A stretch of 64,000 nucleotides of DNA, taken from positions 7,895 through 71,894 of the forward strand of contig CAJKFS010000001.1 in assembly GCA_905199225.1 (NCBI GenBank). Direction: 5' to 3'. How positions within the stretch are numbered: the first letter of the stretch is position 1; each line of letters opens with the position of its first letter. A program made the position numbers and the translations under genes. The DNA comes from an uncultured Collinsella sp. (lineage in GTDB: Bacteria; Actinomycetota; Coriobacteriia; Coriobacteriales; Coriobacteriaceae). This document shows, one piece after another, positions 1 to 64,000 of the stretch. The notes beneath the pieces were generated by a model. That model did no database searches and was not told the DNA's origin. It was given only the letters and a program-made list of their open reading frames with translations.

Positions 1-60
1 GTATGACCTTCCGCATGCCGGCCTCCCATCATTTGTGATGCTGTTTTTGTGATGGGCGAG

Positions 61-105
61 GAGCACACCCTACACCATCTCATAGAGATGGTGTAGGGTG
101 TGCTC
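61..105. repeat. Perfect inverted repeat (hairpin): GAGCACACCCTACACCATCTC - ATA - GAGATGGTGTAGGGTGTGCTC, a 21-bp stem with a 3-nt loop
   Basis: Read directly from the sequence; the two arms are exact reverse complements. The right arm is also the start of the duplicated element (copy A). Confidence 0.9.
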
Positions 106-190
106 CTGTAATACAAAAGTTCTTTGAGGGCTTTAGGGCGATGCTTTCAGTTGGGGAGCGTTGTCTTTTTTGAGTGTAATGTCTGACATA
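85..190 (+). repeat. Copy A of a ~105-bp duplicated intergenic element, located ~220 bp upstream of the Abi_2 gene
   Basis: Aligns at ~80% identity with 5190-5300 in the same orientation (GAGATGGTGTAG...CAATACAAAAG...GCTTTA.GGGCGA.GCTTTC...TTTTTT...TGTAATGT). Confidence 0.8.
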
Positions 191-410
191 TTTCCCAAGT
201 GTTGTTTCATTTGCTTGATAGACAAGGGTGTCTGAATTTGGGTTTTATGGTTTGCTGCTCGACTCAAATATTTAACGTTGATTTTTGGATCGATAATCAG
301 TAGACTATCTGAACAGCGGTATTGACGCGGATAACCTACGGGTCCCGCGTCCTGCAGAAAGGCGGCTGTCCTTCTTGGGATGGCTGCCTTTCTTCATTTG
401 AGGAGCCTCA

Positions 411-1352
411 ATGACAGCAAAGCCTTTCTTGCCCATTGACGATCAAGTCAGATTGCTTAAGCAAAGGGGTTTGACTGTTGACGACAACACGGCTCGCATT
501 CTGATGAGCGAGGGTTATTACTCGATTGTTAACGGCTATAAGGATCCGTTTATTGATATGAGCTTAAGCTCGAAGTTCAATGAGGACCGGTATCGCAGCG
601 GCGCAACCTTTTCGGACCTATATTCATTGTTTACGTTCGATAGGGAGTTGAGGTCTCTAACATTTAAGTTTCTCATATTAGCCGAGGCCAAAATAAAGAC
701 CGCGATCGCGTACACCTTTTCGAATGTTCATCGTGGTCCCAATGACTATTACTTGCAGTCTTCATTTTGTACTCAAGACGAATATTCTGCGACGGGAAAA
801 GACGAGGCGAGATACGCCCGTGAGATTTCCAATCTGACGAGCATACTTAGCCGCAGGGCATTAAAAAGTAAATCTGAATTTGTTGCTCACTATCGCAATG
901 AATATGGTTCGGTGCCGCTGTGGGTTCTGGTTAATGATTTGACGTTTGGAAACATGGAGCATTTCTACAATCTGATGAAGCCCGGCGAGCGGCGTACTTT
1001 TTGCAAAATGATTGTAGATGCAACTGGGAAAACCGGATCGAAGAAAAGCGGTTTCTTTAGCGAAAAGGCCGCTCAACTTTCAATTGAAACACTCGTTAAA
1101 TTCCGTAACGTTTGCGCCCATGACGAGCGTCTTTATTGTGCTATGGTCGGAGGGCGCAAGAACATTAACTACATCCAGATGGTGTGGATGCTCAAACGTT
1201 ATCTGACCGAGATTGAATTCAGAACGTTTGTCGAAGAGTTGACGGCTCTGCTGAGTAGGTATTTGAAAACCTACGCGATAAAGCACATACTCGACCAAAT
1301 TGGATTTGTTGAGCTGCTTCAAAAGTCACAAGATGCCACCCTGTTCGATTGA
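411..1352 (+). CDS. Abi_2 family (AbiD/AbiF-like) abortive-infection protein
   Basis: The N-terminus KPFLPIDDQVRLLKQRGLTVDD...GYYSIVNGYKDPF matches the conserved Abi_2 N-terminal signature. Local GC is low (~45-48%). The ATG at 411 is preceded by GAGGAG. Confidence 0.85.
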   Translation: MTAKPFLPIDDQVRLLKQRGLTVDDNTARILMSEGYYSIVNGYKDPFIDMSLSSKFNEDRYRSGATFSDLYSLFTFDRELRSLTFKFLILAEAKIKTAIAYTFSNVHRGPNDYYLQSSFCTQDEYSATGKDEARYAREISNLTSILSRRALKSKSEFVAHYRNEYGSVPLWVLVNDLTFGNMEHFYNLMKPGERRTFCKMIVDATGKTGSKKSGFFSEKAAQLSIETLVKFRNVCAHDERLYCAMVGGRKNINYIQMVWMLKRYLTEIEFRTFVEELTALLSRYLKTYAIKHILDQIGFVELLQKSQDATLFD

Positions 1353-1594
1353 GGCTGAGGGCGTCGATACGGTTGAGTTGTCCTGCAATTGATATCCAAA
1401 TGATTGCACGACAATCTCTATCGAGTATCCAACTTTGCAGAATTATGAGCTGTGGTCAATGAGATGGTCGATGAGTTCGACGGTGGAGTGGTCACTATCT
1501 TTTACATTGAAGCCTAAGGCGATGGACATGCTTTAGATGGGACCGTTCTCACGTGCTGCTGGTTCATGAAGAGTTTTAGACAATTAGAATTAGT

Positions 1595-3421
1595 TTGGAC
1601 ATGGCTTATTTATCAAGGGGGCTGGCAAGAATGCGTCGCAATATCTTTCTGGGTTTTGGTTGTAGCGGCTATCGCTCCTTTTTCGGAAGTGAAGACTCGC
1701 GCTTCGGTCCATTTGATAAAGTCCAAGTCCTAGCGGGACAGAATAACTGCGGAAAATCGTCTCTTGTTGATTTTGTTATTAAGGCAATGACATCCATTGA
1801 CCAAAGAGGGGAAATCGCCCGCAATCGCTATCCCTTCACTAGGGAAGATGCGCCCTTGCTGCTGAAATCAGCGGGGGCAAATGACCCGTTGACTATTTCC
1901 CTGTGTATAGATCGATCTGTTTTATTGGAGTCCTCCAGTTTAAAGCGACCTTCTGGAGATAAGCGGATGGCAGAGCTTTCTGAGTTATTTTCCCGTCCGC
2001 CGTATATATCAAACGATGGAGATGGCGTTTGGCTTGACTTTCTAACGGCGTCGCCGGCTGCTGGGTCGTCTTTAGTAAATGATCTGATTGCGTCTTTCTC
2101 GCAGTATAAAAGTGCAGGCTTGTCTATGGACCTGAATCGCTGCTCCCTTGATCCTCTCCAACACGGCGGTGATGACGAATCGTGCTATGCCGACATAATC
2201 CGCAGTATTGTCCCGTGGGGGAATATCCCTCGCTTTGTTAAGGTCGATGCAATTAGGTCGGTTGAAGACGATGATTTTCCAGATCGCGATGTCGATCTTT
2301 GCAGCGGACGCGGTCTTCCAACAGCTTTGCTTCGCTTGTTTAATCCGGAGCGTTCAAATCATGCTCGGGCAGAAGCGCGGCTGAATAAGCTGCAAGGATT
2401 CGTGCGCGATGTCATGAACGACCCCCGTGCCTCTCTGCTTGTTTCGCATGAAAGCCATGAGATATCTCTTAAGACTTCCGATGCCGATTACCTGCCGCTT
2501 GAATCTTTGGGTACGGGAGTTACGGAGCTCGTAATTCTCGCTTCGATTATTGCTTGCAACGACAACAGCATTATCTGTATTGAAGAACCCGAAATTCATC
2601 TGCACCCGGCTCTGCAGGCGAGGTTTATGAAATACCTTCTCGAGGACGATTCAAACCGATTTATCATCACTACGCATTCTCCAACTGTTATTAACTATCC
2701 TGGCGTTCAGGTTGCCCATGTGTCTAAGACAAATGGAGTTTCTGGATGCAGACAGCTTGACGGTCTGGGTTGTGCTCGCGATTTGCTTGATGATTTGGGG
2801 GTCAAGCCCTCCGATCTGTTGCAAGCAAACTTTGTAGTGTGGGTTGAGGGGCCCTCGGACCGCGTGTACCTGAATTATTGGATTAAGAGATGGTCTGATG
2901 AGCATAACATTTCGCTCGAAGAAGGTATTCATTACAGTGCAATGATTTACGGTGGCAAGTTGCTGAATGCACTAGATGCAAGTGCTGGCGAAGATATCCC
3001 CGCGGAGCTGATATCCCTCTTTAGAATCAATACTCATTTCTGCGTGCTGATGGATTCTGATAAGAAATCCTCTCATTCGAGACTTAATTCAACCAAGCGA
3101 CGCATTATTGACGAGTGCACACAGAACGGCGCAATGTCGTGGGTTACCTGGGGCGCAACAATTGAGAACTATGTTCCAGAAGATGTGCTTGCAGCTTCGA
3201 TTGAGAAATGTTATTCGGGTAAAAAATGGGAGCATCCCCTTGGTGACAGATTTATTTGCCCGCTGAGCTTTACGTTTAAGGGTGGGAAAACGCATCCAGA
3301 TAAAATTAGGATTGCAAGGACTGCCTGTGGGGCCGGTTTTTCTCCGTTGGGTGATGCAATGAAACGCGTGGCAGAGTTGTGCGATCTGATATGTGCGGCC
3401 AATGACGTTGAAACGCAGTAG
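1595..3421 (+). CDS. OLD-family nuclease with an N-terminal ABC/AAA_15-type ATPase and a C-terminal TOPRIM domain
   Basis: Walker A GQNNCGKSS. OLD/AAA_21-type Walker B/D-loop IICIEEPEIHLHP. TOPRIM glutamate motif VVWVEGPSDRVYL and DxD motif LMDSDKK. The 608-aa length is similar to P2 Old and GajA. Confidence 0.8.
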   Translation: MDMAYLSRGLARMRRNIFLGFGCSGYRSFFGSEDSRFGPFDKVQVLAGQNNCGKSSLVDFVIKAMTSIDQRGEIARNRYPFTREDAPLLLKSAGANDPLTISLCIDRSVLLESSSLKRPSGDKRMAELSELFSRPPYISNDGDGVWLDFLTASPAAGSSLVNDLIASFSQYKSAGLSMDLNRCSLDPLQHGGDDESCYADIIRSIVPWGNIPRFVKVDAIRSVEDDDFPDRDVDLCSGRGLPTALLRLFNPERSNHARAEARLNKLQGFVRDVMNDPRASLLVSHESHEISLKTSDADYLPLESLGTGVTELVILASIIACNDNSIICIEEPEIHLHPALQARFMKYLLEDDSNRFIITTHSPTVINYPGVQVAHVSKTNGVSGCRQLDGLGCARDLLDDLGVKPSDLLQANFVVWVEGPSDRVYLNYWIKRWSDEHNISLEEGIHYSAMIYGGKLLNALDASAGEDIPAELISLFRINTHFCVLMDSDKKSSHSRLNSTKRRIIDECTQNGAMSWVTWGATIENYVPEDVLAASIEKCYSGKKWEHPLGDRFICPLSFTFKGGKTHPDKIRIARTACGAGFSPLGDAMKRVAELCDLICAANDVETQ

Positions 3422-3447
3422 GTGAATTATCGACCTGTCAATCATGA

Positions 3448-4476
3448 TTGAGGGGTGCGGCAGCTTTGGACAATAGCGTTGCGTATGAGTTGTATCTATA
3501 CACGATTGATACTTACAAGAGACTTGCCAGCACGCTTCCACTTGATGAGAGGCTTGCCCGTTTCGATCCTAATTGCTTTTCGAAATTAGGTGAACTTGAG
3601 CTTGGGGATGAAGCGTTTGCTGCGGTCTCGGTGCGTCTTATGCTGCAGCGCAAGTATTTTGTGCGCGGAAAGGACTTGTTTCTCAGGAGGCTGCTCAAGT
3701 CTGCTGAACGGGACTTCGCTTCTAGTAAGGATGTGATTGAATCCTTGCTGGATAGTCTTGATGCCCTTAATAGCCAATCAATTGAGTTTGCCTTTGGGGA
3801 CGGCAAGGTTGTCGAGGGTGCCTTTGCAAACGTCGAAGATGTAATGTACGGAGTGCTGATGCACGCGGATATAACGCGGGCAGAGAACCTCGTCTCTGTT
3901 CCCGAACACATGAGACTGGTCGCCCTGGCACCGTATATCGCGGGGAGAGAACAGATTTTGCTGCAGTTCTCTGAGTTCCTTCTTAATGCTGGAATCAAGC
4001 CGCTATCGAGGAAAGAGGAAGCATCGGCAACTGTTTCGTTTGAATCAAAAGACGCTTGTCGCCAGATTGAGAATTCGCCATTTTGGCGAAATCTTCGCGG
4101 TAGAGATCTTGGGGATGAGGACATTGAGAAAAAGGTTCAGCAAGGTTCGCGCGATGATTTAGAGATAATCACCGCTGTTCTACTATTCAAAGAGGCGCTT
4201 GGCAGAAGGCCCCTGGACCCCAGCGAACTCAATTCCCTTGTCGCACGGGAGACCATTTTCAGATGGGGTGATTATTTGCAAGCCGCCGAGCTTTTGGAAG
4301 GGGATTATGGAATGAGCACTCTTGTTCGGTATCAAGAGGACGGCTCGGCCCTCGTAAAGCTTCTCCCAAACGTTCGAGAACCGTTTCTGATTGAGGGACC
4401 GCAGCTCATCGAGGGCGGGCATGAAATAGTTCTGGTGAAGCGGAACGGCATTTGGAAGATATGGGCTATGAGGTGA
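3448..4476 (+). CDS. Hypothetical protein of 342 aa with no recognisable motifs, co-oriented 26 bp downstream of the OLD-family gene
   Basis: Long ORF on the same strand with a TTG start. Codon usage and GC resemble the upstream OLD gene. I could recognise no catalytic motif. Confidence 0.55.
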   Translation: MRGAAALDNSVAYELYLYTIDTYKRLASTLPLDERLARFDPNCFSKLGELELGDEAFAAVSVRLMLQRKYFVRGKDLFLRRLLKSAERDFASSKDVIESLLDSLDALNSQSIEFAFGDGKVVEGAFANVEDVMYGVLMHADITRAENLVSVPEHMRLVALAPYIAGREQILLQFSEFLLNAGIKPLSRKEEASATVSFESKDACRQIENSPFWRNLRGRDLGDEDIEKKVQQGSRDDLEIITAVLLFKEALGRRPLDPSELNSLVARETIFRWGDYLQAAELLEGDYGMSTLVRYQEDGSALVKLLPNVREPFLIEGPQLIEGGHEIVLVKRNGIWKIWAMR

Positions 4477-4699
4477 CTCTTTTCATCTAGTTTGGACGGC
4501 CTTTTATCCATTGGCGGGCGACGTATCACTTCTTTTGCAATTTAACAGCCACATAGCGAGTACGGCCACGCCCAGTCATATGATTCCCGGCGCTAAATAG
4601 CAAATCACTGACGTGGGCGCATGGACCGCGTCTTCGAGAGTCGCAACAGTTGACGAGGAATCGTCGCGTAGGGATATAAAGAATCTGGTGAGTGCGTTA

Positions 4700-5135
4700 G
4701 CCAGAGATGGCTTTACCGGGTTGCCGATGGTGGAGCCGGGCGCTGGAAAAGTTCTTTGTCTTGTGACGATATGTTAAGATCGATACCGTTCAGTTCCCGG
4801 ATCCGCGGGTCGGTGTAGTTGGCGTTGTAGATTGTCGTGTGCACGTCTTCAACAAAGCGGCTTCGCCTGTTTTCGGTTTCTTGATGGCATGGAAGCTCAT
4901 CTTTTCTTGTTCCCCCAGGTCTCTTAAATTGCCTCGTCGAGAAGTTCTACAAAGAGCCTACTGTGACTTGCCAACTCATACACTGCAGTATAGCTTGCGC
5001 CCGCTTTCGCCTCGTGCCAGGCAAGCGGATCGTAGTAGGCGAGAACATTCAATACTGGAAGAAGGCATTGATATGGGAAGTGCCGTGCCTTTTTGCCACC
5101 AAAATGCCCACCGTGCTTAATGGCGTAATTCATAA
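4700..5135 (-). pseudogene. Probable decayed gene remnant in frameshifted fragments
   Basis: Two minus-strand protein-like fragments in different frames (...AYYDPLAWHEAKAGASYTAVYELASHSRLFVELLDEAI, then ...RFVEDVHTTIYNANYTDPRIRELNGIDLNISSQDKELFQRP). No intact ORF longer than 100 aa exists across 4480-5440. Confidence 0.3.
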
Positions 5136-5189
5136 GATTTGTTATGGTCTCGGCCGGCTAGTTACGGGCTGATTTCCTCAATCAAGGGG

Positions 5190-5300
5190 AGATGGTGTAG
5201 AGTATTTTCCTACAATACAAAAGCTCTTCGGGAGCTTTAAGGGCGACGCTTTCTGTTAGAGAGTGTTGCCCTTTTTTCATGCATGTAATGTGCGACGTGC
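5190..5300 (+). repeat. Copy B of the ~105-bp duplicated intergenic element, located ~145 bp upstream of the AbiL-like ATPase gene
   Basis: Same alignment as copy A. It lacks the left hairpin arm that copy A has. Confidence 0.8.
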
Positions 5301-5443
5301 TTGCTAAACGCCATTCCGGCAATGGGATGGTCGAGTGTGGGCGGTTTGCACCTTGCGCCTGCTGTCATTGGTGTAGCAAGCACTTGATTTAGCCTACTTA
5401 AAGTCTATAATCAAAGAAAAACTCTGATATACCTTTTAAAACA

Positions 5444-6682
5444 ATGAAAAGAATGTTGAGTACCATGCTTTGCCAGTTCACCTTCAGGAACTATAGATCC
5501 TATCGCGACGAGACCGAGCTTTCCATGCAGGCAACATCGATGAGGGAGTTCGAGCGTTCCCTCATAGAGTGCCCTGACGGGCAGAATTTCCTTCCGGTAG
5601 CTGCGGTGTACGGGCCTAACGCTGGCGGCAAGTCTAACCTGCTCGAAGCTCTTGACTATATTCGTTCGGCGGTGGCAAGGCCGATCAGATTGTTGTCTGC
5701 CAGCACTGATGTGCCAGAAGGTAACCGCTCTTCGATACCCCGTTGCTCTGCGTTCGAGTTCGATGACGTGTCGGCTGCTAAGCCCACCGAGTTCGAGCTC
5801 TACTATCGCGCAGGTGAGCATGAGTACCGCTATGCCCTGTCCGTGCATGCGGACGAGATTGTGTCCGAAGGACTGTGGCGGCGCAAATTGGGGGCGTCAC
5901 GCACAGCGATGCTGTTCGAGCGCGAGGGCACAGGGGTTGAGCTTGGTCCCACTCTGCGTAAGCTTGTCACGGCTGCGAGATTCAACCCGAGCCTGCCGTA
6001 CCTGTCGTTTCTCTGCATCAACTTTGACGCGCCGGTGGTCAAGGAGGCTGCCAGCTGGTTTCTTGACGGGGTGTTCCTGAACTATAACAGCTCCTATCTG
6101 GAGCAGATGCTCGAACAATTGCTCGACGAGGATGACTCACCCGAGGTCACGCGTTTTTTGTGCGCCGTTGATGTGCGTATTGATGGCTTCAGAGTGGAGA
6201 GGGCGCCGGAGTGGCGCGGCCAGCGCGTCTTCGTGAGGCACGAGGTGGGCGACAAGGCGTACGAGCTGCGTTTATCCGAGGAATCTGCCGGAACCCAGAA
6301 GCTCATGGGGTTGGCTGCGTATCTGATGACAGCGCTTGAGCGTGGTGGCACCGTTGTGGTAGACGAGCTCGACGCCAAACTGCACCCGAAGCTTCTTCGC
6401 TATGTGATTCTGCTGTTTAAGGATCCTGAGGTCAACAAGAGTGGCGCGCAGCTCATCTTCTCGTCCCAGGATGTGTCAACCATGCGAAACGATGTGTTCC
6501 GCCGTGACGAGATATGGTTCGCTGCGCGCGGCGAGGGGGAGGCGAGCCAACTGTGGTCTCTCGCCGACATCCACGAGGCAAACGGTAATCTGGTAAGCAA
6601 GAACGCGGCTCTCGACAAGCAATACCTGTCTGGTCGCTACGGCGCCGATCCGTATCTCACCCGCATCGAAGAGTGGGATTAG
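5444..6682 (+). CDS. AbiLi-like AAA_21/AAA_15 ATPase (ATP-binding partner of an RloB-type protein)
   Basis: Walker A YGPNAGGKSN. Walker B/D-loop VVVDELDAKLHPKL. The stop codon lies 1 nt before the start of the RloB-like gene. Confidence 0.8.
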   Translation: MKRMLSTMLCQFTFRNYRSYRDETELSMQATSMREFERSLIECPDGQNFLPVAAVYGPNAGGKSNLLEALDYIRSAVARPIRLLSASTDVPEGNRSSIPRCSAFEFDDVSAAKPTEFELYYRAGEHEYRYALSVHADEIVSEGLWRRKLGASRTAMLFEREGTGVELGPTLRKLVTAARFNPSLPYLSFLCINFDAPVVKEAASWFLDGVFLNYNSSYLEQMLEQLLDEDDSPEVTRFLCAVDVRIDGFRVERAPEWRGQRVFVRHEVGDKAYELRLSEESAGTQKLMGLAAYLMTALERGGTVVVDELDAKLHPKLLRYVILLFKDPEVNKSGAQLIFSSQDVSTMRNDVFRRDEIWFAARGEGEASQLWSLADIHEANGNLVSKNAALDKQYLSGRYGADPYLTRIEEWD

Positions 6683-6683
6683 C

Positions 6684-7304
6684 ATGCTGGCGAAGAAGTC
6701 GAAGGGCTGGCGTAGCGGCAAGCGCGAGGGCAAGGAGACCGAGCCTCGCTACTTTGAGGGTGTGCGTGCGGCGTTGGGCGCGGCGAACGAGCGTAAGGTT
6801 GCCATTGTCGTTAAGGGGACCGGCAAACACACGCTTGACCTACTTGACTTCGCCGTCGAACACTGCCGCTATGCGCCCGAGACATTCGACCATGTGTGGC
6901 TCGTGTATGACAAGGATGACTTTCCTGCGTCCGACTTTGACGCGATGGAGCGCAAATGCAACGAGCTCTCCGACGGTTCGAGGACCTTCCATGCGTTGTG
7001 GTCGAACCCCTGCTTCGAGCTGTGGCCGCTTCTGCACTTTCGCTACACGACCGCGCATATGTCCGCGTCCGACTGCCAGCATGTCCTCGCGCAGGAGATG
7101 TCGAGAGACCTGGGCATCGAGTACCGCAAGAACTTGGACGGGCTGTTCGAGGTGGTGGACGGCAAACGAGGCGAGGCATTGCAGCGTGTTGGGCGCCTCG
7201 TCACATACCATAGGGGGCTGGGTAACGTTAAGCCATCTGCGCAAAACCCTGCAACCAAGGTGGGCGAAATTTTCGATGTAATCGGGCCGTATCTGGTTGG
7301 CTAG
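6684..7304 (+). CDS. RloB-like / AbiLii-like protein (divergent TOPRIM)
   Basis: N-terminal GKETEPRYFEG motif, a central WLVYDKDDF motif, and SNPCFELWPLLHF. These are the characteristic RloB-family motifs. This frame is chosen over the overlapping frame at 6673. Confidence 0.85.
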   Translation: MLAKKSKGWRSGKREGKETEPRYFEGVRAALGAANERKVAIVVKGTGKHTLDLLDFAVEHCRYAPETFDHVWLVYDKDDFPASDFDAMERKCNELSDGSRTFHALWSNPCFELWPLLHFRYTTAHMSASDCQHVLAQEMSRDLGIEYRKNLDGLFEVVDGKRGEALQRVGRLVTYHRGLGNVKPSAQNPATKVGEIFDVIGPYLVG

Positions 7305-7650
7305 TCGAGTCTGTGGATTGGCTTTCCGGTTAGGGCGATTGGCGGATTATGATGCGCGATTGCAAATCCGGTGCGTAGGAGAAGTGCGGAGAAAAATCGA
7401 AACTCGCCGAGCATAGCCCGATTTCAGGCAACAAAACCGCAGGTCGCGGGTGCCCAAAACTAGGGTCTGGTCGACAGGTCTCGGTTTTTCACCCCACTTC
7501 CGAATTGGTCGCTCATTTAGCACTCTTGATGTCCCCACATCCTCTAAAAAAGTTCTTAAAACAGCCTTAAAGGCGTTCCAACTCGCGTTGACAGCGTAAA
7601 ATACGCATGTTTGACTATGACAGAAGTGGATTTTAGGGGAGGAGTACGCC

Positions 7651-9789
7651 ATGGAGGTGCTGGTTGTTGGCAACACCGCATATGTTGACGATGACTTTTG
7701 TGCCAAGGCGTTCCCCGGGGACCACGTTAAGGTCGTCGCTGCCGCGGAAGCGCGCCGCGACGAGTCGTCGCCCCATGCCTCGTGGAAAGAGCTCCTCCAG
7801 CACCTGGATCAGGCCTACGAGTTCGACCGCGTGGTTTACCTGTCTAATTACCTTACCCCGCATACCGATTCCGTGGGCGATATCGAGCTGCTGCGCTCGG
7901 TCTTTCGTACGTGCGCGGGTCGCCGGGTCCAACTGCTGTATGTAGCGGGGCCCGCGGGTGCCGAGGGTGCCGCCGATGCCGCGGGGCGAACGGGCAAGGG
8001 CATTATCGCGCACGCAGCCAACGACCTGTGCCGCTACTACGCTGCTCGCGAGGGCGTTCAGACCAAGATCCTGCGCGTGCCGTTCCTCTATACCGCGTCT
8101 GCCGCGCTGGAGGACCCGTTTTTGGTGCCGATGTTCGACGCATGCTCAACCGGATCGGCCGCTCTGCAGGGCGCGCAGGATGCGGCGTTTCCCCTGCTGT
8201 GTGCCGAGGAGCTTTCGGTGCTGGTACGCCGTATCTTCGACAGCTGGAATGCTAACTTTGAGACGCTCGACGTAGTCGATACCTTCCATCACACGGTGGG
8301 TGAGGTGGGCGACGCCCTCAAGGCGCTGTTCCCAGGGCTCTCAGTTGCCTATGGCGATTCTGCCGGCTACGCCCTGCCCGCCAGCGACGTCGCTCGCGTG
8401 CGCTATGGCTGGTTTCAGCGCTACGACTTGCTGCGCGACCTCTCGACCATTCAGGCTCGCTGGGATGCTGGCCGTGCAAAGAAGGTCAACCCCTTGCGCG
8501 CGGCCATCGACCGCATTCAAATGCGCACGCTGCCTGTCAAATGCCTGGAGACGGCAGCCGCCTGGGTGCTCTTTGAAGTGCTGGAGCGCTTGTTCTCCCA
8601 ATCGACCCAGCTCAACGTGCTCGATTATCGCCTGCTCTACGTGGTGCTGATCGGCACGCTGTATGGCTTGGACTTTGGCCTGGTTGCGGCGCTGCTGGCG
8701 TCGGTGGGTTTGGCTGCGAGTTACTTTACTCTGTACGGCTATACCTTCCAGGGCCTGTTCTACGAGCCGTCCAACTGGCTGCCGTTTATTGCGTACTTTG
8801 TTGTGGGTGCCGTGTGCGGCTATGTGCAGCTGCGCAACAGCGAAGCCATTAGGGCGGAGCGCGATCAAAACGAGCTCGTGCGCAACCGCAATACGTTCCT
8901 TACGCAGCTCTATCACGACGCGATCGAGGACAAGCGTGCGTACAGGCGCCAGATCGTGGGTCGCCACGACAGCTTTGGCAAGATCTTTGCCGTGACGCAG
9001 GAGCTCGACGTGCTCAACCCACGCGACATCTATCGCAAGTGCTGCGAGCTTCTGGGCGAGATCCTCGAGAACGATTCGGTGGCGATCTACCATGTTTCGG
9101 GCGGGGCATTTGCACGCCTGGTGGCGGCAAGTCCCGCGATTGCCGAAGATGCCGCACGTTCGCTCACGCTTGAGCAGCTTGCACCTCTTTTGAGCGACGG
9201 GGGTCGTTCGAACCTGTGGGTGAACCGCGAACTGATGCCGGGGCTTCCCATGTTTTGTTATACGATCGAGCGCGATGGGGCACCCGCCGTGTTGATCTTT
9301 GTGCGTCGCGCGGCCGAAAACCAAATGACCCTCTATTACCAAAACCTGTTCCGCATCTTGTGTGGCCTGGTCGAAAGCGCGCTGGGCCGTGCCTTTGACT
9401 ATGAGGCGGTGGCACAGGATAAACGCTGCGTTGACGGCACTTGCGTGCTCAAGCAGGCTGCCTTTGGCCAAGAGCTCGCGGCCGAGCAGGCGCTGGCAGA
9501 TGGCAAGATGGGGAGTTTTTTGCTCCTGCGCGTGGTACCAGGCATGGAGCCTATCGGCGAGCTGGTGGGCGCGATTGGGTCGGCGATCCGCGAGAGCGAT
9601 GCGGCGGGCCTGATCGACGGCGACGTGCTCTACCTGCTTATGCGCCAGGCAAAGGCATGCGATCTGCCCATTATCCGCGAGCGCCTGAGCGAAAAGCAGA
9701 TTGAGGTGGAGCCCGTCGACGGCGAGGATATCGTGGCGCTGTTGCAGCACATCTCTTACACCGGTGACGGTGAGGGGGGTGCCGCTTGA
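7651..9789 (+). CDS. pelD: PelD-like c-di-GMP receptor: N-terminal degenerate SDR/epimerase-like domain, transmembrane helices, and a GAF / degenerate-GGDEF C-terminus
   Basis: RESD(x5)DGDVL gives an intact I-site RxxD five residues before a degenerate GG(D/E)EF position. Hydrophobic helices occur near residues 330-400. The N-terminus (VLVVGN..., ...RVPFLYTAS) looks like a Rossmann/epimerase fold without GxxGxxG. It is the first gene of an operon containing pelF and pelG. The ATG is preceded by GGGGAGGAG. Confidence 0.6.
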   Translation: MEVLVVGNTAYVDDDFCAKAFPGDHVKVVAAAEARRDESSPHASWKELLQHLDQAYEFDRVVYLSNYLTPHTDSVGDIELLRSVFRTCAGRRVQLLYVAGPAGAEGAADAAGRTGKGIIAHAANDLCRYYAAREGVQTKILRVPFLYTASAALEDPFLVPMFDACSTGSAALQGAQDAAFPLLCAEELSVLVRRIFDSWNANFETLDVVDTFHHTVGEVGDALKALFPGLSVAYGDSAGYALPASDVARVRYGWFQRYDLLRDLSTIQARWDAGRAKKVNPLRAAIDRIQMRTLPVKCLETAAAWVLFEVLERLFSQSTQLNVLDYRLLYVVLIGTLYGLDFGLVAALLASVGLAASYFTLYGYTFQGLFYEPSNWLPFIAYFVVGAVCGYVQLRNSEAIRAERDQNELVRNRNTFLTQLYHDAIEDKRAYRRQIVGRHDSFGKIFAVTQELDVLNPRDIYRKCCELLGEILENDSVAIYHVSGGAFARLVAASPAIAEDAARSLTLEQLAPLLSDGGRSNLWVNRELMPGLPMFCYTIERDGAPAVLIFVRRAAENQMTLYYQNLFRILCGLVESALGRAFDYEAVAQDKRCVDGTCVLKQAAFGQELAAEQALADGKMGSFLLLRVVPGMEPIGELVGAIGSAIRESDAAGLIDGDVLYLLMRQAKACDLPIIRERLSEKQIEVEPVDGEDIVALLQHISYTGDGEGGAA

Positions 9790-10691
9790 TCTCGCTTGTC
9801 GTTGCTGCCGTCTTGCTGCTGATTCATGCGCTGGTTTGCCTGGTGCTGTGGACGCTCATGAAGTTGGGCCTGCTGCCGGTGCGCGGGCACATGCTGCCTG
9901 TGATAGTGCTGGTGCCGCTGTGGGGCCCGTTGCTGGTGGTTCTGCTATCGGTCTGCAGCGCGGTGTTTGGCGAGGGACTGAATGAGTCTGCGCTGGAGTC
10001 GCTGCGCTTCAACGACGACCTGCATCGCAGCATCTTAGTGCACGAACGTGATGCCGATGCAGGCGTGATCCCGCTCGAGGAGGCGCTCATCGTCAACGAC
10101 CCGGCAGACCGGCGCCGCCTAATGCTCTCCATGCTCACCGAGGAGCCCGACGCGTACCTGGCGCAGCTGCAGGCGGCTAAGCTTAACGACGACGTTGAGG
10201 TGGCTCACTATGCCGCGACGGCGGTGGCGCAGATCTCCAAGGAGTCCGACCTTAAACTGCAGCAGCTGGAGCGTGCCTTTAAGACGGACCCGAGCGCGCA
10301 AAACCTCAACGAATACTGCGATTTTCTTGGTGAATACTTGGGCTCGGGCTTGGCTGAGGGGCGCGTGGCTCAGATTCAACGCCAACAGTACGCGCGCTTG
10401 CTTGCGCGTCGCTGCGAGCGCGAGGACACCCTTGAGCTTCGCATTCGATACGCGACGGCGCTGGCCGATGTCGGACAGATCGACGAGGCGCAGGCCGTGA
10501 CCGACCAGCTGGTGCTCGACGTGCCCGAGGAGCAGGAGGTTTGGATGCTTTGCCTGCGCCTGGCGGTGATGCGCCGCGACGGTGACGAGGTCCACCGCGT
10601 GATCGATGCGATTGACAAACAGCATGTATACTTGAGCGCCGCCAACCGCGAGGAACTGGCGTTTTGGCGCAACGGAGAGGAGGCCCGATGA
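9786..10691 (+). CDS. pelE: PelE-like membrane protein (N-terminal transmembrane helices plus helical/TPR-like repeats)
   Basis: A hydrophobic N-terminus with two predicted transmembrane segments is followed by an alpha-helical repeat region. Its position between pelD and pelA matches Gram-positive pel operons. The TTG start overlaps the pelD stop. Confidence 0.5.
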   Translation: MISLVVAAVLLLIHALVCLVLWTLMKLGLLPVRGHMLPVIVLVPLWGPLLVVLLSVCSAVFGEGLNESALESLRFNDDLHRSILVHERDADAGVIPLEEALIVNDPADRRRLMLSMLTEEPDAYLAQLQAAKLNDDVEVAHYAATAVAQISKESDLKLQQLERAFKTDPSAQNLNEYCDFLGEYLGSGLAEGRVAQIQRQQYARLLARRCEREDTLELRIRYATALADVGQIDEAQAVTDQLVLDVPEEQEVWMLCLRLAVMRRDGDEVHRVIDAIDKQHVYLSAANREELAFWRNGEEAR

Positions 10692-12568
10692 GCGTGGTGC
10701 AGCATATCCGCGACCGTGCGGGCCATTTTCGCTGGATGGGGCTGCTTGTGGTGTGGGCGGTCTTTATTGCCATGGCGGCCGTGCTGCTGGTGGAGCGCGC
10801 CGGCGTGCAGTACAGTGCGGGCCAGCATAAGCTGGGGATGCTTGCCGCCAACGATGCGGTGCCGGCTTCCTCCGCAATATTTGGCCAAAAGCCCACGTGC
10901 CTGGTCATTACCGATTCCGACCAAGCTGGCGTCGAGGACGTAAAGGAGCAGTTTGACCAGATCCTGCTCGACATGAAGATCGCGCACCGCGACGTGGACC
11001 TTGCCCTGGACGGCGTGGATGCCATTCCCTCGCTGACCTCCTTCGATCGCGTGATTTTGCTCATGCCGTCGCTCGATGGGCTCGGTACGCACCTGAGTGA
11101 CATTATGAGTTGGGTGAGTGCCGGTGGTTCGCTTATGCTCGCCATGCCTCCGGATAACTCGAGCTATCTGCAAGTAATTGCCCCCAAGCTTGGCATTGAA
11201 TCGGCCGGATATGACTATGTAAAAGCCGAAAGCATTGTGCCGAGCGAGGACTTTATGCTGGGCGGGGGAGAGCGCTACGAGCTCTCGGACCCCTTCGATT
11301 CGTCGCTTTCGGTTTCGCTGCGCGAGACGGCTCGTGTGTGGGCTAAGACCGGCGATGCGGGCGCCCCGCTCATTTGGTCGAATGACTGCGGTAGCGGGCG
11401 CACCGTGGTATGCAATATCGGTATCTATGACAAGGTTATGCGCGGTTTTTACGCCGCGGCGATCAGCCTGCTGGGCGATGCCACGGCCTATCCGGTCATC
11501 AACAGCGCCGTTTTCTACCTAGACGACTTTCCCAGCCCCGTGCCCTCGGGCGATGGCACCTACATCAAGCGCGACTACGGGCTTTCCATTGCCGATTTTT
11601 ACACCAAGGTTTGGTGGCCCGATCTGCAAAAGCTCGCGCAAAAATATGGCATTCGCTTTACCGGCGTGATGATCGAAAACTACGAGGACGCGGTCAACCA
11701 GACCGAGCCCGCGCGCCAGGCCGATACCACGCAGTTCCGCTACTTTGGCGGTATGCTGCTGCAGATGGGCGGAGAGCTGGGCTTTCACGGCTACAACCAT
11801 CAGCCTCTGGCGCTCTGGGATACCGACTATGGCAAGCTGTACGACTACAAGACGTGGAAGAACGAGGAAACGCTCGTCGCGTCGCTCAACGAGCTCATCG
11901 CCTTTCAGGACGAGGTGCTGCCCAACGCGCACGGCTCGGTCTATGTGCCACCGTCGAATATCCTTTCGGCCCGTGCGCGCAAGCTTATTGGCACCGACGT
12001 TCCGCGCATTAAGACCATCGCCAGTACGTATTTTGAGGATGGCACCGTCTTGCCCCATGTGCAGGAGTTTGGCGTGGCGAGCGATGGCATTGTGGAGCAG
12101 CCACGTATTGTCTCGGGCGGCATGGTCAACGATTCCTATATGCGTCTGGCAGCCGTGTCCGAGCTCAACATGCACTACGTGAGTACGCACTTTATGCACC
12201 CGGATGATCTGCTCGATCCCGATCGCGGCGCCAAGGAGGGCTGGGAGGTCTACAAGGGCGGTCTGACCAACTACCTGGAGTGGCTTACCAAGTCTGCGCC
12301 CGACCTGCGGCGCCAGACCGGTTCGGAATGCTCGGGCGCCATCCAGCGCTTTTCGTCCGTGACGGTGAGCGTGGATACAAGTGCGGATGCCTGGACGCTC
12401 AGCCTGGGCAATTTCCACGACGAGGCGTGGCTCATGTTCCGCGCCAACAACGGTGAGCCCGGTGCAGTCACGGGTGGCGAGATTACGCATCTGACGGGCG
12501 ACCTGTACCTGGTCAAAGCCACGGACAAGACGGTGACCATTGCACGCAAGGAGGGTGGCGACAAATGA
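10688..12568 (+). CDS. pelA: PelA-like polysaccharide deacetylase (CE4-like) with an N-terminal membrane anchor
   Basis: CE4-like motif 1 FYLDDFP and motif 2 HGYNHQP. An N-terminal transmembrane helix is present. ATGA start/stop coupling links it to pelE upstream and pelF downstream. Confidence 0.55.
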   Translation: MSVVQHIRDRAGHFRWMGLLVVWAVFIAMAAVLLVERAGVQYSAGQHKLGMLAANDAVPASSAIFGQKPTCLVITDSDQAGVEDVKEQFDQILLDMKIAHRDVDLALDGVDAIPSLTSFDRVILLMPSLDGLGTHLSDIMSWVSAGGSLMLAMPPDNSSYLQVIAPKLGIESAGYDYVKAESIVPSEDFMLGGGERYELSDPFDSSLSVSLRETARVWAKTGDAGAPLIWSNDCGSGRTVVCNIGIYDKVMRGFYAAAISLLGDATAYPVINSAVFYLDDFPSPVPSGDGTYIKRDYGLSIADFYTKVWWPDLQKLAQKYGIRFTGVMIENYEDAVNQTEPARQADTTQFRYFGGMLLQMGGELGFHGYNHQPLALWDTDYGKLYDYKTWKNEETLVASLNELIAFQDEVLPNAHGSVYVPPSNILSARARKLIGTDVPRIKTIASTYFEDGTVLPHVQEFGVASDGIVEQPRIVSGGMVNDSYMRLAAVSELNMHYVSTHFMHPDDLLDPDRGAKEGWEVYKGGLTNYLEWLTKSAPDLRRQTGSECSGAIQRFSSVTVSVDTSADAWTLSLGNFHDEAWLMFRANNGEPGAVTGGEITHLTGDLYLVKATDKTVTIARKEGGDK

Positions 12569-13992
12569 GAATCTGCTTGGTACTCGAGGGTTGCTACCCC
12601 TATGTGCACGGCGGCGTGTCCACCTGGATGCACGGCTACATACAGGCCATGCCCGAGCACGAGTTTGTGCTGTGGGTGATTGGCGCGCATGCTGTCGACC
12701 GCGGCAAGTTTGTCTACGAGCTGCCCGGCAACGTGGTCGAGGTGCACGAGGTGTTTCTGGACGACGCCCTGCGCCTATCGGGCGAGCAAGAAGAGGCCGA
12801 CTTTAACGCCCGCGAGCGCGAGGCGCTGCGCCGCCTGGTGTCGCTCTCCAATCCGGACTGGGACGTGCTATTCGATATCTTCCAGCGCCGTCGCGTGCAT
12901 CCGCTCTCGTTTTTGCAGAGTCGCGCCTTTATGGATATCTTTCGCGACGTGTGCCTGGCCGAGTACCCATACACGCCCTTTGCCGATGCATTCCACACCA
13001 TGCGCTCCATGCTGCTGCCCGTGCTCTACCTTCTGGGCAGCGAGGTGCCGGTGGCCGATGTGTACCACGCCATCTCGACCGGCTACGGTGGCCTGCTCGC
13101 CTGCCTGGGCTCAAGCGTTCACCATGCGCCGGTGCTGCTGACCGAGCATGGCATCTATACTCGCGAACGCGAGGAAGAGATCATTCGCGCTGACTGGGTG
13201 GTGCCGTCGTTTAAGGACCGCTGGATCCGCTTTTTCTACCTGCTTTCGGAGGAGATCTACCGTCGCGCCTTCCGCGTGACCAGTTTGTTCCATAACGCCC
13301 GCAAGACGCAGATCGATATGGGCTGCGATGCGGACAAATGCCTGGTCATCCCCAACGGCATCCAGTTCGACCGCTTTAAGGACATTCCCTTAAAGCCCGA
13401 TGACGGCTGGGTGGACATTGGCGCGGTGGTGCGCCTGGCGCCCATCAAGGACGTCAAGACCATGATCTATGCGTTCTTTGAGCTGCACGAGCGCCTGCCC
13501 AAGGTGCGCCTGCACGTTATGGGCGGCGTGGACGACGAGGAGTACGGCGCTGAGTGCCACGCGCTGGTCGATACCCTGGGCGTGCGCGACCTGATCTTTA
13601 CCGGCCGCGTCAACGTGGTCGAGTACATGGAAAAGCTCGACTTTACCATTTTGACGAGCATCTCCGAGGGCCAGCCACTCAGCGTGCTGGAGTCGCTTGC
13701 AGCGCGCCGTCCCTGCGTGACGACCGAGGTGGGCTGCTGTCGCGAGCTGCTCGAAGGCGCCCCGGGCGACGACTTTGGCGTGGCGGGTTTTGTGACGCCG
13801 CCCATGTATCGCAAGGGCTTGGCCGATGCCATGGAGCGCATGTGCGTGAGCCGCGCCCGTCGCATTGAGATGGGGGAGCGCGGGCAGCGTCGCGTTGCCA
13901 CGTACTTTTTGCACGAGCAGATGCTCGCCAACTATCGCGCGCTGTACGACGAGACGGCGTGTGCGTTTAACCTGCCCAGAGAGGGGGAGTAG
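12565..13992 (+). CDS. pelF: PelF, a GT4-family glycosyltransferase with an N-terminal DUF3492
   Basis: N-terminus MRICLVLEGCYPYVHGGVSTW matches the PelF/DUF3492 signature (CLLLEG.YPYV.GGVSSW). The C-terminus has the GT4 fold motif E..GQPLSVLES.A. Confidence 0.85.
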   Translation: MRICLVLEGCYPYVHGGVSTWMHGYIQAMPEHEFVLWVIGAHAVDRGKFVYELPGNVVEVHEVFLDDALRLSGEQEEADFNAREREALRRLVSLSNPDWDVLFDIFQRRRVHPLSFLQSRAFMDIFRDVCLAEYPYTPFADAFHTMRSMLLPVLYLLGSEVPVADVYHAISTGYGGLLACLGSSVHHAPVLLTEHGIYTREREEEIIRADWVVPSFKDRWIRFFYLLSEEIYRRAFRVTSLFHNARKTQIDMGCDADKCLVIPNGIQFDRFKDIPLKPDDGWVDIGAVVRLAPIKDVKTMIYAFFELHERLPKVRLHVMGGVDDEEYGAECHALVDTLGVRDLIFTGRVNVVEYMEKLDFTILTSISEGQPLSVLESLAARRPCVTTEVGCCRELLEGAPGDDFGVAGFVTPPMYRKGLADAMERMCVSRARRIEMGERGQRRVATYFLHEQMLANYRALYDETACAFNLPREGE

Positions 13993-13995
13993 CCG

Positions 13996-15540
13996 GTGGC
14001 CGGAATTGGTTTTGAGCTCAAGCGCCTGTTTAGGCGCAAGGGCCTGTTTGCCACGATGCGCGCTTACGGCTACGCCGGCATCGTATGCACGGGCCCCATG
14101 CTGCTGGGTGTGCTGCTGCAGGTGGGTATTTTGGTGCTGTGCGGTCTGTGGGGTGTGGGCCGTGCCAACCAGGATCTGCTGGTGTGCATGGTGACCTACA
14201 CACTGCTGGCCTCGCTTGCGCTCACGAGCTTTTTCTCCATGCCGGTCACGCGCTTTTTGGCTGATATGTTGTTTGCCGAGCGCGAGGATGAGATACTGCC
14301 TTCGTTTTGGGGCTCCAATGCTGTCATGCTCGTTGCGGGCACGGTGCTCTACGGCGTTTTTTTGCTGTTCTCGGGCGCCACGCTGCTGCAGGGGCTGCTA
14401 TGCCTGTGGCTGTTCAACATTATGATCGTCAACTGGAACGGCATGAGTTACCTCACGGCCATCAAGGATTACCGCGGTATCCTGTGCAGCTTTGCGGCTG
14501 CCATTGGCGTGGCGTGCCTGTGCGCTCTGGCCGCGCTGGCGCTGGGACTGCCGCCGGTCGAGGGCCTGCTGGCGTCAATCGCTCTGGGCTACGGCGTGAT
14601 GCTCGCTTGGGACGTGGTGCTGCTGTACCGGTATTTTCCACGGAGTGACCGGAGTCCCTGGCGTTTTTTGCGCTGGCTCGACCAATTTATGCCGCTTGCG
14701 CTTACGGGGCTGTTTACCAACTTGGGGCTTTTCGCACACCTGGTTATTATCTGGGCGGGCCCTATTGGCGTGCAGATCAAAGGCCTGTTTTACGGGGCTC
14801 CTTACCATGACGTGCCGGCACTCATTGCGTTTTTGACCACACTCGTCACGACCGTCAACTTTGTGGTGTCGGTCGAGGTCAATTTCTATCCGCGCTACCG
14901 TGACTACTACAGCCTTTTTAACGACGGCGGCGTGGTGGGCGATATTGTGGTGGCCGAGGAGGAGATGCTCTCCACGCTCAACAGCGAACTGCGCTTTTGC
15001 GCGCTCAAGCAGCTGTTTGTGACGGCGGCGGTCATTTCGCTCGAGACCACAGTGCTCTCGGCCCTGCCGCTGGGCTTTAACAATCTTATGCACGGGTATT
15101 TTCGCACGTTATGCGTAGGCTACGGCCTGTATGCCGTGGGCAACACGATCCTGCTTATCTTGCTGTACTTTACCGACTACAAGGGAGCCGTTCTGGCCTC
15201 GGGCCTGTTTGCCGGTGTGGCAGGGTTGGCGACCGCCGTGTCGTTGCTTTTGCCGCAGCAGTTTTACGGCTTTGGCTTTTTGTTGGGTGCGGTGGTGTTT
15301 TTTATCGTGGCCCTGCTGCGGCTCGATACCTATACCGCCAACTTGCCGTATCGTATCCTGAGCCAGCAGCCCATTGTGGCGACCGACAAAACGGGTCGCT
15401 TTACACAGCTGGGCCGCTTGCTCGACCGTGCCGAGCAGCGCTATGAGGAGTGCCGCCGCAAGGGCGTGCCGCACGGCGCGTTTCAGCGCGCAGTAGTTCG
15501 CGTGTATCGCAACCATTGGGGAGGTTCTGATGATCGATAA
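13996..15540 (+). CDS. pelG: PelG, a polytopic membrane protein (MOP/flippase-like)
   Basis: N-terminus MAGIGFELKRLFRRKGLFATMRAYGYAGIVCTGPMLLGVLL closely resembles PelG N-termini. Roughly 12 hydrophobic segments are present. GTG start. Confidence 0.85.
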   Translation: MAGIGFELKRLFRRKGLFATMRAYGYAGIVCTGPMLLGVLLQVGILVLCGLWGVGRANQDLLVCMVTYTLLASLALTSFFSMPVTRFLADMLFAEREDEILPSFWGSNAVMLVAGTVLYGVFLLFSGATLLQGLLCLWLFNIMIVNWNGMSYLTAIKDYRGILCSFAAAIGVACLCALAALALGLPPVEGLLASIALGYGVMLAWDVVLLYRYFPRSDRSPWRFLRWLDQFMPLALTGLFTNLGLFAHLVIIWAGPIGVQIKGLFYGAPYHDVPALIAFLTTLVTTVNFVVSVEVNFYPRYRDYYSLFNDGGVVGDIVVAEEEMLSTLNSELRFCALKQLFVTAAVISLETTVLSALPLGFNNLMHGYFRTLCVGYGLYAVGNTILLILLYFTDYKGAVLASGLFAGVAGLATAVSLLLPQQFYGFGFLLGAVVFFIVALLRLDTYTANLPYRILSQQPIVATDKTGRFTQLGRLLDRAEQRYEECRRKGVPHGAFQRAVVRVYRNHWGGSDDR

Positions 15541-17299
15541 GTTGATGTCTCGCCGCTGCCTGATCGAGGCGGCTGCCGGCGCGCTGCTGCTTTCGGGCTG
15601 CTCATCTCAGGACGAATCCTCGACCAAAAAGGTCAAAAAGCAGGACAAGATTAAAAAGGCCGAGTCCTCGGACGCTACCAAGCACCTACGCGATAAAGAC
15701 GAGCTGTACGAGGTCTACGACGACTCGGGCATTGTGACCATGTACCTGACGGTCTCGCGCGGCAACAGCTCCGAGAACACCGACCACAGCTGGGCCGAGA
15801 TCAATACGTACTCGGTGTATGACTATGCCGACATGGGCGTGACGCGCTATCAGGTAATGGGCCTTTTGCAGGCGGGCGACGAAGACGGCCCGGCGGCCGG
15901 CGAGGTTGGCTATGGCGAGGAAGCGCCCAATGCTACCGTGCAGGTGCGCGGTCAGACATCGAGCATGAACTCGCAAAAGAATTACAAGGTGGAGCTCAAA
16001 AAGGGCAAGGGTACCTGGCGCCAGCAGCGCGCGATTGCGCTCAACAAGCACATGGGCGAGGGTATGCGTTTTCGCAACAAGATGGCCTACGACCTTATCC
16101 GCGGAATCCCCCAGATGATGGGCCTGCGCACGCAGTTTGTGCATCTTTGGGTGTGCGATCAGACCGAAAAGTCCAACGATACCTTTGAGGACTACGGCCT
16201 GTTTACGCAGGTGGAGCAGCTCAACAAGACGGCGCTCAAGGCACATGGCCTGGATAAGAGCGGGCACCTGTACAAGGTGAACAGCTTCGATTTCCGCCGC
16301 TACGAGGACACCATTAAACTTGCCGACGACCCAGACTACAACCAGGCAAACTTTGAGGGCATGCTCGAGATCAAGGGAGACTCGGACCACACCAAGCTTA
16401 TCGAGATGCTCGAGGCGCTCAACGACGATACGCAAAAGATCGACGATGTGCTCGACACCTACTTTGATACCGAGAACCTGGTCTATTGGCTGGCGTTTCA
16501 GCTCCTGACGGGCAACTGCGATACGCAGAACCGTAACTGCTATCTGTATAGCCCGCTCAACTCCAATACGTGGTACATCCTCGATTGGGACAACGACGGC
16601 ATGCTGCGCAAGCTGGAGCTGTCTCTGACCGGCTTTTCGGACTATGCGAGCTGGGAGCGCGGCGTAAGCAACTACTGGGGCAACGTGCTATTCAATCGTG
16701 CAATGCGTAGCAAATCGTTCCGCAGCGAGCTCGACCGCGCCGTAAAGGACCTGCGCTCGTATATGACCGAGGCACGTCTTGCCAAGATGATCAAACATTA
16801 TCGCGAGGTTACCGAATCCCTGGTTTTTGCCTCGCCCGATATCGACAATCTGCCTGTCACCAAGGACCAATACGAGCAGATCGCCGCGGCGATTCCCTCC
16901 GAGATCGAGGAGAACTATAAGAGCTACTGCGAGAGCTATAAAAAGCCCATGCCGTTCTACATTGGCGTGCCGCAGATCGATAACGGTAAGCTGCGCATTA
17001 ACTGGGATGCGTCCTACGACTTTAAGGCGCGTGACATTCGCTATACCGTGGAGCTGGCGCGCGACTATGCCATAAGCGACGTGCTTTTTAAGGCCGAGGA
17101 CGTGCTGCTGCCCGAAGTGACCTGCGATGCGCCCGATGCCGGCCAGTATTTTGTGCGCGTGCGCGCCACCAACTCAGACGGCTATACGCAAGATGCGTTT
17201 GACTACTATGTGACCGACGACGGCAAGCACTACGGCATGAAGTGTTTTTACGTGCAAGACGGCGGTAAGGTCGTGGAGGACACGTATGAGGAAGGCTAG
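15530..17299 (+). CDS. Secreted lipoprotein, CotH-like (atypical kinase family) candidate
   Basis: Lipobox LLLSGCSS. A NCYLYSPLNSNTWYILDWDNDGM segment resembles the CotH core. The start overlaps the pelG end by 11 bp. It is followed by VTC and DUF4956 genes, a recurrent CotH neighbourhood. Confidence 0.45.
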   Translation: MIDKLMSRRCLIEAAAGALLLSGCSSQDESSTKKVKKQDKIKKAESSDATKHLRDKDELYEVYDDSGIVTMYLTVSRGNSSENTDHSWAEINTYSVYDYADMGVTRYQVMGLLQAGDEDGPAAGEVGYGEEAPNATVQVRGQTSSMNSQKNYKVELKKGKGTWRQQRAIALNKHMGEGMRFRNKMAYDLIRGIPQMMGLRTQFVHLWVCDQTEKSNDTFEDYGLFTQVEQLNKTALKAHGLDKSGHLYKVNSFDFRRYEDTIKLADDPDYNQANFEGMLEIKGDSDHTKLIEMLEALNDDTQKIDDVLDTYFDTENLVYWLAFQLLTGNCDTQNRNCYLYSPLNSNTWYILDWDNDGMLRKLELSLTGFSDYASWERGVSNYWGNVLFNRAMRSKSFRSELDRAVKDLRSYMTEARLAKMIKHYREVTESLVFASPDIDNLPVTKDQYEQIAAAIPSEIEENYKSYCESYKKPMPFYIGVPQIDNGKLRINWDASYDFKARDIRYTVELARDYAISDVLFKAEDVLLPEVTCDAPDAGQYFVRVRATNSDGYTQDAFDYYVTDDGKHYGMKCFYVQDGGKVVEDTYEEG

Positions 17300-18077
17300 C
17301 GCGCTGCTTGAGCGCTTGGCGGCTCCGCCTGTGCGTGCCACGCAGGAGCGTTACCGCCACGAGCTCAAATATCTCATTAACGAGGGTGAGCACGCCGCGC
17401 TGGCCTGCCGCATGGCGCCGGTTTTCAAGCTAGACAAGCATGCGCAGGCGGGCGGCTATACCATTCGCAGCCTGTACTTTGACGACTACTGCAACTCGGC
17501 CTACGAAGAAAAAGACGCCGGCATTCTTATGCGCAAAAAGTATCGCGTGCGCATCTATAACGGCAGCGACAAGGTGATTAAGCTCGAGCGTAAAAAGAAG
17601 TACGGTAGCTGGATCTACAAGGAGGACGCGCCGCTCACGCGCGGCGAGTTTGAACAGATTCTGGCCGGAGACTACGACTTTTTGCTGAGGAGCCCCTATC
17701 CCCTCTGTCGCGAGTTCTACATCGAGTGCATCTGCAACATGATGCGCCCGCGGACCATCGTGGACTACGAGCGCGAGCCGTGGGTGATGGACGAGGGCAC
17801 CGTGCGCATTACCTTTGATAGCAACGTGCGTGCCGCGGTGGGAAGCTTCGACATCTTTGACGCGACGCTGCCCGCGCTGCCGGTCCTGGAGCCCGGCAAG
17901 CTGGTGATGGAGGTCAAGTTTACGGAGTTTTGCCCGCAGCTGGTGCGCGATATGGTGCCGCCGGGCGCGGCCGAGCTCACGGCGGTCTCCAAGTACTGCC
18001 TGTGTTACGAAAAGACCGCCTACCTGCGCGGATTTAATTACTGGGAATCGGATTTTGAGAACCGAGGGGATATTTAG
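17286..18077 (+). CDS. VTC-domain (CYTH-like, polyphosphate-polymerase-domain) protein
   Basis: LKYLINEGEHAAL...GYTIRSLYFDD...KYRVRIY matches the bacterial VTC-domain pattern. It overlaps the upstream gene by 14 bp. Confidence 0.65.
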   Translation: MRKASALLERLAAPPVRATQERYRHELKYLINEGEHAALACRMAPVFKLDKHAQAGGYTIRSLYFDDYCNSAYEEKDAGILMRKKYRVRIYNGSDKVIKLERKKKYGSWIYKEDAPLTRGEFEQILAGDYDFLLRSPYPLCREFYIECICNMMRPRTIVDYEREPWVMDEGTVRITFDSNVRAAVGSFDIFDATLPALPVLEPGKLVMEVKFTEFCPQLVRDMVPPGAAELTAVSKYCLCYEKTAYLRGFNYWESDFENRGDI

Positions 18078-18080
18078 ACC

Positions 18081-18746
18081 ATGAGCACCAGGGACTTTTT
18101 TAAGAACTCCGTCTTGGAGGCGTTTGGCCAGGTCGACCCTGCCAAGATCGGCCTGTCGCTGCTCGTGGCGCTCGCCATGGGCATCCTGATCTATTACGTG
18201 TACAAGCGCTTTTTTACCGGCGTGGTGTATTCGCGCAGTTTTGCCGTGACGCTTGTGGGCATGTGCGTGCTTACCTGCATGGTTACGCTCGCGATCTCGA
18301 CGAACGTGGTCATCTCGCTCGGTATGGTCGGCGCTCTGTCCATCGTTCGTTACCGTACGGCGGTCAAGGACCCGCTCGACCTGCTGTATCTGTTTTGGGC
18401 CATTACGACGGGTATTACGGCCGGCGCCGGCATGTATGCGCTCGTGGGGCTCACGGCAGCGGTGATCGTGGTGATGATCGCCGGCTTTGCGAGCCACCAG
18501 GACAAGGCGCGTGTGTACATGATGGTCATCCACTACACGGGCCAGACCACCGGCGACGATATCGTGCGCGCGTTTGGGCGTACCAAGTTCACCGTCAAAT
18601 CTAAGACGATGCGCGGTGACAAGGTCGAGATGGCCGTCGAGGTGTTCTCGGACGGCGTTGACATGCCCTACGCCGATGCGATTCGCGCGCTCGACGGCGT
18701 TGAGGACCTGACGCTCATCCAGTACAACGGCGAATATCACGGCTAG
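18081..18746 (+). CDS. DUF4956-like small membrane protein
   Basis: Three to four hydrophobic helices followed by a soluble C-terminal domain. It lies 3 bp after the VTC gene, the usual VTC/DUF4956 pairing. Confidence 0.55.
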   Translation: MSTRDFFKNSVLEAFGQVDPAKIGLSLLVALAMGILIYYVYKRFFTGVVYSRSFAVTLVGMCVLTCMVTLAISTNVVISLGMVGALSIVRYRTAVKDPLDLLYLFWAITTGITAGAGMYALVGLTAAVIVVMIAGFASHQDKARVYMMVIHYTGQTTGDDIVRAFGRTKFTVKSKTMRGDKVEMAVEVFSDGVDMPYADAIRALDGVEDLTLIQYNGEYHG

Positions 18747-18752
18747 TTTGGT

Positions 18753-18776
18753 TCCGGCGTTCTAACGAACGCCGGA
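18753..18776 (+). terminator. Hairpin (10-bp perfect stem TCCGGCGTTC / GAACGCCGGA, loop TAAC) 7 nt after the operon stop, with no U-tract
   Basis: Read directly from the sequence. Likely the end of the pel-CotH-VTC-DUF4956 transcript. Confidence 0.45.
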
Positions 18777-19013
18777 CCGCTCGACGCTGCGCGGGCATCT
18801 GCCGGGCGATCTGCCGCTCAAACCGTCGCTCGCGTACATAAAGTACGCGTCGCTCCTCTTTTGTGGCACCTCGCCACGGCAGCTGCCCGTTCGCTGGCGT
18901 ATGCTCGACCAGGATGGGCATATTTGGTTCGGTTTAAATTGATTTATTATGCCGACTTGGGCTGGGTATGATGGTGCAAACGATTGCAAGATAAAGGGGT
19001 GCTCGTGGTAAAG

Positions 19014-19985
19014 ATGAAAGATGTGGCCGAGCTAGCGGGCGTTTCGAGCGCCGCCGTCTCGCGCTACCTCAACGGTGGATATATCTCGGCGGACAAGGCC
19101 GAGCGCATTAAGCAGGCGATTGAGCTGACCGGATACGTGCGGTCCAACCAGGCCCGCGCGCTGCGCACCGGCTCCACCAAGCTCATCGGCGTCATCGTGC
19201 CCAAGATCAACTCGGAATCCGTGAGCCGCATTACTGCGGGTATCGGTCAGGTGCTCGGTCGCCGCGGGTACCAGATGCTGCTCGCGAATACTGACAACGT
19301 GGCCGAGCGCGAGCTCGAGTATCTCGACTTGTTCCAGAACCACCCGGTCGATGGCATCGTGCTCGTGGCAACCATGATTACCGATGAGCACCGTGCGGCC
19401 ATTGCGTCTTGCCGTGTACCCATTGTGCTGATCGGCCAAAACGTCGAGGGCGCGGCTTGCGTCTACCATGACGATTACGAGGCTGCCTTTGAGCTGGGCC
19501 AGGCGCTTGCGACGCATGTTGAGGGCAAGATTGCCTATATCGGTGTTACCGAGGAAGACCGTGCCGCCGGTTACGACCGTCGTCGTGGTTTTGAAGCTGG
19601 TCTGGGCGCCGCGGGCGTTGTGCTCGATCCCGATTTGATTCGCTGCGGGTCCTTTACCCTCGATTCCGGCTATCGTGCGTCGCGCGAGCTGCTGGGCGAA
19701 GTGCCGGATGTTTCGTTTATCGCGTGCGCGACCGACACTATGGCGGCCGGCGCCCTGCGCGCTCTTGACGAGGCGCGCGGCATGGGCGAGGGCGTGCGTC
19801 GCGTGAGCGGTTTTGGCGACAACGCATTTTTGCGCGCGCTGACGGGCGGCATTCCCACCGTGCATTACGGTTACCTGACCAGTGGCGTCGAGGCGACCAA
19901 TATGTTGCTCAACACGCTCGATGGCGTGGAGGGGGAGAGCGGCCTCAAGACGCTCAAGCTCGGACATCAGCTGATGAATGTCTAG
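19014..19985 (+). CDS. scrR: LacI-family transcriptional regulator (sucrose operon repressor candidate)
   Basis: N-terminal HTH MKDVAELAGVSSAAVSRYLNG and a periplasmic-binding-protein-like C-terminus. It is directly upstream of the PTS and GH32 genes. The start could be 18984 (TTG) or 19014 (ATG). Confidence 0.8.
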   Translation: MKDVAELAGVSSAAVSRYLNGGYISADKAERIKQAIELTGYVRSNQARALRTGSTKLIGVIVPKINSESVSRITAGIGQVLGRRGYQMLLANTDNVAERELEYLDLFQNHPVDGIVLVATMITDEHRAAIASCRVPIVLIGQNVEGAACVYHDDYEAAFELGQALATHVEGKIAYIGVTEEDRAAGYDRRRGFEAGLGAAGVVLDPDLIRCGSFTLDSGYRASRELLGEVPDVSFIACATDTMAAGALRALDEARGMGEGVRRVSGFGDNAFLRALTGGIPTVHYGYLTSGVEATNMLLNTLDGVEGESGLKTLKLGHQLMNV

Positions 19986-20167
19986 GCTTTGGGCATGTCT
20001 GCCGGCCTTTGATTCCCTGTTTTTGGCTCAAAACCACCTTTCACCGTCAAATATCTACCGTTTACCGCTAATGAAAACGATTACAGCTATATATAACTGA
20101 AAACGATTACAGTGTAAGTGTCAAAGATGGCCGGGTGCAGATGCGCCCGTTGGAGGAAAGGGAAGTC

Positions 20168-21568
20168 ATGGACTACCGCAAATCAGCCCAAGAGGTGCTC
20201 GACAACGTCGGTGGCGCCGACAACGTTGTTTCGGCCGCACACTGCGCCACGCGTCTGCGCCTGGTGATTGCCGATAACGCCAAGGTTGACAAGGAGGCCA
20301 TCGAGAATATCGACGGCGCCAAGGGCGTCTTTGAGGCCCAAGGCCAGCTCCAGATTATTTTTGGCACTGGCACCGTCAACAAGGTCTACGAAGAGTTCAT
20401 CGCGCTTAGCGGCGTCGAGGCTGCCACCAAAGCCGAGGTTAAGGAGGCCGCGGCACAGCAGCAGAACATCTTTATGCGTGCCATTAAGGTGCTCGGCGAC
20501 GTTTTTGTCCCCATCATCCCCGCCATCGTGGCTTCGGGCCTGCTGCTGGGAATCATGAGCGCGCTCAACTTTATGGCCTCCAACGGTTTTATCGCGCTCG
20601 ACACCAATAACTTTATCTACAAGATCGCCGACCTGGTCTCGGGCACGTCCTTTGGCATTCTGCAGATCCTGATCGGCTACTCCGCGGCTAAGGCCTTTGG
20701 CGCTAACCCGTATTTGGGCGCCGTCGTCGGAGGTGCGTTCATCAACTCCTCGCTGCAGAGCGCCTACACGGTTGCCTCCGAGGGCGTGCAGACCATGGTC
20801 ACCGTCATTCCCGGCGTGTACAGCTTTGAGTGGGTCGGTTATCAGGGCCACGTTATCCCCATCGTTATCGCCTGCGCCATACTCGCCTTCCTCGAGAAGC
20901 GTCTCCACAAGGTTGTCCCCGAGATGTTCGACCTCTTTGTGACCCCGCTCGTCTCGGTGTTCGTTACCGTGCTCGTGACCTTCGTTGCCGTCGGTCCCAT
21001 CTTCGTGTGGGCCGAGAACGCCATCCTCGGTCTGATTCAGGCCCTGCTCACCCTGCCCTTTGGTATCGGTTCCTTTATCGTCGGCCTGTTCTATGCCCCC
21101 ACGGTCGTTACCGGTATCCACCAGATGTACACCGCCATCGACCTGGGTCAGCTCGCCCAGTACGGCGTAACCTATTGGCTGCCCATCGCCAGTGCCGCTA
21201 ACATCGCCCAGGGTGGTGCCGCACTCGCCGTTGCCTTTAAGACCCGCGATGCCAAGATCAAGGGCCTGGCGCTTCCTTCGGCCCTGTCCGCCTTCATGGG
21301 TATTACCGAGCCTGCCATCTTTGGTGTGAACCTGCGCTTCTTTAAGCCCTTCATCGCCGGCTGCATCGGCGGTGGTTGCGGTGCCCTGGTCTGCGCGCTT
21401 ACTTCGCTGGCTGCCTCCGGCACGGGCGTTACCGGTATCTTCGGTATCCTGCTGTGCCTGGCCCAGCCCGTGCAGTATGCGATCATGTTTGCGGTTGCCG
21501 CGCTGGTTTCCTTTGCCGTCTCGTTTGTCCTGTACAAGGATGAGCCCAAGGCTTCCGAGCAGGCGTAA
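20168..21568 (+). CDS. scrA: PTS sucrose/beta-glucoside-family EIIBC component
   Basis: EIIB motif HCATRLRL near the N-terminus, then a polytopic EIIC domain. GGAGGAAAGGG precedes the ATG at 20168. Confidence 0.85.
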   Translation: MDYRKSAQEVLDNVGGADNVVSAAHCATRLRLVIADNAKVDKEAIENIDGAKGVFEAQGQLQIIFGTGTVNKVYEEFIALSGVEAATKAEVKEAAAQQQNIFMRAIKVLGDVFVPIIPAIVASGLLLGIMSALNFMASNGFIALDTNNFIYKIADLVSGTSFGILQILIGYSAAKAFGANPYLGAVVGGAFINSSLQSAYTVASEGVQTMVTVIPGVYSFEWVGYQGHVIPIVIACAILAFLEKRLHKVVPEMFDLFVTPLVSVFVTVLVTFVAVGPIFVWAENAILGLIQALLTLPFGIGSFIVGLFYAPTVVTGIHQMYTAIDLGQLAQYGVTYWLPIASAANIAQGGAALAVAFKTRDAKIKGLALPSALSAFMGITEPAIFGVNLRFFKPFIAGCIGGGCGALVCALTSLAASGTGVTGIFGILLCLAQPVQYAIMFAVAALVSFAVSFVLYKDEPKASEQA

Positions 21569-21675
21569 GAGCTTTTGATTGAGGGGATGCCCGCGGGTTG
21601 TATGCTCGCGGGCGTTTCCCGTATCCGGTGCCGATCTCTGGTGCCTTGTTACTTTCGATCCGTTAGGACTTTGAT

Positions 21676-23208
21676 ATGTCTAATGCACTTGGTCGCGACC
21701 TTGCAAAGTTGGTTGCCGCGGTTGATGCTGCCGCCTCTGAGTGTGGTCATGGCGCGTATGGCCAACACTTCCATATTATGCCGCCGGCGGGTTGGCTCAA
21801 CGACCCCAACGGTCTTTGCCAAGCGGGCGGCGTGTTCCACGCTTATTTTCAATATGCGCCCTTTGATGTCGAGGGTGGCGTTAAGGTCTGGGGCCATGCG
21901 ACGAGTCGCGACCTTATGACGTGGGATTACGTTGGCGCCCCGCTGCTGCCCGACGAGTCGTTCGATTGTCACGGTGTGTATTCGGGCTCCGCGCTTGCCG
22001 AAGACGGTCGCATTCGCGTACTTTATACGGGCAACGTTAAGCTTTCCGATGCGGACGGCACGTACGATTACGTCAATACCGGTCGACGAGCCGATACCGT
22101 CTATGTGGAGAGCACCGACGGCCAGGCGTTCGGCGCCAAGCGTGTGGTGCTGACTTCCGAGGATTATCCCGAGGATTTGACCTGCCATGTGCGCGACCCC
22201 AAGGTGTGGCGTGACGTGGACGGGCGTTATCACATGGTGCTGGGCGCGCGTCGTCGCGTCGACGGTCCGCATGTCGAGAGCCGTTTTTGCGCCATGCATG
22301 GCGAGGGTGCCGGTCGCGATGTGGGCGAGATCTTGGTGTACGGCTCGGCTGACATGCTTAGTTGGGAGCTCGAGAATCGCGTGTCTACGCCCGAGCGCTT
22401 TGGCTTTATGTGGGAGTGCCCCAGCTATATCGAGCTCGATGCGAAAGGCGGTGCACCGGCGAAGTGGCTGTCCTTCTCTCCCCAAGGGCTCGAGAGCGGT
22501 CGTTGGGACCGCGGCAATGTGTATGCAGCGGGCTACATGCCCGTTACGGGTGACATTACGGCTGGCAAGGACGCTTATGATCTGGGCGAGTTCCGCCTGT
22601 GGGACGCAGGTTTTGACTTCTATGCGCCGCAGGAGTTCACGGCCGAGGACGGTCGCCATATTCTAATCGGCTGGATGGGCATGCCCGATGAGCCGACCTA
22701 TGGCAACGACCCCACCGTGGCGTGCGGCTGGCAGCACTGCATGACGGTGCCGCGTGAGCTTACGGTCGGTGCTGGCGGCGTGGTACTGCAGCAGCCGGCG
22801 CGCGAGATCGAGCACCATTATGCCTCGGTGCGTGTGGGGGAGGGCTCGTTGGAGGTTGCCGGCGATACCTGCTTTGACGTTATTGTTGCCGGTGTCGACG
22901 GCGCTTTTAGTGCGACCGTTGATGGCGAGCTGATGCTGGCGTTTGTGCCCGCCGAGGGTGAACTGCCCGCGCGCTTTGAGATGCGCTTTACCGACGAGGC
23001 CCGTACGGCGGCCGGCTGCGGTCGCGCGGTGCGTTGGGAACCGGTCGACGAGGTTCGAAACGTACGCATCGTCGGCGACGCTTCTTCGGTTGAGGTGTTT
23101 GTAAACGATGGCGCGCTCGTGTTTTCGACGCGCATCTATCCCGAGGCCTATGGCGTGACCGTTGACGCCGTCGGCGCGAGCGTGACCTACCACGCGCTCA
23201 ACATCTAG
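21676..23208 (+). CDS. scrB: GH32 sucrose-6-phosphate hydrolase / beta-fructofuranosidase
   Basis: GH32 motifs WLNDPNG, HVRDPKV and WECPSY. Confidence 0.9.
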   Translation: MSNALGRDLAKLVAAVDAAASECGHGAYGQHFHIMPPAGWLNDPNGLCQAGGVFHAYFQYAPFDVEGGVKVWGHATSRDLMTWDYVGAPLLPDESFDCHGVYSGSALAEDGRIRVLYTGNVKLSDADGTYDYVNTGRRADTVYVESTDGQAFGAKRVVLTSEDYPEDLTCHVRDPKVWRDVDGRYHMVLGARRRVDGPHVESRFCAMHGEGAGRDVGEILVYGSADMLSWELENRVSTPERFGFMWECPSYIELDAKGGAPAKWLSFSPQGLESGRWDRGNVYAAGYMPVTGDITAGKDAYDLGEFRLWDAGFDFYAPQEFTAEDGRHILIGWMGMPDEPTYGNDPTVACGWQHCMTVPRELTVGAGGVVLQQPAREIEHHYASVRVGEGSLEVAGDTCFDVIVAGVDGAFSATVDGELMLAFVPAEGELPARFEMRFTDEARTAAGCGRAVRWEPVDEVRNVRIVGDASSVEVFVNDGALVFSTRIYPEAYGVTVDAVGASVTYHALNI

Positions 23209-23245
23209 CGATTCGCCGCATATCGGCGCTATACTGCAGCCGTTG

Positions 23246-23286
23246 CCCACGATGCGGGAAACACCCGCATCGTGGGTTTTTGTTTT
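23246..23286 (+). terminator. Intrinsic terminator: 13-bp stem CCCACGATGCGGG/CCCGCATCGTGGG followed by TTTTTGTTTT
   Basis: Read directly from the sequence, 38 nt after the scrB stop. Confidence 0.85.
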
Positions 23287-23302
23287 GAAGGGACGGTGCC
23301 GT

Positions 23303-24295
23303 GTGGATGTACAGCAGCTAGAAGAGGCTTGGGCTTTGAGGGCCGGTGCGCGTGAGGCGCGTCTTGTCTCGGCCTCGCATGTGCCGGCGGCGCTGTCGAT
23401 GCTGGGGATTGTGCGGCCCGGCGATCGCTTGGTGGCCTTTGCGGACGACTTTGCCGATGTGTTTGCCTGCGGCTTTGATGGCTGCGATGTTGCGCTGGTG
23501 GGGGAGCCCGCGGCTGCGGCGTTTGCTGCTGCGTCCGAGGGCTTTGATGCTTCGTTTGATGCCGAGGGGCCGCACCTGTGGTGGTTCGTCAACTCCATCG
23601 GCGGGTTTGGTCTGCGTGTGCCCGACCTTCGCGCTCTGGGCCGCGCGTCTCGTGAGTCGCACGCGCTGCTGGTTGTGGACAACACGGTGGCGTCGGCTTT
23701 TGGCTGCGATCCACTGCGGCTGGGTGCTGCGCTGTCGCTCGAGGCGCTCGATCGCGCGTGCGCCGGCAAGGCTCCGCGCAAGCTCGTTGCCGCTTCGGTG
23801 GCACGCTCACAGCTCAAGCGCCATCGCGTGGATGCCGCTGCCGAGCGCGCGCATGTCCTGCTTGAGGGCTGCGGATTGGCTGCGCTCGACTTGTCCTCCG
23901 ATGAGGCTGAGGTTCTAGAGCACGAGCTCGACACACTCGACACCCGCATGCAGGAACACTTCGACCGTGCACGTGCGCTGGCCGAGTATTTGGCTGCCAA
24001 TGAGATGGTGCGCAACGTGCGTTATCCCGGGCTGACCTCGCATCCCGACCATGCCATCGCGACTGGCATCCTGGAGCACGGTTTTGGCCCGGCAGTAGAG
24101 TTTGACCTGATGGGCTACATTGCGGGCGAATTCTTCAGCATGCTGCCGGACGAATTCCGCACATCGCCTGCCGGCGGCCCAACAACGCGCCTTTTGGCCC
24201 CACGCGGCAAGCAGGGGAGCACCATCCGCCTCTTCGCCGGCACCGACGACCCCCTGGTCGTAGCGTCCACCCTAGACAACGCCCTCCGCAACTAG
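23303..24295 (+). CDS. Cys/Met-metabolism PLP-dependent enzyme-like protein (divergent or N-terminally short)
   Basis: C-terminus NVRYPGLTSHPDHAIATGILEHGFGPAVEFDL matches the C-terminal domain of cystathionine gamma-synthase / O-acetylhomoserine sulfhydrylase-type enzymes. The start is placed at the GTG after the scrB terminator, because the track start at 23243 lies inside the terminator hairpin. No clear PLP-lysine region was recognised. Confidence 0.4.
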   Translation: MDVQQLEEAWALRAGAREARLVSASHVPAALSMLGIVRPGDRLVAFADDFADVFACGFDGCDVALVGEPAAAAFAAASEGFDASFDAEGPHLWWFVNSIGGFGLRVPDLRALGRASRESHALLVVDNTVASAFGCDPLRLGAALSLEALDRACAGKAPRKLVAASVARSQLKRHRVDAAAERAHVLLEGCGLAALDLSSDEAEVLEHELDTLDTRMQEHFDRARALAEYLAANEMVRNVRYPGLTSHPDHAIATGILEHGFGPAVEFDLMGYIAGEFFSMLPDEFRTSPAGGPTTRLLAPRGKQGSTIRLFAGTDDPLVVASTLDNALRN

Positions 24296-24309
24296 CTAAA
24301 TCATCCTCG

Positions 24310-24389
24310 ACTCAATAAGTTGCGGTGAAATATGGATTGATTTACGGCTTTAACCGCATAAACAGTCCCTATTTCACCGCAACTTATGA
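24310..24389. repeat. Long inverted repeat between convergent genes: 17-bp perfect arms TAAGTTGCGGTGAAATA / TATTTCACCGCAACTTA, 37-nt spacer, plus imperfect CTCA/TGAG extensions
   Basis: Read directly from the sequence. It sits between the PLP-like gene (+) and the ModE-like gene (-). Confidence 0.8.
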
Positions 24390-24428
24390 GAAGAGATTGT
24401 GCGGCTAAAAAGCCCCGTCCCAAATTAG

Positions 24429-24782
24429 CTACTCTTTGATGCTGGCGATGAGGGCGTCGGCGCGGGTTGCTATGACGTCGTTGATTTCTGCCTGCAGGGT
24501 TTCGTAGACTTCGATGGCGCGCTTGCCGGCGGGGGTGAGCGATGATCCGCGGGCGCCGTCGCGCTCGATGAGCTTGCAGTCTAGCTGCCCTTCAGCCTCG
24601 TTCACAATGCGCCAAGCCTTGGAATACGCCATGCCCATGCTCTTGGCGGCACGGTTGAGCGAGTGGTCGCGGGCAATACCCTGCAGCAGCAAGACGCAGC
24701 CATGGCCAAACACACCCGGCAGATCCTTGTCGCACGCTTGAATGACCAACTTTGCCGTCGTCTTGTACTCCATGTGCTCCAC
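24429..24782 (-). CDS. ModE-N-terminal-domain-like winged-HTH regulator (117 aa)
   Basis: LLQGIARDHSLNRAAKSMGMAYSKAWRIV......GG.RGSSLTPAGK resembles the ModE/LysR-type HTH N-terminal domain. It is divergent from guaB. Confidence 0.55.
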   Translation of the reverse strand: MEHMEYKTTAKLVIQACDKDLPGVFGHGCVLLLQGIARDHSLNRAAKSMGMAYSKAWRIVNEAEGQLDCKLIERDGARGSSLTPAGKRAIEVYETLQAEINDVIATRADALIASIKE

Positions 24783-24966
24783 GTCTTTCCGCTAAAGTGT
24801 TTGCTGGGCAAACGCAAAGTCTGCGTCAAACCCTCGTGTGCTCTTCTTAAATCATGCATTGTAGCAGTCAAAGTGCGTTAAGATACTTCCCCAGTATTGG
24901 GCGCCCAAGGTTGGGCTGGGTCCTACGAGGCCTGCAGCCGACCGGTCGCATGGAAAAAGGAGAAAC

Positions 24967-26478
24967 ATGGCTACGTTCTTTCCCGGTGAGTCCCACACGT
25001 TTTCGGAGTATCTGCTGGTTCCTGGTTACTCGTCCTCGCAGTGCATCCCCAACAACGTCTCTCTTAAGACGCCGCTAACCCGTTTCAAGCGCGGTGAGAA
25101 GCCGGCAATCACCCTGAACATCCCCATGGTTTCCGCCATCATGCAGTCCGTCTCGGGCGTCGACATGGGTGTCGCGCTCGCTACCGAGGGTGGCCTGTCC
25201 TTCATTTACGGTTCCCAGACCCCCGAGTCCGAGGCCGCTATGGTCAAGGCCGTTAAGGATCACAAGGCTGGCTTCGTTCAGTCCGATTCCACACTGACCC
25301 CCGACATGACCATGGAGCAGGTCATCGAGCTCAAGGAGAAGACCGGCCACTCCACCATGCCGGTTACCGACGACGGCACCCCCAAGGGCAAGCTCCTGGG
25401 TATCGTTACCAGCCGTGACTATCGCCCCAGCCGCGATGACCACCAGAAGAAGGTCGCCGAGTTCATGACCCCGCGCGAGCAGCTCATCGTGGGCGACAAG
25501 AACATCAGCCTCAAGGTTGCAAACGACGTCATCTGGGACAACAAGCTCAACGCTCTGCCCATTGTCGACGACAACGATCACCTCATGGGCATCGTCTTCC
25601 GCAAGGACTACGACAGCCACAAGACCAACCCCAACGAGCTGCTCGACGGCGATAAGCGCTACATGGTCGGCGCCGGTATCAACACCCGCGACTATGCCGA
25701 GCGCGTGCCGCTGCTCATCGAGGCCGGTGCCGACGTCCTATGCATCGACTCTTCCGAGGGCTTCAGCGAGTGGCAGAAGCGCACCATCGAGTGGATCCGC
25801 GCCAACTACGGCGAGGACGTCAAGGTCGGTGCCGGTAACGTCGTCGACGCCGAGGGCTTCCGCTTCCTGGCCGACTGCGGTGCCGACTTCATCAAGGTCG
25901 GTATCGGTGGCGGCTCCATCTGCATCACCCGTGAGACCAAGGGTATCGGCCGTGGCCAGGCCACCGCGCTGATCGACGTCTGCCGCGCCCGTGACGAGTA
26001 CTATGAGGAGACCGGCGTCTACGTGCCCGTGTGCTCCGACGGCGGCATTGTCTACGACTACCACATGACGCTCGCCCTTGCCATGGGTGCCGACTTTATG
26101 ATGCTGGGCCGCTACTTCGCCCGCTTTGACGAGAGCCCGACCGAGCGCGTCAACGTCAACGGCCAGTACATGAAGGAGTACTGGGGCGAGGGTTCTGCGC
26201 GTGCCCGTAACTGGCAGCGCTACGACCTGGGCGGCGCCGCGAAGCTCAGCTTTGTCGAGGGCGTTGACTCCTACGTTCCCTACGCCGGCTCCCTCAAGGA
26301 CGGCGTGGGCGGCACGCTCTATAAGGTCAAGTCCACGATGTGCAACTGCGGTGCCCTCTCGATCCCCGAGCTCCAGGAAAAGGCACGCCTGACCCTGGTA
26401 AGCTCGACCTCGATCGTCGAAGGCGGAGCCCACGACGTCGTAGTCAAGGACTCCCAACAGAGCGTAACGTATCGATAA
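24967..26478 (+). CDS. guaB: IMP dehydrogenase
   Basis: Catalytic loop [12 protein letters not shown], a CBS pair region, and full length (503 aa). Confidence 0.95.
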
Positions 26479-26526
26479 GATAAGACCTGCACATAAAGGT
26501 TGAGCCTCAACCACGTTATTTAGATA

Positions 26527-26570
26527 AAGCGAGATGCCTGCAAGTCGCAGGCATCTCGCTTGTTGTATTT
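26527..26570 (+). terminator. Intrinsic terminator: 15-bp perfect stem AAGCGAGATGCCTGC / GCAGGCATCTCGCTT, loop AAGTC, then TGTTGTATTT
   Basis: Read directly from the sequence, 49 nt after the guaB stop. Confidence 0.8.
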
Positions 26571-26589
26571 GCTATCATCAGTCGAGTTA

Positions 26590-26735
26590 ACGATGTGGCG
26601 GGGCGTTCTTATCTTTGCTCGCTGCAAGTTCCGCACGAGCCGAAGAGCACTTAATGTGCTCTTCGTGCGAGCAGGACTGTCCGCAGCAGCGAGTAAAGGT
26701 AAGAACGCCCCGCCCCAACCCAGCTAACAAAGGAG
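26590..26735 (+). promoter_or_regulatory. Structured 5' leader of leuS with nested long-range helices
   Basis: GGCGGGGCGTTCTTATC pairs with GATAAGAACGCCCCGCC (seen as GTAAAGGTAAGAACGCCCCGCC) across ~75 nt. An inner helix GCTCGCTGC...GCAGCGAG and a hairpin GAAGAGCAC-TTAAT-GTGCTCTTC are nested within it. No T-box consensus was seen. Confidence 0.35.
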
Positions 26736-26740
26736 CTGAT

Positions 26741-29317
26741 ATGTGCGATTGCACAGATCATAAGGATGAGATCCCCGCCTACGACGCGCAGGCCATTGAG
26801 TCCCGGTGGATGAAGGCGTGGGACGACGAGAACCTCTTTGCCGTCGACACCGACGCCACCAAGCCCAAGAAGTATGTGCTCGAGATGTTCCCGTATCCGT
26901 CGGGCGACCTACACATGGGCCACGCGCGCAACTACACCATCGGCGATGCCATGGCCCGTCAGGCCCGCATGCGCGGCTTTGACGTGCTGCACCCCATCGG
27001 CTTTGACGCCTTTGGCCTGCCCGCTGAGAACGCCGCCATCAAGCACAACACGCAGGCTGCCGCCTGGACGTATAAGAACATGGACCAGGCGCTCGCCACG
27101 ATGAGGCGCATGGGCTTCTCCTACGACCTGGATCGCACCGTTAAGACCTGCAGCCCCGACTACTATCGCTGGGGCCAGTGGATCTTTGAGAAGATGTGGG
27201 AAAAGGGCCTGGTCTATCGTAAGAAGAATCCGGTTAACTGGTGCCCCACCTGCAAGACCGTTTTGGCTAACGAGCAGGTGACCGAGGGCAAGTGCTGGCG
27301 TTGCGGCACCGAGCCCGAGAAGCGCGACCTTGAGCAGTGGTACTACAAGATCACCGAGTACTCCCAGGAGCTGCTCGATGACCTTGAGAAGCTTCCTGGC
27401 TGGCCCGAGCGCGTCAAGCAGATGCAGGCCAATTGGATCGGCCGCTCCGAGGGTGCCGAGGTCGACTTTACCCTGTGCGACGCCGATGGCGAGCCCATCG
27501 AGGGCGACGAGGGCAAGATCACCGTCTTCACCACGCGCGCCGATACCCTTTTTGGCGTCTCCTTCTTTGTCCTGGCTCCCGAGTACGCCCGTCTGCACGA
27601 GCTCGTCGAGGGCACGGAGTACGAGGCGGCCGTCACCAAGATCGTTGAGGACTCCAAGCACATTTCTGCCGTCGAGCGTGCCCAGGGCACTCTCGAGAAG
27701 CACGGTGCCTTTACCGGCCGCTACGTGGTGAACCCCGTTAACGGCGAAAAGGTCCCCGTGTGGGTTGCCGACTACGTCGTGGCCGATTACGGCACCGGCG
27801 CCGTCATGGCCGTTCCCTGCGGCGACCAGCGCGACTTTGAGTTTGCCCGCAAGTATGATCTGCCGATCGTGCCGATCATCCTGGACGACGATGATCGCGC
27901 TGCCGTCGAGGCCAGCGGCGAGACCATCGATACCTTCCATGCCGAGACTGTCGACTGGGAATGCGCCCACGCTGCCGAGGGCACGCTGGTCCAGTCGGGC
28001 AAGTACACCGGCATGCGCGGCGGTAAGCACTCCGAGGGCGAGTCTGCCATCGTGGCCGACCTCGAGGCCATGGGCTGCGGTCGTCGCAAGGTCGAGTTCC
28101 GCCTGCGCGACTGGCTCATCAGCCGCCAGCGCTATTGGGGCAACCCCATCCCGGCCATCCACTGCGAGCACTGCGGCATCGTGCCCGTGCCCGAGGATCA
28201 GCTGCCGGTGACGCTGCCCGAGAACCTGGACCTGGGTGCCGGCGAGACGCTTGCCGAGTGCAAGGACTTCTACGAGACCACCTGCCCGGTCTGCGGCCGC
28301 CCGGCCAAGCGCGAGACCGATACCATGGACACCTTTACCTGCTCCAGCTGGTATTACCTGCGCTATACCGACCCGCACAACACCGAGCTGCCCTTCTCCC
28401 GCGAAGCCGCCGACCGTTGGATGCCCGTCGATAACTACATCGGCGGCATCGAGCACGCCATCCTGCACCTGCTCTACAGCCGCTTCTTTACCAAGGCACT
28501 GCGCGACCTGGGCCTGCTGAGTGTGGACGAGCCCTTCACCAACCTGCTGTGCCAGGGCATGGTCAAGGACGAGAACGGCGACACCATGTCCAAGTCCAAG
28601 GGCAACGTCGTGCCCCCGAGCTCGGTCATCGAGCCCTACGGCGCCGACACCATGCGTCTGGCGATCCTGTTTATCGCCCCGCCCGAGAAGGACTTCGACT
28701 GGGATCCCAAGGCCGTTGAGGGCGCCAACCGCTTCATCAAGCGCGCCTGGCGTATCGTGTGGCAGCTCGTCCAGTCCGGCGACGCCAACGTGGCCTTCGA
28801 CAAGTCCGCGCTCGACGAGGTTGCGATGAAGCTCTATCGCGAGCGTCACCGGACCATCGCCAAGTGCACCGAGGACTTCGATCGCGGCCAGTTCAACACC
28901 GCCATCTCGGCCGTCATGGAACTCGTCAACGCGGCGAGCGCCTACCTCAACGCCACCGAGGGTGCCGCGCGCGACAAGGCCCTGTGCTACGGCGTGGCTA
29001 AGGACATCGTGAGCGTCCTTGCCCCCATCTGCCCGTTCTGGGCCGATGAGCTGTGGCATGAGGCACTCGGCTGCGAGGGCAACGCCTATACCGCCGCCTG
29101 GCCCGAGTTCGACCTGGCCGAGTCCATCGAGGACACGGTGCAGATTGTCGTGCAGGTGCTCGGCAAGGTTCGTGGCCGCATCGACGTAGCCCGCGATGCC
29201 TCCAACGAGGAGATGCAGGCTGCCGCCGAGGTCGCTGTCGCCAAGTGGACCGAGGGCAAGACGGTCGTCAAGGCCATCTGCGTGCCCGGCAAGCTGGTCA
29301 ACCTGGTGGTCAAGTAA
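26741..29317 (+). CDS. leuS: Leucyl-tRNA synthetase
   Basis: [12 protein letters not shown] (HIGH-type motif) and KMSKSKGN. The ATG at 26741 is preceded by AAAGGAG, so it is preferred over the in-frame track start at 26615. Confidence 0.95.
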
Positions 29318-29346
29318 GCGCTGCGTGTAAAGCTGGCATGCAATAA

Positions 29347-29388
29347 ACGAGGGACGGTCCGGTTGGGTCGTCCCTCGTTTTGTGTTGT
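29347..29388. terminator. Bidirectional intrinsic terminator (CGAGGGACG...CGTCCCTCG plus T-run) between leuS (+) and the lipoprotein gene (-)
   Basis: A hairpin followed by TTTTGTGTTGT on the plus strand. On the minus strand an A-rich run precedes the hairpin. Confidence 0.75.
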
Positions 29389-29421
29389 ATGCCCTGCTTA
29401 GTCAGTGCGTCGCACCGTCTT

Positions 29422-29994
29422 CTACGGGATGTGTACTAGGTCCCTAAAGTAAACGTTGCCCGTTGCCTCTTCGAACATCCAAATGTTGAGGTAGATGTCG
29501 TTGAGGTCGTTGTTCACATCAAAGTCGGGGTCGTCGAAGGTGCCCACAAAGGTGAGCATGGCGCGCGTTTCCTCGCCCGCTGCGACCTGCTGGCGCATGC
29601 GCACGTCGCAGACCTTACCGCTGACGTAGGCATAGGAGTCCGCGTCGCCAAACATCATGTCGACACCGGTATTGTTGGTCACCGTAAAGACGAGCGCGGC
29701 GTCTCCGTAGCCGTCGGTGTCCTTGCCCACGCAGGTAACATGGACGTTTTCGTCTGCCTCAAGGTCGATGGGGAACTGTTCTTGGGGGTCGGGACCTAGG
29801 CCCTGGGGATCGTCGATGTCTTCGTCTATTTTGTCGAAGCTTACCGGGGGTTCGGTTTTCTCGATGGCTTTGGTGCTGCCACGATCCGGTTCGCATGTTC
29901 CGGTTTTGCCATCGATGTTGTTGCAGCCCGTCAGAGCGAACGAGCAGGCAGCGACGACGAGCGCGGTCGCGCAGAGGGTGCCTAGGCGTTCCAT
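29422..29994 (-). CDS. Lipoprotein of unknown function (190 aa)
   Basis: Signal peptide with lipobox LTGC(N). No recognisable domain. Confidence 0.6.
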   Translation of the reverse strand: MERLGTLCATALVVAACSFALTGCNNIDGKTGTCEPDRGSTKAIEKTEPPVSFDKIDEDIDDPQGLGPDPQEQFPIDLEADENVHVTCVGKDTDGYGDAALVFTVTNNTGVDMMFGDADSYAYVSGKVCDVRMRQQVAAGEETRAMLTFVGTFDDPDFDVNNDLNDIYLNIWMFEEATGNVYFRDLVHIP

Positions 29995-30364
29995 GGATCC
30001 TCCTTGCCGTAGAGATGCTGGAAGGTTGTGCGGTCAATGCGTGCGGCAGGCTTTCTCGCTACAGAATGCCTCTCGGCTCTAGTCTGGCCGATGTGCGCCC
30101 AGGGATGGAATGCCCATAGGGCCCGATTCGGTCGGCACGCTGGGACGCATGGCCCGTTTTGGGACTGTTGAGGGCGCGCCGCATGGGGTTCCTCGGTCAA
30201 TTGTCCCATTCTTGTGGAGAACCTGTGCGCACGCTGACCTGCAGATTCGTACTGTGCTTGCGCGTTTCCGCAGCTATTGGTATAGTTTGCTTGCAAATGA
30301 AGTTGTAATTGAAAGAAGTGGGGTTTCGGCCCCGCTTCTTTTTTGTATGGATGGAGGTGCCGCA

Positions 30365-30859
30365 ATGGTCAAGACCAAGACCGAGCAGGCGATCATCGAC
30401 GCGCTCGAGGCCGTCGCTCCCCAGCACGATGTCGACATCGTCGACGTCGAGCTCGTGGGCGCCACCAAGGCCCCCTGCGTGCGCGTGCGTATCGAGGGTG
30501 CCGAGGGTCAGAGCCTGTCTCTCAACGACGTCACGGCCAACACCAAGTGGGTCGGCGATGTGATTGAGGAGCTCGACCCTATCTCTTCGAGCTATACGCT
30601 TGAGGTGTCGAGCCCGGGCATGGCGCGCCCGCTGCGCCGCCCGTGCGACTTTGCCCGCTTTGTGGGCGAGAACTGTGAGCTCACCTCCACCGCCACTGAG
30701 GGCCGTCGCAAGTACGCCGGCAAGATTGCCGCTGCGACCGAGACCGACGTGACCCTCGAGCTCGAGGACGGCGAGTCCGTCACCCTCGATTTCTCTGATG
30801 TTAAAAAGTGCAAGTTGAAGCCCACCTACGACTTCAAGCCCGCGAAGGAAGGAAAGTAA
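30365..30859 (+). CDS. rimP: Ribosome maturation factor RimP
   Basis: MVKTKTEQAIIDALEAVAPQHDVDIVDVELVG is a typical RimP N-terminus. GGAGG precedes the ATG at 30365, so the track start at 30110 is rejected. It is immediately upstream of nusA. Confidence 0.85.
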   Translation: MVKTKTEQAIIDALEAVAPQHDVDIVDVELVGATKAPCVRVRIEGAEGQSLSLNDVTANTKWVGDVIEELDPISSSYTLEVSSPGMARPLRRPCDFARFVGENCELTSTATEGRRKYAGKIAAATETDVTLELEDGESVTLDFSDVKKCKLKPTYDFKPAKEGK

Positions 30860-30860
30860 G

Positions 30861-32108
30861 ATGGCAGCATCCGACATGATGTCCGCCCTGATGGAGCTTT
30901 GCCAGGAGAAGCACATCGACCAGCTCTACCTGATCGACCGCCTGGAGCAGTCGCTCGCCAAGAGCTATGCCGAGATCCTGCATCTTGAGTGGGGCGCCAA
31001 GGTGACCATCGACCGCACCACCGGCAAGATCTACGTCTACCGCCTGGAGCCGATCGACGATTCCATGGACGAGGAGGGCAACTTCACCGAGTTCGAGGAG
31101 ATCGACGTTACCCCCAAGAACACGAGCCGCATCGCCGCCCAGCACGCCAAGGCCGAGATCAACGCTATCGTGCGTAACTCCGCCCGTGAGCAGATCTACG
31201 AGGAGTTCTCCGGCCGCATCGGTGACCTCATCAGCGGTACCGTGCTGCAGTCCACGCCGGACTTCACGATCGTCAAGATTCGCGAAGGCGTCGAGGCCGA
31301 GCTTCCGCACTTCGATCAGCGCCGTTACGAGAACGAGCGCAACGAGCGTCCGATGGGCGAGCGCTACCTGCACAACCAGCATATCAAGGCCGTGATCATT
31401 GACGTTCGCGACCCCAACTCCAACCTGCAGCCGGTTCGTGGCGAGCACAGCCGTCCGCCGATTGTCATCTCCCGTACCCACCCCGAGCTCATGCGTCGTC
31501 TGTTTGAGCAGGAGGTGCCCGAGATCTATGAGGGCACCGTCCAGATCAAGTCGATCGCCCGCGAGCCCGGCCAGCGTTCCAAGGTCGCTGTCCACTCGCT
31601 CGACGACCGTCTGGATCCCGTGGGTGCCTGCGTCGGCCCCAAGGGCAGCCGTGTTCGCGCTGTCGTGGGCGAGCTCCGTGGCGAGCGCGTCGACGTCATC
31701 CTGTGGGATGCCGATCCTGCCGTCTACGTCGCCAACGCCCTGTCGCCTGCCAAGGTCACCCGCGTCCTCATCGACGAGGAGAAGGCCTACGCCGGCGTCA
31801 TCGTGCCCGACGACCAGCTGTCCCTTGCCATCGGCAAGGAGGGCCAGAACGCCCGCCTCGCCGCGCGCCTGACCGGCTGGCACATCGACATTAAGTCCGA
31901 GACGCTTGCCGCCGACATCCTCAAGAACGTTCCCGTTCACGAGGAGCCCGCCGCCGACCTGATCGGTGACGAGGAGGACGAGGACGTCCGCCGCTGCGAG
32001 TACGTGTCCGAGGACGGCATCCAGTGCCGCAACCAGGCCCATCCCGGCTCCCGTTTCTGCGGTGTCCACGACACCGACGCCTTCGATGATGCGGAGGACC
32101 TGATCTAG
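30861..32108 (+). CDS. nusA: Transcription termination/antitermination factor NusA
   Basis: S1 and KH domains. Classic rimP-nusA-infB order. Confidence 0.95.
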
Positions 32109-32199
32109 CGCGCGGTCGCGCCGGGCAGGTCCCGGCGCATCTCCCACGCTCGTTCAGTCTCTAGGCACCCAAGGTGCCAGAAAGGGTAGGTGAAGTCAT

Positions 32200-34914
32200 A
32201 TGGCAAAAGTCCGTGTGTCCACCCTGGCCAAAGAGTTCGGCATGACCTCCAAGGAACTGATGGGTCATCTCGCCGATATGAAGATTCCCGCTAAGTCCGC
32301 TTCCTCCACCTTGGAGGACGCTTATGTCGCCATGGTCCGCAAGCAGCTCGCCTCGGTGATCGAGGCCCGCGCTCAGGAAGTCGAGGCCGCCAAGCAGGCC
32401 GAGGAGCAGGCAGCTGCCGCCGAGGAGGCCGCACGCGCTGCCGAGGCCGAGCGCGAGCGCATCGCCGCCGAGAAGGCCCGCGAGGAGGAGCGCCGGCAGT
32501 TTGCCGCAGCCCAGGCTGCCGAGGAGGCTGCCCGCGCCGAGGCCGAGGCCAAGAAGAAGGCCGAGCAGGAGCGCCTTGCCCGCGAGAAGGAGGAGGCTGC
32601 CCGCGAGGCCCAGCGCCGCGCCATTCCCGCTTCCGACTCCGGTTCGCGCTTCCGTTCGCTGCTCGACCAGATCGCCGCACAGGAGACCGTGCTCAAGGAG
32701 AAGAAGGACGCCGAGGACAAGGCCAAGGCCGAGCGCGCCGCCGAGCGCGGTAACCGTCGTGGCGGCAACAACAACCGCCGCGGTGGCCGTCGTAACGATC
32801 GCAACGCTTCCGACAACAACTCCGAGCGCAACGCCTCCGAGAGCCGTCCGCACAGCCATCGCACCAACGCCAGCAACAACGTCGCTGCCGGCATGGACTT
32901 CCCCAACCCCGATAAGCAGGGCAAGGGCAAGAAGCGCAAGGGCGGTCACAACAACGAAGAGGACCACTACAGCCGCATGGCTCGCGAGGCCGAGGAGTAC
33001 AGCCGCGAGAAGGTCCTCGAGGAGGCCCGCGCTGCCGTCGAGGAGGCCTCTCGTGAGTCCACCGGTCGCCGCAAGAAGCGCAAGGAGAAGCGCGAGCGCG
33101 AGGCTGCCAAGGCTCAGGAGGAGCGCAAGATTGAGGAGGCATTGGCCCAGGGCGTGAACCCCGAGGAGCTCGACGCCATCAAGGTTTCCCAGGGCGTTAC
33201 CGTCCAGGAGCTCGCCGAGGCGCTCGACGTTCCGGCCAACGACATCATCAAGCGCCTGTTCCTGCTGGGTACGCCGCTCACCATGACGCAGTCCATGTCC
33301 GACGACCTCGTCGAGCTCGTTGCCGACGACTTGGGTCGTCAGATCAAGATCATCACCCCCGAGGAGGAGAACACCTTCTCGTTCTACGACGATCCCGCCG
33401 ACCTTAAGCCGCGCGCACCGGTCGTCACCGTCATGGGCCACGTCGACCACGGCAAGACGAGCCTCCTCGACGCCATCCGTCACACCGGCGTTGCTGCCGG
33501 CGAGGCGGGCGGCATTACGCAGGCCATCGGTGCTTCGCAGGTCATGATCAACGACCGCAAGATCACCTTCATCGATACCCCCGGTCACGCCACCTTTACG
33601 GCTATGCGTGCCCGTGGCGCCAAGGTGACCGACATCGTCATTCTGATCGTGGCTGCCGACGACGGTGTCATGCCCCAGACGGTCGAGTCGATCAACCACG
33701 CCAAGGCCGCCGGCGTACCCATCGTTGTCGCCGTCAACAAGATCGATAAGCCCGGCGCCAACCCCGACCGTGTGCGTCAGGAGCTCACCGAGTACGGCGT
33801 CATCCCCGAGGAGTGGGGCGGACAGAACATGTTCGTCAACATCTCGGCCAAGCAGAAGATCGGTATCGACGATCTGCTCGAGACCGTGCTGCTCCAGGCA
33901 GATGTGCTCGAGCTCAAGGCCAACCCGGACACCTTTGCCTCCGGCAACGTCCTCGAGGCCAAGCTCGACAAGGGCCGCGGCTCGGTCGCTACTGTGCTCG
34001 TGACCCGCGGTACCCTGCACGTGGGCGATACGCTGGTCGCCGGCCTCACCTACGGCCGCGTCCGCGCCATGCTCGACCCCAAGGGCCGCGCCGTCACCGA
34101 GGCCGGTCCCTCCGACGCCGTTGAGATCCTGGGCCTGCAGTCCGTGCCCAACGCCGGTGACGAGTTCCGTGTGTTCGAGGACGAGCGCGAGGCTCGCGCC
34201 CTTGCCGACGAGCGTTCGCTCAAGGCCCGTATCGAGGAGCAGAGCCGCGTCAAGCACGTCACGCTCGAGAACCTCTTCGAGACCATTGCCGACGCCGAGG
34301 TCAAGGAGCTCAACCTGATCATCAAGGCCGACGTCCAGGGTTCCATCGAGGCCCTTCAGGACTCGCTCGACAAGATGGATCAGTCCGAGGTTCGCATCAA
34401 CACGATCCACTCCGCCGTTGGTGCCATCAACGAGACCGACGTCGTTCTGGCCGACGCCTCCAACGCCATCATCATCGGCTTTGGTGTCCGTCCCGACGGT
34501 AAGGCCCGCTCCGCTGCCGAGCGCGAGGGCGTCGAGATCCGTTGCTACGACGTCATCTACAAGTGCCTCGAGGAACTCGACGCTGCCCGTATCGGCATGC
34601 TCAAGCCCACCGAGGTCGAGGTCTCCACGGGTACCGCGACCGTCCTGGACACCTTCAAGGTGCCCAAAGTCGGTATCGCCGCCGGTGTCCGTGTCGAAGA
34701 GGGCGAGATCGCCGCGACCGATTCCGTGCGTCTGGTGCGCGACGGCATCGTGGTCTTCAACGGCAAGATCGCCTCGATGCGCCACTACAAGGACGAGGCC
34801 AAGAGCCTCAAGAGCGGTTCCGAGGGCGGCATTGGCCTGGAGAACTTCCAGGACATCAAGCCCGGCGACCAGATCGAGGGTTACCGCATCGACCAGGTTG
34901 CCCGTACCGAGTAG
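32200..34914 (+). CDS. infB: Translation initiation factor IF-2
   Basis: G-domain [12 protein letters not shown] and DTPGHA. Ala/Glu/Arg-rich low-complexity N-terminal region. Confidence 0.95.
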
Positions 34915-34925
34915 GGGGTAGCGCT

Positions 34926-35336
34926 ATGAAGCAAACGCAGGCAACCCGCCGTCTGGGCGAGCAGCTTCGCGAGAAGCTCGGTTATATCCTGCTCTTTGAG
35001 GTTTCCGATCCGCGTCTCGACCTGGTTACTTTGACCGCGGTCGAGGTCGCGGTGGACCGTTCGTTCGCGCGTGTGTTCGTGTCGTGCGATGCGAGCCGCT
35101 ACGACGAGGTCATGGAGGCGCTCGCAAGCGCTAAGGGCCGTATTCGCAGCCTGTTGGCTCGCTCGCTCGATTGGCGTGTTACGCCCGAGCTCGATTTTCG
35201 CATCGATCGCTCGACCGATGAGGCCGAGCGCATCACGCGTGCGCTGGAAAACGTTCCCGCCACGCTTGCGATCGAAAAGGACGAGGACGGCTATCCGATA
35301 GCGGATGCCGCCCAGGAGGCAGCTTTAGATGACTAA
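34926..35336 (+). CDS. rbfA: Ribosome-binding factor A
   Basis: MKQTQATRRLGEQLREKLGYILLFEVSDPRL. The start is placed at the ATG after the infB stop. The track ORF 34542-35336 runs in this frame through the infB 3' end and is rejected. Confidence 0.85.
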   Translation: MKQTQATRRLGEQLREKLGYILLFEVSDPRLDLVTLTAVEVAVDRSFARVFVSCDASRYDEVMEALASAKGRIRSLLARSLDWRVTPELDFRIDRSTDEAERITRALENVPATLAIEKDEDGYPIADAAQEAALDD

Positions 35337-36372
35337 TTCCGCCGACCTCGCCTCGTGCGAGTCTGCAGATATTCAGCGACGCATCCTCGAGCTCATCGAG
35401 GGTGCGTCCTCCATTGCGATTTCGGGACATACTTCTCCCGATGGCGATGCCTTGGGCTCCGTGTTGGGTCTGGGCCTTTCGCTCATGAAGTTTTTCCCCA
35501 ACAAGGACATTGCGCTGCTGTTGGCAGACGATGACCCGGTTCCGCGTATCTACCGCTTTATGGAAGGCTCCGATCGCCTGGTGCCGGCATCTGCGTACAC
35601 CGGCAATCCTGACCTGTTCATCTCGGTGGACGTACCGGTCGTAGAGCGTCTCAATAATTCCGCCGAGGTGCTTCGTCGCTCCAAGCATGTGGTGTGCTTC
35701 GATCACCATCCGGCGCGCGAGGAGTTTGCCGAGCTCAGCCTGAGGCGCGTCGAAGCTGCAGCCTGCGCCATGATCATCGACCGCTTCTTGGACAATTGCG
35801 GCATTGTCGCACGTGATGGCGTTGCAACCTGCCTGCTGTGTGGCTTGGTTACCGATACCGGCCGTTTTCAGTACCAAAACGCCGACGCCGCCGCGTTCCA
35901 TGCAGCCTCGCGTCTGGTTGCCCACGGTGCCGATCCGGCGCGTGTGGCACTCGAGGTCTACCAGAGCATGCGCGTTGAGTTTTTGCACCTCAAGTCCATC
36001 GTTATGGGCCGCATTAAGACGGTGGCCCACGGGCGCGTCGCGTATAGCTACGCGTACCAGAGTGACCTTGAGGCGTGCGGTGTCACCTCGGATGAGTGCG
36101 ACGGTCTGGTTGACGTGGTGCGCTCGGTGATGGGCGTCGAGGTCTGCCTGTTCCTGAAGGGCATTGAGGGCGATACCAAGGTGCGCGGCAACCTGCGCTC
36201 CAAGGGTGACCTCAACGTGTCCGAGATCGCTGCTGCCTTTGGCGGAGGCGGACATCCTGCTGCCGCCGGTTTCTCCAACAACGGAACGATTCTCGAGACG
36301 CTCACCGTGGCACTTCCCATGCTGGCCGAACTGGTAGGGGAGGATCCCGCTTCGGTGACCGTCGAGCTTTAA
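35329..36372 (+). CDS. nrnA: DHH-family bifunctional oligoribonuclease / pAp phosphatase NrnA
   Basis: DHH motifs ISGHTSPDGDALGS and DHH/DHHA1 architecture. Located between rbfA and truB, as in Gram-positives. Confidence 0.8.
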   Translation: MTNSADLASCESADIQRRILELIEGASSIAISGHTSPDGDALGSVLGLGLSLMKFFPNKDIALLLADDDPVPRIYRFMEGSDRLVPASAYTGNPDLFISVDVPVVERLNNSAEVLRRSKHVVCFDHHPAREEFAELSLRRVEAAACAMIIDRFLDNCGIVARDGVATCLLCGLVTDTGRFQYQNADAAAFHAASRLVAHGADPARVALEVYQSMRVEFLHLKSIVMGRIKTVAHGRVAYSYAYQSDLEACGVTSDECDGLVDVVRSVMGVEVCLFLKGIEGDTKVRGNLRSKGDLNVSEIAAAFGGGGHPAAAGFSNNGTILETLTVALPMLAELVGEDPASVTVEL

Positions 36373-36387
36373 CTTTTTGGATGGTAC

Positions 36388-37320
36388 ATGGCTCGTCGTA
36401 CGCCTTCTCAACTGAATATGCTGCTCGCCGTCGATAAGCCGGTGGGCTGCACGTCCCACGATGTGGTTTCGCAATGCCGGCGCGCCCTCCATGAGCGGCG
36501 CGTCGGCCATGCCGGCACGCTCGACCCCATGGCATCGGGTGTCATGGTGGTGGGTGTGGGCCAGGCCACCCGTCTGCTGGGCATGCTCACGCTCGATACC
36601 AAAAGCTATGTCGCCGACATCTCGTTTGGCGCCGAGACCAATACCGATGATGCGGAGGGCGAGGCGGTCCGCACGGTGGCTGTTGCCAACGAGCTCCGCG
36701 ATCCTGCCTATGCCCGTGAGCGCCTGGCCGCTATGCTGGGTCCGCAGATGCAGGTGCCGCCGGCGTTTTCGGCTATCTCGGTCAATGGCGTTCGCGCCTA
36801 CAAGTCTGCTCGTGAGGGCAATGCGGTGGACCTACCTCCGCGCCCCGTCGAGGTCTATGCCGCCGACCTGATCGCCGTGGGCGGCGAAGGTGATACGTGT
36901 GTGTGGACCGTGGCGTTCTCGGTGAGCAAGGGCACCTATATCCGTGCGCTCGCTCGCGACTTGGGCCGCGCCTGCGAGAGCGCCGCGCACATTTCCGCGC
37001 TGCGCCGCACGGCCTCCGGTGTTGTTTCCATTGGCGCCTGTCATGCGGTCGAGGAGCTTTCTCCCGAGTCCGCGCCCGGCTTTGCCCTGGATCCCATTGC
37101 GGCCCTGGGCGCCACGCGTGTTGACTTGCCGGGCAATCTTGCCGACGATCTGCTCTGCGGTCGACGCATTCCCGTTGAGCGTGCGCTTGCCGATTTCGAT
37201 ACCTCGAAGTCGCCTTTTGCTTTGGTGCTCGATGGGGGACTCAAGGCGCTCGCCCGCATCGAGGGTGGCCGCTTTGTCATGGAGCACGTGTTTCCGCAGG
37301 CAATCGGCGGTGTTCGATGA
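36388..37320 (+). CDS. truB: tRNA pseudouridine(55) synthase
   Basis: GHAGTLDPMASGV catalytic Asp motif. Confidence 0.9.
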   Translation: MARRTPSQLNMLLAVDKPVGCTSHDVVSQCRRALHERRVGHAGTLDPMASGVMVVGVGQATRLLGMLTLDTKSYVADISFGAETNTDDAEGEAVRTVAVANELRDPAYARERLAAMLGPQMQVPPAFSAISVNGVRAYKSAREGNAVDLPPRPVEVYAADLIAVGGEGDTCVWTVAFSVSKGTYIRALARDLGRACESAAHISALRRTASGVVSIGACHAVEELSPESAPGFALDPIAALGATRVDLPGNLADDLLCGRRIPVERALADFDTSKSPFALVLDGGLKALARIEGGRFVMEHVFPQAIGGVR

Positions 37321-38324
37321 TGTTGTCCGCTCACGAGCTCGCGCGTATTTTTTTCGCGGGCGAGTCGGACGTGGCTCACATCGTTACTGCCGATGCGTTT
37401 GATAAGTGTGAGCACCTGGGTGCCGCATCGATTGCCATCGGCGTGTTCGACGGCGTTCACCGTGGACACCAGGAGCTCATTGCGGCGCTTGTTAGCGATG
37501 CGCGCGCCCATGATTGCAAGGCGGTCGTGGTCACTTTCGATCCCGATCCGGACGTTGTGGTGAGTCCTTCGCCCGCTCAAAAATTGATGACGACGGCCGA
37601 CCGTCTACATGCCTTGGCTCAGACCGGGGTCGATGCGGTGGTGGCCGTTCCCTTTACGCCTGAGGTTGCGGCACTCGACCATGTTGCTTTTCTCTCGCTG
37701 GTGTCGCGTCTGGTCGACATTCGTTCGATTCGCGTTGGCAGCGACTTTAGGCTGGGTCGTGGCGGTGCTTCTGGTGTTGCCGAGATGCGCTCTTGGGGTT
37801 CCGAGCGCGGCGTTGACGTGTATGGTCACGACCTGCTTTGCGAGGGCGGTGAGGCCATTTGCGCCACCCGCATTCGTCATGAGCTGGGACAGGGCCATGT
37901 GGAGCTTGCTGCTGAGTTGCTCGGCCGCCCGTATATGCTGCGTGGCGGTGTTATTCGTGGCCGTCACGAGGGTTCTGACATGGGCTTTCCCACGGCAAAC
38001 CTGCAGGTTCCCGACGGCATTCAGGTGCCTGCCGATGGTGTGTATGAGGGTCTGGTGCTCGTCGATGACATCGCGTGGCCCGCTGCCGTTAATGTCGGCC
38101 TGCCGCCGACGTATGCCGACGATGCCGCTTCATCGCATCTCGAGGCTAACTTAATTGGTTATACGGGCGACCTGTACGGCGCTTCCGTTTCGCTGGCGTT
38201 TACGCGCTGGCTGCGTCCCTCGCGTGTGTTCGAATCGCTGGATGAGTTGATCTCGACCGTCGAGGGTAATATCGAGGATATTCGTCACAACTTGGGCGAG
38301 CAGGGGGTGAGTATCCGTGATTAG
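37317..38324 (+). CDS. ribF: Bifunctional riboflavin kinase / FMN adenylyltransferase
   Basis: N-terminal nucleotidyltransferase domain (IGVFDGVHRGHQ) and C-terminal riboflavin kinase domain. ATGA coupling with truB. Confidence 0.85.
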   Translation: MMLSAHELARIFFAGESDVAHIVTADAFDKCEHLGAASIAIGVFDGVHRGHQELIAALVSDARAHDCKAVVVTFDPDPDVVVSPSPAQKLMTTADRLHALAQTGVDAVVAVPFTPEVAALDHVAFLSLVSRLVDIRSIRVGSDFRLGRGGASGVAEMRSWGSERGVDVYGHDLLCEGGEAICATRIRHELGQGHVELAAELLGRPYMLRGGVIRGRHEGSDMGFPTANLQVPDGIQVPADGVYEGLVLVDDIAWPAAVNVGLPPTYADDAASSHLEANLIGYTGDLYGASVSLAFTRWLRPSRVFESLDELISTVEGNIEDIRHNLGEQGVSIRD

Positions 38325-40425
38325 CGATGAGGAAAAAGACCAGGTACGCGCTGCGTCCGACTTAGTTGCCATCGTGCAGGAAACGGTTGAGCTCAAGCCC
38401 CGCGGCCATGAGTTTTGGGGTTGCTGCCCCTTCCATGGCGAAAAGACGCCTTCTTTCCACATTATCCCCGCTACGCAGGTCTGGCACTGCTTTGGCTGCG
38501 GCGAAGGCGGCGACGTCTTCACCTATATCATGAAGCGCGAAAACCTGAGCTTTCCCGAGTCAATCCGCTATTTGGCCGATCGTGCGGGTATTGAGCTGCA
38601 TGACACCGGAGATCGTCGCGAGCGCGGTACCAAGCGTGCCCGCATCTACGATCTGTGTGCCGAGACCGCCCAGTTCTACCACACCATGCTTATGCGCGGT
38701 AAGGACGGCCGTCCACGCGAGTACTTTGCCAGCCGTGGTATGGGTGGCGACGTCTGCCGCCGCTACTGCCTGGGCTTTGCACCGGGCCGCAACGCGCTGG
38801 TGTCGCACCTGTCCCAGGCGGGTTTTACCCCGCAGGAGATGATCGACGCCAACGTTGCCGTGAGCCGCGGGCGCGGGCAGCTTGCCGACCGCTTCTACGA
38901 CCGCGTGATGTTTCCCATCTTTGACGAGCAGGGTCACAACATTGCCTTTGGCGGGCGCATCATGGGTGACGGCCAACCCAAGTACCTCAACACCGCCGAG
39001 ACGAGCGTGTTCCATAAAAAGCGAAACCTCTATGGCTTTAACTGGGCCAAGGAGTTTATCGTCGCGCAGGATACGGCCATCGTGGTGGAGGGCTATACCG
39101 ATTGTATCGCCTGCTGGGAGGCGGGGATCAAAAACGTTGTCGCCACGCTGGGCACCGCGCTCACGGAGCATCACGTCAAGACGCTCACCCGCTTTGCCAA
39201 GCGTATCGTGTATATGTTCGATGGCGATGCCGCGGGCCAGAAGGCCGCCCGTCGCGCGATTCAATTTATCGAGCAGGATTCGATGGACCTGCGCTGCGTG
39301 GTGCTGCCCGACGGCAACGACCCCATGGAGTTCATCACGGCGCATGGTGGACAGGAGCTTCAGGCGCGCATCGACGCTGCCGAGCCGCTCATGGACTTTG
39401 TCTACCGTTCGCTGCAGGAGTCGAGTGACATCACCACGCCGGGCGGTCGTGCCAAGGCGCTGGAAGATGCGCTGACGCTTATCTATCCGCTGCGCGATAG
39501 CTATATGATCGACACATACTTTATCCAGATTGCCGATCTGCTGGGTTTGGATCTGGAGACGGTTCGCGCGAGTTCGGGTCGCGTGTTTCGCGATGTCGCC
39601 AAGCGCGAAGATGCGGAACGACGTCGTGAGCAGAACTATGAACGCCAGCGGGCGCAAGCCGAGCGCTCTGGTAGCGCGGGCGGTCGGACGTCTGGTTCGC
39701 AGGGGGCATCTCGCGGTGCTTGGGCATCGGGCGCGACGCCGCCGGTGTCCGCGCCGGTCGAAGAAGAGCCGTATGACTACGTCCCGCTCGATGCCTACGG
39801 TGCCGCGCCCGTGGAGGTCGTCGACGACCTGCCGCCGATCGATGTGCCTGATGGTATGGGTGCTGTGCCTGTGACTGATGGTTCGGGCGCTCCGGCTGCG
39901 GCGGCGCCGATGGTTCTTACTGATCTTGAGCGCAAGTCCTTGGCAGGGGAGCGCGAGCTGTTGACGATGCTCACGAGCTACCCCGACCTGTTCCGCACGT
40001 ATGCCGACCGCATCTGCTCTATCGAGTGGGTTGACCCACGTCACGAGTCCATCGCATGGGCCGTTCTGGCAACGCCGCCGGGAACCGATCCTGCAGCCTG
40101 CATGGATGCGGCGCGCTCGGTCTGTCCCGAGGCGGCAACGCTTGTGAGTGCCGGGCGCATCTCCGCGACGAGCAAGCACCCCACCGAGACGAACATCGTG
40201 TTCATGCTCGATACGCTCGAGCTCTACACCATCAAGCGCCGCATGCGTGCCGCACAGGCCAAGCTGCGCCAGGACCGTTCGCTCGATGATGAGGCCCGTC
40301 GCGCGTTGACCGTGCAGGCCGCGCAGGATTCGCAGCGTCAACGCGAGCTGCAAAAGTCTATCGGCGGCGTGGCGGACCCGTTCCGTTTGATCGGTCTGGA
40401 GGCCGCAGGCACCGAACAGGCCTAG
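38317..40425 (+). CDS. dnaG: DNA primase
   Basis: Zinc finger CPFHGEKTPSF...CFGCG, a TOPRIM domain, and a C-terminal helicase-interaction domain. GTG start overlaps the ribF end. Confidence 0.9.
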   Translation: MISDEEKDQVRAASDLVAIVQETVELKPRGHEFWGCCPFHGEKTPSFHIIPATQVWHCFGCGEGGDVFTYIMKRENLSFPESIRYLADRAGIELHDTGDRRERGTKRARIYDLCAETAQFYHTMLMRGKDGRPREYFASRGMGGDVCRRYCLGFAPGRNALVSHLSQAGFTPQEMIDANVAVSRGRGQLADRFYDRVMFPIFDEQGHNIAFGGRIMGDGQPKYLNTAETSVFHKKRNLYGFNWAKEFIVAQDTAIVVEGYTDCIACWEAGIKNVVATLGTALTEHHVKTLTRFAKRIVYMFDGDAAGQKAARRAIQFIEQDSMDLRCVVLPDGNDPMEFITAHGGQELQARIDAAEPLMDFVYRSLQESSDITTPGGRAKALEDALTLIYPLRDSYMIDTYFIQIADLLGLDLETVRASSGRVFRDVAKREDAERRREQNYERQRAQAERSGSAGGRTSGSQGASRGAWASGATPPVSAPVEEEPYDYVPLDAYGAAPVEVVDDLPPIDVPDGMGAVPVTDGSGAPAAAAPMVLTDLERKSLAGERELLTMLTSYPDLFRTYADRICSIEWVDPRHESIAWAVLATPPGTDPAACMDAARSVCPEAATLVSAGRISATSKHPTETNIVFMLDTLELYTIKRRMRAAQAKLRQDRSLDDEARRALTVQAAQDSQRQRELQKSIGGVADPFRLIGLEAAGTEQA

Positions 40426-40520
40426 ATGTTGTGGTCAACCAGCGTATTCTCGCCTATATCCAGTCCTCTTTTTGGGTATAGACGCCTATGTGTGTGCTAA
40501 AGTATTGAGTCCTGTGGACT

Positions 40521-41885
40521 ATGAAGGGAGAATCTGTGCCAAAAAAGACTGAGAGCACGGGTACTGGGCTGGAATCCTACGTTGCAAAGCTCATGGGCAA
40601 CGGCTCAAACAGGACTTCGGTAACCGAGGACGAGATTCAGGTCGCCCTGAAGGATATCGATGTTTCTGACGAGCAGCTCACCGCGGTGTATTCCGCGCTG
40701 CGCAACAGCGGCATCCAGATTATCTCCGCGAGCGGTAACGACGACGCCCCCATGGACGTCGACGATGACGATAACGATACCGATACCGACGATTTCGATG
40801 ACGACGACGAGCACGATTCCGGCTCGCTCGACGATCACGAGCTCAAGATGGCCCGTCAGGCCGATGCCGAGATGGGTTCTTCCAAGAGCAAGAAGAAGCG
40901 CACCGTGCGCACGTCCCGTTCACGCTCCCGCGTGCGTGGCATCGATGCCTCCACGGTGATGCTGACCGGCGATCCGGTTCGTATGTACCTCAAGGAGATC
41001 GGCAAGGTCGACCTGCTGACCGCCTCCGAAGAGGTCGATTTGGCCATGAAGATCGAGGCCGGTCTCGAGGCCACCGAGAAGCTCGAGGCTGCCGATGCCG
41101 GCGAGCTCGAGCTCACGCGTGCCGAGATGCGTCGTCTTACGCGCATTGAGAACGTGGGCCTCGAAGCCAAGCAGGCACTCATCAGCGCAAACCTGCGTCT
41201 GGTCGTCTCCATCGCCAAACGCTATGTCGGCCGCGGCATGCTGTTCCTTGACCTGATCCAGGAGGGCAACCTCGGTCTGATCCGCGCCGTCGAGAAGTTC
41301 GACTACCAGAAGGGCTTTAAGTTCTCCACGTACGCCACGTGGTGGATCCGTCAGGCCATTACGCGCGCCATTGCCGATCAGGCCCGTACCATCCGTATTC
41401 CCGTGCATATGGTTGAGACTATCAACAAGCTCGTCCGCGTGCAGCGCCAGCTCCTTCAGGACCTGGGTCGCGACCCGACCCCCGAGGAGATCGGTGCCGA
41501 GATGGACATGAGCGCCGACCGCGTCCGCGAGATCCAGAAGATCTCGCAGGAGCCCGTGTCGCTCGAGACCCCCATCGGCGAGGAAGAGGATTCCCAGCTG
41601 GGCGACTTTATCGAGGACTCCCAGGCTATCGTTCCGCCCGATGCCGCCAGCTTCTCCATGCTGCAGGAGCAGCTCACTCAGGTGCTCGACTCGCTTGCCG
41701 ATCGTGAGCGCAAGGTTATCGAGCTGCGCTTTGGCCTTGTCGACGGGCATCCCCGCACGCTCGAGGAAGTCGGCCGCGAGTTTGGCGTCACGCGCGAGCG
41801 TATCCGCCAGATCGAGTCCAAGACCTTGGCCAAGCTCCGCCACCCGAGCCGGAGCAGCAAGCTGAAGGACTACATCGAGTCATAA
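40521..41885 (+). CDS. rpoD: Primary sigma-70 factor
   Basis: Acidic region 1.1; region 2 [18 protein letters not shown]; region 4 HTH. Confidence 0.95.
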
Positions 41886-41898
41886 CCTCGCAAGCAAG

Positions 41899-41935
41899 AA
41901 GCGCCCTCAAGCACATCCGCTTGGGGGCGCTTTCA
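41899..41935 (+). terminator. Candidate rpoD terminator hairpin (AAGCGCCC...GGGGCGCTT plus TTT)
   Basis: Read directly from the sequence. The loop is large, so this is a moderate call. Confidence 0.4.
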
Positions 41936-41939
41936 TGTG

Positions 41940-41963
41940 GTCATTGGGGACGTCCCCAATGAC
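41940..41963. repeat. Perfect 24-bp palindrome GTCATTGGGGACGTCCCCAATGAC (copy 1 of an intergenic palindromic element)
   Basis: Read directly from the sequence. A near-copy occurs at 62190-62212. Confidence 0.85.
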
Positions 41964-41991
41964 TAGGTCGGAAAAATTCTTAAAAAAGTTC

Positions 41992-42019
41992 TTGCCCTGA
42001 GCTGATTCGTCCGTATAAT
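41992..42019 (+). promoter_or_regulatory. Candidate sigma-70 promoter for tRNA-Asn (-35 TTGCCC, 16-nt spacer, -10 TATAAT)
   Basis: A perfect TATAAT lies ~30 nt upstream of the tRNA 5' end. Confidence 0.45.
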
Positions 42020-42049
42020 AAACTTCGTTGCTTGAGAGCACGCACCTAT

Positions 42050-42124
42050 TCCTCGGTAGCTCAATGGTAGAGCACGCGGCTGTTAACCGCGCTGTTGTAG
42101 GTTCGAGTCCTACCCGGGGAGCCA
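42050..42124 (+). tRNA. tRNA-Asn (anticodon GTT)
   Basis: Cloverleaf: acceptor stem TCCTCGG/CCGGGGA, anticodon loop CTGTTAA, T-arm GGTTCGAGTCC, encoded CCA. Confidence 0.9.
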
Positions 42125-42131
42125 GGTTGTA

Positions 42132-42160
42132 AAACCCGTCGCTTATGCGGCGGGTTTTTT
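42132..42160 (+). terminator. Intrinsic terminator (CCCGTCGC-TTAT-GCGGCGGG plus TTTTTT)
   Basis: Read directly from the sequence, immediately after the tRNA. Confidence 0.8.
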
Positions 42161-42318
42161 CATGCCGCGATCGCTGTTCGCGAACGTTACCGTATCAACA
42201 TTTCGTGTCGAGGATGTAATCCCGAGGCCCGCCACCTCAACATGGCGCGGTCGTTGTAGAATATTCCAATGATTGCTCCCACGAGATGGTGCCGCGAGCA
42301 CCAGATAAGGAGATTCTT

Positions 42319-42675
42319 GTGTCTGAGACCATTAACGGCAGCCTGAGCGTCTCGAACGACGTTATTGCCGATATTGCCGGTTATGCCGCGATGACGTGCT
42401 ATGGCGTCGTCGGTATGGCCGAACAGCTCCAGGGCGCCGAGAGCGTGCGCCTGCTTGCCGGTCAGCGCCTCCGCAAGGGCGTGCTTGTCTCCGCCGACGA
42501 GAACGGCCTTACGGTCGATCTTCACGTCGTGCTCGAGAACGGCGTCAACATGAAGTCCGTCTGCCACAATCTTTCGAGCTCCGTTGCCTTTACCCTGCAG
42601 GAGATCGCCCAGATCGATCCCGCCAGCCTTAAGATCGGCATCCATATCGACGCGCTCAAGAGCCGTCTGAACTAG
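42319..42675 (+). CDS. Asp23/Gls24-family alkaline shock / envelope stress protein
   Basis: Typical size (~118 aa) and Asp23-like sequence. The GTG at 42319 is preceded by AAGGAG. It lies upstream of fakA, as in Firmicutes. Confidence 0.75.
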   Translation: MSETINGSLSVSNDVIADIAGYAAMTCYGVVGMAEQLQGAESVRLLAGQRLRKGVLVSADENGLTVDLHVVLENGVNMKSVCHNLSSSVAFTLQEIAQIDPASLKIGIHIDALKSRLN

Positions 42676-42702
42676 CATCCGAAAACGGAGATTCAAATAC
42701 CC

Positions 42703-44364
42703 ATGATTGCAAAGACCATTCGCACCTGTTTTCCGATCGCTGCGGCTGCCGTTTCCGACAAGGCCGAGGAGATCAACAAGCTCAACGTCTTCCCCGTACC
42801 CGACGGCGACACCGGCACCAACATGTCGCTCACGCTCGCCTCGGTGACCAAGGAGCTTTCCGCCCTTCCCGCCGATGCCGATATGGAGGCCATCGCCGGC
42901 GCCATCACCCACGGCTCCCTGATGGGTGCCCGCGGTAACTCCGGAGTCATCACCTCGCAGATTCTGCGCGGCGTGGCCGAGGGTCTTGTCTCTGCCGACG
43001 AGCCTATTACGTCCGCCAACATTGCCTTCGCCTTCCGTCGTGCCGTCAAGGTTGCCTTCCAGGCTGTCCGCAAGCCCATCGAGGGCACGATCCTCACGGT
43101 CCTGCGCGATGTCTCGACCAAGGCCGATGAGTGCGAGAAGAAGAAGTTCTCGGCCGAGGATGCGCTCGATGCTATCGTCGTCGAGGCGTACCAGTCCGTC
43201 GCCCGCACGCCCGACCTGCTGCCCGTTCTGAAGGAGAACGGCGTGGTCGACTCCGGCGCCTTTGGCTTCGCCATCTTCCTTGAGAACTTTGTGGCTGCAG
43301 CACTTGGCCGCAGCACCGTTGTCGAGGATTTCTCCGCCACGTTTGATTCCGCTGTCTCTGCCCGCGACGCGGCCCTTGGTCGCGTTGAGATCGAGGCCAA
43401 CGACGATTGGGAGGGCTCGGAGTTCCGCTACTGCAACGAGTTCCTGTTTAAGGCCGACGCCCCGTTTGACGAGGACGAGTGCCTTAAGTTCCTGGGTTCC
43501 ATGGGCGACTGCGAGCTTCTCGTGGGCGCCTATCCCGACTACAAGATCCATGTGCACTCCAACACCCCCAACCTGGTGCTCGAGCACATGCTGCAGCTCG
43601 GTCAGATCTATGAGGTCTTTATCCACAACATGGAGATGGAGGCCCACGACCGTACCGCCAAGATCCACGAGGATCAGGAAAAGGCCGCCGAGCCCGCCAA
43701 GGCGCTGGGCTTTGTCGCCGTTGCCGCCGGTTCCGGCGAGGCCGACATCCTCAAGTCCCTCGGCGTCGACGTGATCGTGTCCGGTGGCCAGACTATGAAT
43801 CCCTCGACCGCCGACCTGCTGGGCGCGGTGGACCAGGTCAACGCGACCTCGGTCATCATCCTGCCCAACAACGGCAACATCCGCATGGCCGCTGAGGCTG
43901 CTGCTTCAGCCTGCACCGACAAGAAGGTCGCCGTCGTTCCCACCAAGACCGTCCCGCAGGCCTTCTCCGCGCTGTTCGCGGTCCTGCCCGATTCCGAGCT
44001 CGAGGATGCCGTCGCCGCCATGGTCGACGCCATCAGCGAGGTCCGCGATGGCGAGGTCACCCGCGCCGTGCGCGACTCCAGTGCCTCTGACGGTTCTCCG
44101 ATTCACTCCGGTGACGTCATGGGTATCATCGCCGGCTCCATCGACGTGGTCGGTTCCGACGTGAAGCAGGTCACGCTCGACTGCATCAACCGCATGCAGG
44201 AGGAAGAGGAGGGCGACGCGCTGACGATTCTGGCCGGCGAGGAGCTGTCCGATGAGGCCTTCCAGGAGATCGTCGACGCTATCGAGGAGGCTCAGCCCGA
44301 TCTGGAGATTGACGCCCATCGTGGCGAGCAGCCGCTCTATCCCGTGATCTTCTCGATCGAGTAG
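42703..44364 (+). CDS. fakA: DAK2-domain fatty acid kinase subunit FakA (YloV-like)
   Basis: N-terminal Dak2 motif LNVFPVPDGDTGTNM. Its length (~553 aa) and its position upstream of recG match yloV. Confidence 0.8.
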   Translation: MIAKTIRTCFPIAAAAVSDKAEEINKLNVFPVPDGDTGTNMSLTLASVTKELSALPADADMEAIAGAITHGSLMGARGNSGVITSQILRGVAEGLVSADEPITSANIAFAFRRAVKVAFQAVRKPIEGTILTVLRDVSTKADECEKKKFSAEDALDAIVVEAYQSVARTPDLLPVLKENGVVDSGAFGFAIFLENFVAAALGRSTVVEDFSATFDSAVSARDAALGRVEIEANDDWEGSEFRYCNEFLFKADAPFDEDECLKFLGSMGDCELLVGAYPDYKIHVHSNTPNLVLEHMLQLGQIYEVFIHNMEMEAHDRTAKIHEDQEKAAEPAKALGFVAVAAGSGEADILKSLGVDVIVSGGQTMNPSTADLLGAVDQVNATSVIILPNNGNIRMAAEAAASACTDKKVAVVPTKTVPQAFSALFAVLPDSELEDAVAAMVDAISEVRDGEVTRAVRDSSASDGSPIHSGDVMGIIAGSIDVVGSDVKQVTLDCINRMQEEEEGDALTILAGEELSDEAFQEIVDAIEEAQPDLEIDAHRGEQPLYPVIFSIE

Positions 44365-44374
44365 GCAACTGCCC

Positions 44375-46552
44375 ATGTCCGAGCTGTGCTCCGTGCCGCG
44401 CGTCTCGGAGCGCTTTGCCCAGAGCAATGCGCTCGACGAGGATATCGCGCGACTCAAATATGTTTCGGGTAAACGTGAGGAGGCCCTTCGCCGTCTGGGA
44501 ATTCGGACGGTGGGGGACCTCCTTCTCCATATCCCTCATCGATACCTCGACTTTACCCGTTCTTGGTCTATCGAGATGGCGCCCATCGGTACCGTGTGCA
44601 CCATCATCGCCACGGTCGACCGTATCGTCCAAAAGCAGCCGCGTCCGCGCATGCAGGTGACCGAGGTCTCGCTTGTTGACGAGACGGGCGTGCTGCAGGT
44701 CGCCTTTTTCCGCCAGCCCTGGATTGCCCAGCAGCTTAAGCAGGGCGACCGCCTGGCCGTGATGGGCAAGGTCGAGTTTGCCTACGGCTTTAAGCAGATG
44801 GCCTCGCCGCACTTTGAAAAGCTCGAGGACGGGCGTGCCGCAGGCACCATCCTGCCGGTCCATTACGTGAGTGATGGCGTGAGCCAGGCGTGGATGCGCC
44901 GCATCGTAAGCGGCGCGCTCGAGGTCGTCGGCAATCCGTTCGATCCGATTCCCGCGCCGCTGCGCGCAAAGCGGAAGCTCATGAGCAATGCCCGCGCGCT
45001 TCGTTCGATTCACTTTCCCTCGAGTATGGCCGAGCGCGACATTGCGCGCCGCCGTTTGGCCTACGAGGAGTGCCTCTACCTGCAGCTGGCGCTGCGTCTG
45101 CGCAACGACGGCGGCCTGGTCGATGTGGTGCCCTATGCCCACACTGCGGGCGAGCATCTGGGCGCGCTTAAACAGGCCCTTCCGTTTTCGCTGAGCGACG
45201 AGCAGGAGGCCGCATTCCAAGACATCCTGCATGACATGTGCGATGGCGGGCGCGTGATGAACCGTCTGCTGCTGGGCGATGTCGGTACCGGTAAGACCGC
45301 CGTTGCCGCCTGCGCGCTGGCTGTGGCTGCCGATAGCGGCACGCAGGCCTGCGTTATGGCGCCCACGGGCGTGCTGGCGCGCCAATATGCCGATAAGACC
45401 GGCCCTCTGCTCTCGCAGGCCGGCATGTCCTGGGCACTTCTGACGGGTGCCACGCCGGCCGCAGAGCGCGAGCGCATCCATGCACAGCTGGAATCGGGCG
45501 AGCTTGACGTGCTCTTTGGCACCCACGCGGTTCTTTCGGATAACGTTGCGTTCAAGCATCTGTCGCTCGTGGTCATCGATGAACAGCACCGGTTTGGTGT
45601 GGGCCAACGCAACGCCCTGCGCGCGAAGGGGCCGGGTGCCGATCTGCTCGTTATGACGGCGACGCCCATCCCGCGTACGCTGGCGCTTTCGGTCTACGGC
45701 GATCTGGACACGAGCATCATTCGCCATCGGCCCGTCCCTGGTGCTGGCGTGACGACACGCGTGCTCACCGAGTCGAGCCGTGACCTCGCCTATGGCGCCA
45801 TCCGCGAGGCGCATGAAAAGGGTCAGCAGGCCTACGTGATTTGTCCGCTCGTGGAGCCGAGTGACTCGGCCGATGAGCTGGAAGACGTGCCCGGTATTGC
45901 TCGCGACGACGAGGGCCGCGTAACCGTCCCCGTGCCGCTGCACGATACGGCAACCGAGCTCGACCGACTGCGTCTTGCGTTGCCGGGGCTTACCGTCGAG
46001 CGCCTGCACGGCCGCATGCCGGCGGGGGAGAAGGATCGTGTGATCGACGCCTTCAAGCGTGGCGAGATCGACGTGCTCGTCTCGACCACGGTGGTCGAGG
46101 TGGGCGTCGACGTGCCCAACGCCACCGTCATGGTCATCGAGAACGGTGAGCGCTTTGGGTTGGCTGCCCTGCACCAGCTGCGCGGTCGCGTGGGCCGTGG
46201 CAGCGTGTCGGGCACGTGCCTGGTCATGACGCACTCCAAGGGCAACGGTGGCGCTTCGGCAGCGCAAGATCGCCTGCAATCGCTCGAAAAAACCTCTGAT
46301 GGCTTTACACTCGCCCAGATGGACCTGCGCCTGCGCCATGAGGGCGAAATCCTGGGGTACCGCCAGCACGGCGGTGTGACCCTGCGCTTTGTCGACCTGG
46401 ATGCCGACGAGGAACTGATCGAGTGGGCCCATTTGGACGCGGTCGAGCTCTTGCGGTATGCTTGTACACTTGACTCCGTGGCGACGCGCCCCCTGCGCGA
46501 CGCGGTCGCCATGCGTTATCGACATATTTTTAAGGAGGTCAGCGGAGGATGA
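44375..46552 (+). CDS. recG: ATP-dependent DNA helicase RecG
   Basis: Wedge domain plus helicase motifs GDVGTGKT, DEQHRFG and QLRGRVGRG. Confidence 0.95.
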   Translation: MSELCSVPRVSERFAQSNALDEDIARLKYVSGKREEALRRLGIRTVGDLLLHIPHRYLDFTRSWSIEMAPIGTVCTIIATVDRIVQKQPRPRMQVTEVSLVDETGVLQVAFFRQPWIAQQLKQGDRLAVMGKVEFAYGFKQMASPHFEKLEDGRAAGTILPVHYVSDGVSQAWMRRIVSGALEVVGNPFDPIPAPLRAKRKLMSNARALRSIHFPSSMAERDIARRRLAYEECLYLQLALRLRNDGGLVDVVPYAHTAGEHLGALKQALPFSLSDEQEAAFQDILHDMCDGGRVMNRLLLGDVGTGKTAVAACALAVAADSGTQACVMAPTGVLARQYADKTGPLLSQAGMSWALLTGATPAAERERIHAQLESGELDVLFGTHAVLSDNVAFKHLSLVVIDEQHRFGVGQRNALRAKGPGADLLVMTATPIPRTLALSVYGDLDTSIIRHRPVPGAGVTTRVLTESSRDLAYGAIREAHEKGQQAYVICPLVEPSDSADELEDVPGIARDDEGRVTVPVPLHDTATELDRLRLALPGLTVERLHGRMPAGEKDRVIDAFKRGEIDVLVSTTVVEVGVDVPNATVMVIENGERFGLAALHQLRGRVGRGSVSGTCLVMTHSKGNGGASAAQDRLQSLEKTSDGFTLAQMDLRLRHEGEILGYRQHGGVTLRFVDLDADEELIEWAHLDAVELLRYACTLDSVATRPLRDAVAMRYRHIFKEVSGG

Positions 46553-47205
46553 GAATCATCGGCGGCGAATGGCGCGGTCGTAAGATCGAGGAGCCCCGTG
46601 GTCGCGATGTCACCCGCCCCACGACTGATCGCGTGCGCGAGTCGTGCGCATCTATGGTCATGTCGGCATTCGACTTCGATCTGGACGAGGTCCGCGTGCT
46701 GGACGCCTTTGGCGGCTCCGGTGCCTTAGGGTTAGAGATGCTCTCTCGTGGGGCCCGCTCGCTCACGACGTTTGAGATCGATCGCAACGCCGCGCGGCTC
46801 ATTATCAAGAATATCGAGTCGCTCTGCCGCGACCGTGCGCGTTGGCGCGTGGTCACGGGCGACATGCTGGCGAGTGCCTCGCGCGGTCGTGTACCGGGCG
46901 GCCCCTTTGATCTGGTCCTGCTCGACCCGCCCTATGCTTTTGGTGCCGAGCCGGTCGAGGAACTGCTGCAGAACCTGGCTCAGCAGGGTTTACTTGCACC
47001 TGGCGCTTACGCCTTGTTTGAGCATGCCGCTGCCGATGCGGGCGCGCATCCGGCAGGCTTTGAGACTGTACGTGAGAAGCGCTACGGCATTACCTCGGTC
47101 GACCTGCTTCGTTGGGTCGGCGATAACGATGGCGAGGGCGATAACGCCGGCATCGATGCTGACAACAACGATGCCACGACGTTTCAGGAGGATGCTCATG
47201 AGTGA
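46549..47205 (+). CDS. rsmD: 16S rRNA (guanine966-N2)-methyltransferase RsmD
   Basis: RIIGGEWRGRKI...RPTTDRVRE and the DPPY motif LLDPPY. Confidence 0.85.
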   Translation: MRIIGGEWRGRKIEEPRGRDVTRPTTDRVRESCASMVMSAFDFDLDEVRVLDAFGGSGALGLEMLSRGARSLTTFEIDRNAARLIIKNIESLCRDRARWRVVTGDMLASASRGRVPGGPFDLVLLDPPYAFGAEPVEELLQNLAQQGLLAPGAYALFEHAAADAGAHPAGFETVREKRYGITSVDLLRWVGDNDGEGDNAGIDADNNDATTFQEDAHE

Positions 47206-47695
47206 CACCATCAACCGCGTGATCGTCCCGGGCACCTTTGATCCCATCACGTTTGGCCATATCGATGTGATCCGCCGCGCCCGCCGCATCTTTCCCAGCG
47301 TGATCGTCGCTGTTGCCGAGTCGCAGGGTAAAAACGGTGTGGGCACCACGTTTACGCTCGATGAGCGCGTGGCGCTGGCCCGAGAGGCGCTTGGTGATAT
47401 CGACGGCGTCGAGGTCCTGCCCTTTACCGGCCTCTTGGTCGACTTCGCTCGCGAGCAGGGGGCGGGGGCCGTGGTCAAGGGCCTGCGCGCCATGACCGAC
47501 TTTGAGTATGAGCTGCAGCAGGCCGACCTCAACTATCGCTTGGATAACGAGCTGGAGTCCATCTTTGTCATGAGCGCGCCGCAGTACGGCTATATCTCGA
47601 GCTCGGTTGTTCGCCAGATCGCCTCGCTCGGTAGTGACGTATCGACGTTTGTCCCGCCCAACGTGGTCGAAGCGCTCAAACATCGCTTTTCGTGA
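47198..47695 (+). CDS. coaD: Phosphopantetheine adenylyltransferase
   Basis: GTFDPITFGHIDVIRRA. The start is placed at the ATG overlapping the rsmD end. The track start at 46748 is in this frame but runs through the rsmD coding region and is rejected. Confidence 0.9.
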   Translation: MSDTINRVIVPGTFDPITFGHIDVIRRARRIFPSVIVAVAESQGKNGVGTTFTLDERVALAREALGDIDGVEVLPFTGLLVDFAREQGAGAVVKGLRAMTDFEYELQQADLNYRLDNELESIFVMSAPQYGYISSSVVRQIASLGSDVSTFVPPNVVEALKHRFS

Positions 47696-47763
47696 CGTTT
47701 CTTATTGCCTGGTGGCATGTGGTAAACTAGCACGATGATATGTTACCTATGAAAGGAGACCGG

Positions 47764-48261
47764 ATGCCGGGCGAGAATTTTCCTGGCGATAGGATCGTCA
47801 GCTTGGTCGATGAGCTCGAAGGGCTGATCGAGGAAGCCAAGCCGCCTTTCGGCAAGAACGCTCAGTTCAAGGTCATCGACGCCGACGTGTTCTTCAACAT
47901 CCTCGACGAGATCCGCATGAGCTATCCCGAGGAGTGGCAGAAGTCCCGCCGTATCCTTAAGGAGCGCGAGGAGCTCATGGCTTCCGCCGCCGCTCAGGCC
48001 GATTCCATCATCGCTGACGCTCAGCAGCAGGCCCTCACCATTGCCGGTGAGCAGGAGATCGTCCGCCTTGCGCAGCAGCAGGCCGACGACATCCGCGATC
48101 GTGCCCAGCAGTACGAGCGCGAGACGCGTTATGCTGCCGAGGACTATGCAGAGCAGGTCTTTACGCACCTGGAGGAGAACCTTAAGAGCCTGACCGGCAC
48201 CGTTACCCGTTGCCGTCAGCAGCTCAACGAGGGTGCCGCCCAACAGAATGGTCAGTGGTAA
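47764..48261 (+). CDS. Coiled-coil hypothetical protein (ATP-synthase-b-like / DivIVA-like helical repeats)
   Basis: Gln/Ala/Glu-rich helical sequence. AAAGGAG precedes the ATG at 47764. It is upstream of yceD-rpmF. Confidence 0.5.
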   Translation: MPGENFPGDRIVSLVDELEGLIEEAKPPFGKNAQFKVIDADVFFNILDEIRMSYPEEWQKSRRILKEREELMASAAAQADSIIADAQQQALTIAGEQEIVRLAQQQADDIRDRAQQYERETRYAAEDYAEQVFTHLEENLKSLTGTVTRCRQQLNEGAAQQNGQW

Positions 48262-48815
48262 TGGCTGAGTTCCCGAGCGTTACCGTCGATCTTTCCGAGC
48301 AGCTCGAGTTTCCTGGAGATTCGTATCCGCTGACCGGTAAGGTCGATGTCGCCACCTACACGGTGGGCGAGAAGGAGTACCAGCTTCAGGACGGCATCGA
48401 CTACGACGTTGTCTTTACCAATGCCGGTACCGGTGTCTTGCTCACGGGCATGGTCCGCGCGCACGCCACCGGCGAGTGCGACCGTTGCCTGGAGCCCGCC
48501 TCGTTTGATATCGCCGGCGAGATCGAGGAGTTCTACCTCTTTGAGGAGCCCGAGGATCCCGAGGCCTACGAGGACGGCTACGAGCTCCTGGGTGAGGACC
48601 GTCTAGTCGATCTGGGTGAGCCCATCAATGACGCGGTCGTTATGGACACGCCGTTTGTAGTGCTCTGCAAGCCCGATTGCCGTGGTCTGTGCCCCACATG
48701 CGGTTGCAATCTCAACGTCGAGCAATGCGATTGCGCCGCCCAGGCAGAGGCGGAATGGGCCGCTGCCACGGAAAATCCATTTGCAGCATTGAAGAATCTC
48801 AAGCTCGATGAGTAA
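48261..48815 (+). CDS. yceD: YceD/DUF177-family protein (23S rRNA accumulation protein)
   Basis: C-terminal CxxC...CxxC cluster (CKPDCRGLCPTCGCNLN). It lies immediately upstream of rpmF, the conserved pairing. Confidence 0.75.
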   Translation: MAEFPSVTVDLSEQLEFPGDSYPLTGKVDVATYTVGEKEYQLQDGIDYDVVFTNAGTGVLLTGMVRAHATGECDRCLEPASFDIAGEIEEFYLFEEPEDPEAYEDGYELLGEDRLVDLGEPINDAVVMDTPFVVLCKPDCRGLCPTCGCNLNVEQCDCAAQAEAEWAAATENPFAALKNLKLDE

Positions 48816-48879
48816 AACTGTGGTAGTATCGCTACTTGCGCGTAATCGCCACACTGGATAGTTCATAAGGAAGGTCACT

Positions 48880-49059
48880 ATGCCCGTACCTAAACAAAAG
48901 CAGGGTCGTATCCGCACTCACACCCGTCGTTCCGCCAACATGAAGATCTCGGCTGCGGCTCAGTCCACGTGCCCCCGTTGCGGCGCTGTCAAGCTTCCGC
49001 ACCACGTGTGCCCCAGCTGCGGTTTCTACAAGGACCGCGAGGTTATCGTTACCGAGTAA
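48880..49059 (+). CDS. rpmF: 50S ribosomal protein L32
   Basis: MPVPKQKQGRIRTHTRRS...CPRCGAVKLPHHVCPSCGFYKDREV. At 59 aa it is below the ORF-track cutoff and was translated by hand. Confidence 0.9.
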   Translation: MPVPKQKQGRIRTHTRRSANMKISAAAQSTCPRCGAVKLPHHVCPSCGFYKDREVIVTE

Positions 49060-49146
49060 CGGTATACTCTGGATGCGATGCCGTTCCAAATGGAACCACA
49101 ATGGCCGGCTCAATGAGTCGGCCATTTTTATATAAGGAGCATGTAT

Positions 49147-50166
49147 ATGAGTAACGTTCGCGTTTGTGTAGACGTTGTGGGTGGAGACGAGAAACCTCAG
49201 GTCGTTCTCGATGGTATCGAGGCTGCACTTGCCGCCGATCCCGATATCGAGGTCTTGGCAGCTGGTCCCGCCGAAATCGTCAATCCCTTTGCAGCTTCCC
49301 ATGCACGTGTTGAGGCCCTTGAGGCGCCTGACGTTATCGCCATGGATGACGATCCCATTCGCGCCGTGATGACCAAGCGTAAGTCGTCGATCGTGCTTTC
49401 TTGCCGCGCCATTAAGAAGGGCAACGCGGATGCGTTCTTCTCCGCCGGCTCCACCGGTGCCATGACCGCCGCCGCCACCGCCTATGTGACGCCGTTTAGG
49501 TATCAGGCCGAAGGCAAGAAGCAGCCGGTGCGCCCCTGTCTGACCAATGCGCTGCCCAATCGCGCCGGCGGTCTGACGGTGCTGTGCGACATGGGTGCCA
49601 ACCCCGATGTGGAGGTCGATGACATGGTGCGTTTTGCCCAGATGGGTAGCGCCTATGCCCGCGTCGTCCTGGGCATCGAGCATCCTCGCGTGGGCCTGCT
49701 TGCCAACGGCACCGAGGATGAGAAGGGCTCCAACTTTACCAAGGCCTGTTTCCCTGCTATGAAGGCCGCCGTTCCCGGCTTTGTTGGTAACTGCGAGGGC
49801 ACCGACCTCACCTCAGGTAACTTCGATGTCGTCGTTGCCGATGGCATGTCGGGTAATATCGCTCTCAAAGCTACCGAGGGCGCTGCCAAGTTTTTGCTGC
49901 AGGAGCTCAAGGGCGCCTTTATGGCCTCGCTCGGCACCAAGATCGCCGCGCTGCTCATTAAAAAGCAGATGCGCGAGATTAAGGCCAAGCTCTCTGGCGA
50001 CGCCAAGGGCGGCGCGATTCTTCTGGGCCTGCGCGGCGTGGTCCTGATCGGCCATGGTGCCACCTCAGTCGAGGCTGTCAAAAACGGTACGCTCGCGGCG
50101 GCCGAAGCCGTGCGCGCCGGGCTGGTCGAGAATGTCGCCAACTCTATGGATGGTATCGTTTTATAA
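49147..50166 (+). CDS. plsX: Phosphate acyltransferase PlsX
   Basis: Full-length PlsX homology and the conserved rpmF-plsX-acpP context. The ATG at 49147 is preferred because of the AAGGAG spacing. Confidence 0.9.
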   Translation: MSNVRVCVDVVGGDEKPQVVLDGIEAALAADPDIEVLAAGPAEIVNPFAASHARVEALEAPDVIAMDDDPIRAVMTKRKSSIVLSCRAIKKGNADAFFSAGSTGAMTAAATAYVTPFRYQAEGKKQPVRPCLTNALPNRAGGLTVLCDMGANPDVEVDDMVRFAQMGSAYARVVLGIEHPRVGLLANGTEDEKGSNFTKACFPAMKAAVPGFVGNCEGTDLTSGNFDVVVADGMSGNIALKATEGAAKFLLQELKGAFMASLGTKIAALLIKKQMREIKAKLSGDAKGGAILLGLRGVVLIGHGATSVEAVKNGTLAAAEAVRAGLVENVANSMDGIVL

Positions 50167-50290
50167 GAGCGAGTTAGAGCGCTGTTATGTGCTTCGCGGT
50201 GCACGCCGTGGGGTAGAATCAGAACCGTGTCTTGGTACCGCCCGGGCGGTACCATTCTTTTGGTATTCATGCACTATGAGAGGAAGCGCT

Positions 50291-50533
50291 ATGGACCGCT
50301 CCGAAATCTTCGACAAGATCGCCGAGGTCGCTGCTGACGTTCTGGGCGTCGATGTTGCCGAAATTAGCGAGGAGACCACCTTTGACGACCTCGATGCCAA
50401 CTCGCTCGAGCGCCTGCAGCTGGTTACGGCTATCGAGGACGAGTTCAACCTCGAGATCGATGACGAGACCCTGCTCTCGCTCAACTCTGTCGCCGACGCC
50501 GTCGACGCTATCGAAGCTGCCAAGGAGGCCTAA
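50291..50533 (+). CDS. acpP: Acyl carrier protein
   Basis: 80-aa acidic protein with the phosphopantetheine-attachment motif DLDANSLE. The track start at 50054 is rejected. Confidence 0.9.
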   Translation: MDRSEIFDKIAEVAADVLGVDVAEISEETTFDDLDANSLERLQLVTAIEDEFNLEIDDETLLSLNSVADAVDAIEAAKEA

Positions 50534-50536
50534 GTC

Positions 50537-51262
50537 TTGGCTTTATCCGACCGACTTACGCGCGCCCAGGAAATCCTGGGCCACGAGTTCAACAATAAGG
50601 TGCTGCTGCGCGCGGCGCTTACGCATCCCTCGGCAGTCGAGGGCCAGCCGGTTTCTGCCAGCTATGAGCGCCTTGAGTTCTTGGGCGATTCCATTTTGGG
50701 CGCTGTGGTCGCACGCTCCCTGTTTGAGTCCTATCCGGAGTTTGACGAGGGCAAGCTCACGCGCCTGAAGGTGTCGCTTGTCTCGGGCGCTACGCTGTCC
50801 GAGGTTTCTCACGAGCTGGGCATTGACGACATCATCATCTTTGGTGCCTCCGAGACCGGTACCGGTGCGCGCGGCCTGCATTCGGCCCTCGAGAACGTCT
50901 ATGAGTCGCTCGTGGGCGCGCTGTACCTGGATGCCGGCTGGGATGCGGCGGCGGAGTTCATTCACCGTACACTTAAGCCGCATTTGGCTTCCGAGCGTGC
51001 CGAGCATCCTGCGAACCCCAAGTCGTTTTTGCAGGAGTGCGTGCAAGCCGACGGTCACGAACCTCCGGCGTACAAGCTCGTTGGCTCCGAGGGCCCGGCG
51101 CATGCGCCCACCTTTACCGCTGTGGTTTTGATCGATGGTATTCGCCAGGGTCGCGGTTCCGGTTCCTCTAAGAAGGAAGCCGAGGGAGCCGCCGCGCTTG
51201 AGGCGCTCGACCGTATGGGTTACACCACCAACGGCGTGATTCTCAATAAGAAGCACGTGTAA
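50537..51262 (+). CDS. rnc: Ribonuclease III
   Basis: RNase III signature ERLEFLGDS and a C-terminal dsRBD. TTG start. Confidence 0.9.
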   Translation: MALSDRLTRAQEILGHEFNNKVLLRAALTHPSAVEGQPVSASYERLEFLGDSILGAVVARSLFESYPEFDEGKLTRLKVSLVSGATLSEVSHELGIDDIIIFGASETGTGARGLHSALENVYESLVGALYLDAGWDAAAEFIHRTLKPHLASERAEHPANPKSFLQECVQADGHEPPAYKLVGSEGPAHAPTFTAVVLIDGIRQGRGSGSSKKEAEGAAALEALDRMGYTTNGVILNKKHV

Positions 51263-51272
51263 GCGAGGAACC

Positions 51273-54200
51273 GTGTATCTCAAGTCCCTCACGCTCAAAG
51301 GGTTCAAGTCGTTTGCCGACCGCGCCCATATGACGTTTGAGCCGGGCCTGACCGTCATCGTCGGTCCCAACGGCTCGGGAAAATCGAACATCTCCGACTC
51401 CATCCTGTGGGTCCTGGGCGAGCAGAGCGCCAAGCAGTTGCGCGGCCAGGCCATGGAGGATGTCATTTTCTCGGGCTCGTCAGCGCGCAAGCCGGTGGGT
51501 GTCGCCGAGGTCACGCTTGTGCTCGATAACTCGGACCATATGCTGCCCGTCGATTTTGACGAGGTCGCCATCACCCGTCGTATGTATCGCTCGGGCGAAA
51601 GCGAGTACCTCATCAACTCGAGCCCGTGCCGCCTGATGGACATTCAGGACATCTTGCACGATTCGGGCCTGGGCAAGGATACGCATTCCATCATCAGCCA
51701 GGGCAAGCTCGACGCCATTTTGCAGAGCCGCCCCGAGGAGCGCCGCGCCCTCATCGAGGAGGCCGCCGGCATCTCCAAGCACAAGCGCCGCAAGGAGCGT
51801 GCGCTCAAAAAGATTAAGTCGATGGACGAGCACCTGACGCGTGCCCGCGACATCAATAAGGAAATCGCCCGTCAGCTGCGACCGCTGGAGCGTCAGGTCG
51901 ATCGTGCGCGCAAGTACAAAGAGTTGTCCTCGCGCGCGAACGAGCTTACGCAGATGCTGGCCGTCGATGAGCTGCGTTCGCTGCAGTCGCAGTGGAACGA
52001 CCTGGAGAGCCGCTCCAAGGAGGGCGCGGCCGAGCTTGAGCTTGCGCAGTACCGCTTGGGCGAAAAGGAGCGCGAGCTCGAGAAGCTCCAGGTCATGCTC
52101 GAGGAAAAGGGCCTGTTTGTGGGCGACCTGGGCGAGCAACGCCGCCATATGCAAGATGTGGTCGGCCGCATTAACTCCGACATGCGCCTGCTCGAAGAAA
52201 AGGGCCACAACATGGTGTCGCGCCTGTCTGACATGCGCGGTCAGATTTCGAGCTCCGAGCATCAGCGTCGTCGCGTGGTCGAGGAGCTTGAGGACGCGCG
52301 TGCGCAGCTTGAGGAAGTGACCGGTGCGCATATGCAGGCCCAGGAGGACGTTGACGCCGCTGGTCCTGCCGCCGCCGAGCTCCACGAGCGGCGCGTGGCG
52401 CTCGACAATCAGATTTCGAAGCTTACGCGCGAACAACGCGATGTGCAGCGCGTAGCCGATAACGCCGCGCTCGAGCTCGCCAAGGTGAAGGATTCCTTGA
52501 GCAATGCCGAGGTCGAGGACAACATGTATGCCTCGCGCCTGGAGCAGATCGATGAACAGCTCGAGGAGGTTACAGCATCGCTTGATAGCCGTCGCGACCG
52601 TGCTGAGGAGCTTGAGAGTGCCCTTGAGGAAGCGCGCCAGGCTCAGGTCGATGCGCGTGAGGCCACCGAGACGGCACGCGCGGCCCTGAAGGACCTGCGT
52701 GCCCGTGAGAGCGAGGCACGCAACAAGTTATCCGAGGTGCGCTCGGAGCTTGCCAGCCAAAAGAAACTCGATGCCCGCATGGCCGACAGCTCGCCGCTCG
52801 TGAGCCGTCTGGTGGGTGCACTGGGCGACGATGTCTTGGGTCGTCTGGGCGACGTGCTGGAGGCCCCGCGCGAGCTTGAGGGCCTGGTTGAGCAATTGCT
52901 CGCCGGCGATATCGATGCGCTGCTGTTTGATGACGCCGCCACGCTTGAGCGTGCCGGTCGTGCGGCTCTGGACCAAAAGAAGGCCTCGGGCGAGGCACTG
53001 CTGGTGGCGCGCGGCGTGAGCGGCTCTACCGCCGCTGAGGGCGCCTCCGGTACCCGTCTGGTTGATCGTCTGTCCGTGCGCGCAGGCTACGGTCCCGTCG
53101 TCGAGGCGCTGCTCGGCGGCTATTACGTCGTTGACGATCTTGCTGCCGCGCTGTCGGCGCCGGTCGTTGAAGGCGTGACTTACGTGACCCCCGATGGCGC
53201 CCGCGTCGCCTGCGGCGGCCTGGTGCGCGTGGGGCTTGATGCCGGTGAGGCTTCGGGCGCCTTGGAGCGTAAGCGTCGCATTCGCGAGCTCGAGGGCCTG
53301 GAGCCCGATTTGGCCGCTACGTTCGAGCATGTTTCGGATCAGGTCATCGAGGCCAATGCGGCCGTCGAGGAGGCACGTGCCGCCGAGGGCGATGCCGCCG
53401 GCGAGATTGCCCGCCTTGAGGGCGAGCGCCGCTCGCTCCTGTCCGAGATCGGCCGCCTTGAGCAGAGTGCCAACAACGCCGAGGTCGAGCGCGTTCGCAT
53501 TTCCAAGCGCCGTGAGCAGGCTGCCGAGGCCGTCCACGCCGCACGTCCGCGTGTCGATGAGCTCACCCGTTCGCGTGACGAGGCCCGTGCGCAGGCAAGC
53601 GACCTGGGACTTCAGATTGCCGAGGCCAATGACGAGCTCGATCGCGTACGTCACGACGACTCCGAGGCCGCCGGCAGGCTCGCCGACGCCAAGGTTCGCC
53701 TGGCCCAGACGAGCGAGCGCCTGCGTTCGCTGAAGGGTCGCGTGCCCGATCTGGAGCATCGCCTGGAGGGCATCGATCGTCGCATCCGTGGAACGCGACA
53801 GGCCTCGCGCTCGCTTGAGTTGCTGCGCCTGCGTGTCGATCCCATGCATGAGCGCTATTCGGCTCTGCTGGAGCGTGCCTCGGACTGGGCGGCACGCCTG
53901 CGTGATCAGGCTTCGCTCGAGGAGGCGGACTCGGCTTCGCTCAAGAAGACCATCGAGGACGCCAAGGCCGAGGTCGCTCGCGCCAAGGAGAAGGTCAACA
54001 CCGCCACCGCAACGCAAAACGAGTTCAAAGTCGCACGCGGCAAGCTCGAGGTGCAGGTCGAGGCTGCGATCAAGGCCATTACCGCCGATGGCACCACGGT
54101 GCTCGAGGAAGCGCTCATGCTGCCGGCACCCACCGATCGTGACGCCGCCGAGCGCGAGCTCAACCAGCTCGTGCGCCAGATCAACAACTTGGGTCCCGTA

Positions 54201-54809
54201 AACCAAGTTGCCATGGAGGAGTACGAGCAGCTCAAGCGACGTGCCGACTACATCGAGGAGCAGCTGGCCGATCTGGAGAGCGCGCGCAAGGCGCTCACCA
54301 AGATCACCGTGGCGATCGACCGCAAGATGCGCAAGGCGTTCCTCGTGACCTTTGAGAAGGTCGATGCGAACTTCCGCGAGATCTTCGCCATGCTCTTCCC
54401 GGGCGGTCAGGCCCATCTTGAGATGACCGACCCCGAGCATCCGGCCGAGACGGGTATCGAGGTCGTGGCGCAGCCGCGTGGCAAGCGCATCACCAAGATG
54501 ATGCTCATGTCGGGCGGCGAGAAGAGCCTGACGGCGCTCGCCCTGCTCTTTGCCGTATACCGCACGCGCACGGTGCCGTTCTATGTGCTGGATGAGGTCG
54601 AGGCGGCGCTCGACGACGCCAACCTGTCCAAGCTCATCGGCGCCCTCGATGTGCTGCGTTCCGATACGCAGCTCTTGGTAATCTCGCATCAGCGCCGTAC
54701 TATGGAGGACGCCGACGTTCTCTACGGCGTCTCGATGCAAGCCGACGGCGTCAGTCGCGTCGTCTCGCAAAAACTCGATCGCGAAACCGGAAAGGTCGTG
54801 AATGCATAA
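51273..54809 (+). CDS. smc: Chromosome partition protein SMC
   Basis: N-terminal Walker A GPNGSGKSN, long coiled coils, a hinge, and a C-terminal signature/Walker B (LSGGEKSLTALALLFA...YVLDEVEAALD). Confidence 0.95.
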   Translation: MYLKSLTLKGFKSFADRAHMTFEPGLTVIVGPNGSGKSNISDSILWVLGEQSAKQLRGQAMEDVIFSGSSARKPVGVAEVTLVLDNSDHMLPVDFDEVAITRRMYRSGESEYLINSSPCRLMDIQDILHDSGLGKDTHSIISQGKLDAILQSRPEERRALIEEAAGISKHKRRKERALKKIKSMDEHLTRARDINKEIARQLRPLERQVDRARKYKELSSRANELTQMLAVDELRSLQSQWNDLESRSKEGAAELELAQYRLGEKERELEKLQVMLEEKGLFVGDLGEQRRHMQDVVGRINSDMRLLEEKGHNMVSRLSDMRGQISSSEHQRRRVVEELEDARAQLEEVTGAHMQAQEDVDAAGPAAAELHERRVALDNQISKLTREQRDVQRVADNAALELAKVKDSLSNAEVEDNMYASRLEQIDEQLEEVTASLDSRRDRAEELESALEEARQAQVDAREATETARAALKDLRARESEARNKLSEVRSELASQKKLDARMADSSPLVSRLVGALGDDVLGRLGDVLEAPRELEGLVEQLLAGDIDALLFDDAATLERAGRAALDQKKASGEALLVARGVSGSTAAEGASGTRLVDRLSVRAGYGPVVEALLGGYYVVDDLAAALSAPVVEGVTYVTPDGARVACGGLVRVGLDAGEASGALERKRRIRELEGLEPDLAATFEHVSDQVIEANAAVEEARAAEGDAAGEIARLEGERRSLLSEIGRLEQSANNAEVERVRISKRREQAAEAVHAARPRVDELTRSRDEARAQASDLGLQIAEANDELDRVRHDDSEAAGRLADAKVRLAQTSERLRSLKGRVPDLEHRLEGIDRRIRGTRQASRSLELLRLRVDPMHERYSALLERASDWAARLRDQASLEEADSASLKKTIEDAKAEVARAKEKVNTATATQNEFKVARGKLEVQVEAAIKAITADGTTVLEEALMLPAPTDRDAAERELNQLVRQINNLGPVNQVAMEEYEQLKRRADYIEEQLADLESARKALTKITVAIDRKMRKAFLVTFEKVDANFREIFAMLFPGGQAHLEMTDPEHPAETGIEVVAQPRGKRITKMMLMSGGEKSLTALALLFAVYRTRTVPFYVLDEVEAALDDANLSKLIGALDVLRSDTQLLVISHQRRTMEDADVLYGVSMQADGVSRVVSQKLDRETGKVVNA

Positions 54810-55726
54810 TGGGATTCTTTGACGCTCTCTCGCGCGGACTTGAGCGCAGCCGCGAGGCCCTCAACGAGGTCTTTTACTTTGGCGGTGAGGTCGACGAGGA
54901 TTTTTGGGAGGACCTTGAGGACACCCTTGTCATGGGTGACATGGGTGCCGAGGTCGCCATTCAGGTCTCCGATGACTTGCGCGATGCCGCGGCCAAGAAA
55001 AACCTTAAGACCGCCCCGCAGCTTCGCCGCACCCTGGCCGAGCAGCTCGAGGGCCACTTTGTGCCTGTTGAGCGCGATCCGTTCTCCGATACACCGAGCT
55101 GCGTGCTGTTTGTCGGTATCAACGGTGCCGGCAAGACCACCACGGTCGGTAAGATCGCGAGCGCCATGTCCGCCCGCGGCAAGAACGTCGTGATCGGTTC
55201 TGCCGATACGTTCCGCGCTGCCGCCATCGAGCAGCTCGATGTGTGGGGCCAGCGCGCTAGCGTCCCCGTCATTAAGCGCGACCGTGGCTCCGATCCGGCG
55301 AGCGTGTGCTATGACGTGCTCGACGAGGCCGACAAGCGCGGCAGCGACCTGGTGCTTATCGATACCGCCGGCCGTCTACACACGAGCCCAGAGCTCATGC
55401 GCGAGCTTGCCAAGGTGGTCAACGTGACGCGTAAGCGCGCCGCCAATATGGCCGCCGGCCCCATGCCCGTCTCAGTTGTGCTCGTGATCGATGCCGCCAC
55501 CGGCCAGAACGGTCTGAACCAGGCGCTCGAGTTTAACGAGGCACTGGGCCTGGACGGTATTATCATGACTAAGCTCGACGGCACGGCTAAGGGCGGTATC
55601 GCCATGGCCGTGGCCGAGAAGCTCAAGCTCCCGATCCTGCGCGTGGGCGTGGGCGAGCAGGTCGATGACCTGCAGGAGTTCAATGCCAAAGATTTCTGCC
55701 GCGCCCTGGTGGGCGAGTCCAATTAA
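54809..55726 (+). CDS. ftsY: Signal recognition particle receptor FtsY, short form (NG domain only)
   Basis: GINGAGKTTT, DTAGR and TKLDG motifs. The start overlaps the smc stop (TAATG). Confidence 0.9.
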   Translation: MGFFDALSRGLERSREALNEVFYFGGEVDEDFWEDLEDTLVMGDMGAEVAIQVSDDLRDAAAKKNLKTAPQLRRTLAEQLEGHFVPVERDPFSDTPSCVLFVGINGAGKTTTVGKIASAMSARGKNVVIGSADTFRAAAIEQLDVWGQRASVPVIKRDRGSDPASVCYDVLDEADKRGSDLVLIDTAGRLHTSPELMRELAKVVNVTRKRAANMAAGPMPVSVVLVIDAATGQNGLNQALEFNEALGLDGIIMTKLDGTAKGGIAMAVAEKLKLPILRVGVGEQVDDLQEFNAKDFCRALVGESN

Positions 55727-55736
55727 GGAGTGACTA

Positions 55737-57212
55737 GTGTTTGATTCCCTGAGCGATCGCCTCAACGACACATTTGACCGCCTGCGTGGCAAGGGCAAGC
55801 TGACCGAGGCCGATATCACCTCGGCCATGCGCGACATCCGTATGGCGCTGTTAGAGGCGGATGTCAACTTCAAGGTCGTCAAGGAGTTCGTCGCCAAGAC
55901 CAAGGAGCGCTGCATGACCGCCGAGGTCATGGAGTCGCTGTCGCCAGCGCAAAACGTCGTCAAGATCGTGCTCGACGAGCTCACCGAGATGCTTGGCTCA
56001 ACCGAGAGCAAGCTCGTCTTTAGCAACCGTATTCCCAATGTCATCATGCTCGTGGGCCTGCAGGGCTCCGGTAAGACCACGGCGGCCGTAAAGCTGGCCT
56101 ACCTGCTCAAGAAGCAGGGCCGCTCGCCGCTGCTCGCCGCGTGCGACGTCTACCGTCCCGCCGCTGCCGACCAGCTTGCCACGCTCGGCGGCGAGATTGG
56201 CGTACCGGTCTTTCGCGGCGACGGTGCGCACCCGGTTGATATCGCCAAGGGCGCCATCCAAGAGGCCGTCGATCACCTGCGTGACGTGGTCATCGTCGAT
56301 ACCGCCGGTCGTCTTCAGATCGACGAGCAGATGATGCAGGAGGCCGTCGACATCAAGAAGGCCGTCAAGCCCGACCAGGTGCTGATGGTCGTCGACGCCA
56401 TGACCGGCCAGGACATCGTCAACGTCGTCTCGACCTTCGCCGATCGCACCGACTTTGACGGTGTGATCATCTCCAAGCTCGATGGCGATGCCCGTGGCGG
56501 CGGCGCGCTTTCCGTGCGCCAGGTGACCGGCAAGCCCATCAAGTTCGTGAGCATGGGCGAGAAGCCCGATTCGCTGGAGCCGTTCTATCCCGATCGTATG
56601 GCCAAGCGCATTCTGGGTATGGGCGACGTTGTCGGCATTATTGAGAAGGCCCAGGAGGCGGCCGACGCCGAGCAGCTCGAGGCTGCCGAGCGCATGCTGC
56701 GCGAGGGCTTCACCATGAATGACATGCTCGACCAGATGAAGGCCGTCAAGAAGATGGGCGGCATGAAGGGCATCCTGGGCATGCTCCCCGGCGGCCAGCG
56801 TGCGCTCAACCAGATGGGCGGCAACCTGGACGAGGGCATCTTCGACAAGAACGAGGCCATCATCATGTCGATGACCAAGGAGGAGCGCCTTCGCCCCTCC
56901 ATCATCAACGGTCAGCGCCGTGCCCGCATTGCCAAGGGCGCCGGCGTGACCCCCACCGAGGTCAATAGCCTTATGAAGCAGTGGGGCGAGATGAACAAGA
57001 TGATGGGCCGCATGCGCACGATGGCCAATCAGGCGCAGGCCGGCGGCAAGAAGGGCAAGAAGGGTAAGAAGGGCAAAAAGATGCGCATGCCCAATATTCC
57101 CGGTCTGGATGCCATGGGGCTGGGCGGCATGGGCGGCCTGGGAACGGGCGGCCCCAAGTCCGATATGGACCTGCTGCGCCAGATGGAAGCGCAGATGCGT
57201 AATAAGAAATAG
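55737..57212 (+). CDS. ffh: Signal recognition particle protein Ffh (SRP54)
   Basis: NG domain GLQGSGKTT and a Met/Gly/Lys-rich M-domain tail. Confidence 0.95.
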   Translation: MFDSLSDRLNDTFDRLRGKGKLTEADITSAMRDIRMALLEADVNFKVVKEFVAKTKERCMTAEVMESLSPAQNVVKIVLDELTEMLGSTESKLVFSNRIPNVIMLVGLQGSGKTTAAVKLAYLLKKQGRSPLLAACDVYRPAAADQLATLGGEIGVPVFRGDGAHPVDIAKGAIQEAVDHLRDVVIVDTAGRLQIDEQMMQEAVDIKKAVKPDQVLMVVDAMTGQDIVNVVSTFADRTDFDGVIISKLDGDARGGGALSVRQVTGKPIKFVSMGEKPDSLEPFYPDRMAKRILGMGDVVGIIEKAQEAADAEQLEAAERMLREGFTMNDMLDQMKAVKKMGGMKGILGMLPGGQRALNQMGGNLDEGIFDKNEAIIMSMTKEERLRPSIINGQRRARIAKGAGVTPTEVNSLMKQWGEMNKMMGRMRTMANQAQAGGKKGKKGKKGKKMRMPNIPGLDAMGLGGMGGLGTGGPKSDMDLLRQMEAQMRNKK

Positions 57213-57237
57213 AGCTCTAATTCCAGTTTGATATGGC

Positions 57238-57269
57238 AAAGGCCACTCGGAAGCTGCCGGGTGGCCTTT
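57238..57269. terminator. Bidirectional hairpin terminator (AAAGGCCAC...GTGGCCTTT) between ffh (+) and the DUF134-fusion gene (-)
   Basis: Read directly from the sequence. Followed by GTTGTTGG. Confidence 0.55.
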
Positions 57270-57332
57270 GTTGTTGGCTTTGATTGTTGGGTTGCGTTCA
57301 GCGTCGCGCCCCGAGCTCGCGGTGTCGTGCCG

Positions 57333-58103
57333 TTAGTGGCAGCCACAGCCCTCGTGGCCCTCGTGCTCGTGATGGTCGTGGCAGCTGCAGGACTCGCCGT
57401 GTTCGTGGGCGTGGCCGTGGTCATGGCCGTGGCAGCCGCATGTGGCCTCGCCGTTCTGTGCGAGCGTGCCGGCAATAAGGGCTTCGACGCAAGCGTCGCA
57501 GCTGCCCTGGGCACCTGCGTATACCGTGATGCCGGCTTGGGCAAGCGCGTTGATGGCGCCACCGCCGATGCCGCCGCAGATGAGCGTGTCCACACCGCCG
57601 TTGGCGAGCAGGCCCGCCAGGGCGCCGTGGCCGGTGCCGCCGGTGCCCACGACCTGCTCGTTGAGCACCTTGCCGTCCTGAATGTCGTAGATCTTGAACT
57701 GCTCGCTGCGGCCAAAGTGCATAAAGATGTTGCCGTTGTCGTACGTCGTTGCCACCCTCATGGTGCCGACCTCCTTTGCTGGCCATGCGGCCGTCGTCGA
57801 GGCGATGGGGGAGTACGCGATATTGCCGCCCTCGATGACGAGCGCTCGTCCGTTGACCAGCGCATCGGCCACCTTGCGATGCGCGCGGCTGCAAATGGCC
57901 GCCACCGTTGCACGGGCGATGCCCATGTGTTGGGCGACTGCCTCTTGGTTAAGGCCTTCCAAGTCGCACAGGCGCAGCACCTCGAGCTCGTCGACTGTCA
58001 TATCGATGGCATCGCCGCTCGCCAGGCCATCGGGGGTGAAGCCGCGGTATTCGGGGATGATCCCGACGCGGCGCAGTTTTTCGCGTCTTCCTGCCATGCA
58101 CAC
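57333..58103 (-). CDS. Fusion protein: DUF134 (UPF0251) DNA-binding domain, a dinitrogenase FeMo-cofactor-binding-like (NifX/NafY fold) domain, and a His/Cys-rich C-terminal tail
   Basis: N-terminus EYRGFTPDG...DELEVLRLCDLEGLNQEAVAQHMGIARATVAAICSRAHRKVADALVNGRALVIEGG matches DUF134. The central part MRVATTYDNGN...HFGRSEQFKIYD...GGIGGGAINALAQAGITVY matches Nitro_FeMo-Co. The tail is CGCHGHDHGHAHEHGESCSCHDHHEHEGHEGCGCH. Confidence 0.75.
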   Translation of the reverse strand: MCMAGRREKLRRVGIIPEYRGFTPDGLASGDAIDMTVDELEVLRLCDLEGLNQEAVAQHMGIARATVAAICSRAHRKVADALVNGRALVIEGGNIAYSPIASTTAAWPAKEVGTMRVATTYDNGNIFMHFGRSEQFKIYDIQDGKVLNEQVVGTGGTGHGALAGLLANGGVDTLICGGIGGGAINALAQAGITVYAGAQGSCDACVEALIAGTLAQNGEATCGCHGHDHGHAHEHGESCSCHDHHEHEGHEGCGCH

Positions 58104-58325
58104 TCCTTATCTGACATATGTCAACAATAGGATAACGCGTTAGTCGTTGGGCGCAAGGCATTTCTGGCATATGTCAGAAAAAGGCTAAGATGCCTCGTTG
58201 CCGCTTGCGGAGCCGCGCTGCCGTGCATTGCGTGTGCCGGACTAAGTGTCCAATTCGACACTTGCGCGCCTGGGCTACAATAAATCTCGCTTATAGGCGA
58301 CTGACAGGAGGGTCAATGAGCAAAG

Positions 58326-59164
58326 CTGATCAGCAGTTTGTAACCATGTGCCGCGATATCTTGGATCATGGCACCACCACCGAGGGCCAAAAGGTCCGTC
58401 CGGTGTGGGAGGACGGCACCCCTGCCTATACCATTAAAAACTTTGGTGTCACGGCGCGCTATGATCTGCGCGAGGAGTTCCCCGCGCTCACCCTGCGTCG
58501 TACGGCGCTTAAGTCTGCCATGGACGAGATTCTGTGGATCTATCAAAAGAAGTCCAATAACGTGCATGATCTCAACAGCCATATCTGGGATGAGTGGGCC
58601 GATGAGACCGGTTCCATCGGTAAAGCCTACGGCTATCAGATTGGTCAGAAGAGCCATTACGCCGAGGGCGACTTCGACCAGATGGACCGTGTGCTGTACG
58701 ACCTTAAGCACACGCCGTATAGTCGCCGCATTATGACCAATACGTACGTGTTTAGCGATCTGTCCGAGATGCACCTTTATCCGTGCGCCTATAGCGTGAC
58801 CTATAACGTGACGCAGCGTCCTCAGGACGACAAGCCGACGCTCAACATGATTCTCAACCAGCGCAGCCAGGACATTTTGGCCGCGAACAACTGGAACGTG
58901 TGCCAGTACGCCATTTTGCTGATGATGGTCGCGCAGTCGGTCGATATGATTCCCGGTGAGCTGTTGCACGTGATCGCCGACGCCCATGTCTATGATCGTC
59001 ATGTCGATATCGTCCGCGAGCTTATCGAGCGTCCGCAGTTTGCGGCACCCAAGGTAACGCTCAACCCCGATGTGCATGACTTCTATGCGTTTACGACCGA
59101 TGACCTGATCGTCGAGGGCTATGAGCACGGCCCGCAGGTCAAGAACATTCCCATTGCGGTGTAG
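58326..59164 (+). CDS. thyA: Thymidylate synthase
   Basis: Full-length ThyA. The catalytic cysteine context (motif written from recall) is ...RIMTNTYVFSD...PCAY...; in the translated protein the order is ...RIMTNTYVFSD...PCAY.... AGGAGGG precedes the ATG at 58326. The track start at 58190 is rejected. Confidence 0.9.
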
Positions 59165-59173
59165 GTGGTGCTC

Positions 59174-59692
59174 ATGACGTGTAAGCTATCTGCTATCGTC
59201 GCCGTGTGTGACGATTGGGGCATTGGGTGCGAGGGCGACATGGTGGTGTCCAATCGCGCCGATATGCGCCATTTTGTGGCCTGCACCAAGGGCTGCCCGG
59301 TTATCATGGGACGCAAGACCCTGCTGAGTTTTCCCGGCGGGCGTCCGCTCAAGAACCGCCGCAATATCGTTCTCACCCGCGACGAGAGCTTTGCCCCCGA
59401 GGGCGTCAACGTGGTGCATAGTATCGACGAGGCGCTCGCCGCGGTTGCCGATGAGCCCGTTGCCTGGGTGATCGGTGGCGGCGATGTCTATCGGCAGTTT
59501 TTGCCGTACTGCGTCGAGGCCGAAGTCACGCACAACCACTGCGTGCATGTTGCGGATACGTACTTTTCCGATTTGGAAGCCGATCCCGCGTGGGAGATTG
59601 CGCAGCGTAGCGGGGTCGCGACGATTGTCTCCGGTGAGGGCGACGAGGGTGTCGATTATGAGTTCGTGACGTATCGTCGCATCGAGGCGTAA
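59174..59692 (+). CDS. folA: Dihydrofolate reductase
   Basis: IVAVCDDWGIG and VIGGGDVYRQFL motifs. It is immediately downstream of thyA. Confidence 0.9.
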   Translation: MTCKLSAIVAVCDDWGIGCEGDMVVSNRADMRHFVACTKGCPVIMGRKTLLSFPGGRPLKNRRNIVLTRDESFAPEGVNVVHSIDEALAAVADEPVAWVIGGGDVYRQFLPYCVEAEVTHNHCVHVADTYFSDLEADPAWEIAQRSGVATIVSGEGDEGVDYEFVTYRRIEA

Positions 59693-59801
59693 AACCGATT
59701 ATCCCTTCGGTATTATCGGGTTGAAATGAATGACGGGGCGGCGCATGGCGTTGCCCCGATATTTGTATAGGTGCTGCAAAGAAAGGTGCGGGCTGGCTGC
59801 T

Positions 59802-60716
59802 ATGACTGATGCCGTTGAGGTTCTGCGAATTGATTCGCTCGAGGACGAGCGGCTCGATGCCTACGTGCGACTGACCGAGCGCGAGTTGCGCTGCGTGTTG
59901 GAGCCGCAAAAGGGCATCTTTATCGCCGAGAGTGCCAAGGTTATCGAGCGCGCTGTGCGCGCCGGATACCAGCCGGTGAGCTTTCTTTTGGGCGAACGCT
60001 GGCTCGACCAGATGATGCCGCTGTTCGAGCGCCTGGTTGTGCGCGAGGGCGCGGGTCCGGTTCCTGTGTTCGTTGCCTCCATGGAGCTCATGGAGCAGCT
60101 GACGGGCTTCAATGTGACGCGCGGTGCGCTCGCGGCATTCCGTCGTCCACGCCAGATTCCGGTAGCCGAGTTCTTGGGTGGCGTCGTCGAGGCGGCGGGG
60201 GAGCGTCCGGTGCGCGTGTGCGTGCTCGAGGGCATTGTCGATCACACCAATGTTGGCGCGATTTTCCGCTCGGCTGCCGCATTGAACGTTGACGGTATTT
60301 TGGTCAGCCCGACGTGCTGCGATCCACTGTATCGTCGCTCGGCCCGCGTGAGCATGGGCACCGTGTTTCAGGTGCCGTGGACGCGCATTGGCAGCGAGGC
60401 TCGTGTGTGGCCGCATGATGGTCTGAGCGCGTTGCACGATGCCGGTTTTTCGTGTGCCGCTATGGCGTTGACGGACGACTCTGTTTCGCTTGATGATCCT
60501 GTACTGCGGAAGATTGATCGCTTGGCGATTTTTATGGGCACCGAGGGTGCCGGCTTGGGCGCCAAGACCATTGCCGGCTGTGACCACGCGGTGCGCATTC
60601 CGATGGCGCACGGGGTCGATTCGCTCAACGTGGCCGCGGCGAGCGCCGTCGCCTTTTGGCAGCTGTGCCCGCACGTGAGCAATGAGTATCACTACCAGCC
60701 GGGTTTGTATCACTAG
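59802..60716 (+). CDS. TrmH/SpoU-family RNA 2'-O-methyltransferase
   Basis: SpoU motifs LEGIVDHTNVGAIFRSA and IFMGTEGAGL. The start is uncertain: 59730, 59745 or 59802. Confidence 0.75.
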   Translation: MTDAVEVLRIDSLEDERLDAYVRLTERELRCVLEPQKGIFIAESAKVIERAVRAGYQPVSFLLGERWLDQMMPLFERLVVREGAGPVPVFVASMELMEQLTGFNVTRGALAAFRRPRQIPVAEFLGGVVEAAGERPVRVCVLEGIVDHTNVGAIFRSAAALNVDGILVSPTCCDPLYRRSARVSMGTVFQVPWTRIGSEARVWPHDGLSALHDAGFSCAAMALTDDSVSLDDPVLRKIDRLAIFMGTEGAGLGAKTIAGCDHAVRIPMAHGVDSLNVAAASAVAFWQLCPHVSNEYHYQPGLYH

Positions 60717-60840
60717 GCAGATATTTTGCACTGGGCTCTGATTCGGGGTGTTTCGGTCGACGCCGGTCGGTGCTAAGCTGGTATTTGCTTTGGTCTTAAA
60801 TTGCCGTTTTGTTGTTTAACATACGTTGGCGGGGAGGGCG

Positions 60841-62191
60841 TGTGGCTAAGAAATCTACGGCTATCGATGTAACGCAGGGTGTCATTTGGCAACAGCTGCT
60901 GTCGCTGTGCGTTCCCATCTTTTTTAGTTCGTTTTTTCAGCAGGCCTACACGCTTATCGGTACGTATATCGTTGGCCAGTTTGGCGGCAAGCTCGCGCTG
61001 GGTGGCATTCAAGCCACGATGGTGCTCACCGAGCTCTGCATTGGCTTTTGCGTTGGCGTCGGCGCCGGCTGCGCGGTCATTACCGGTCAGTATTTTGGCC
61101 AGCACGATGATGAGCGACTGAGTCGTTCGGTCCATACAGCCATGACGCTCGCGCTGGTGGGCGGTATCGCTTTCTCGATTCTTGGCATAGTGTTCGTTGA
61201 GCCCATGCTGGTGCTTATGAACACGCCGCATGAACTATTGGCCGAGGGCGTGGCCTATGCTCGCTGTTATTTTGCCGCGATGGTTGCGGCACTGCTGCTA
61301 AATATGGGAACCGCACTGCTGCGTGCCGTGGGCGACACGCGCGGGCCCGCCGTGATCATTGCCTCTGGCTGCCTTGTTAACGTGGTGCTGGATATCATCT
61401 TTGTCGCTGTGTTGCATATGGAGGCGCTGGGCTGCGGCATCGCAGTGGCGCTGACCATTTGCTCCAATGCAACGATGATCGTGTTGCGCATGATGCGCGC
61501 TCCGGGTGCATGGCGTCTTTCGCTGTCTAAGCTCGGTATCGATCGCGGTATTTGCAAGAGTATGATCTCGTGTGGTCTGCCACTCGGTTTTCAATCGGCT
61601 GCCTATTCGATCTCGAACGTGCTGATCCAGGTGTCGGTTAATTCGTTTGGCGCCGATGTCACGACTGCTTGGGGTCTATCTGGGCGCCTGGATGGCATTA
61701 TCTGGATGGTGACCGAGGCGCTCGGCGTATCGATCACTACGTTCTCGGCGCAGAACTTTGGCGCGCGTAACTACGAGCGCATGCGCAAGGGCTACCATAC
61801 GTCGCTCGTGCTGTCGTTTATGCTCATTGGTGGCCTGTCTGCCGTGCTGCTGGGGTTTTCGGGCCCGCTGTCGCGTTTGTTTGTCGACGATGCTTCGATT
61901 TCGGCGTACACCACGACTATCCTCCATTTCATTGCGCCGTTCTATGCGATCTTCTCGATTATCGAAAACGCGTCGGGTTCCATTCGCGGTGCCGGCGTGA
62001 GCTTGCAGCCCATGCTGCTCACCATCTTTGGCACTGTCGTGCTCAGGGTGATCTGGGTGTTTGCGATTATGCCGTTCGATCCGTCGCTTGAGCACCTGCT
62101 GCTTGTCTACCCCGTAACCTGGGTAATCACCGCAACCATGTTCATCGTCTACCATCACAGCGGAAACTGGCTCGGCCGCGCCACCGCCTAG
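60841..62191 (+). CDS. MATE-family efflux transporter
   Basis: About 12 hydrophobic segments with two-fold internal repeat character. Typical MATE length. The GTG at 60841 is preceded by GGGGAGGG. Confidence 0.7.
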
Positions 62192-62212
62192 CCATTCGGG
62201 ACGTCCCCAATG
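62190..62212. repeat. Degenerate copy 2 of the palindromic element (CATTCGGGACGTCCCCAATGG)
   Basis: Read directly from the sequence. It differs from the perfect palindrome at 41940-41963 by one mismatch. It spans the MATE stop and the cobO-remnant stop. Confidence 0.7.
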
Positions 62213-62480
62213 GCTAGTATTCGATGCCTTGGCGGGCTAGGAGTCCTTCGTCGAAGTAGTGTTTGATGGGGCGCATTTCGGTGACAAGGTCGGCGAGGTT
62301 CGCGAGGGGCAGCAAGCCCCGGCCGGTGAGCACGAGCTCCGTGGTGGCGGGCTTTATCGCGATCAGCGCTTCGACATCCTCGCGCGTCACGAAGCAGCCG
62401 TCGTCTTGCCCTTGCCGTCGCCTGTATAGATTTGAACCTTGCCGACTTACAGTGATGCCATCTCTGTCCTTTCGTGCCCG
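62212..62480 (-). pseudogene. cobO: Decayed cob(I)yrinic acid a,c-diamide adenosyltransferase (CobO/BtuR-type) remnant
   Basis: On the minus strand, a P-loop N-terminus KVQIYTGDGKGKTTAA runs straight, with a frameshift, into the extreme C-terminus DGCFVTREDVEALIAIKPATTELVLTGRGLLPLANLADLVTEMRPIKHYFDEGLLARQGIEY-stop. The central ~100 aa are missing. Confidence 0.5.
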
Positions 62481-62538
62481 GCGTCGGTTTATCGTCGCTC
62501 GGGTTGGGTATTCTAGAAACCATTATCAACCCCAGTAG

Positions 62539-64000
62539 ATGGAGTTCAAGCAGATGGAGATGGATGACAACAAGCGTAGACGGAATATGATCCTCTACGT
62601 GCTCATCGCCTTCGTCGTCTACCTCGTGCTCTCGACCGTTCTGTTCCCCAACATCGGTCACACGCAGCAGATTACGAAGACCGATTACTCGACGTTTGTC
62701 AAAGCACTCGATAAGAAGAGTGTCGACAAGGTCGAGTACAACACGGACGATTACTCGATTTATTACACCAAGAAGGGCGAGGACGAGAATATCGCCTATA
62801 AGACGACCGGTGTGCCGAACGATGCGGGCTTTACCGATCGCGTGCTTGAGTCTGGCGCTTCGCTGGAGTCGGTCGTTCCCGATAAAAACTCGGGTTTGAT
62901 GACCTACTACCTGCTCACACTCATTCTTCCCATGGCGATTTTCTTCCTCATCGGTTGGTGGCTCAACCGCCGCATGAAGAAGGCTATGGGCGATGACGGC
63001 CCGTCGATGAACTTTGGCGGCGGCGGTTTTGGCGGCGGCGGGCTGGGTAAGTCCGGCGCGCGCGTGATCGCCTCCAAGGACGTGGGCGTGACCTTTAAGG
63101 ACGTCGCTGGCCAGGAAGAGGCCAAGGAATCCCTCAAGGAGGTCGTCGATTTTCTGGAGAAGCCGCAGCGCTACGAGGAGATTGGCGCCAAGCTGCCGCG
63201 CGGTGCTCTCCTTGTTGGCCCTCCGGGTACCGGTAAGACCCTGCTTGCCAAGGCTGTTGCCGGCGAGGCCGGTGTTCCGTTCTTTAGCATTTCGGGCTCT
63301 GAGTTCGTTGAGATGTTTGTTGGTCGCGGCGCTGCTAAGGTTCGTGACCTGTTTAAGCAGGCCAAGGAAAAGGCCCCGTGCATCGTCTTTATCGACGAGA
63401 TCGATACCATTGGTAAGAAGCGCGATGGCGGCGGCTTTAGCGGCAACGACGAGCGCGAGCAGACGCTCAATCAGTTGCTGACCGAGATGGATGGCTTCGA
63501 TAACCACAAGGGTATCGTTGTCCTCGCTGCCACCAACCGCCCCGACAGTCTCGATCCCGCTCTACTGCGCCCCGGTCGTTTTGACCGCCGCATCCCCGTC
63601 GAGCTGCCCGATCTGACCGGCCGCAAGAACATCCTCGAGCTGCATGCCAAGAGCGTGAAGACCGAGCCGCCGATCGACCTGACCGCGATTGCCCGCGCCA
63701 CGCCCGGTGCCTCGGGCGCCGACCTGGCCAATATCATCAACGAGGGCGCCCTGCGCGCCGTTCGCGAGGGTCGCAAGCGTGCAACCCAGGACGACTTCGA
63801 GGAGTCGGTGGAGGTCGTCATTGCCGGCCAACAGCGTAAGTCCACGGTGCTGTCCGACCACGAGAAGCAGGTCGTTTCTTATCACGAGATCGGCCATGCC
63901 ATCGTTGCCGCTCGCCAGAAGGGCTCTGCGCCGGTCACGAAGATCACCATCGTGCCGCGCACGAGCGGTGCTCTTGGTTATACCATGCAGGTCGAGGAGG
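62539..64000 (+). CDS. ftsH: ATP-dependent zinc metalloprotease FtsH (5' part; continues past the window end)
   Basis: Translated by hand because there is no stop codon in the window. It has an N-terminal transmembrane/periplasmic region, Walker [14 protein letters not shown], Walker B IVFIDEID, the SRH segment and the zinc motif HEIGHA. Confidence 0.95.

Follow-up and report, generated by a model that had tools for sequence, protein, structure and literature searches.

What is the stretch of low GC content at the left end of this Collinsella sequence, and how could its anti-phage genes have come together with no integrase or transposase among them? The window (the whole 64,000-nt stretch of DNA analysed here) has a GC content of 0.456-0.523 over positions 1-6000 and 0.58 over 6000-8000 when measured in 1-kb windows. 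The other 1-kb windows lie mostly at 0.59-0.65 (full range 0.55-0.68), with about 61% for the remainder of the window. The lower GC described in an earlier note on this sequence is thus borne out, and so is the reading of the stretch as a phage-defence island foreign in composition. GC3 is 0.47-0.53 for the AbiD, OLD and 336-aa genes described below, compared with a mean of 0.734 +/- 0.071 for 34 host ORFs, and all island genes other than the AbiL pair fall 2.5-4.7 SD under this mean. The AbiL pair is host-like in composition (GC 0.57/0.59 and GC3 0.70/0.76 for AbiLi/AbiLii).

Anti-phage gene modules, independent of one another, are stacked here over ~14 kb, and the low-GC stretch makes up the right half of this stack. 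The earlier note had the island begin at position 61, but it continues ~6.3 kb past the window's left edge. A related locus (L001; 99.99% identical to window positions 1-7972) carries a further 6.4 kb of low-GC defence-type genes in that direction. The island ends there at the rhamnose genes rmlB and rmlCD (off-window; 66-70% GC). On the right it is bounded by a pelD-like core gene (7651..9789, + strand, 712 aa), which opens the pel exopolysaccharide operon and is outside the island proper. The slot is therefore situated between two sugar-polymer operons, with rhamnose-biosynthesis genes on the left and the pel operon on the right. The whole is very probably a chromosomal defence island of ~13.7 kb in a genome of the C. 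aerofaciens group, with positions 1 to ~7380 as its right-hand half. Rather than the three units originally counted, the window contains four live modules and the stub of a KAP NTPase gene; two further modules lie off-window. The left part consists of a 348-aa gene with a DS8-like metallophosphoesterase-STAND NTPase and PP2C, then PIN_12; the right part continues with AbiD, a single-gene OLD nuclease, a 336-aa protein, the KAP NTPase stub and AbiLi/AbiLii. The modules are mostly on the + strand, and linkers with terminators (X and Y, below) lie between some of them. Defence HMM searches placed AbiD, OLD and AbiL in defence families, and it is from family membership that defence roles are predicted here; the 348-aa and PIN_12 genes are putative defence genes only.

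The first module in the window is a single-gene abortive-infection protein of the AbiD/Abi_2 type (411..1352, + strand, 313 aa). The earlier assignment to Abi_2 was confirmed by Pfam (PF07751, 133.9 bits, cutoff 25.6; 2-183 of the 184 profile positions aligned) and PADLOC (AbiD, 1.5e-44), and a HEPN Rx4-6H motif (RNVCAH within FRNVCAHDERL) occurs near residue 232. A single protein of ~310 aa with a full-length Abi_2 match and a HEPN Rx4H motif is also what is seen in AbiD, AbiD1 and AbiF. The host here is not a lactococcal plasmid, and a conserved hairpin-bearing leader lies 5' of the gene: the upstream region (200..410, + strand) includes a hairpin and T-rich tract (~355-400) directly 5' of the RBS. 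AbiD was found in 7/38 related loci, and five related genomes have kept the leader as a "ghost" without the gene.

Downstream lies an OLD-family nuclease (1631..3421, + strand, 596 aa) with an ABC ATPase and C-terminal Toprim motifs in a single-gene, class-1-like architecture. Its N-terminal ATPase part matches AAA_21 (69.7 bits) and AAA_15 (67.1 bits) and has a Walker A, an ABC signature, a Walker B and an H-loop among the motifs GQNNCGKSS, LGTGV, ICIEEPEIHLHP, IEEPEIHLHP and TTHSP. The Toprim motifs VWVEGPSD and LMDSD (Glu + DxD) are visible in the C-terminal part, which on its own had no sequence match in the PDB. The PADLOC GajA and ATPase-Toprim alignments reach aa 441-503. Homologues align over the full length, including those on viral contigs (31-35% identity, plus one partial match at 41%).

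The earlier note gave this nuclease a partner gene, yet OLD and the downstream 336-aa gene vary independently in other genomes. Downstream of a homologue with 58% identity is an unrelated 355-aa gene, and downstream of another with 44% identity (tblastn) come a 0.9-kb gap and DUF4238; hhalign gave a probability of 0.07% between the two downstream proteins. With differing downstream neighbours and hence no conserved partner gene, the protein falls into class 1 of the OLD classes as set out in PMC11464382 (citing Dot et al., 2023). Like the class 1 proteins P2 Old and Thermus scotoductus OLD (6P74), it joins in one chain of ~600 aa an N-terminal ABC ATPase and a C-terminal Toprim region (putative here) that bears the E and DxD motifs. 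It differs in that Pfam OLD-like_TOPRIM scores below threshold (16.4 bits against 23.2), and similarity to the solved OLD and GajA structures is mainly limited to the C-terminal part of the ATPase. Class 2 (Gabija) was rejected, since its adjacent GajB is a UvrD-like helicase and neither a helicase domain nor any Pfam match was found in the 336-aa protein. The OLD nuclease and the 336-aa gene are probably separate modules; they occur together in one further related locus.

The 336-aa protein itself (3466..4476, + strand) is an orphan made up of an N-terminal helical and a C-terminal NTF2-like domain, and matched no family in Pfam and PADLOC profile searches. The view that all coding genes here are immune-type is supported for AbiD, OLD and AbiL, which are recognised by profiles, and this protein is a putative defence gene only. 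Its homologues have different upstream neighbours, or none, and recur in defence contexts, sometimes 3' of unrelated ABC-type ATPases (OLD, AAA_21, AAA_13). It is probably an independent module. If it is a defence gene, it could act alone or as a swappable effector or adaptor for ABC-ATPase sensors.

The decayed remnant reported between units was found on the minus strand (4716..5154). It is a pseudogene retaining only aa ~310-455, the C-terminal third, of a P-loop NTPase of the KAP family, at 67-68% amino-acid identity to an intact gene in a related locus (L021) over two aligned pieces. With one in-frame stop, one frameshift and the 5' two-thirds (including the P-loop part) absent, we rejected a functional NTPase at this position.

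The last module is the AbiL pair, for which the earlier reading as AbiL-like also proved correct. AbiLi (5444..6682, + strand, 412 aa) is an ABC ATPase (PADLOC AbiLi 7.4e-83; AAA_21 94.2 bits), and AbiLii (6684..7304, + strand, 206 aa), which starts 2 nt past the abiLi stop, is an RloB-type (Toprim-related) effector (Pfam RloB 105.5 bits, cutoff 31.5; PADLOC AbiLii 5e-17). A sigma-70-like promoter sequence (TTGATT-16-TATAAT; 5384..5411, + strand) marks the left edge of the conserved module. Two abutting genes for an ABC ATPase (AAA_21) and an RloB-type, Toprim-related effector are shared with lactococcal AbiLi/AbiLii and with PARIS AriA/AriB, and PMC11464382 groups AbiL with PARIS among ABC-ATPase + TOPRIM defence systems. 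The PARIS effector is of the DUF4435 type, whereas the Collinsella AbiLii is of the RloB type. Unlike Lactococcus AbiL and PARIS, the Collinsella pair is chromosomal, has host-like composition and is semi-fixed beside the pel operon in many species. It occurs at the same place in 24/53 relatives, and its divergence follows that of pelD (r = 0.72). The pair is very likely an old, ameliorated resident of the slot.

The duplicated intergenic element of the earlier note was confirmed as well. Element X (~110 nt) is present in two direct copies with ~80% identity, at 85-~200 and 5189-~5300, and its 23-nt box has 3 matches where 0 are expected by chance. Copy A (85..200, + strand) consists of the 5' box (GAGATGGTGTAG...), a hairpin (AAAGTTC/GGGCTTT) and an intrinsic terminator (135-167) with a T-run; it is a divergent paralogue and an outlier among X copies. 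Its 5' box is also the right arm of a perfect 23-bp palindrome with a 3-nt spacer (59..107), whose left arm is the exact inverted copy, and three metagenome contigs terminate at this palindrome. Copy B (5189..5300, + strand) is of the common type, with three + strand hairpins and an intrinsic terminator (5239-5273) followed by a T-run. As the X hairpins contain G.U pairs, they fold only as + strand RNA, which indicates a terminator rather than a recombination hairpin. Related loci contain 26 X copies beside many different neighbours, and in some of these loci X stands directly beside Y with no cargo between them. X is thus a linker with a terminator that recurs between modules, and not an att site.

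Element Y (7381..7506) is a ~125-nt imperfect palindrome of back-to-back terminator-like hairpins. It usually ends 136 nt 5' of pelD; in relatives, further copies lie between modules. X and Y occur 1-3 times per locus and are absent between some modules. The outer arms of Y have uncompensated changes, with no covariation and no conserved fold evident. X and Y could be dedicated hotspot elements that insulate toxic Abi modules from read-through. They could also serve as short portable homology anchors, allowing single modules to be swapped between Collinsella lineages without a recombinase. That X and Y do act as exchange anchors beyond termination, and that the helical and NTF2-like 336-aa protein is a new defence gene, is as a pair of readings rather doubtful. 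To our knowledge, locus-specific repeated linkers between modules have no counterpart in described hotspots.

To place the island in a wider context, we gathered related loci with a pelD-like right flank, obtaining 80, all Collinsella-type. Upstream sequence exceeds 6 kb in 38 loci, and every one of these has variable low-GC DNA in the slot 5' of the pel operon. Because the slot is both low in GC and hypervariable in all of these relatives, it is a core defence hotspot and not a one-off insertion. According to the earlier note, the same genes at the same place in relatives, with matching composition, would speak against an island; this pattern is seen in part, with the AbiL pair there in 24/53 relatives and variable low-GC DNA there in all. 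A census of the slot gave 123 protein clusters, dominated by defence families. The families in it include AAA_21, Abi_2, AbiH, Abi_alpha, GmrSD, RT, OLD Toprim, SMODS/AGS_C/SLATT, UvrD and KAP, and among its 25 most frequent Pfam families there is no integrase or IntI. The left flank varies by Collinsella lineage (rml genes, UDP-glucose dehydrogenase or a transglutaminase-like surface protein), and some genomes have more variable low-GC DNA beyond it, making the slot less cleanly bounded leftward. IS256 and IS1595 elements are present in some related loci, so transposition contributes at least sometimes.

How, then, do modules move in and out of the slot? One related locus (L030) is 99.7% identical to the window over 810-5422 and ~96% identical beyond, placing a recent recombination breakpoint between two lineages within 4918-5422, the interval containing X copy B. 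This mosaic identity directly supports homologous recombination via conserved flanks. Homology breaks in the related loci are sharp and fall directly after stop codons, and the module order differs in another locus (L101), where AbiL lies 5' of the AbiD leader. Most likely, the modules are swapped by homologous recombination. They would be gained, lost and reordered singly, and exchanged from lineage to lineage by crossovers in the conserved flanks and shared linkers, with no dedicated integrase. The block from AbiD through OLD and the 336-aa gene to the stub would be a recent arrival, joining AbiL as a long-standing resident. From their families, each module would sense infection independently and respond by killing or arresting the cell or by cutting nucleic acid, with RNA cleavage by AbiD and ATP-controlled Toprim nuclease activity by OLD and by AbiL (PARIS-like in the latter).

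The same block could be imagined as a nested site-specific insertion beside AbiL, with the X copies as attL/attR or target duplications. The block is bracketed exactly by the two direct X copies, is compositionally foreign and was recently exchanged with its right end in the interval that contains copy B; the recent breakpoint in this interval is the one part of the earlier suggestion, that the duplicated elements may mark junctions of a nested insertion, that survives. Yet the copies are only ~80% identical, copy A being an outlier, and X recurs at varied junctions elsewhere, even without cargo. The reversed order of AbiL and the AbiD leader in L101 also counts against it, as does the lack of any integrase, transposase or tRNA in ~14 kb, and we consider such an insertion very unlikely. 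The original finding of no integrase in the window part of the island, where we found no transposase either, holds after extension to the true left boundary, with no recombinase across the ~14 kb up to the rml genes. No tRNA was found at the island or its flanks, and a DNA search found no matching plasmid or phage DNA. For these reasons we rejected an integrative genomic island, prophage or ICE, and likewise the X repeats, 80% identical and recurring elsewhere, as att sites of an ICE or island.

An integron-like cassette array, with X and/or Y as attC-like sites and the integrase encoded elsewhere, would account for the mostly co-oriented genes, and Y is within the attC size range and found at module borders. 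However, no IntI-type gene is seen at either boundary or among the census families shown, both elements are missing between some modules, and AbiL has its own promoter-like site. Given also the uncompensated changes in the outer arms of Y and the terminator-like, + strand-only folding of X, this is highly improbable. Hardly credible at all is that gene-specific constraint lowers GC in ordinary, vertically inherited genes, with no horizontally acquired island. The AbiL pair would suit it, with its host-like GC3, its presence in many relatives and its divergence together with pelD. The remaining genes, however, lie far under the host GC3 mean and are missing from most relatives, and over the AbiD-to-X block identity is 99.7% with a genome that differs by ~4% in its core.

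Exchange of modules by homologous recombination at a fixed slot also fits what is known elsewhere. In cDHS1/cDHS2 of Pseudomonas aeruginosa (Johnson et al., 2023; PMC10250203) and the E. coli defence-island hotspots (PMC10121019), a fixed chromosomal slot between conserved genes is likewise almost always filled, defence combinations vary by isolate, GC is under that of the host and no single mobilising element is found. Transfer by homologous recombination via conserved flanks has been proposed in PMC10250203. Compared with cDHS1/cDHS2, the Collinsella host is a gut actinobacterium (Coriobacteriia), there is no tRNA/tmRNA at the flank, and the flanks are polysaccharide loci (rml, pel). The Collinsella island is thus a well-known kind of defence island, and no new mechanism is needed to explain the window.

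These results locate a well-delimited defence hotspot of Collinsella, an abundant but little-studied actinobacterium of the human gut; it is flanked by the pel operon and, in this lineage, by the rml genes. Starting from the pelD-like flank gene, one can search hundreds of Collinsella genomes and metagenomes for defence systems, and the hotspot is rich in genes without a family (the 336-aa and 348-aa genes and several 300-500-aa clusters), which are candidate new systems. The locus also illustrates, in a clean natural setting, how homologous recombination can exchange modules one by one, and one breakpoint is narrowed to a 500-nt interval. If X and Y do act as homology anchors, they would constitute a recombinase-free, cassette-like exchange system.

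The drop in GC content that the earlier note had used to delimit a phage-defence island is real. GC content per kb is 0.456-0.523 across positions 1-6000 (and 0.58 across 6000-8000), while most 1-kb windows in the rest of the window lie at 0.59-0.65 (full range 0.55-0.68). GC3 is 0.52 in the AbiD gene, 0.47 in the OLD gene and 0.53 in a gene for a 336-aa protein, compared to 0.734 +/- 0.071 in 34 long host ORFs from the same window; AbiLi (0.70) and AbiLii (0.76) are host-like. However, the island does not begin at position 61, as had been claimed. The metagenome contig L001, which is 99.99% identical to 1-7972 and adds 6402 nt on the left, shows that low-GC defence-type genes continue past the window edge (39-52% GC). 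Further left, additional contigs (L109, L096 and L113, among L093-L117) carry rmlB and a fused rmlC/D at 66-70% GC, with the rml genes ending approximately 57 nt inside L001. To the right lies the pel operon, which starts with a pelD-like gene at 7651 and continues with TPR, DUF2194, PelF and PelG genes. Since the rml genes are directly on the left and the pel operon is on the right, the island is approximately 13.7 kb long. The pel operon itself (7651-24300) is a Gram-positive-type exopolysaccharide operon, in which the pelD-like gene has a weak DUF4118 match and PelF is a glycosyltransferase; downstream of it come CotH kinase-like, VTC and DUF4956 genes, then a sucrose-type cluster (LacI, PTS EIIBC and GH32).

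All island ORFs in the window are on the plus strand. The suggestion that every one of them is immune-type stands for AbiD, OLD and AbiLi/AbiLii, which fit named families in Pfam and PADLOC, but not for the 336-aa protein (3466-4476), which has no match in Pfam, PADLOC or NCBIfam. AbiD (411-1352) matches Pfam Abi_2 (133.9 bits) and PADLOC AbiD (1.5e-44), and contains the HEPN motif RNVCAH. Directly 5' of its ribosome binding site, a conserved leader (~340-405) holds a hairpin (GGCGGCTGTCC...GGGATGGCTGCC) and a T-rich tract, and may be an attenuator. OLD (1631-3421, 596 aa) matches AAA_21 and AAA_15, as well as PADLOC models for AriA, NsnB, GajA and ATPase-Toprim. AbiLi (5444-6682) and AbiLii (6684-7304) were identified by PADLOC AbiLi (7.4e-83), and by Pfam RloB (105.5 bits) and PADLOC AbiLii, respectively. 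Left of the window, L001 (178-6311) has four genes. The first codes for 348 aa with predicted TM-like segments, the second for a 972-aa metallophosphoesterase with a STAND (nSTAND4) NTPase (NCBIfam DS8_antiphage 4e-75, which is below the model cutoff; PADLOC PDC-S60), and the last two for PP2C phosphatase and PIN_12. In other contigs, the genes up to and including PP2C move as one unit. In L109, whose island is otherwise identical, the 348-aa gene is interrupted by an IS1595-like transposon (4625-8784) with inverted repeats GGCTCTGTTAGACCAG, and an 8-bp target duplication ATTTATTA. It encodes a transposase (368 aa) and an N6-adenine methylase or type IIG-like protein (885 aa, NPPF motif).

The 336-aa gene had been described as a partner of OLD, which its genomic context does not support. 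OLD has Walker A, signature, Walker B and H-loop motifs, with VWVEGPSD and LMDSD in the C-terminal part; the PADLOC GajA and ATPase-Toprim alignments reach into this part, Pfam OLD-like_TOPRIM matches OLD weakly (E = 0.013), and a PDB sequence search with the C-terminal domain alone found nothing. OLD has approximately 2,700 homologues, and most of the matches listed have the same length, some being named "ATP-dependent nuclease". Relatives at 31-41% identity, mostly full-length, also occur in viral contigs. The neighbours of these homologues are not conserved: one at 58% identity is followed by a ~355-aa gene unrelated to the 336-aa protein (hhalign probability 0.07%), and one at 44% identity (tblastn) by a gap and DUF4238. 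Conversely, the small unnamed family of the 336-aa protein (38 clusters) has members that follow OLD (in the window and in the related locus L030), an unrelated 532-aa AAA_21 ATPase, or, in another Collinsella hotspot, a split AAA_13 ATPase, as well as members that stand alone. An obligate partnership is thus rejected from the context of both genes. Following the OLD classes as summarised in PMC11464382, these varying neighbours lead us to read OLD as a putative class-1-like single-gene system and the 336-aa gene as a probable separate module. The AlphaFold model of the 336-aa protein (mean pLDDT 76.8) predicts a helical N-terminal domain and an NTF2-like C-terminal domain, and has no significant match in PDB or BFVD. 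In another lineage (L118-L121, 5001-10304), the OLD homologue at 58% identity and the unrelated ~355-aa gene are followed by an AbiLi/RloB pair with just 28-30% identity to the pair in the window, with element Y (described below) downstream. The same order of system types suggests that OLD and AbiL-type modules are recurrently co-located.

The other modules also appear independently of one another. AbiL adjoins pelD in 24 of the 53 loci with enough upstream sequence. AbiL and pelD vary together in their identity to the window (AbiL 81-99%, mean 91.7%; pelD mean 95.8%; r = 0.72), which fits a long-resident, ameliorated AbiL module. The left edge of this module is a promoter-like site of its own (TTGATT-16-TATAAT, 5384-5411); further upstream, the loci have X, Y or something else. 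AbiD is present in 7/38 loci, and five loci (L060, L081, L007, L044 and L079) carry ghosts of a lost AbiD, in which only the leader and ~17 initial codons remain between X and Y; OLD and the 336-aa gene occur together in only one other locus of the 38, L030. On the left side, homology to other contigs breaks sharply 3 nt past the PP2C stop codon and 13 nt past that of PIN_12. The decayed remnant reported between the units is also genuine. Six-frame translation of 4477-5190 gives a broken minus-strand reading frame, for which tblastn with intact genes of related loci (Pfam KAP_NTPase 3.5e-30) identified 4716-5154 as residues ~310-455 of a ~455-aa KAP-family NTPase. The remnant aligns as two pieces (67-68% identity) with one in-frame stop and one frameshift, and lacks the P-loop two-thirds.

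How did this block arrive? The locus L030 belongs to a different species-level genome, yet agrees with the window at all but 15 positions over 810-5422 (99.7% identity), while from 5423 onwards identity falls to ~96%, the core-level divergence (compared over 810-9000). Around the switch, mismatches at 4917 and 5423 enclose a stretch without any, so the crossover lies inside 4918-5422, an interval that holds X copy B as well as the spacer preceding the abiLi promoter. This is direct evidence that the block of AbiD, OLD, the 336-aa gene and the KAP stub was recently exchanged by homologous recombination, anchored in conserved linker and AbiL sequence. The earlier note had suspected a nested insertion with X at its junctions. 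X copy B does lie in the crossover interval, and in this sense alone does the duplicated element mark a junction. X does not qualify as an att site: copies A and B in the window are just 80% identical, relatives have 26 X copies beside many differing neighbours, and X-Y pairs without cargo between them exist. Another candidate for a recombination core, TGGTGTAG, is enriched (6 matches vs 0.76 expected, 4/6 inside the island), but the copy at 5369 is not kept in other loci, and the candidate was rejected. The reported lack of an integrase or transposase holds, also over the left extension up to the rml genes, and neither these nor a tRNA occur within or beside the ~13.7-kb island. A tRNA/tmRNA integration site was absent from 20 loci and from the vicinity of the island, and blastn found no plasmid or phage match for its DNA.

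X is indeed duplicated, as first noticed, with copies at 85-~200 (A) and 5189-~5300 (B). Each has a 5' box (GAGATGGTGTAG...), a small hairpin and a strong intrinsic terminator (135-167 and 5239-5273) followed by a T-run. The terminator stem contains four G.U pairs, and hence folds only as plus-strand RNA. Both 3' hairpins are kept across 21 copies from related genomes; as the changes are almost all one-sided and G.U-compatible, we make no claim beyond a conserved terminator. To the left of copy A, an exact inverted copy of its 5' box is separated from the box itself by 3 nt, and the two form a perfect 23-bp palindrome (59-81/85-107) with the box as right arm. Three independent metagenome contigs (L095-L097) all stop here, so the palindrome probably breaks assemblies. 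Y is a ~125-nt imperfect palindrome (7381-7506) of back-to-back terminator-like hairpins with arms like TCCGGAAGTGCGGGGAAAAATCGA. It is found in 63 copies in related loci (1-3 per locus; L004-L081, L090, L118), usually ending 136 nt upstream of pelD but also between modules. A conserved long hairpin is not recovered by RNAalifold, and changes in the outer arms are uncompensated and do not covary. X and Y are each confined to this region of the 64-kb window. Rfam gave only the tRNA at gathering thresholds and only chance miRNA matches on the palindrome at E<=1, and X has no exact match in IMG/VR viral contigs.

HEPN proteins of the AbiD type are RNases and work through abortive infection; OLD nucleases join a Toprim nuclease to an ABC ATPase. 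Judging by these families, AbiD would act as an RNase and OLD as an ATPase-Toprim nuclease. AbiL, a split pair of an ABC ATPase and the Toprim-related RloB, is grouped with PARIS, in which the ATPase senses a phage trigger and frees the nuclease (PMC11464382); the AbiL of the island would belong to this group. Plausibly, X, Y and the AbiD leader hairpin would shield such toxic genes from read-through transcription.

We searched the pelD-like protein against one genome per species and gathered 80 loci, nearly all labelled Collinsella (the remainder Coriobacteriaceae or uncultured bacterium). In 38/38 loci with more than 6 kb upstream, the DNA upstream of pelD has 40-52% GC and is mostly unshared between loci, and ORF clustering revealed differing gene sets, mainly on the plus strand. 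In a census of these clusters, with 123 representatives run against Pfam and PADLOC, defence families dominate: AAA_21 (9), Abi_2 (3), AbiH (3), GmrSD_N (2), RVT_1 (2) and OLD-like_TOPRIM (2), as well as Abi_alpha, SMODS with AGS_C and SLATT_4, UvrD, KAP NTPase, MqsR/MqsA and S8 peptidase with AAA. Flanking polysaccharide genes and IS256 transposases turn up in it as well, and no integrase is among the 25 census families listed. With IS256 in 4 loci and the IS1595-type element in L109, transposons contribute occasionally to the locus. Very GC-rich genes (up to 78%) are interspersed in the low-GC DNA of some loci (L017 3252-4520, L039 3090-4265, L020 61-1938), encoding two kinds of surface protein, one sortase-anchored with an LPKTAD motif and the other transglutaminase-like; they give the left side of the hotspot a GC seesaw.

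The slot upstream of pelD in Collinsella fits the concept of a core defence hotspot developed in P. aeruginosa (PMC10250203). From its gene content, we regard the island as a genuine defence island, in all likelihood an ordinary core defence hotspot of known Abi and OLD-type families. Its host is under-studied, and the hotspot is worth pursuing as a discovery handle, together with the orphan 336-aa family and the X and Y linkers.

Follow-up and report, generated by a model that had tools for sequence, protein, structure and literature searches.

A short conserved non-coding element marks a defense-gene hotspot upstream of a LacI/PTS/sucrose-hydrolase operon in Collinsella, and the window (the whole 64-kb stretch of DNA analyzed here) carries two copies of it, A and B. 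The element is genuine and not a local duplication. It is nearly always present as a single copy, in one orientation and at one locus, and it has a structure specific to the + strand, sharp edges of homology, mosaic alleles and no conserved promoter. We consider it probable, with moderate confidence, that the element is a conserved terminator or 3' UTR module with a second role as a homology anchor in the shuffling of defense cassettes; that transcripts would actually end there, that the next gene would be insulated and that recombination has passed through the element are what we infer from the sequences. The element provides a sequence handle on a chromosomal defense hotspot of a common human-gut genus and, since the locus is reached in about 75 species with a single short pattern, a practical bait for the discovery of defense systems. 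Cargo retrieved with it includes AbiD, AbiL, OLD/AriA-like ATPases, SIR2, AbiH, DUF4238, DUF6119, nSTAND/PP2C/PIN proteins and many unknowns.

Two copies in the window and one locus in the genus

The initial annotation described a direct repeat of about 80% identity whose first copy is capped by a perfect 21-bp palindrome, and most of this description stands. Positions 85-138 and 5189-5242 are 80% identical over 54 nt without gaps, and a gapped alignment of copy A (85-190) with copy B (5189-5300) has 83 of 106 positions identical (78%). A profile of the pair, run with nhmmer over the 64-kb window, found just the two copies (E-values of 1e-30 and 1e-35) and, inverted, the left palindrome arm at 59-81. 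The distances to the following start codons are also as claimed, from about 190 to the ATG at 411 for copy A and from about 5300 to the ATG at 5444 for copy B. The palindrome is indeed perfect with a 3-nt loop, but its arms measure 23 nt rather than 21; copy A begins with the right arm, and the fold of 59-172 has a free energy of -68.4 kcal/mol (z -10.9). A long palindrome is absent from copy B, as had been noted; at most a hairpin of 8 bp, rich in G-U pairs, may form there. The features of the region, in window coordinates, are as follows.

59-81 and 85-107, loop 82-84, no strand: perfect palindrome H0 (class II), arms of 23 nt, 100% complementary
85-190, + strand: copy A of the element (class II allele), homologous core to about 181, tail TGTAATGTCTGAC common to other classes
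108-119, + strand: single-stranded A-rich linker of copy A, GUAAUACAAAAG, nearly invariant in all classes
116-134, + strand: hairpin H1 of copy A, 8 bp with two U-G pairs
135-171, + strand: hairpin H2 and U-tract of copy A, 14 bp (stem 135-167, U-tract 166-171)
234-5151, + strand: cassette between the copies, comprising the Abi_2 leader, AbiD/Abi_2, the OLD/AriA-like ATPase, its partner and a truncated pseudogene
234-410, + strand: Abi_2 leader, structured, within the cassette
411-1352, + strand: AbiD/Abi_2 gene (family assignment)
1595-3421, + strand: OLD/AriA/GajA-like ABC ATPase gene (family assignment)
3448-4476, + strand: partner gene without a recognized family
about 4725-5151, minus strand: pseudogene, 5'-truncated and frameshifted, matching the C-terminal ~140 aa of a family of 403-452 aa
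5189-5300, + strand: copy B of the element (B-type allele), same allele in L009, L018, L021 and L077
5220-5238, + strand: hairpin H1 of copy B, 8 bp, loop UCG
5239-5277, + strand: hairpin H2 and U-tract of copy B, 16 bp (stem 5239-5273, U-tract 5272-5277)
5444-6682: AbiLi gene
6684-7304: AbiLii gene
7627-18746: optional gene cluster of about 11 kb (DUF4118 protein, TPR protein, DUF2194 and others), which some Collinsella genomes have and others lack
19005-23205: LacI/PTS/sucrose-hydrolase operon, behind the optional cluster

The G+C content is 46-50% across positions 1-5000 and about 60% elsewhere in the window. An ORF on the + strand at 4839-5120, which had been read as a gene remnant upstream of copy B, is spurious, and the real relic is the minus-strand pseudogene, truncated about 40 nt from copy B. 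A metagenome contig (L001) that is 99.99% identical to window positions 1-7972 reaches 6.4 kb further to the left and has no further copy of the element in that extension. Its positions 1-6400 hold a candidate defense unit composed of a 348-aa unknown protein, a 972-aa Metallophos/nSTAND NTPase (PADLOC PDC-S60-like), PP2C and PIN_12, and the nSTAND-NTPase/PP2C/PIN_12 unit ends with its own terminator at L001 6351-6376. Neither copy in the window thus directly terminates an intact gene, since copy A follows a gene that is self-terminated and copy B follows the minus-strand pseudogene. The sole tRNA gene of the window, tRNA-Asn (GTT) at 42050-42124, is unrelated to the element; as ARAGORN gave only this gene, duplication of a tRNA or tmRNA 3' end was rejected as the source.

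A pattern of 20 bases from the 5' part of the element, GATGGTGTAG-N(11-15)-AATACAAAAG (pattern 1), matched 86 stretches in a collection with one genome per species. About 75 of these are from Collinsella/Coriobacteriaceae, and the remainder are chance matches in A+T-rich coding DNA. The initial annotation would have settled for a chance segmental duplication had no further copies turned up, and with some 75 Collinsella genomes, far above chance expectation, that outcome clearly fails. Each of the genomes found with pattern 1 has one stretch with one copy, the exception being L016, which has the arrangement of the window. A second search, with the H1/H2 junction sequence (pattern 2), returned at least 119 metagenome stretches, mostly from the human gut, and the element is present in at least 110 of them. 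Viral contigs contained no genuine copy, and a phage or satellite origin was therefore rejected. So was a dispersed repeat of the REP or MITE type, which would have many scattered copies with terminal inverted repeats or target duplications; the window has two copies in 64 kb at one locus, and the genome scan gave one stretch per genome.

One order of genes recurs in the 8-kb loci. Variable defense genes (Abi_2, a SIR2_2 protein, an MBL-like protein, DUF6119, DUF4238, AbiH and others) come first, then the element, then an optional AbiL pair or HTH gene, and then a core right-hand neighbor whose orientation the element always shares. This neighbor is either the operon that begins at window position 7627 (DUF4118 protein, TPR, DUF2194) or the LacI/PTS/sucrose-6-phosphate hydrolase operon. 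Because the window carries the LacI/PTS set behind the DUF4118 operon, genomes of the LacI/PTS type simply lack the insert of about 11 kb. The nearest ORFs belong to 26 families upstream of the element and 39 downstream, some of these probably being spurious ORFs. In about 75 of 118 distinct contexts a + strand ORF of 120 aa or more has its stop codon at most 183 nt before the element, which argues for a 3' module and for neither a free-standing gene nor a leader. Nothing relevant was found in the literature on Collinsella defense islands or sRNAs.

Structure on the + strand

The conserved core consists, in order, of RAUACAARAG, a 7-8 bp hairpin (H1), a 13-16 bp hairpin (H2) and a U-tract. On the + strand both copies of the window fold alike, with the A-rich linker (..AAUACAAAAG), H1, a directly abutting H2 of 14-16 bp and six U, and the minus strand outside the palindrome folds far less well. 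The G+C-rich stem followed by TTTTTT that defines a Rho-independent terminator is found in both (stems 135-167 and 5239-5273) and across 69 distinct cores, and the H2 hairpins of copies A and B are the two best terminator-like sites in window positions 1-7700. In these 69 cores 98.8% of 1516 pairing cells are standard on the + strand, against 80.3% on the - strand. Of the 22 pairs in the H1 and H2 stems, 16 vary, always on one side through a wobble (A-U/G-U, G-C/G-U, U-G/C-G), and non-pairing cells are rare, with one to three sequences each. As no double-sided compensatory changes occur in H1 or H2 among the 69 cores, classical covariation is undemonstrated, and shuffled controls equal the observed pairing of these stems, so that this control does not discriminate. 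Some of the apparent conservation is due to ascertainment, since both search patterns imposed certain positions, GATGGTGTAG and AATACAAAAG in pattern 1 and the H1 3' arm with the H2 5' arm in pattern 2. The frequency of pair-preserving variants, the rarity of pair-breaking ones, the strand asymmetry and the U-tract nonetheless indicate a putative functional terminator hairpin on the + strand.

The linker RAUACAARAG is nearly invariant, which pattern 1 partly imposed, and the H1 stem is likewise conserved in sequence, with freely varying loops in H1 and H2. A plain terminator needs no sequence conservation in the linker and H1, and a function beyond termination, for instance protein binding or base-pairing, is therefore likely to judge by these alignments. 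No site complementary to the linker was found in the 64-kb window. The core is about 88% identical (by eye) beside Abi_2 genes whose proteins share just 65% identity. Within class I the element is no more conserved than the adjoining spacer (pi of about 0.02 in both), and stronger constraint on the element than on its neighbors within one class was rejected.

Rho-independent terminators, structured 3' UTRs and 3'-UTR-derived sRNAs such as CpxQ or DapZ are known kinds of RNA feature. The element resembles them in its G+C-rich stem and U-tract on the coding strand just downstream of genes, in its extra upstream hairpin and conserved single-stranded stretch, and in its wobble-tolerant stems. It differs from them in that one module, 80-90% identical, follows at least five unrelated upstream gene families and outlives them, and in its confinement to one chromosomal locus of one genus. 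A + strand transcript from any upstream gene would run through the linker RAUACAARAG and the 7-8 bp hairpin and would halt at the 13-16 bp hairpin and U-tract, a predicted Rho-independent terminator. The element would in this way end, and probably stabilize, the upstream transcript, and would insulate the next unit, often a toxic Abi gene with its own promoter, against read-through.

Sigma-70-type scans found no conserved promoter of the element in most classes, although the consensus used may differ from the promoters of Coriobacteriia. Class I alone has a promoter-like TTGTAA-17-TATAGT, ending about 85 nt upstream of the element. The downstream units of the window have promoter-like sites of their own outside the repeat, TTGATT-16-TATAAT at 5384-5411 for AbiL and TTGATT-17-TAGACT at about 273-301 for Abi_2; the latter scores 8/12, under the scan cut-off of 9, and is conserved as TTGACT-17-TAGCCT in L050. 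Rfam 15 covariance models, RF03085 included, gave no match to the element, the gathering-threshold match being a tRNA alone, and E-value scans of positions 1-420 and 5100-5460 gave just chance miRNA-type matches on hairpins.

One of three readings offered by the initial annotation was a small RNA gene in two copies. Its RNA part, a + strand structure with a terminator, was borne out; the free-standing sRNA gene was not, since a trans-acting sRNA gene would have its own promoter at a fixed distance and no such promoter was found. A 3' UTR or terminator module fits better because there is no conserved promoter and most copies follow a + strand gene. That the element nevertheless is or yields a regulatory sRNA of about 100-125 nt, 3'-UTR-derived or independent, with the linker AAUACAAAAG as a seed or protein-binding site, is possible, though we think it rather unlikely. 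The succession of 5' hairpin, conserved single-stranded stretch, hairpin and terminator is sRNA-like and + strand specific, the linker and H1 sequence are kept across alleles with freely varying loops and 5' parts, H2 pairing is kept in lineages with a divergent or truncated upstream gene, and class I has its promoter-like site at about 85 nt. Most classes, however, lack a promoter-like site, no such site keeps a constant distance from the element, homology begins at the element itself, the 5' hairpin is not universal, and neither an Rfam family nor a linker-complementary site in the window was found.

The perfect palindrome and one Abi_2 subfamily

All class II alleles follow genes of one Abi_2 subfamily (C-terminus ..FSFFKGM(I/V)DAWYP..), and the palindrome begins about 42 nt past their stop codon. 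Nine class II variants differ in 11 of the 23 arm pairs, in each case on both sides (28 cells), with no one-sided change and no G-U pair; 99.5% of cells pair, and none of 500 shuffles reached these co-change values. This pattern is the opposite of that in H1 and H2 of the same element. Since the arms co-vary by Watson-Crick changes alone, maintenance at the DNA level is suggested, either through template-switch 'correction' of a quasi-palindrome or through selection for a symmetric duplex or cruciform, and not selection at the RNA level. Correction by template switching, through which imperfect inverted repeats become perfect, is known from mutagenesis in E. coli. The class II palindrome and locus L208, where an imperfect hairpin has turned into a perfect one of 20 bp, likewise show changes in both arms without intermediates, and the conversion in L208 is consistent with template switching. 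Such correction is a mutational mechanism and not a function, and leaves the persistence of a 22-27 bp palindrome beside one Abi_2 subfamily unexplained.

In L146 and L211 a perfect palindrome of 26-27 bp, unrelated in sequence, stands in the same position after an Abi_2 of 65% identity and is followed by a complete core of the element (L211 2529-2586, 27 bp perfect, with the same sequence in L146). The surroundings in L211, with IS21 IstB, an NTase toxin-antitoxin pair and ArsP_2, are unlike the usual locus, so the unit of Abi_2, palindrome and element apparently also occurs in a second genomic context. Every perfect palindrome found, in about nine class II variants and in the L146/L211 type, follows this subfamily. 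The palindrome is not a general trait of Abi_2, as ordinary terminators follow homologues of 43-50% identity and another subfamily at the same locus. The partner Abi_2 gene is gone from the window, and the palindrome there is most likely a relic. A co-varying palindrome restricted to Watson-Crick changes beside one Abi_2 subfamily is the most unusual aspect of the element and a separate, testable oddity.

We regard it as unlikely that the palindrome and core form a 3'-encoded partner of this one Abi_2 (AbiD/F-like, HEPN) subfamily, or that the element is an exchange site independent of a recombinase. As a partner, it may regulate or trigger the toxin in the form of a DNA hairpin, a cruciform or a long stem of perfect dsRNA; as an exchange site, the element may belong to a cassette system by which Collinsella diversifies its defense. 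Abi_2 proteins have been structurally linked to ancestral Cas13 proteins (PMC12373285).

A further comparison is with the abiF RNA motif, or RCd22, the antitoxin-like ncRNA of AbiF systems (Rfam RF03085; PMC12373285). Like that motif, the element is a structured RNA-like sequence of about 100-130 nt with a terminator near an Abi_2-family gene, copy A lying 220 bp upstream of Abi_2. Unlike it, the element precedes the promoter-like site of Abi_2, is not part of the cassette as delimited in L009, is found beside many non-Abi genes, and is accompanied here by an Abi_2 gene with a structured leader of its own (234-410). Identity with the AbiF ncRNA was rejected, since the literature places that ncRNA in the abiF leader, and the element is outside the leader and has no RF03085 match. 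A type III toxin-antitoxin RNA was rejected as well; there are no tandem repeats, and the promoter-like site and leader of Abi_2 separate the element from the gene. The Abi_2 leader itself (fold z -4.7) has a hairpin at 324-355 and another, of 17 bp, at 356-393, whose U-rich tail directly precedes the RBS GAGGAG and the start codon (ATG, 411). Attenuator-type leaders of this kind have been described for abiD1/AbiF, although the Abi_2 leader does not match Rfam RF03085.

Homology edges, mosaic alleles and tandem pairs

Pairwise comparison of 53 distinct contexts placed the start of the shared segment usually at -20 to 0 and its end at +80 to +120 relative to GATGG, and homology between different contexts is limited to about -12 to +100/115. 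On the left, alleles carry traces of vanished genes. Class I alleles keep the last 170 nt of a SIR2 gene and a 146-nt spacer even where the SIR2 gene has been lost, copy A keeps the last ~20 nt and spacer of a vanished F6-type Abi_2 gene (window 26-58), and alleles of the L081 type are preceded by at least 150 nt of the degenerate 3' end of an LPXTG gene, G14. The G14 gene is intact, with its stop codon abutting the element, in about 20 metagenome loci among the matches listed (e.g. L134, L097, L160), and its 3' UTR is for this reason the most plausible origin of the element. The product of G14 is a surface protein of 373 aa with an LPXTG anchor, and the final codons of the gene make up the 5' half of the H0 hairpin at those loci.

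The right-hand junctions are scattered, at +86, +90, +99, +105 and +115. In five loci (L093, L096, L112, L116, L167; at about 3330 in L096) the junction falls inside H2, where the element is cut behind the 5' arm of that hairpin at ..GCTTTC|TTATTACTTCTCTGTACCCCCTTTGGGGG, and the cassette joined there encodes a dCTP-deaminase-like protein with a C-terminal transmembrane region, which may be a defense gene. Three different 5' classes share the right-hand junction CCCTTT|AATATGAGAAAG, and two share a single combination of H2 loop and right flank; such mosaic alleles point to crossovers inside the element.

Copies A and B are alleles of different widespread classes, class II and B-type. The B-type allele also stands alone before the same AbiL pair in L009, L018, L021 and L077. 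L009 has the Abi_2/OLD-like cassette without copy A and its homology to the window begins at 234, so copy A belongs with its left side; in L077 homology begins at window position 5148. Five further contigs with two direct copies of the element, in varied combinations of classes, were found among the matches listed.

Class III and class I: spacing of 6247 and 6255 bp
Class II and L081-type: spacing of 3072 bp
L081-like and class I: spacing of 661 bp
The combination of the window: spacing of 5105 bp

The stretch 190-413 of the window, which holds the Abi_2 leader, has a counterpart of 76% identity behind class I alleles in genomes whose Abi_2 gene is deleted (relic at +115 to +330 in L050), and is thus a shared sequence that could place an element-bearing cassette behind a resident element.

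On the reading as a terminator or 3' UTR module with a second role as homology anchor, the element would most likely have arisen as the 3' UTR of the LPXTG gene, which was later replaced piecemeal by defense cassettes. Because the element is the sole sequence common to unrelated versions of the hotspot, homologous recombination would cross over inside it, and what lies to its left would be shuffled independently of what lies to its right. Now and then, recombination through another common stretch, for example the Abi_2 leader, would stack two alleles in tandem. The window would be such a stacked case, with class II (copy A) and B-type (copy B) alleles bracketing the Abi_2/OLD-like cassette, and we infer that its duplication is a by-product of cassette shuffling. 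A dual role of this kind would illustrate how a non-coding module can both shield toxic cassettes from read-through and supply homology for reshuffling without a dedicated recombinase.

Integron cassettes often carry defense or toxin genes, and the element resembles integron attC sites and chromosomal cassette arrays as a structured sequence of about 100 bp located 3' of cassettes in direct orientation. It differs from attC in being found without IntI, R''/R' core sites or a single imperfect hairpin, in its maximum of two copies, in its U-tract and RNA-type wobble variation, and in its multi-gene cassettes with promoters of their own. An integron attC was rejected on its two separate hairpins and U-tract, its limit of two copies and alignments in which no RYYYAAC/GTTRRRY cores are visible. 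No integrase or recombinase was found in window positions 1-7400, in the 6.4 kb to the left on L001 or among the main neighbor families.

Defense-island hotspots in E. coli lie within tRNA genes, the tmRNA gene and rybB (PMC10121019). The element is like these RNA-gene hotspots in being a small structured-RNA-like sequence at the junction of variable defense cargo, with varying occupancy. There the cargo travels on mobile elements that bring an integrase and leave an exact duplicate of the RNA gene's 3' end. The element differs in its diverged alleles, its imprecise junctions and the variable DNA on both of its sides, and no integrase was seen with it.

A second reading in the initial annotation, att-like scars that bracket an insert of 5.1 kb, is borne out only in part. 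The copies do coincide with the edges of modules, but no insertion duplicated them, as they are 78% identical and of different widespread classes rather than near-identical; the cassette occurs with copy B only in L009, and with right junctions from +86 to +115 and no recombinase seen, an att site or target duplication was rejected. That the element is a site-specific recombination site, attC- or att-like, at the 3' end of mobile defense cassettes, with the window as a two-cassette array, is in our view very unlikely. Its classes do track the left gene (class II with F6-type Abi_2, class III with the MBL-like gene, class I with SIR2), six independent arrangements have a cassette of 0.7-6.3 kb between direct tandem copies, the unit with Abi_2 and palindrome recurs in the apparently different neighborhood of L211, and the palindrome co-varies in the Watson-Crick-only style of DNA. 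Yet no integrase or recombinase was found among the annotated neighbors of the main families, a locus has at most two copies, and the right junctions are scattered, some inside H2. At the left junctions the remnants of genes differ in length, which fits illegitimate or homologous events and not precise cleavage, the U-tract and the stem changes confined to G-U indicate RNA-level constraint, and the cassettes have their own promoters.

Hardly credible is the remaining reading of the initial annotation, in which the element would be a common promoter, operator or leader and would regulate the defense units behind it together: both copies lie upstream of defense operons on the same strand, and the inner half-sites of the palindrome, CTACACCATCTC/GAGATGGTGTAG, could bind a dimeric protein, but a strong predicted terminator closes the element, the two copies cease to be homologous 100-220 bp short of the downstream genes, whose promoter-like sites are outside the repeat, the element elsewhere precedes unrelated, core or minus-strand genes (39 nearest-ORF families downstream), and copy B and most alleles have no palindrome.

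The motif GATGGTG was rejected as a Chi-like signal, as it shows no meaningful excess or strand skew in the window. Upstream of the element in L136 there is a 15-nt tandem duplication, GAGATGGTGTAC-TGC-GAGATGGTGTAG, and together with the conversion in L208 it looks like local template switching or slippage at the 5' edge of the element.

Follow-up and report, generated by a model that had tools for sequence, protein, structure and literature searches.

AbiU, Class 1 OLD proteins and type IIG restriction-modification enzymes function as single genes, and unrelated genes are packed tightly in defence islands. Class 1 OLD proteins are encoded by single genes, some of which are anti-phage unaided (PMC10568477, PMC12392090, PMC13261556). 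In Gabija, the Class 2 OLD protein GajA is combined with the UvrD-like helicase GajB. PARIS, assigned to Class 4, consists of the ATPase AriA and the TOPRIM protein AriB, and Class 3 is marked by the adjacent reverse transcriptase of a retron. The window (the whole stretch of DNA that was analysed, 64,000 nt) harbours an OLD-family gene followed by a second gene, here called the partner. Comparison with related genomes suggests that the two are neighbours in a Collinsella defence island and not a fixed two-gene system.

The OLD-family gene

Judged from its sequence, the product of the gene at 1595-3421 (OLD608) is most probably an OLD-type ATPase-TOPRIM protein with the following features.

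1595-3421, + strand: OLD-family gene (ABC ATPase plus putative TOPRIM), open reading frame of 608 aa from TTG
1736-1762, + strand: Walker A, GQNNCGKSS (lysine K54)
2579-2608, + strand: Walker B and D-loop, IEEPEIHLHP
2669-2680, + strand: H-loop, TTHS
2837-2860, + strand: first TOPRIM motif, VWVEGPSD (E418, D422)
3053-3061, + strand: TOPRIM DxD, D487-S-D489
3158-3172, + strand: TIENY motif, with conserved E-N-Y, 3' of the DxD

The true start is likely the ATG at 1631 (596 aa), since homologues are called at 596 aa; an AAGGGGG Shine-Dalgarno sequence lies upstream of it. Conservation of the motifs was scored on 28 homologues with 41-91% identity. Walker A shows no variation at G, N, N, G, K and S and almost none at Q; the H-loop TTHS is conserved as well, and WVEGPSDR is invariant or nearly invariant. 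E-E-P-E-I-H-x-H, D-S-D and E-N-Y are invariant in alignment A3. The first of these aligns to the Walker B region of AriA and GajA, and GajA structures align through the TOPRIM glutamate motif.

Pfam matches of the protein include AAA_21 (6e-19) and AAA_15 (3e-18), and PADLOC matches include AriA, NsnB, PtuA and GajA (1e-20 to 1e-14). Searched against the PDB, the family profile matched AriA (3e-11), GajA (2e-9) and TsOLD (9e-5). The Pfam model OLD-like_TOPRIM (PF20469) reached E=0.06 on the window protein, under the model threshold; it was also sub-threshold in 14 of the 28 family members, with a best value of E=0.002.

The partner gene and its protein family

The partner gene follows OLD on the same strand.

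3422-3447, + strand: OLD-to-partner spacer, 26 nt (OLD stop TAG ends at 3421, partner TTG at 3448)
3448-4476, + strand: partner gene, 342 aa, open reading frame from TTG (336 aa from the TTG at 3466)
3472-3987, + strand: N-terminal all-helical domain, residues ~9-180 (predicted secondary structure)
4114-4473, + strand: C-terminal NTF2-like (SnoaL/cystatin-like) domain, residues ~223-342

If translation starts at the TTG at 3466, which has GAGGGG upstream, the spacer is 44 nt; a related Collinsella-clade locus (L013) carries ATG at the position equivalent to 3448. Neither the spacer nor the final 1.2 kb of the OLD gene contains terminator-like or promoter-like sites. The GC content is 48.1% in OLD and 50.0% in the partner, against 61% in the rest of the window. 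From this layout, the two genes are probably co-transcribed.

The window partner gave 0 matches in Pfam, PADLOC, NCBIfam, PHROGs and PDB sequences, and 60 diverse members of its family gave no consistent family match in Pfam, PADLOC and NCBIfam. Helicase, reverse-transcriptase and P-loop signatures are absent from the partner. The family comprises 31 close clusters, and 154 representatives by profile search, with members of ~340 aa. On sequence grounds, the partner is a member of an undescribed, unannotated protein family of ~340 aa. Tandem paralogues were not found among its similar-sized neighbours. A phage or viral origin for the partner was not supported, since searches of GenBank phages and of IMG/VR returned nothing.

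These results bear out the description given in the original prediction. It had attributed a complete OLD motif set to the 608-aa protein, and all the motifs it named were located and are conserved in the 28 homologues. The gene that it placed 26 bp downstream on the same strand is there, with both open reading frames and the gap as described, and the shared composition is seen in the GC values. It had also found no recognisable helicase, reverse transcriptase, nuclease or ATPase motifs in the partner; the profile databases agree, and the searches returned neither a GajB-like helicase nor another described component.

With only 19 close homologues, AlphaFold gave a pLDDT of 47 for the partner; with a 60-sequence alignment, used instead, the model reached a pLDDT of 95.7 and a pTM of 0.86. 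Family-invariant residues include R68-K69 (LQRKYF, nt 3643-3660), Y134 and H139, and G135, L138 and D141 (EDVMYGVLMHAD, nt 3835-3870) are near-invariant, as is E168. For the helical N-terminal domain, PDB Foldseek and BFVD yielded no convincing structural match; all matches to the partner were NTF2-like or noise. In the model the C-terminal domain adopts the NTF2-like alpha+beta cone fold, with helices on a curved beta-sheet, and nt 4264-4275 within it encode a WGD(F/Y) motif. The literature was also searched for defence components of NTF2-like type, and nothing relevant emerged.

Genomic surroundings

Both genes are flanked by abortive infection genes and by a direct repeat.

85-200, + strand: direct repeat, left copy, ~115 nt (hairpin plus terminator-like stem-loop)
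411-1352, + strand: AbiD / Abi_2 gene, HEPN-type abortive infection (Pfam Abi_2 1e-38, PADLOC AbiD 1.5e-44)
5189-5305, + strand: direct repeat, right copy, ~80% identical, just 5' of the AbiLi gene
5444-6682, + strand: AbiLi, AAA_21 ATPase (PADLOC AbiLi 7e-83)
6684-7304, + strand: AbiLii, RloB (PADLOC AbiLii 5e-17, Pfam RloB 5e-30)

The repeat copies lie 5104 nt apart and flank a low-GC block of AbiD, OLD and partner, in which AbiD is the upstream neighbour of OLD. The AbiL pair (5444-7304) is the downstream neighbour, outside this block, with a GC content of 57-59%. Two matches of the repeat were found against 0 expected by chance. Among the relatives, L012 possesses both copies and L016 the left copy. 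Rfam and tRNA scans of the repeat gave no match.

Distribution of the two genes

The OLD-partner pairing is confined to a shallow Collinsella clade, in which OLD is at least 85% and the partner at least 82% identical. All six related genome loci of this clade (L009-L013, L016) keep the pair; because the clade is shallow, they are not independent observations. In L013 the pair is retained while the flanks are changed: PIN_12 and an NTase-like gene precede it, and GntR follows. Several contigs have a frameshifted partner, with the frameshifts at differing positions. One of these contigs, L016, was checked for OLD, which is intact there at 97% identity.

OLD608 has roughly 2,500 relatives, and loci of a sample of OLD homologues were searched in six frames with the partner profile. 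No partner-like open reading frame was found within ~5-6 kb in five metagenome contexts (58-60% and 44-45% OLD identity), nor in 31 IMG/VR viral contigs (27-41% identity). Across these contexts and contigs, the gene 3' of OLD varies or sits on the opposite strand. Downstream of OLD there is an IS element in L018/19 (60% identity), an LPxTG-like wall protein with an AbiL pair after it in L020-22 (58%), a PD-(D/E)XK-like fragment in L023/24 (45%), and a 900-nt gap followed by a DUF4238 gene in L025/26 (44%).

Partner-family genes were found in ~16 other contexts, and none adjoins an OLD608-type gene. They are stand-alone or lie beside unrelated defence genes (HEPN-like, HNH, AbiU, type IIG methylase, XRE HTH). 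Stand-alone copies include L001-3 and L015, and also P0299 and P0153, which are preceded by gaps of 477 and 582 nt. Another, on an Enterococcus faecium megaplasmid, has IS elements upstream. A remnant OLD gene 5' of the stand-alone copies was not detected (L001). The clade with 67-70% partner identity has only a short 5' region of 50-100 nt in common; in L006-8 (67% identical), a different, PtuA/AriAB-like ATPase gene (ATPase-TOPRIM-like) lies ~600 nt upstream.

A sub-alignment of the partner family was used to gather 80 metagenome loci. No OLD608-like gene adjoins the partner gene in any of them, and the OLD profile matched, weakly (E=4e-5), only an open reading frame of 452 aa located 2.5 kb downstream (L052/53). 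Neighbours in these loci include HNH, AbiU/AIPR, Eco57I-like methylase, SIR2-STALD-TIR, Schlafen and HEPN-like proteins, as well as unknowns. Several partner-family genes are closely spaced with a neighbour. On the same strand, one lies 4 nt after a HEPN-like protein gene (L004), one 44 nt after an HNH gene (L063) and one 64 nt after AbiU (L072), and one overlaps a type IIG methylase gene by 4 nt (L078). In L035, a HEPN-like gene of 333 aa starts 10 nt downstream.

Some homologues are associated with HTH proteins. The distant homologue P0154 has a 141-aa XRE HTH gene 6 nt upstream and an adjoining integrase, and P0160 carries an N-terminal extension with weak similarity to HTH (Pfam E=0.006, BLAST E=0.025). 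The N-terminal extension of P0178 is the C-terminus of an upstream 363-aa gene, joined by a frameshift. P0254 (L031), considered as a fusion of OLD TOPRIM and partner, was rejected as a rearranged chimera. Its open reading frame also includes the N-terminal part of an unrelated gene, present in L035 with 523 aa, and is without the partner C-domain, and the upstream ATPase frame is broken by a stop codon.

The original prediction had proposed an undescribed two-gene defence module, to be checked by a survey of co-occurrence. The identity of OLD, the uncharacterised partner and the adjacency of the two genes stand; the conserved pairing does not. The survey speaks against a conserved module, as the pairing appears only in near-identical Collinsella islands.

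Possible functions and alternative explanations

The explanation towards which we lean is that the Collinsella defence island contains two separate one-gene modules as neighbours, probably on a common transcript. If it works like the Class 1 OLD proteins that have been characterised, OLD would dimerise through its ABC ATPase, ATP binding or hydrolysis would gate its two-metal TOPRIM nuclease, and the nuclease would nick or degrade invading or replicating phage DNA. The partner may be an independent Abi-like, toxin-like or sensing factor. Its helical domain, which has the invariant R-K...Y-G-x-x-L-H-A-D cluster, would provide a conserved polar site, and its NTF2-like domain could serve in binding or oligomerisation. 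The partner family would travel as an autonomous gene from one defence island or mobile element to another in gut Firmicutes and Coriobacteriia, and an XRE-type HTH possibly controls some members or is fused to them.

Several points run counter to separate modules. The 26-nt gap, the same strand, the common low GC and the lack of a terminator lead to an operon reading; the pair is kept in L013, and an ATPase-TOPRIM-like gene is found near the partner in L006-8. The gap, strand and lack of a terminator would also fit a lineage-specific two-gene system, a new OLD class in which the partner would bind OLD to act as its sensor or regulator, and defence would need both genes, as with GajA and GajB. 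We consider this unlikely. Conservation of the pair in all six Collinsella-clade loci (L009-L013, L016) agrees with it, but the clade is shallow and the loci are not independent. The pair is retained despite differing flanks in L013; in L016, however, the partner is frameshifted beside an intact OLD, and neither family shows co-occurrence at greater distance. A second, unrelated ATPase-TOPRIM-like gene upstream of the 67% identical partner in L006-8 would suit such a system, although the gap in L006 is ~600 nt. L031 has an OLD TOPRIM beside the partner core or in fusion with it, but that locus is a rearranged chimera that also contains the N-terminus of a third gene, and its ATPase region is interrupted by a stop codon.

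Tight coupling of the partner to nuclease-type genes in unrelated contexts could reflect a modular accessory role. The partner would then be an exchangeable accessory, either a sensor or adaptor or an NTF2-type immunity protein or inhibitor, teaming with the adjacent nuclease (OLD, HEPN, HNH, AbiU or type IIG). Same-strand coupling of this kind argues for it and recurs in six or more unrelated contexts (the window, L004, L035, L063, L072, L078), and yet the partner is stand-alone in at least seven contexts. Moreover, AbiU, Class 1 OLD and type IIG enzymes work alone (PMC10568477). An inhibitor or antitoxin role is ill-suited to partner frameshifts beside an intact OLD, and defence islands crowd unrelated genes together anyway. 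We give this role a slightly smaller chance than the lineage-specific system. A bolder proposal, to which we likewise give little credence, holds that the family is a new exchangeable sensor or regulator with novel helical and NTF2-like domains that plugs into varied nucleases, and with the Collinsella OLD would form a fifth kind of OLD system requiring both genes. Least probable is a partner unrelated to defence, that is, mobile-element cargo or a regulatory gene that came by chance into variable regions. The lack of a detectable catalytic family, the integrases and IS elements often nearby and the association with HTH proteins are consistent with this, whereas recognisable defence genes adjoin the partner in almost every context examined.

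With two neighbouring single-gene modules as the preferred reading, OLD608 represents a divergent branch of Class-1-like OLD proteins that is common among gut Coriobacteriia and prophage contigs. The work also defines an unannotated ~340-aa family with 154 representative clusters and a confident predicted model, which turns up repeatedly in gut Gram-positive bacteria, within their defence islands and on their mobile elements. The family is a reasonable candidate for study in its own right. If the pairing is functional, OLD systems would gain a new type of partner next to helicase, retron and AriB, and with it a handle on the activation of OLD nucleases.

Comparison with known systems

AriA of PARIS is the best PDB and PADLOC match to the OLD ATPase. 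Unlike PARIS, the window OLD has ATPase and putative TOPRIM in a single polypeptide, and a DUF4435-type AriB gene is lacking; the fused-AriAB PADLOC model matches only OLD residues 322-383, which does not place the protein in Class 4. As in Gabija, the ATPase-TOPRIM gene is followed by a close same-strand gene, and GajA structures align to OLD from Walker B to the TOPRIM glutamate (E=2e-9). However, the downstream protein is without helicase or P-loop motifs and has a helical plus NTF2-like fold, and the pairing is not conserved. The downstream UvrD/PcrA/Rep-like helicase of Class 2 was not found with Pfam, PADLOC, NCBIfam, PHROGs or the partner model. An adjacent reverse transcriptase, as in Class 3, is likewise absent from the neighbours (AbiD, the partner and the AbiL pair), and Rfam detected no retron RNA in window positions 1-8000.

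The partner resembles the NTF2-like superfamily (SnoaL-like, VirB8/TraM-like, the T6SS immunity protein Tai3, the CaMKII hub) with an identity of only 6-23% and no sequence-family match. It differs in adding a helical domain of ~180 residues, which has an invariant motif of its own and gave no structural match. The XRE HTH gene preceding P0154 and the HTH-like extension of P0160 recall XRE-HTH-linked toxin/Abi modules (type II toxin-antitoxin-like operons), although the window copy has no accompanying HTH gene.

Judged by motifs and gene neighbourhoods, gene 1 is most likely a Class-1-like stand-alone OLD-family enzyme. In the contexts surveyed, the OLD608 family consists of single genes, as Class 1 does, with the partner adjoining solely in the shallow Collinsella clade. 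It differs from described members in the weak match to TsOLD (E=9e-5, ATPase region only), in the sub-threshold Pfam TOPRIM model, and in the position of the window copy in a defence island with a tightly spaced unknown gene 3' of it. [quoted passage not shown] The family as a whole lacks a conserved helicase or reverse-transcriptase partner, and, in the manner of P2 Old, many homologues of the window OLD reside on contigs of viruses or prophages.

Organisation of the OLD and partner genes

On present evidence, the partner of the OLD gene represents an undescribed protein family that is not specifically tied to OLD, and the OLD gene itself belongs to an already known kind. The window harbours both in the order AbiD, OLD, partner, about 970 nt without annotated gene, AbiLi and AbiLii:

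411-1352, AbiD/Abi_2 gene, upstream of OLD
1595-3421, + strand, OLD gene, 608 aa from TTG
3448-4476, + strand, partner gene, 342 aa
5444-7304, AbiLi (AAA_21) and AbiLii (RloB) pair, downstream of the partner
85-200 and 5189-5305, two direct-repeat copies, each about 115 nt (80% identity, spacing 5104 nt)

As originally predicted, both open reading frames are real, lie on the same strand 26 nt apart (OLD stop at 3421, partner TTG at 3448) and share a low GC content (48.1% in OLD and 50.0% in the partner, with 44.6% in AbiD, versus 61% in the remainder of the window). Near nt 5400-5500, GC content climbs from roughly 48% to some 58-61%; this rise and the flanking AbiD and AbiL genes place the pair in a defence island at the window edge. 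The likely true start of OLD is the ATG at 1631, preceded by AAGGGGG, which yields 596 aa, the called length of most OLD homologues. For the partner, an alternative TTG at 3466 is preceded by GAGGGG, and the related locus L013 has ATG at the position equivalent to 3448. No terminator-like or promoter-like sites were found in the OLD-partner interval.

In the repeat, a terminator-like stem-loop follows a perfect hairpin, and the two copies enclose exactly the low-GC AbiD-OLD-partner block. Both copies are present in locus L012 and the left one in L016. The repeat matched no Rfam family or tRNA, and might mark the edge of a cassette or serve as a recombination site within a defence hot spot. The stretch from the partner stop to the right copy (4477-5188, about 710 nt) contains no convincing ORF and no family match; its first 180 nt or so resemble (70%) what follows the partner in L013.

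The OLD-type protein

The OLD protein matched AAA_21 (6e-19) and AAA_15 (3e-18) in Pfam, and the AriA, NsnB, PtuA and GajA models of PADLOC (1e-20 to 1e-14), all of the latter through the ABC ATPase core. Every motif listed in the original prediction of a complete OLD architecture was found, and the following are invariant or near-invariant in an alignment of 28 homologues (41-91% identity):

1736-1762, Walker A, GQNNCGKSS
2579-2608, IEEPEIHLHP
2669-2680, TTHS
2837-2860, VWVEGPSD
3053-3061, DSD
3158-3172, ENY, inside TIENY

Against PDB structures, the 28-homologue profile matched AriA (3e-11), five GajA structures (about 2e-9, the alignment spanning Walker B to the TOPRIM glutamate), the T. 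scotoductus OLD (9e-5) and the retron Eco8 OLD. Pfam OLD-like_TOPRIM remained sub-threshold (E = 0.06 in the window protein, at best 0.002 among 14 of the 28 members), so the TOPRIM assignment stands on the conserved motifs and the GajA alignment rather than on a curated match or a structure. By analogy with characterised relatives, the protein would act on phage DNA as an ATP-gated two-metal TOPRIM nuclease.

The partner family

No helicase, reverse-transcriptase, nuclease or ATPase motif had been recognised in the partner, and searches of Pfam, PADLOC, NCBIfam, PHROGs and PDB sequences likewise gave no match. The protein is genuinely undescribed. A word-indexed search with it returned only 31 clusters, each at least 60% identical and all unnamed. 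The full profile search detected 154 family representatives at E < 1e-3 (50 of them below 1e-30), mostly 335-360 aa long. Sixty members, 19-70% identical to the window partner, were aligned, and showed no consistent match in Pfam, PADLOC or NCBIfam. Residues R68, K69, Y134, H139 and F247 are invariant in this alignment, and G135, L138, D141, E168, W213 and W336 near-invariant; recurrent motifs are L-x-R-K-Y, E-D-x-x-Y-G-x-Y-L-H-A-D, S-P-Y-W-x-N-L and W-G-D-F-S. Any role of the invariant R-K/Y-G-x-x-L-H-A-D site and of the NTF2-like domain would be conjectural.

Genomic context of both families

Identical or near-identical loci in genome records belong to Collinsella or Coriobacteriaceae. OLD (85-100% identity) is directly followed by the partner (88-100%) in six genome loci (L009-L013, L016), five of which share one AbiD...AbiL island. 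L013 has other flanks, with PIN_12 and NTase-like genes upstream and a GntR regulator downstream. OLD and partner thus travel together in this shallow clade. In L016 (around 8680), a 1-nt deletion breaks the partner and leaves OLD intact (97% identity), which argues against the partner as an essential antitoxin for OLD. Among metagenome contigs, independent frameshifts also cut partner ORFs at differing codons, affecting three clusters or more (P0025, P0027, P0028), and P0023 diverges near its C-terminus; these disruptions may reflect genuine decay or faulty assembly.

Beyond the Collinsella clade, none of the partner relatives examined adjoins an OLD608-type gene. In the clade of 67-70% identity, the partner is stand-alone in L001-3 and L015, in the latter downstream of an opposite-strand AAA_14-DUF4143-TIR protein; only 50-100 nt of upstream sequence are common, suggesting that a short 5' region of its own moves with the gene. 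In L006-8 it lies about 600 nt downstream of a different, 532-aa ATPase (L006 303-1901; partner 67% identical) with a TOPRIM-like VYLEGPTDEKYF motif, matches to PADLOC PtuA (4e-31) and AriAB (3e-23), and 21% identity to OLD608. In L004 (60% clade) it starts 4 nt past two overlapping unannotated genes (399 and 390 aa), the second with a HEPN-like LRNAFVH motif, and in L017 (43%) it is a frameshifted pseudogene beside other ABC ATPases. Stand-alone homologues include P0299 and P0153, with integrases, AIPR, HTH-M78 and HEPN genes nearby, and a 330-aa hypothetical protein on the Enterococcus faecium megaplasmid pKO1, with IS elements upstream. The nearest outgroup, P0154 (35% identity), lies 6 nt after a 141-aa XRE HTH gene, with an integrase adjacent (L144; HTH gene 3139-3564, partner homologue 3571-4599), and P0160 possesses an N-terminal HTH-like extension (residues 1-100).

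The OLD608 profile, run against every ORF of 100 aa or more in 80 metagenome partner loci, matched just one weak ATPase, 2.5 kb away. For some immediate partner neighbours in these loci the spacing is short: an HNH nuclease lies at 44 nt, AbiU/AIPR at 64 nt, and an Eco57I-like type IIG methylase overlaps by 4 nt, while a HEPN-like protein of 333 aa (IRNCLAH) is encoded 10 nt downstream, with a 347-aa membrane protein on the upstream side. Other neighbours include a 363-aa zinc-ribbon-like protein, Schlafen AlbA_2, a NUDIX-like protein and SIR2-STALD-TIR.

Unannotated HEPN-like R-N-x-x-x-H proteins adjoin partner-family genes in L035 (6030-7031, IRNCLAHY) and L004 (1540-2712, LRNAFVHY), neither matching a Pfam or PADLOC model. 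HEPN-type neighbours recur around the family, also as AbiD in the window, AbiU/AIPR in L072 and L027, and a HEPN gene in L029.

Two apparent fusions were rejected. P0254 scored for OLD-like_TOPRIM (2.8e-17) ahead of a partner core, but is no clean Rosetta stone. This deletion chimera, found on one Logan contig only (L031 350-1810), joins an OLD TOPRIM domain, about 104 residues of a partial partner and the N-terminus of an unrelated 523-aa gene, which in L035 lies two genes downstream of the partner; a stop codon interrupts the ATPase frame upstream. It is probably a deletion-derived pseudogene, at a locus where another OLD gene did adjoin a partner-family gene. In P0178, a frameshift has fused the gene to its upstream neighbour.

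More distant OLD relatives are followed by an IS element (L018/19, 60% identity), a 355-aa signal-peptide LPxTG-like wall protein and then an AbiL-like pair (L020-22, 58%), a 126-aa PD-(D/E)XK-like fragment (L023/24, 45%), or a 900-nt gap and a DUF4238 gene (L025/26, 44%). Full-length homologues (27-41% identity) were also found on 31 IMG/VR viral or prophage contigs (L113-L143), with heterogeneous downstream genes, often on the opposite strand. Six-frame searches with the partner profile detected no partner-like ORF in L018-L026 or in the 31 IMG/VR loci.

The same LPxTG-like protein (355-368 aa) follows the OLD homologue in L020-L022 (7966-9072) and the partner homologue in L015 (7132-8274), near UDP-glucose dehydrogenase and polysaccharide genes. 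This points to one Collinsella chromosomal hot spot with variable defence cargo.

Interpretation and comparison with known systems

The original proposal of a two-gene system stands in its anatomy and in the novelty of the partner, but co-occurrence, and with it a conserved module, largely fails beyond the shallow Collinsella clade. The partner's behaviour is that of an autonomous orphan gene found in defence islands and on mobile elements. With moderate confidence, the locus is best read as two single-gene modules placed side by side within a cassette bounded by repeats and probably transcribed together. Two other explanations draw mainly on the tight spacing observed in several contexts. A lineage-specific functional OLD-partner pair, which agrees with the six paired loci, is unlikely. 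That the partner is a modular accessory beside varied nucleases is quite improbable; the closely spaced HEPN-like, HNH, AbiU and type IIG neighbours speak for it, and the stand-alone copies against.

Published OLD classes are set by gene context: Class 1 comprises single genes, Class 2 occurs with GajB, Class 3 with retrons, and Class 4 is PARIS (PMC10568477, PMC7049728). Some Class 1 OLD enzymes defend alone (PMC12392090, PMC13261556). The OLD608 family conforms to Class 1: it lacks a conserved neighbour, and viral or prophage contigs carry many of its copies. Its homologues on the 31 viral or prophage contigs recall the phage-borne P2 Old. The HTH-linked partner homologues (L144, P0160) resemble a toxin-antitoxin/Abi layout.

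Follow-up and report, generated by a model that had tools for sequence, protein, structure and literature searches.

The window, by which we mean the whole 64,000-nucleotide stretch of DNA from a human-gut Collinsella analysed here, carries a gene for an ABC ATPase followed immediately, on the same strand, by a gene for an RloB-domain protein. The two lie on the margin of a defence island of low GC content (an AbiD gene and an OLD-like gene) and beside a pel-type polysaccharide operon, and the features of the locus are the following:

411..1352, + strand: neighbouring AbiD/Abi_2 gene (Pfam Abi_2, 133.9 bits; PADLOC AbiD, 1.5e-44)
1595..3421, + strand: neighbouring gene for a single-chain OLD-like ABC ATPase-nuclease (Pfam AAA_21/AAA_15)
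5239..5283, + strand: putative terminator, a hairpin with a 16-pair stem (7 G-C pairs) and a T-run (TTTTT tail)
5375..7310, + strand: AbiL-type cassette, made up of a promoter-like site and the two genes, with boundaries from blastn; a unit common to Collinsella genomes
5384..5411, + strand: candidate sigma-70-like promoter (TTGATT, 16 nt, TATAAT; 10/12 matches)
5444..6682, + strand: AbiLi-type ABC ATPase gene (AAA_21/AAA_15, from Pfam and PADLOC; longest ORF 412 aa)
5612..5635, + strand: Walker A, GPNAGGKS, invariant in alignment A2
6284..6301, + strand: ABC signature-like motif SAGTQK (E-S-A-G-T-x-K invariant in A2)
6353..6388, + strand: Walker B and D-loop, VVVDELDAKLHP (DELD.KLHP invariant in A2)
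6458..6472, + strand: H-loop position, FSSQD
6680..6686, + strand: stop-start junction TAG-c-ATG, with probable translational coupling
6684..7304, + strand: RloB/AbiLii-type effector gene, deletion allele (206 aa, against 222 aa in homologues)
6719..6730, + strand: deletion scar, with the junction between 6724 and 6725 inside the retained CGAGGG copy (DNA and protein alignments A1 and A5)
6726..6755, + strand: retained catalytic-Glu motif EGKETEPRYF (E, G, T, E and Y invariant across six phyla)
6909..6920, + strand: retained DKDD (DxD-type) motif, after strand β3
7002..7040, + strand: RloB family motif SNPCFELWPLLHF (aa 107-119; S, F, E, W, L and H invariant in A5)

Translation of the ATPase gene more probably begins at Met8 (nt 5465; MLCQFTF..., 405 aa), because this is the start used by nearly all homologues and chosen by gene callers. 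The predicted protein matches Pfam AAA_21 (PF13304) and PADLOC AbiLi (PDLC02335; 7.4e-83, 276 bits), has 6750 homologues at E <=1e-3 and is full length and free of indels when compared with homologues in A2. The motifs quoted for it in a first-pass annotation of this DNA, YGPNAGGKSN as Walker A (aa 56-65, nt 5609-5638) and DELDAKLHP as D-loop (aa 307-315, nt 6362-6388; Walker B VVVDE plus D-loop), are present in that form. Histidine is usual at the H-loop of ABC ATPases, and glutamine stands there in this AbiLi-type ATPase; since S-Q-D does not vary anywhere in family alignment A2, we regard the glutamine as a family trait and not as a lesion. The second protein matches Pfam RloB (PF13707) and PADLOC AbiLii (PDLC02337; 5e-17), covering only positions 6-192 of the Pfam profile, whereas intact homologues cover 2-192 at ~115 bits, and is already represented in NCBI by an exact match (WP_117736265.1, "RloB domain-containing protein"). 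Its three reported hallmarks could all be located: GKETEPRYF at aa 16-24, VYDKDDF at aa 74-80, and SNPCFELWPLLHF, in which S, E, W and H are also invariant in alignment A6. Neither protein reaches any family cut-off in NCBIfam.

The ATPase stop codon (6680-6682) and the RloB start codon (6684) are separated by a single nucleotide (...GAT TAG c ATG CTG...), which bears out the tight coupling originally noted. This architecture can be observed directly well beyond Collinsella: the order of ATPase then RloB is kept in six distant lineages, the best matches of each of the two proteins fall on the same replicons, and the genes abut or overlap (-17 to +1 nt) in Clostridium, Psychrobacter, Rhodococcus, E. 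coli, Fibrella plasmids and a Klebsiella phage. When positions 4000-8500 of the window were compared by blastn with 170 related loci, homology started at 5370-5379 in 91 loci and stopped at 7290-7319 in 89, and the flanks vary, the pel operon adjoining the cassette in only 33 of 76 genome representatives. The candidate promoter sits just within the conserved left edge but is weak evidence by itself, because chance alone would give 1.7 such sites in the region scanned, where two were found, and the terminator-like hairpin, just outside the cassette, would close the upstream unit. Further upstream, the OLD module said to lie next door is represented by the gene at 1595..3421, which matches the PADLOC GajA, AriA, PtuA and ATPase-Toprim models, carries the motifs VVWVEGPSD and VLMDSDKK, and has PDB sequence matches to AriA, GajA, PtuA and Thermus OLD. 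The ORFs in the gap of ~970 bp at 4477-5443 are all short and have no Pfam match. A search of positions 1-16000 against Rfam (E <=0.1) returned nothing.

By the operational definition of PADLOC and Pfam, a sequence-level one, the pair is AbiL: an AbiLi-profile ATPase gene is followed by an AbiLii/RloB-profile gene, adjacent, co-directional and tightly coupled. The first-pass annotation had proposed this assignment and named sub-threshold profile scores, or membership of a different two-gene family, as grounds for giving it up; the scores are 94.2 bits against a cut-off of 27 for AAA_21 and 105.5 bits against a cut-off of 31.5 for RloB, and AbiLi/AbiLii are the best PADLOC models. Like the AbiL operon of Lactococcus lactis plasmid pND861, the Collinsella pair consists of an ABC ATPase gene (AAA_15/21) followed by a gene for a small RloB-type nuclease; it differs in being chromosomal and actinobacterial, and in the window copy the effector lacks strand β1 of its catalytic core (see below). 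The link to the lactococcal prototype runs through the names of the PADLOC models. The plasmid searches, whose output names only part of the organism groups, show no Lactococcus among the groups named or the rows listed. With the Campylobacter RloA/RloB proteins, the founders of PF13707, the pair shares an RloB domain well above the Pfam threshold and, judging from an RloA annotation on one plasmid match, the type of ATPase partner, but those genes reside within type I restriction-modification (R-M) loci, whereas the Collinsella pair stands by itself as a cassette in a defence island.

That the pair belongs instead to another family that couples an ABC ATPase to an effector (PARIS AriAB, Menshen, Septu or type I R-M RloAB) is hardly credible, even though the ATPase also matches the PADLOC AriA (3.2e-27), HEC-01A, PDC-M07A and PtuA models and RloB domains are known both from type I R-M loci of Campylobacter and as effectors in Menshen NsnC. 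The AbiLi model is ahead of these by >50 orders of magnitude, on which ground Septu was dropped, and the effector matches only AbiLii/RloB, with no DUF4435, HNH or inPIN domain. PARIS was ruled out because the AriA matches are partial and far weaker than AbiLi and no DUF4435/AriB match was found. Menshen comprises three genes, NsnA (ParB-DUF262), NsnB (ABC ATPase plus DUF3696) and NsnC (inPIN plus effector); it was excluded since neither ParB-DUF262 nor DUF3696 was found in the neighbouring proteins scanned, inPIN is missing from the effector, and the sharp two-gene boundaries speak against a third linked partner gene, whether NsnA-like or hsd. A type I R-M RloAB locus was rejected because the Pfam scan of ORFs between 411 and 9789 gave no match to hsd-type families (methylase, specificity or restriction subunit); between 7651 and 15540 the genes are of pel type.

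The pair is thus an ordinary example of AbiL, a known family of anti-phage modules in which two genes encode a sensor ATPase and an RloB nuclease, and such cassettes are not rare in Coriobacteriia. The ~1.9-kb cassette, with 94-100% ATPase identity, is present in at least 80 Collinsella/Coriobacteriaceae species-representative genomes (out of 234 matching stretches), and Olsenella and Enorma carry more distant copies. The original impression of rarity accordingly does not hold for the presence of AbiL in this class, although it stands with respect to characterised examples. To our knowledge, a phage phenotype for AbiL has been shown solely in lactococcal work from 1999, and our literature search found no mechanistic paper on AbiL/RloB. 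AbiL is among the least studied of the defence systems that combine an ABC ATPase with a Toprim protein. A clade as widespread and well conserved as this one, in an actinobacterium dominant in the gut, is therefore a reasonable source of protein for mechanistic work.

The literature places AbiL among the ABC-plus-Toprim defence systems, and RloB has been described as a Toprim member with the sheet order β2-β1-β3-β4, the catalytic Glu after β1 and the DxD motif after β3 (PMC12065111). A first AlphaFold run on a shallow alignment of 34 sequences gave an unusable model (pLDDT 58) and was replaced by a rerun with 149 diverse sequences. In the model of P0001, an intact homologue and not the window allele (pLDDT 89.5), strands span residues 24-30, 55-61, 86-92 and 117-124, E31 immediately follows β1, and D92-K-D94-D95 lies at the end of β3, so that both the three-layer α/β fold with its Toprim layout and the published topology are matched. 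Searches for independent support gave no Toprim match with Foldseek against the PDB (best E 0.013), no significant hhalign match between the RloB family and a C-terminal profile of 100 representatives of the window's OLD family (E 0.24-0.36), and no solved structure when the RloB profile was run against PDB sequences. As the Foldseek and hhalign comparisons did not recover Toprim, the identification of β1 as the central Toprim strand rests on the topology of the model together with the literature.

By analogy with PARIS, P2 OLD and validated AAA-plus-Toprim toxin-antitoxin pairs, an oligomer of the ATPase in intact AbiL cassettes would keep the RloB nuclease inactive, a phage-derived trigger would free or activate it, and the freed nuclease would cut nucleic acid, most likely tRNA, and so abort the infection (PMC11464382; PMC12409363; PMC10440598; PMC13064643; bioRxiv 10.64898/2026.07.10.737580). 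PARIS is the best template for such a mechanism: there too a sensor ATPase (AriA) and a Toprim effector (the DUF4435 tRNase AriB) are split between two proteins, and the ATPase hexamer sequesters the nuclease until a phage protein triggers its release and tRNA is cleaved. The pair differs from PARIS in having RloB in place of DUF4435. In the AAA-plus-TOPRIM_OLD pairs from Clostridium algidicarnis and Streptococcus agalactiae that were validated in the NetFlax study, the ATPase neutralises an adjacent toxic Toprim-type partner, and the same paper ties this node to RloB and AbiLii; those effectors are annotated as TOPRIM_OLD and the Collinsella one as RloB. Single-chain OLD nucleases such as P2 Old, recently reported to be an abortive tRNase, GajA and the window's own OLD-like protein encoded at 1595..3421 share with the pair the class of ABC ATPase and the placement of the Glu after β1 and the DxD after β3, but fuse the domains that are split here.

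The window RloB departs from this family pattern in one respect. It is 16 residues shorter than every homologue owing to an internal, clean 48-bp in-frame deletion flanked by the direct repeat CGAGGG, as seen in a DNA alignment with locus L009, and the residues lost, EGRSRMVQMTRHLVVS, take in the entire strand β1 that precedes the catalytic Glu; in the P0001 model the strand at 24-30 lies wholly within the deleted segment. Each of the six distant family members aligned in A5 has a hydrophobic strand before the E-G dipeptide, as does every one of the 149 rows of A6, where L27, I28, E31 and G32 are each conserved at >=90%. The distribution of the deletion can be read directly from the genomes: it is shared by only 1 of 77 other Collinsella species genomes that retain the region, and is thus a derived state, and it recurs on at least 1000 contigs and in the genome of isolate OM06-18AC, so that the allele is real. 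A functional AbiL effector would be expected to have the complete catalytic fold (β1, the Glu, and the DxD after β3); the window RloB keeps the catalytic residues and lacks the strand. Because the deletion takes out β1, the central strand that positions the catalytic Glu, the protein encoded in the window is, judging from the model, probably misfolded or inactive. That the hallmark motifs signal an intact effector, as was at first assumed, does not hold for this copy.

We consider it unlikely, though far from negligible, that the pair is nevertheless a fully functional AbiL whose shortened RloB still folds, for instance because the position of β1 is taken by its basic N-terminal tail or by the partner ATPase. 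The frame is open, the E-G-x-x-T-E, DKDD and SNPCFELW..H motifs are kept, the Pfam score is still high as given above, and RloB has acquired no lineage-specific amino-acid change (0 nonsynonymous, 1 synonymous) and no further lesion. An open ORF with its catalytic residues and without added lesions fits either retained function or a deletion that happened very recently, and the pairwise dN/dS values for RloB in the closest comparisons rest on 8-11 substitutions, too few for detecting relaxed selection. The identical protein is found on the many contigs mentioned above, from many cohorts, and is the most frequently sampled sequence of its cluster, but the same sequence on many contigs is also what recent clonal expansion would produce and does not by itself show selection. 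Against a functional effector, the ~350 homologues examined individually all retain β1, save for the deletion-sharing genome(s), and the residues that now precede the Glu, WRSGKR, are polar and basic and hence could not stand in for a strand buried at the centre of the sheet.

The ATPase of the deletion lineage also speaks against full function. It has accumulated 5 nonsynonymous and 3 synonymous lineage-specific changes, and all 3 of its 3 polymorphisms within the lineage are nonsynonymous, L216P among them, whereas the background pairwise ω is only ~0.04-0.12; at ω <=0.12, at least 8 nonsynonymous changes among 11 would arise with P <=0.002. This ratio of 8 to 3 suggests decay, with the qualification that the signal of relaxed constraint consists of 11 substitutions and that polymorphism is normally rich in nonsynonymous changes. 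Taking the evidence as a whole, the account that we favour, with some reserve, is a disarmed and decaying chromosomal AbiL module in which the function of RloB has presumably been lost and the ATPase is intact but under relaxed constraint. In 11 further species genomes RloB is broken independently, the gene carrying stops or frameshifts or being lost.

That the ATPase has outlived its effector because it serves a separate function, as an anti-addiction factor against incoming homologous RloB toxins or as the partner of another nuclease of the island, appears very unlikely to us; the RloB remnant would then be irrelevant. What speaks for this reading is that the ATPase is intact in the window, that loci L026 and L039 have no RloB gene and a full-length ATPase directly upstream of the pel operon, and that 80 genome representatives chosen by ATPase similarity contain 12 RloB lesions against 1 ATPase lesion. 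Yet among loci chosen by RloB similarity, 7 of 72 have a lesion in the ATPase and an intact RloB, and the nonsynonymous excess in the deletion lineage speaks against strong retained constraint. We also considered the asymmetry of 12 to 1 as a sign that RloB is the toxin and dropped it, since it is confounded by ascertainment, as the RloB-chosen sample (several of its lesions on low-coverage contigs) indicates. Returning to the module that we take to be disarmed, it is a distinctly unlikely extension that the deletion represents a naturally disarmed effector allele, risen to dominance in a Collinsella lineage that is among the most prevalent in the human gut, with the sensor ATPase kept. If true, this would point to selection against AbiL self-toxicity (e.g. 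triggered by a resident prophage) or to an effector-independent role of AbiLi-type ATPases, for example immunity against incoming AbiL cassettes.

The heterologous expression against phages suggested in the first-pass annotation is a poor use of the window copy, because its RloB lacks β1, and for the same reason an intact allele, e.g. that of C. aerofaciens ATCC 25986 (L049), is preferable for such tests, with the window allele serving as a natural loss-of-function control. The locus also shows how a gene with a crippled structure can get through both motif spotting and HMM thresholds: even with the deletion, the allele scores 105 bits against RloB.

The pair is a known kind of system, an AbiL/RloAB-type ABC ATPase together with an RloB nuclease, encoded by two open reading frames that lie where the first-pass annotation had placed them:

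5444-6682, + strand, ATPase ORF, 412 aa
6684-7304, + strand, RloB ORF, 206 aa

One nucleotide separates the ATPase stop from the RloB start (junction GAT TAG c ATG) and all the motifs quoted earlier were recovered in place, while the ATPase start was corrected to Met8 (5465, MLCQFTF..., 405 aa), as in homologues and gene callers. Pfam scored the ATPase at 94.2 bits for AAA_21 (cut-off 27) and slightly below cut-off for AAA_15, and the window RloB protein at 105.5 bits for the RloB domain (cut-off 31.5). PADLOC assigned the two proteins to the AbiLi model PDLC02335 (7.4e-83) and the AbiLii model PDLC02337 (5e-17), with AriA the second-best model for the ATPase, trailing AbiLi by over 50 orders of magnitude; NCBIfam yielded no model for either. 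Because the Pfam and PADLOC scores are well over threshold, the AbiL-type identification was correct, and neither sub-threshold RloB or AAA_21 domains nor a different two-gene family accounts for the pair. The ATPase contains a complete set of ABC motifs; at the H-loop position (6458-6472), where His is usual, Gln (T/S-S-Q-D) is invariant in the aligned AbiLi-type ATPases (alignment A2), which marks it as a trait of the family. This Gln could reflect slow or regulated ATP hydrolysis in AbiLi-type ATPases.

Protein and DNA alignments revealed a 48-bp in-frame deletion in RloB that the first-pass annotation had missed. Close RloB homologues are all 222 aa long, and the window protein aligns with them end to end, minus 16 internal residues (EGRSRMVQMTRHLVVS); in the DNA the deletion is clean and flanked by a CGAGGG direct repeat, a hallmark of loss by slippage or microhomology. 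The Pfam RloB profile is matched from 2 to 192 by intact homologues (~115 bits) and from 6 to 192 by the window protein (105.5 bits). In an alignment covering six phyla, a hydrophobic strand (LIVxEG, YIYCEG, LVVSEG) directly precedes the invariant Glu-Gly in every member except the window RloB, and its positions are at least 90% conserved in a 149-sequence alignment; since the strand is kept across six phyla, the missing residues do not form a variable linker. AlphaFold performed poorly with a shallow alignment (pLDDT 58), and modelling of the intact 222-aa homologue P0001 with 149 diverse sequences gave a pLDDT of 89.5 and a pTM of 0.84, with strands at 24-30, 55-61, 86-92 and 117-124, E31 directly after β1, and D92-K-D94-D95 closing β3. 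PMC12065111 describes RloB as a Toprim-superfamily domain with the sheet order β2-β1-β3-β4, which makes β1 a central strand, and in which β1 is followed by the catalytic Glu and β3 by DxD. In the model the deletion corresponds to P0001 residues 15-30 and removes the whole of β1, and polar residues (WRSGKR) now precede the Glu. With β1 lost and this polar segment in its place, we infer that the window effector is misfolded or inactive, and the window copy is probably disarmed through the loss of β1. RloB proteins of distant phyla share a basic N-terminal tail before β1 (KKxxGWRSGxR-like; protein alignments A1 and A5), predicted to be disordered (pLDDT <50), that could be a contact site for the ATPase or for nucleic acid.

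The deletion allele is real: the identical 206-aa protein occurs in 2039 indexed blocks of public assemblies, the allele is found in eight long contigs from different cohorts in the window-like order PIN_12, Abi_2, OLD, pair, pel, and it is also present in an isolate genome. The region is kept in 77 of 80 species representatives, and because only one of these (L014, whose ATPase is 100% identical to that of the window) carries the deletion, the comparison identifies the allele as derived. Purifying selection acts on both genes throughout the Collinsella complex (pairwise ω of 0.04-0.12 for the ATPase and, where substitutions suffice, 0.06-0.26 for RloB). In the lineage sharing the deletion, the ATPase has acquired five nonsynonymous (S41N, A83V, R233C, G263D, F383L) and three synonymous lineage-specific changes, and each of the three ATPase polymorphisms seen in nine loci changes an amino acid (E109K, L216P, R251S). 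Such an excess (at least 8/11 nonsynonymous; P <=0.002 at ω <=0.12) is suggestive of ATPase decay, and is graded no higher because the changes are few and polymorphism inflates nonsynonymous counts.

RloB has been damaged independently at other related loci, by stops (L016, L044, L059, L080), frameshifts or duplication (L027, L079, L088) and internal deletion (L032). In L087 (5034-7337) only its first ~61 residues remain, ahead of an inserted 666-aa gene of the winged-helix plus Mrr_cat restriction-endonuclease-like type; in L026 (1590-1829) and L039 it is wholly lost with the ATPase kept, homology to the reference cassette stopping ~5 nt into RloB, and the L026 ATPase lies ~240 nt from the pel operon. 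In the sample chosen by ATPase, 12 lesions affected RloB versus one in the ATPase. We dropped a toxin-antitoxin signature read from this 12-to-1 excess, because in the complementary RloB-chosen sample 7/72 have an ATPase lesion and an intact RloB, so the asymmetry is not robust.

The host had been described as 'Coriobacteriia-like', which holds, as Collinsella belongs to the class Coriobacteriia, but the supposed rarity of the pair there does not: it is common in Collinsella and had been annotated there before. When species-representative genomes were scanned with the ATPase, 234 stretches matched, and the best 80 are all from Collinsella/Coriobacteriaceae (94-100% identical, with C. aerofaciens ATCC 25986 among them); named homologues further off are from Olsenella uli, Enorma massiliensis and Collinsella ihumii. 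The window RloB exactly matches WP_117736265.1, 'RloB domain-containing protein [Collinsella sp. OM06-18AC]', and at least 1000 contigs carry it; 295 carry the exact 405-aa ATPase. A word-limited search showed a large RloB family, with 3138 proteins (E <=1e-5). The RloB genes of Clostridium, Psychrobacter, Rhodococcus, E. coli and Fibrella plasmids, and that of a P2-like Klebsiella phage, each directly follow a gene for a 412-453-aa ATP-binding protein, overlapping or abutting it (-17 to +1 nt). The plasmids topping the RloB matches also top the ATPase matches (27-36% identity, full length), and one partner ATPase is annotated RloA; this arrangement argues that ATPase and RloB form a conserved two-gene module. 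In the Klebsiella phage, ST13-OXA48phi12.1 (L178, 213-2199; a P2-like Peduoviridae prophage), the pair directly adjoins the genes for portal and terminase; phages thus also carry AbiL-type cassettes as cargo.

Intact cassettes would most likely work as their relatives do, namely PARIS, P2 OLD, AAA-Toprim pairs and lactococcal AbiL. In PARIS, AriB is sequestered by an AriA hexamer and freed by a phage protein, and the AriB dimer cleaves tRNA (PMC11464382, PMC12409363); a recent report describes P2 OLD as an abortive tRNase (bioRxiv 10.64898/2026.07.10.737580); AAA antitoxin/Toprim toxin pairs were validated via toxicity neutralisation (PMC10440598); and lactococcal AbiL acts after phage transcription, reviewers explicitly leaving undecided whether it works like PARIS (PMC13064643). 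The window copy is useful mainly because it points to intact Collinsella alleles on which AbiL could be studied mechanistically, beside which its own allele is a natural negative control.

The cassette and its surroundings comprise the following further features:

1595-3421, single-chain OLD-like ATPase-nuclease
3448-4476, + strand, 342-aa ORF, 27 nt past the OLD-like gene, overlapping 3513-4124 (- strand)
5239-5273, strong terminator-like hairpin closing the 4477-5443 stretch
5384-5411, promoter-like TTGATT-16-TATAAT, just downstream of the left cassette edge
7651-15540, pel-type exopolysaccharide operon, Gram-positive type, directly downstream of the cassette

When window 4000-8500 was compared with 170 related loci, homology began at 5370-5379 in 91 and ended at 7290-7319, coinciding with the RloB stop, in 89. 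The flanks are variable: the pel-type operon adjoins the cassette in 33/76 genome representatives, and upstream genes elsewhere include reverse transcriptase, Abi_alpha, UvrD fragments and other ATPases. These sharp edges and variable flanks point to a ~1.9-kb cassette, consisting of the promoter-like site and two genes, that moves or recombines among defence islands. Upstream in the window lie an AbiD/Abi_2 gene, the OLD-like gene and the 342-aa ORF, bearing out the earlier view that ATPase-nuclease systems are stacked in this island. The island (AbiD, OLD-like gene, AbiL cassette; window 1-7000) has 46-55% GC versus ~60% in the remaining window, consistent with horizontal acquisition; the sole tRNA in the window, tRNA-Asn (GTT; 42050-42124), is not an obvious integration site because it is ~35 kb away.

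The OLD-like family has 9801 representatives (E <=1e-3), and the gene is called shorter at some loci of the deletion lineage (484 aa in L005, 548 aa in L006), which may indicate lesions there too. The 342-aa ORF, without a match in Pfam, PADLOC, NCBIfam or PHROGs, could encode an uncharacterised partner for the OLD-like protein; callers differ on its strand, most loci having 203-aa and 79-aa ORFs (-) and one a 336-aa ORF (+). The ~970 bp at 4477-5443 hold no convincing gene, with short ORFs on both strands lacking a Pfam match, and could be what remains of a decayed gene, or a scar left by recombination between island modules. On related contigs the island runs on leftwards into PIN_12 and PP2C genes. 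The pel-type operon encodes a 712-aa DUF4118-like membrane protein, a 301-aa protein, a DUF2194 protein (634 aa), a PelF-like glycosyltransferase (475 aa) and PelG (514 aa).
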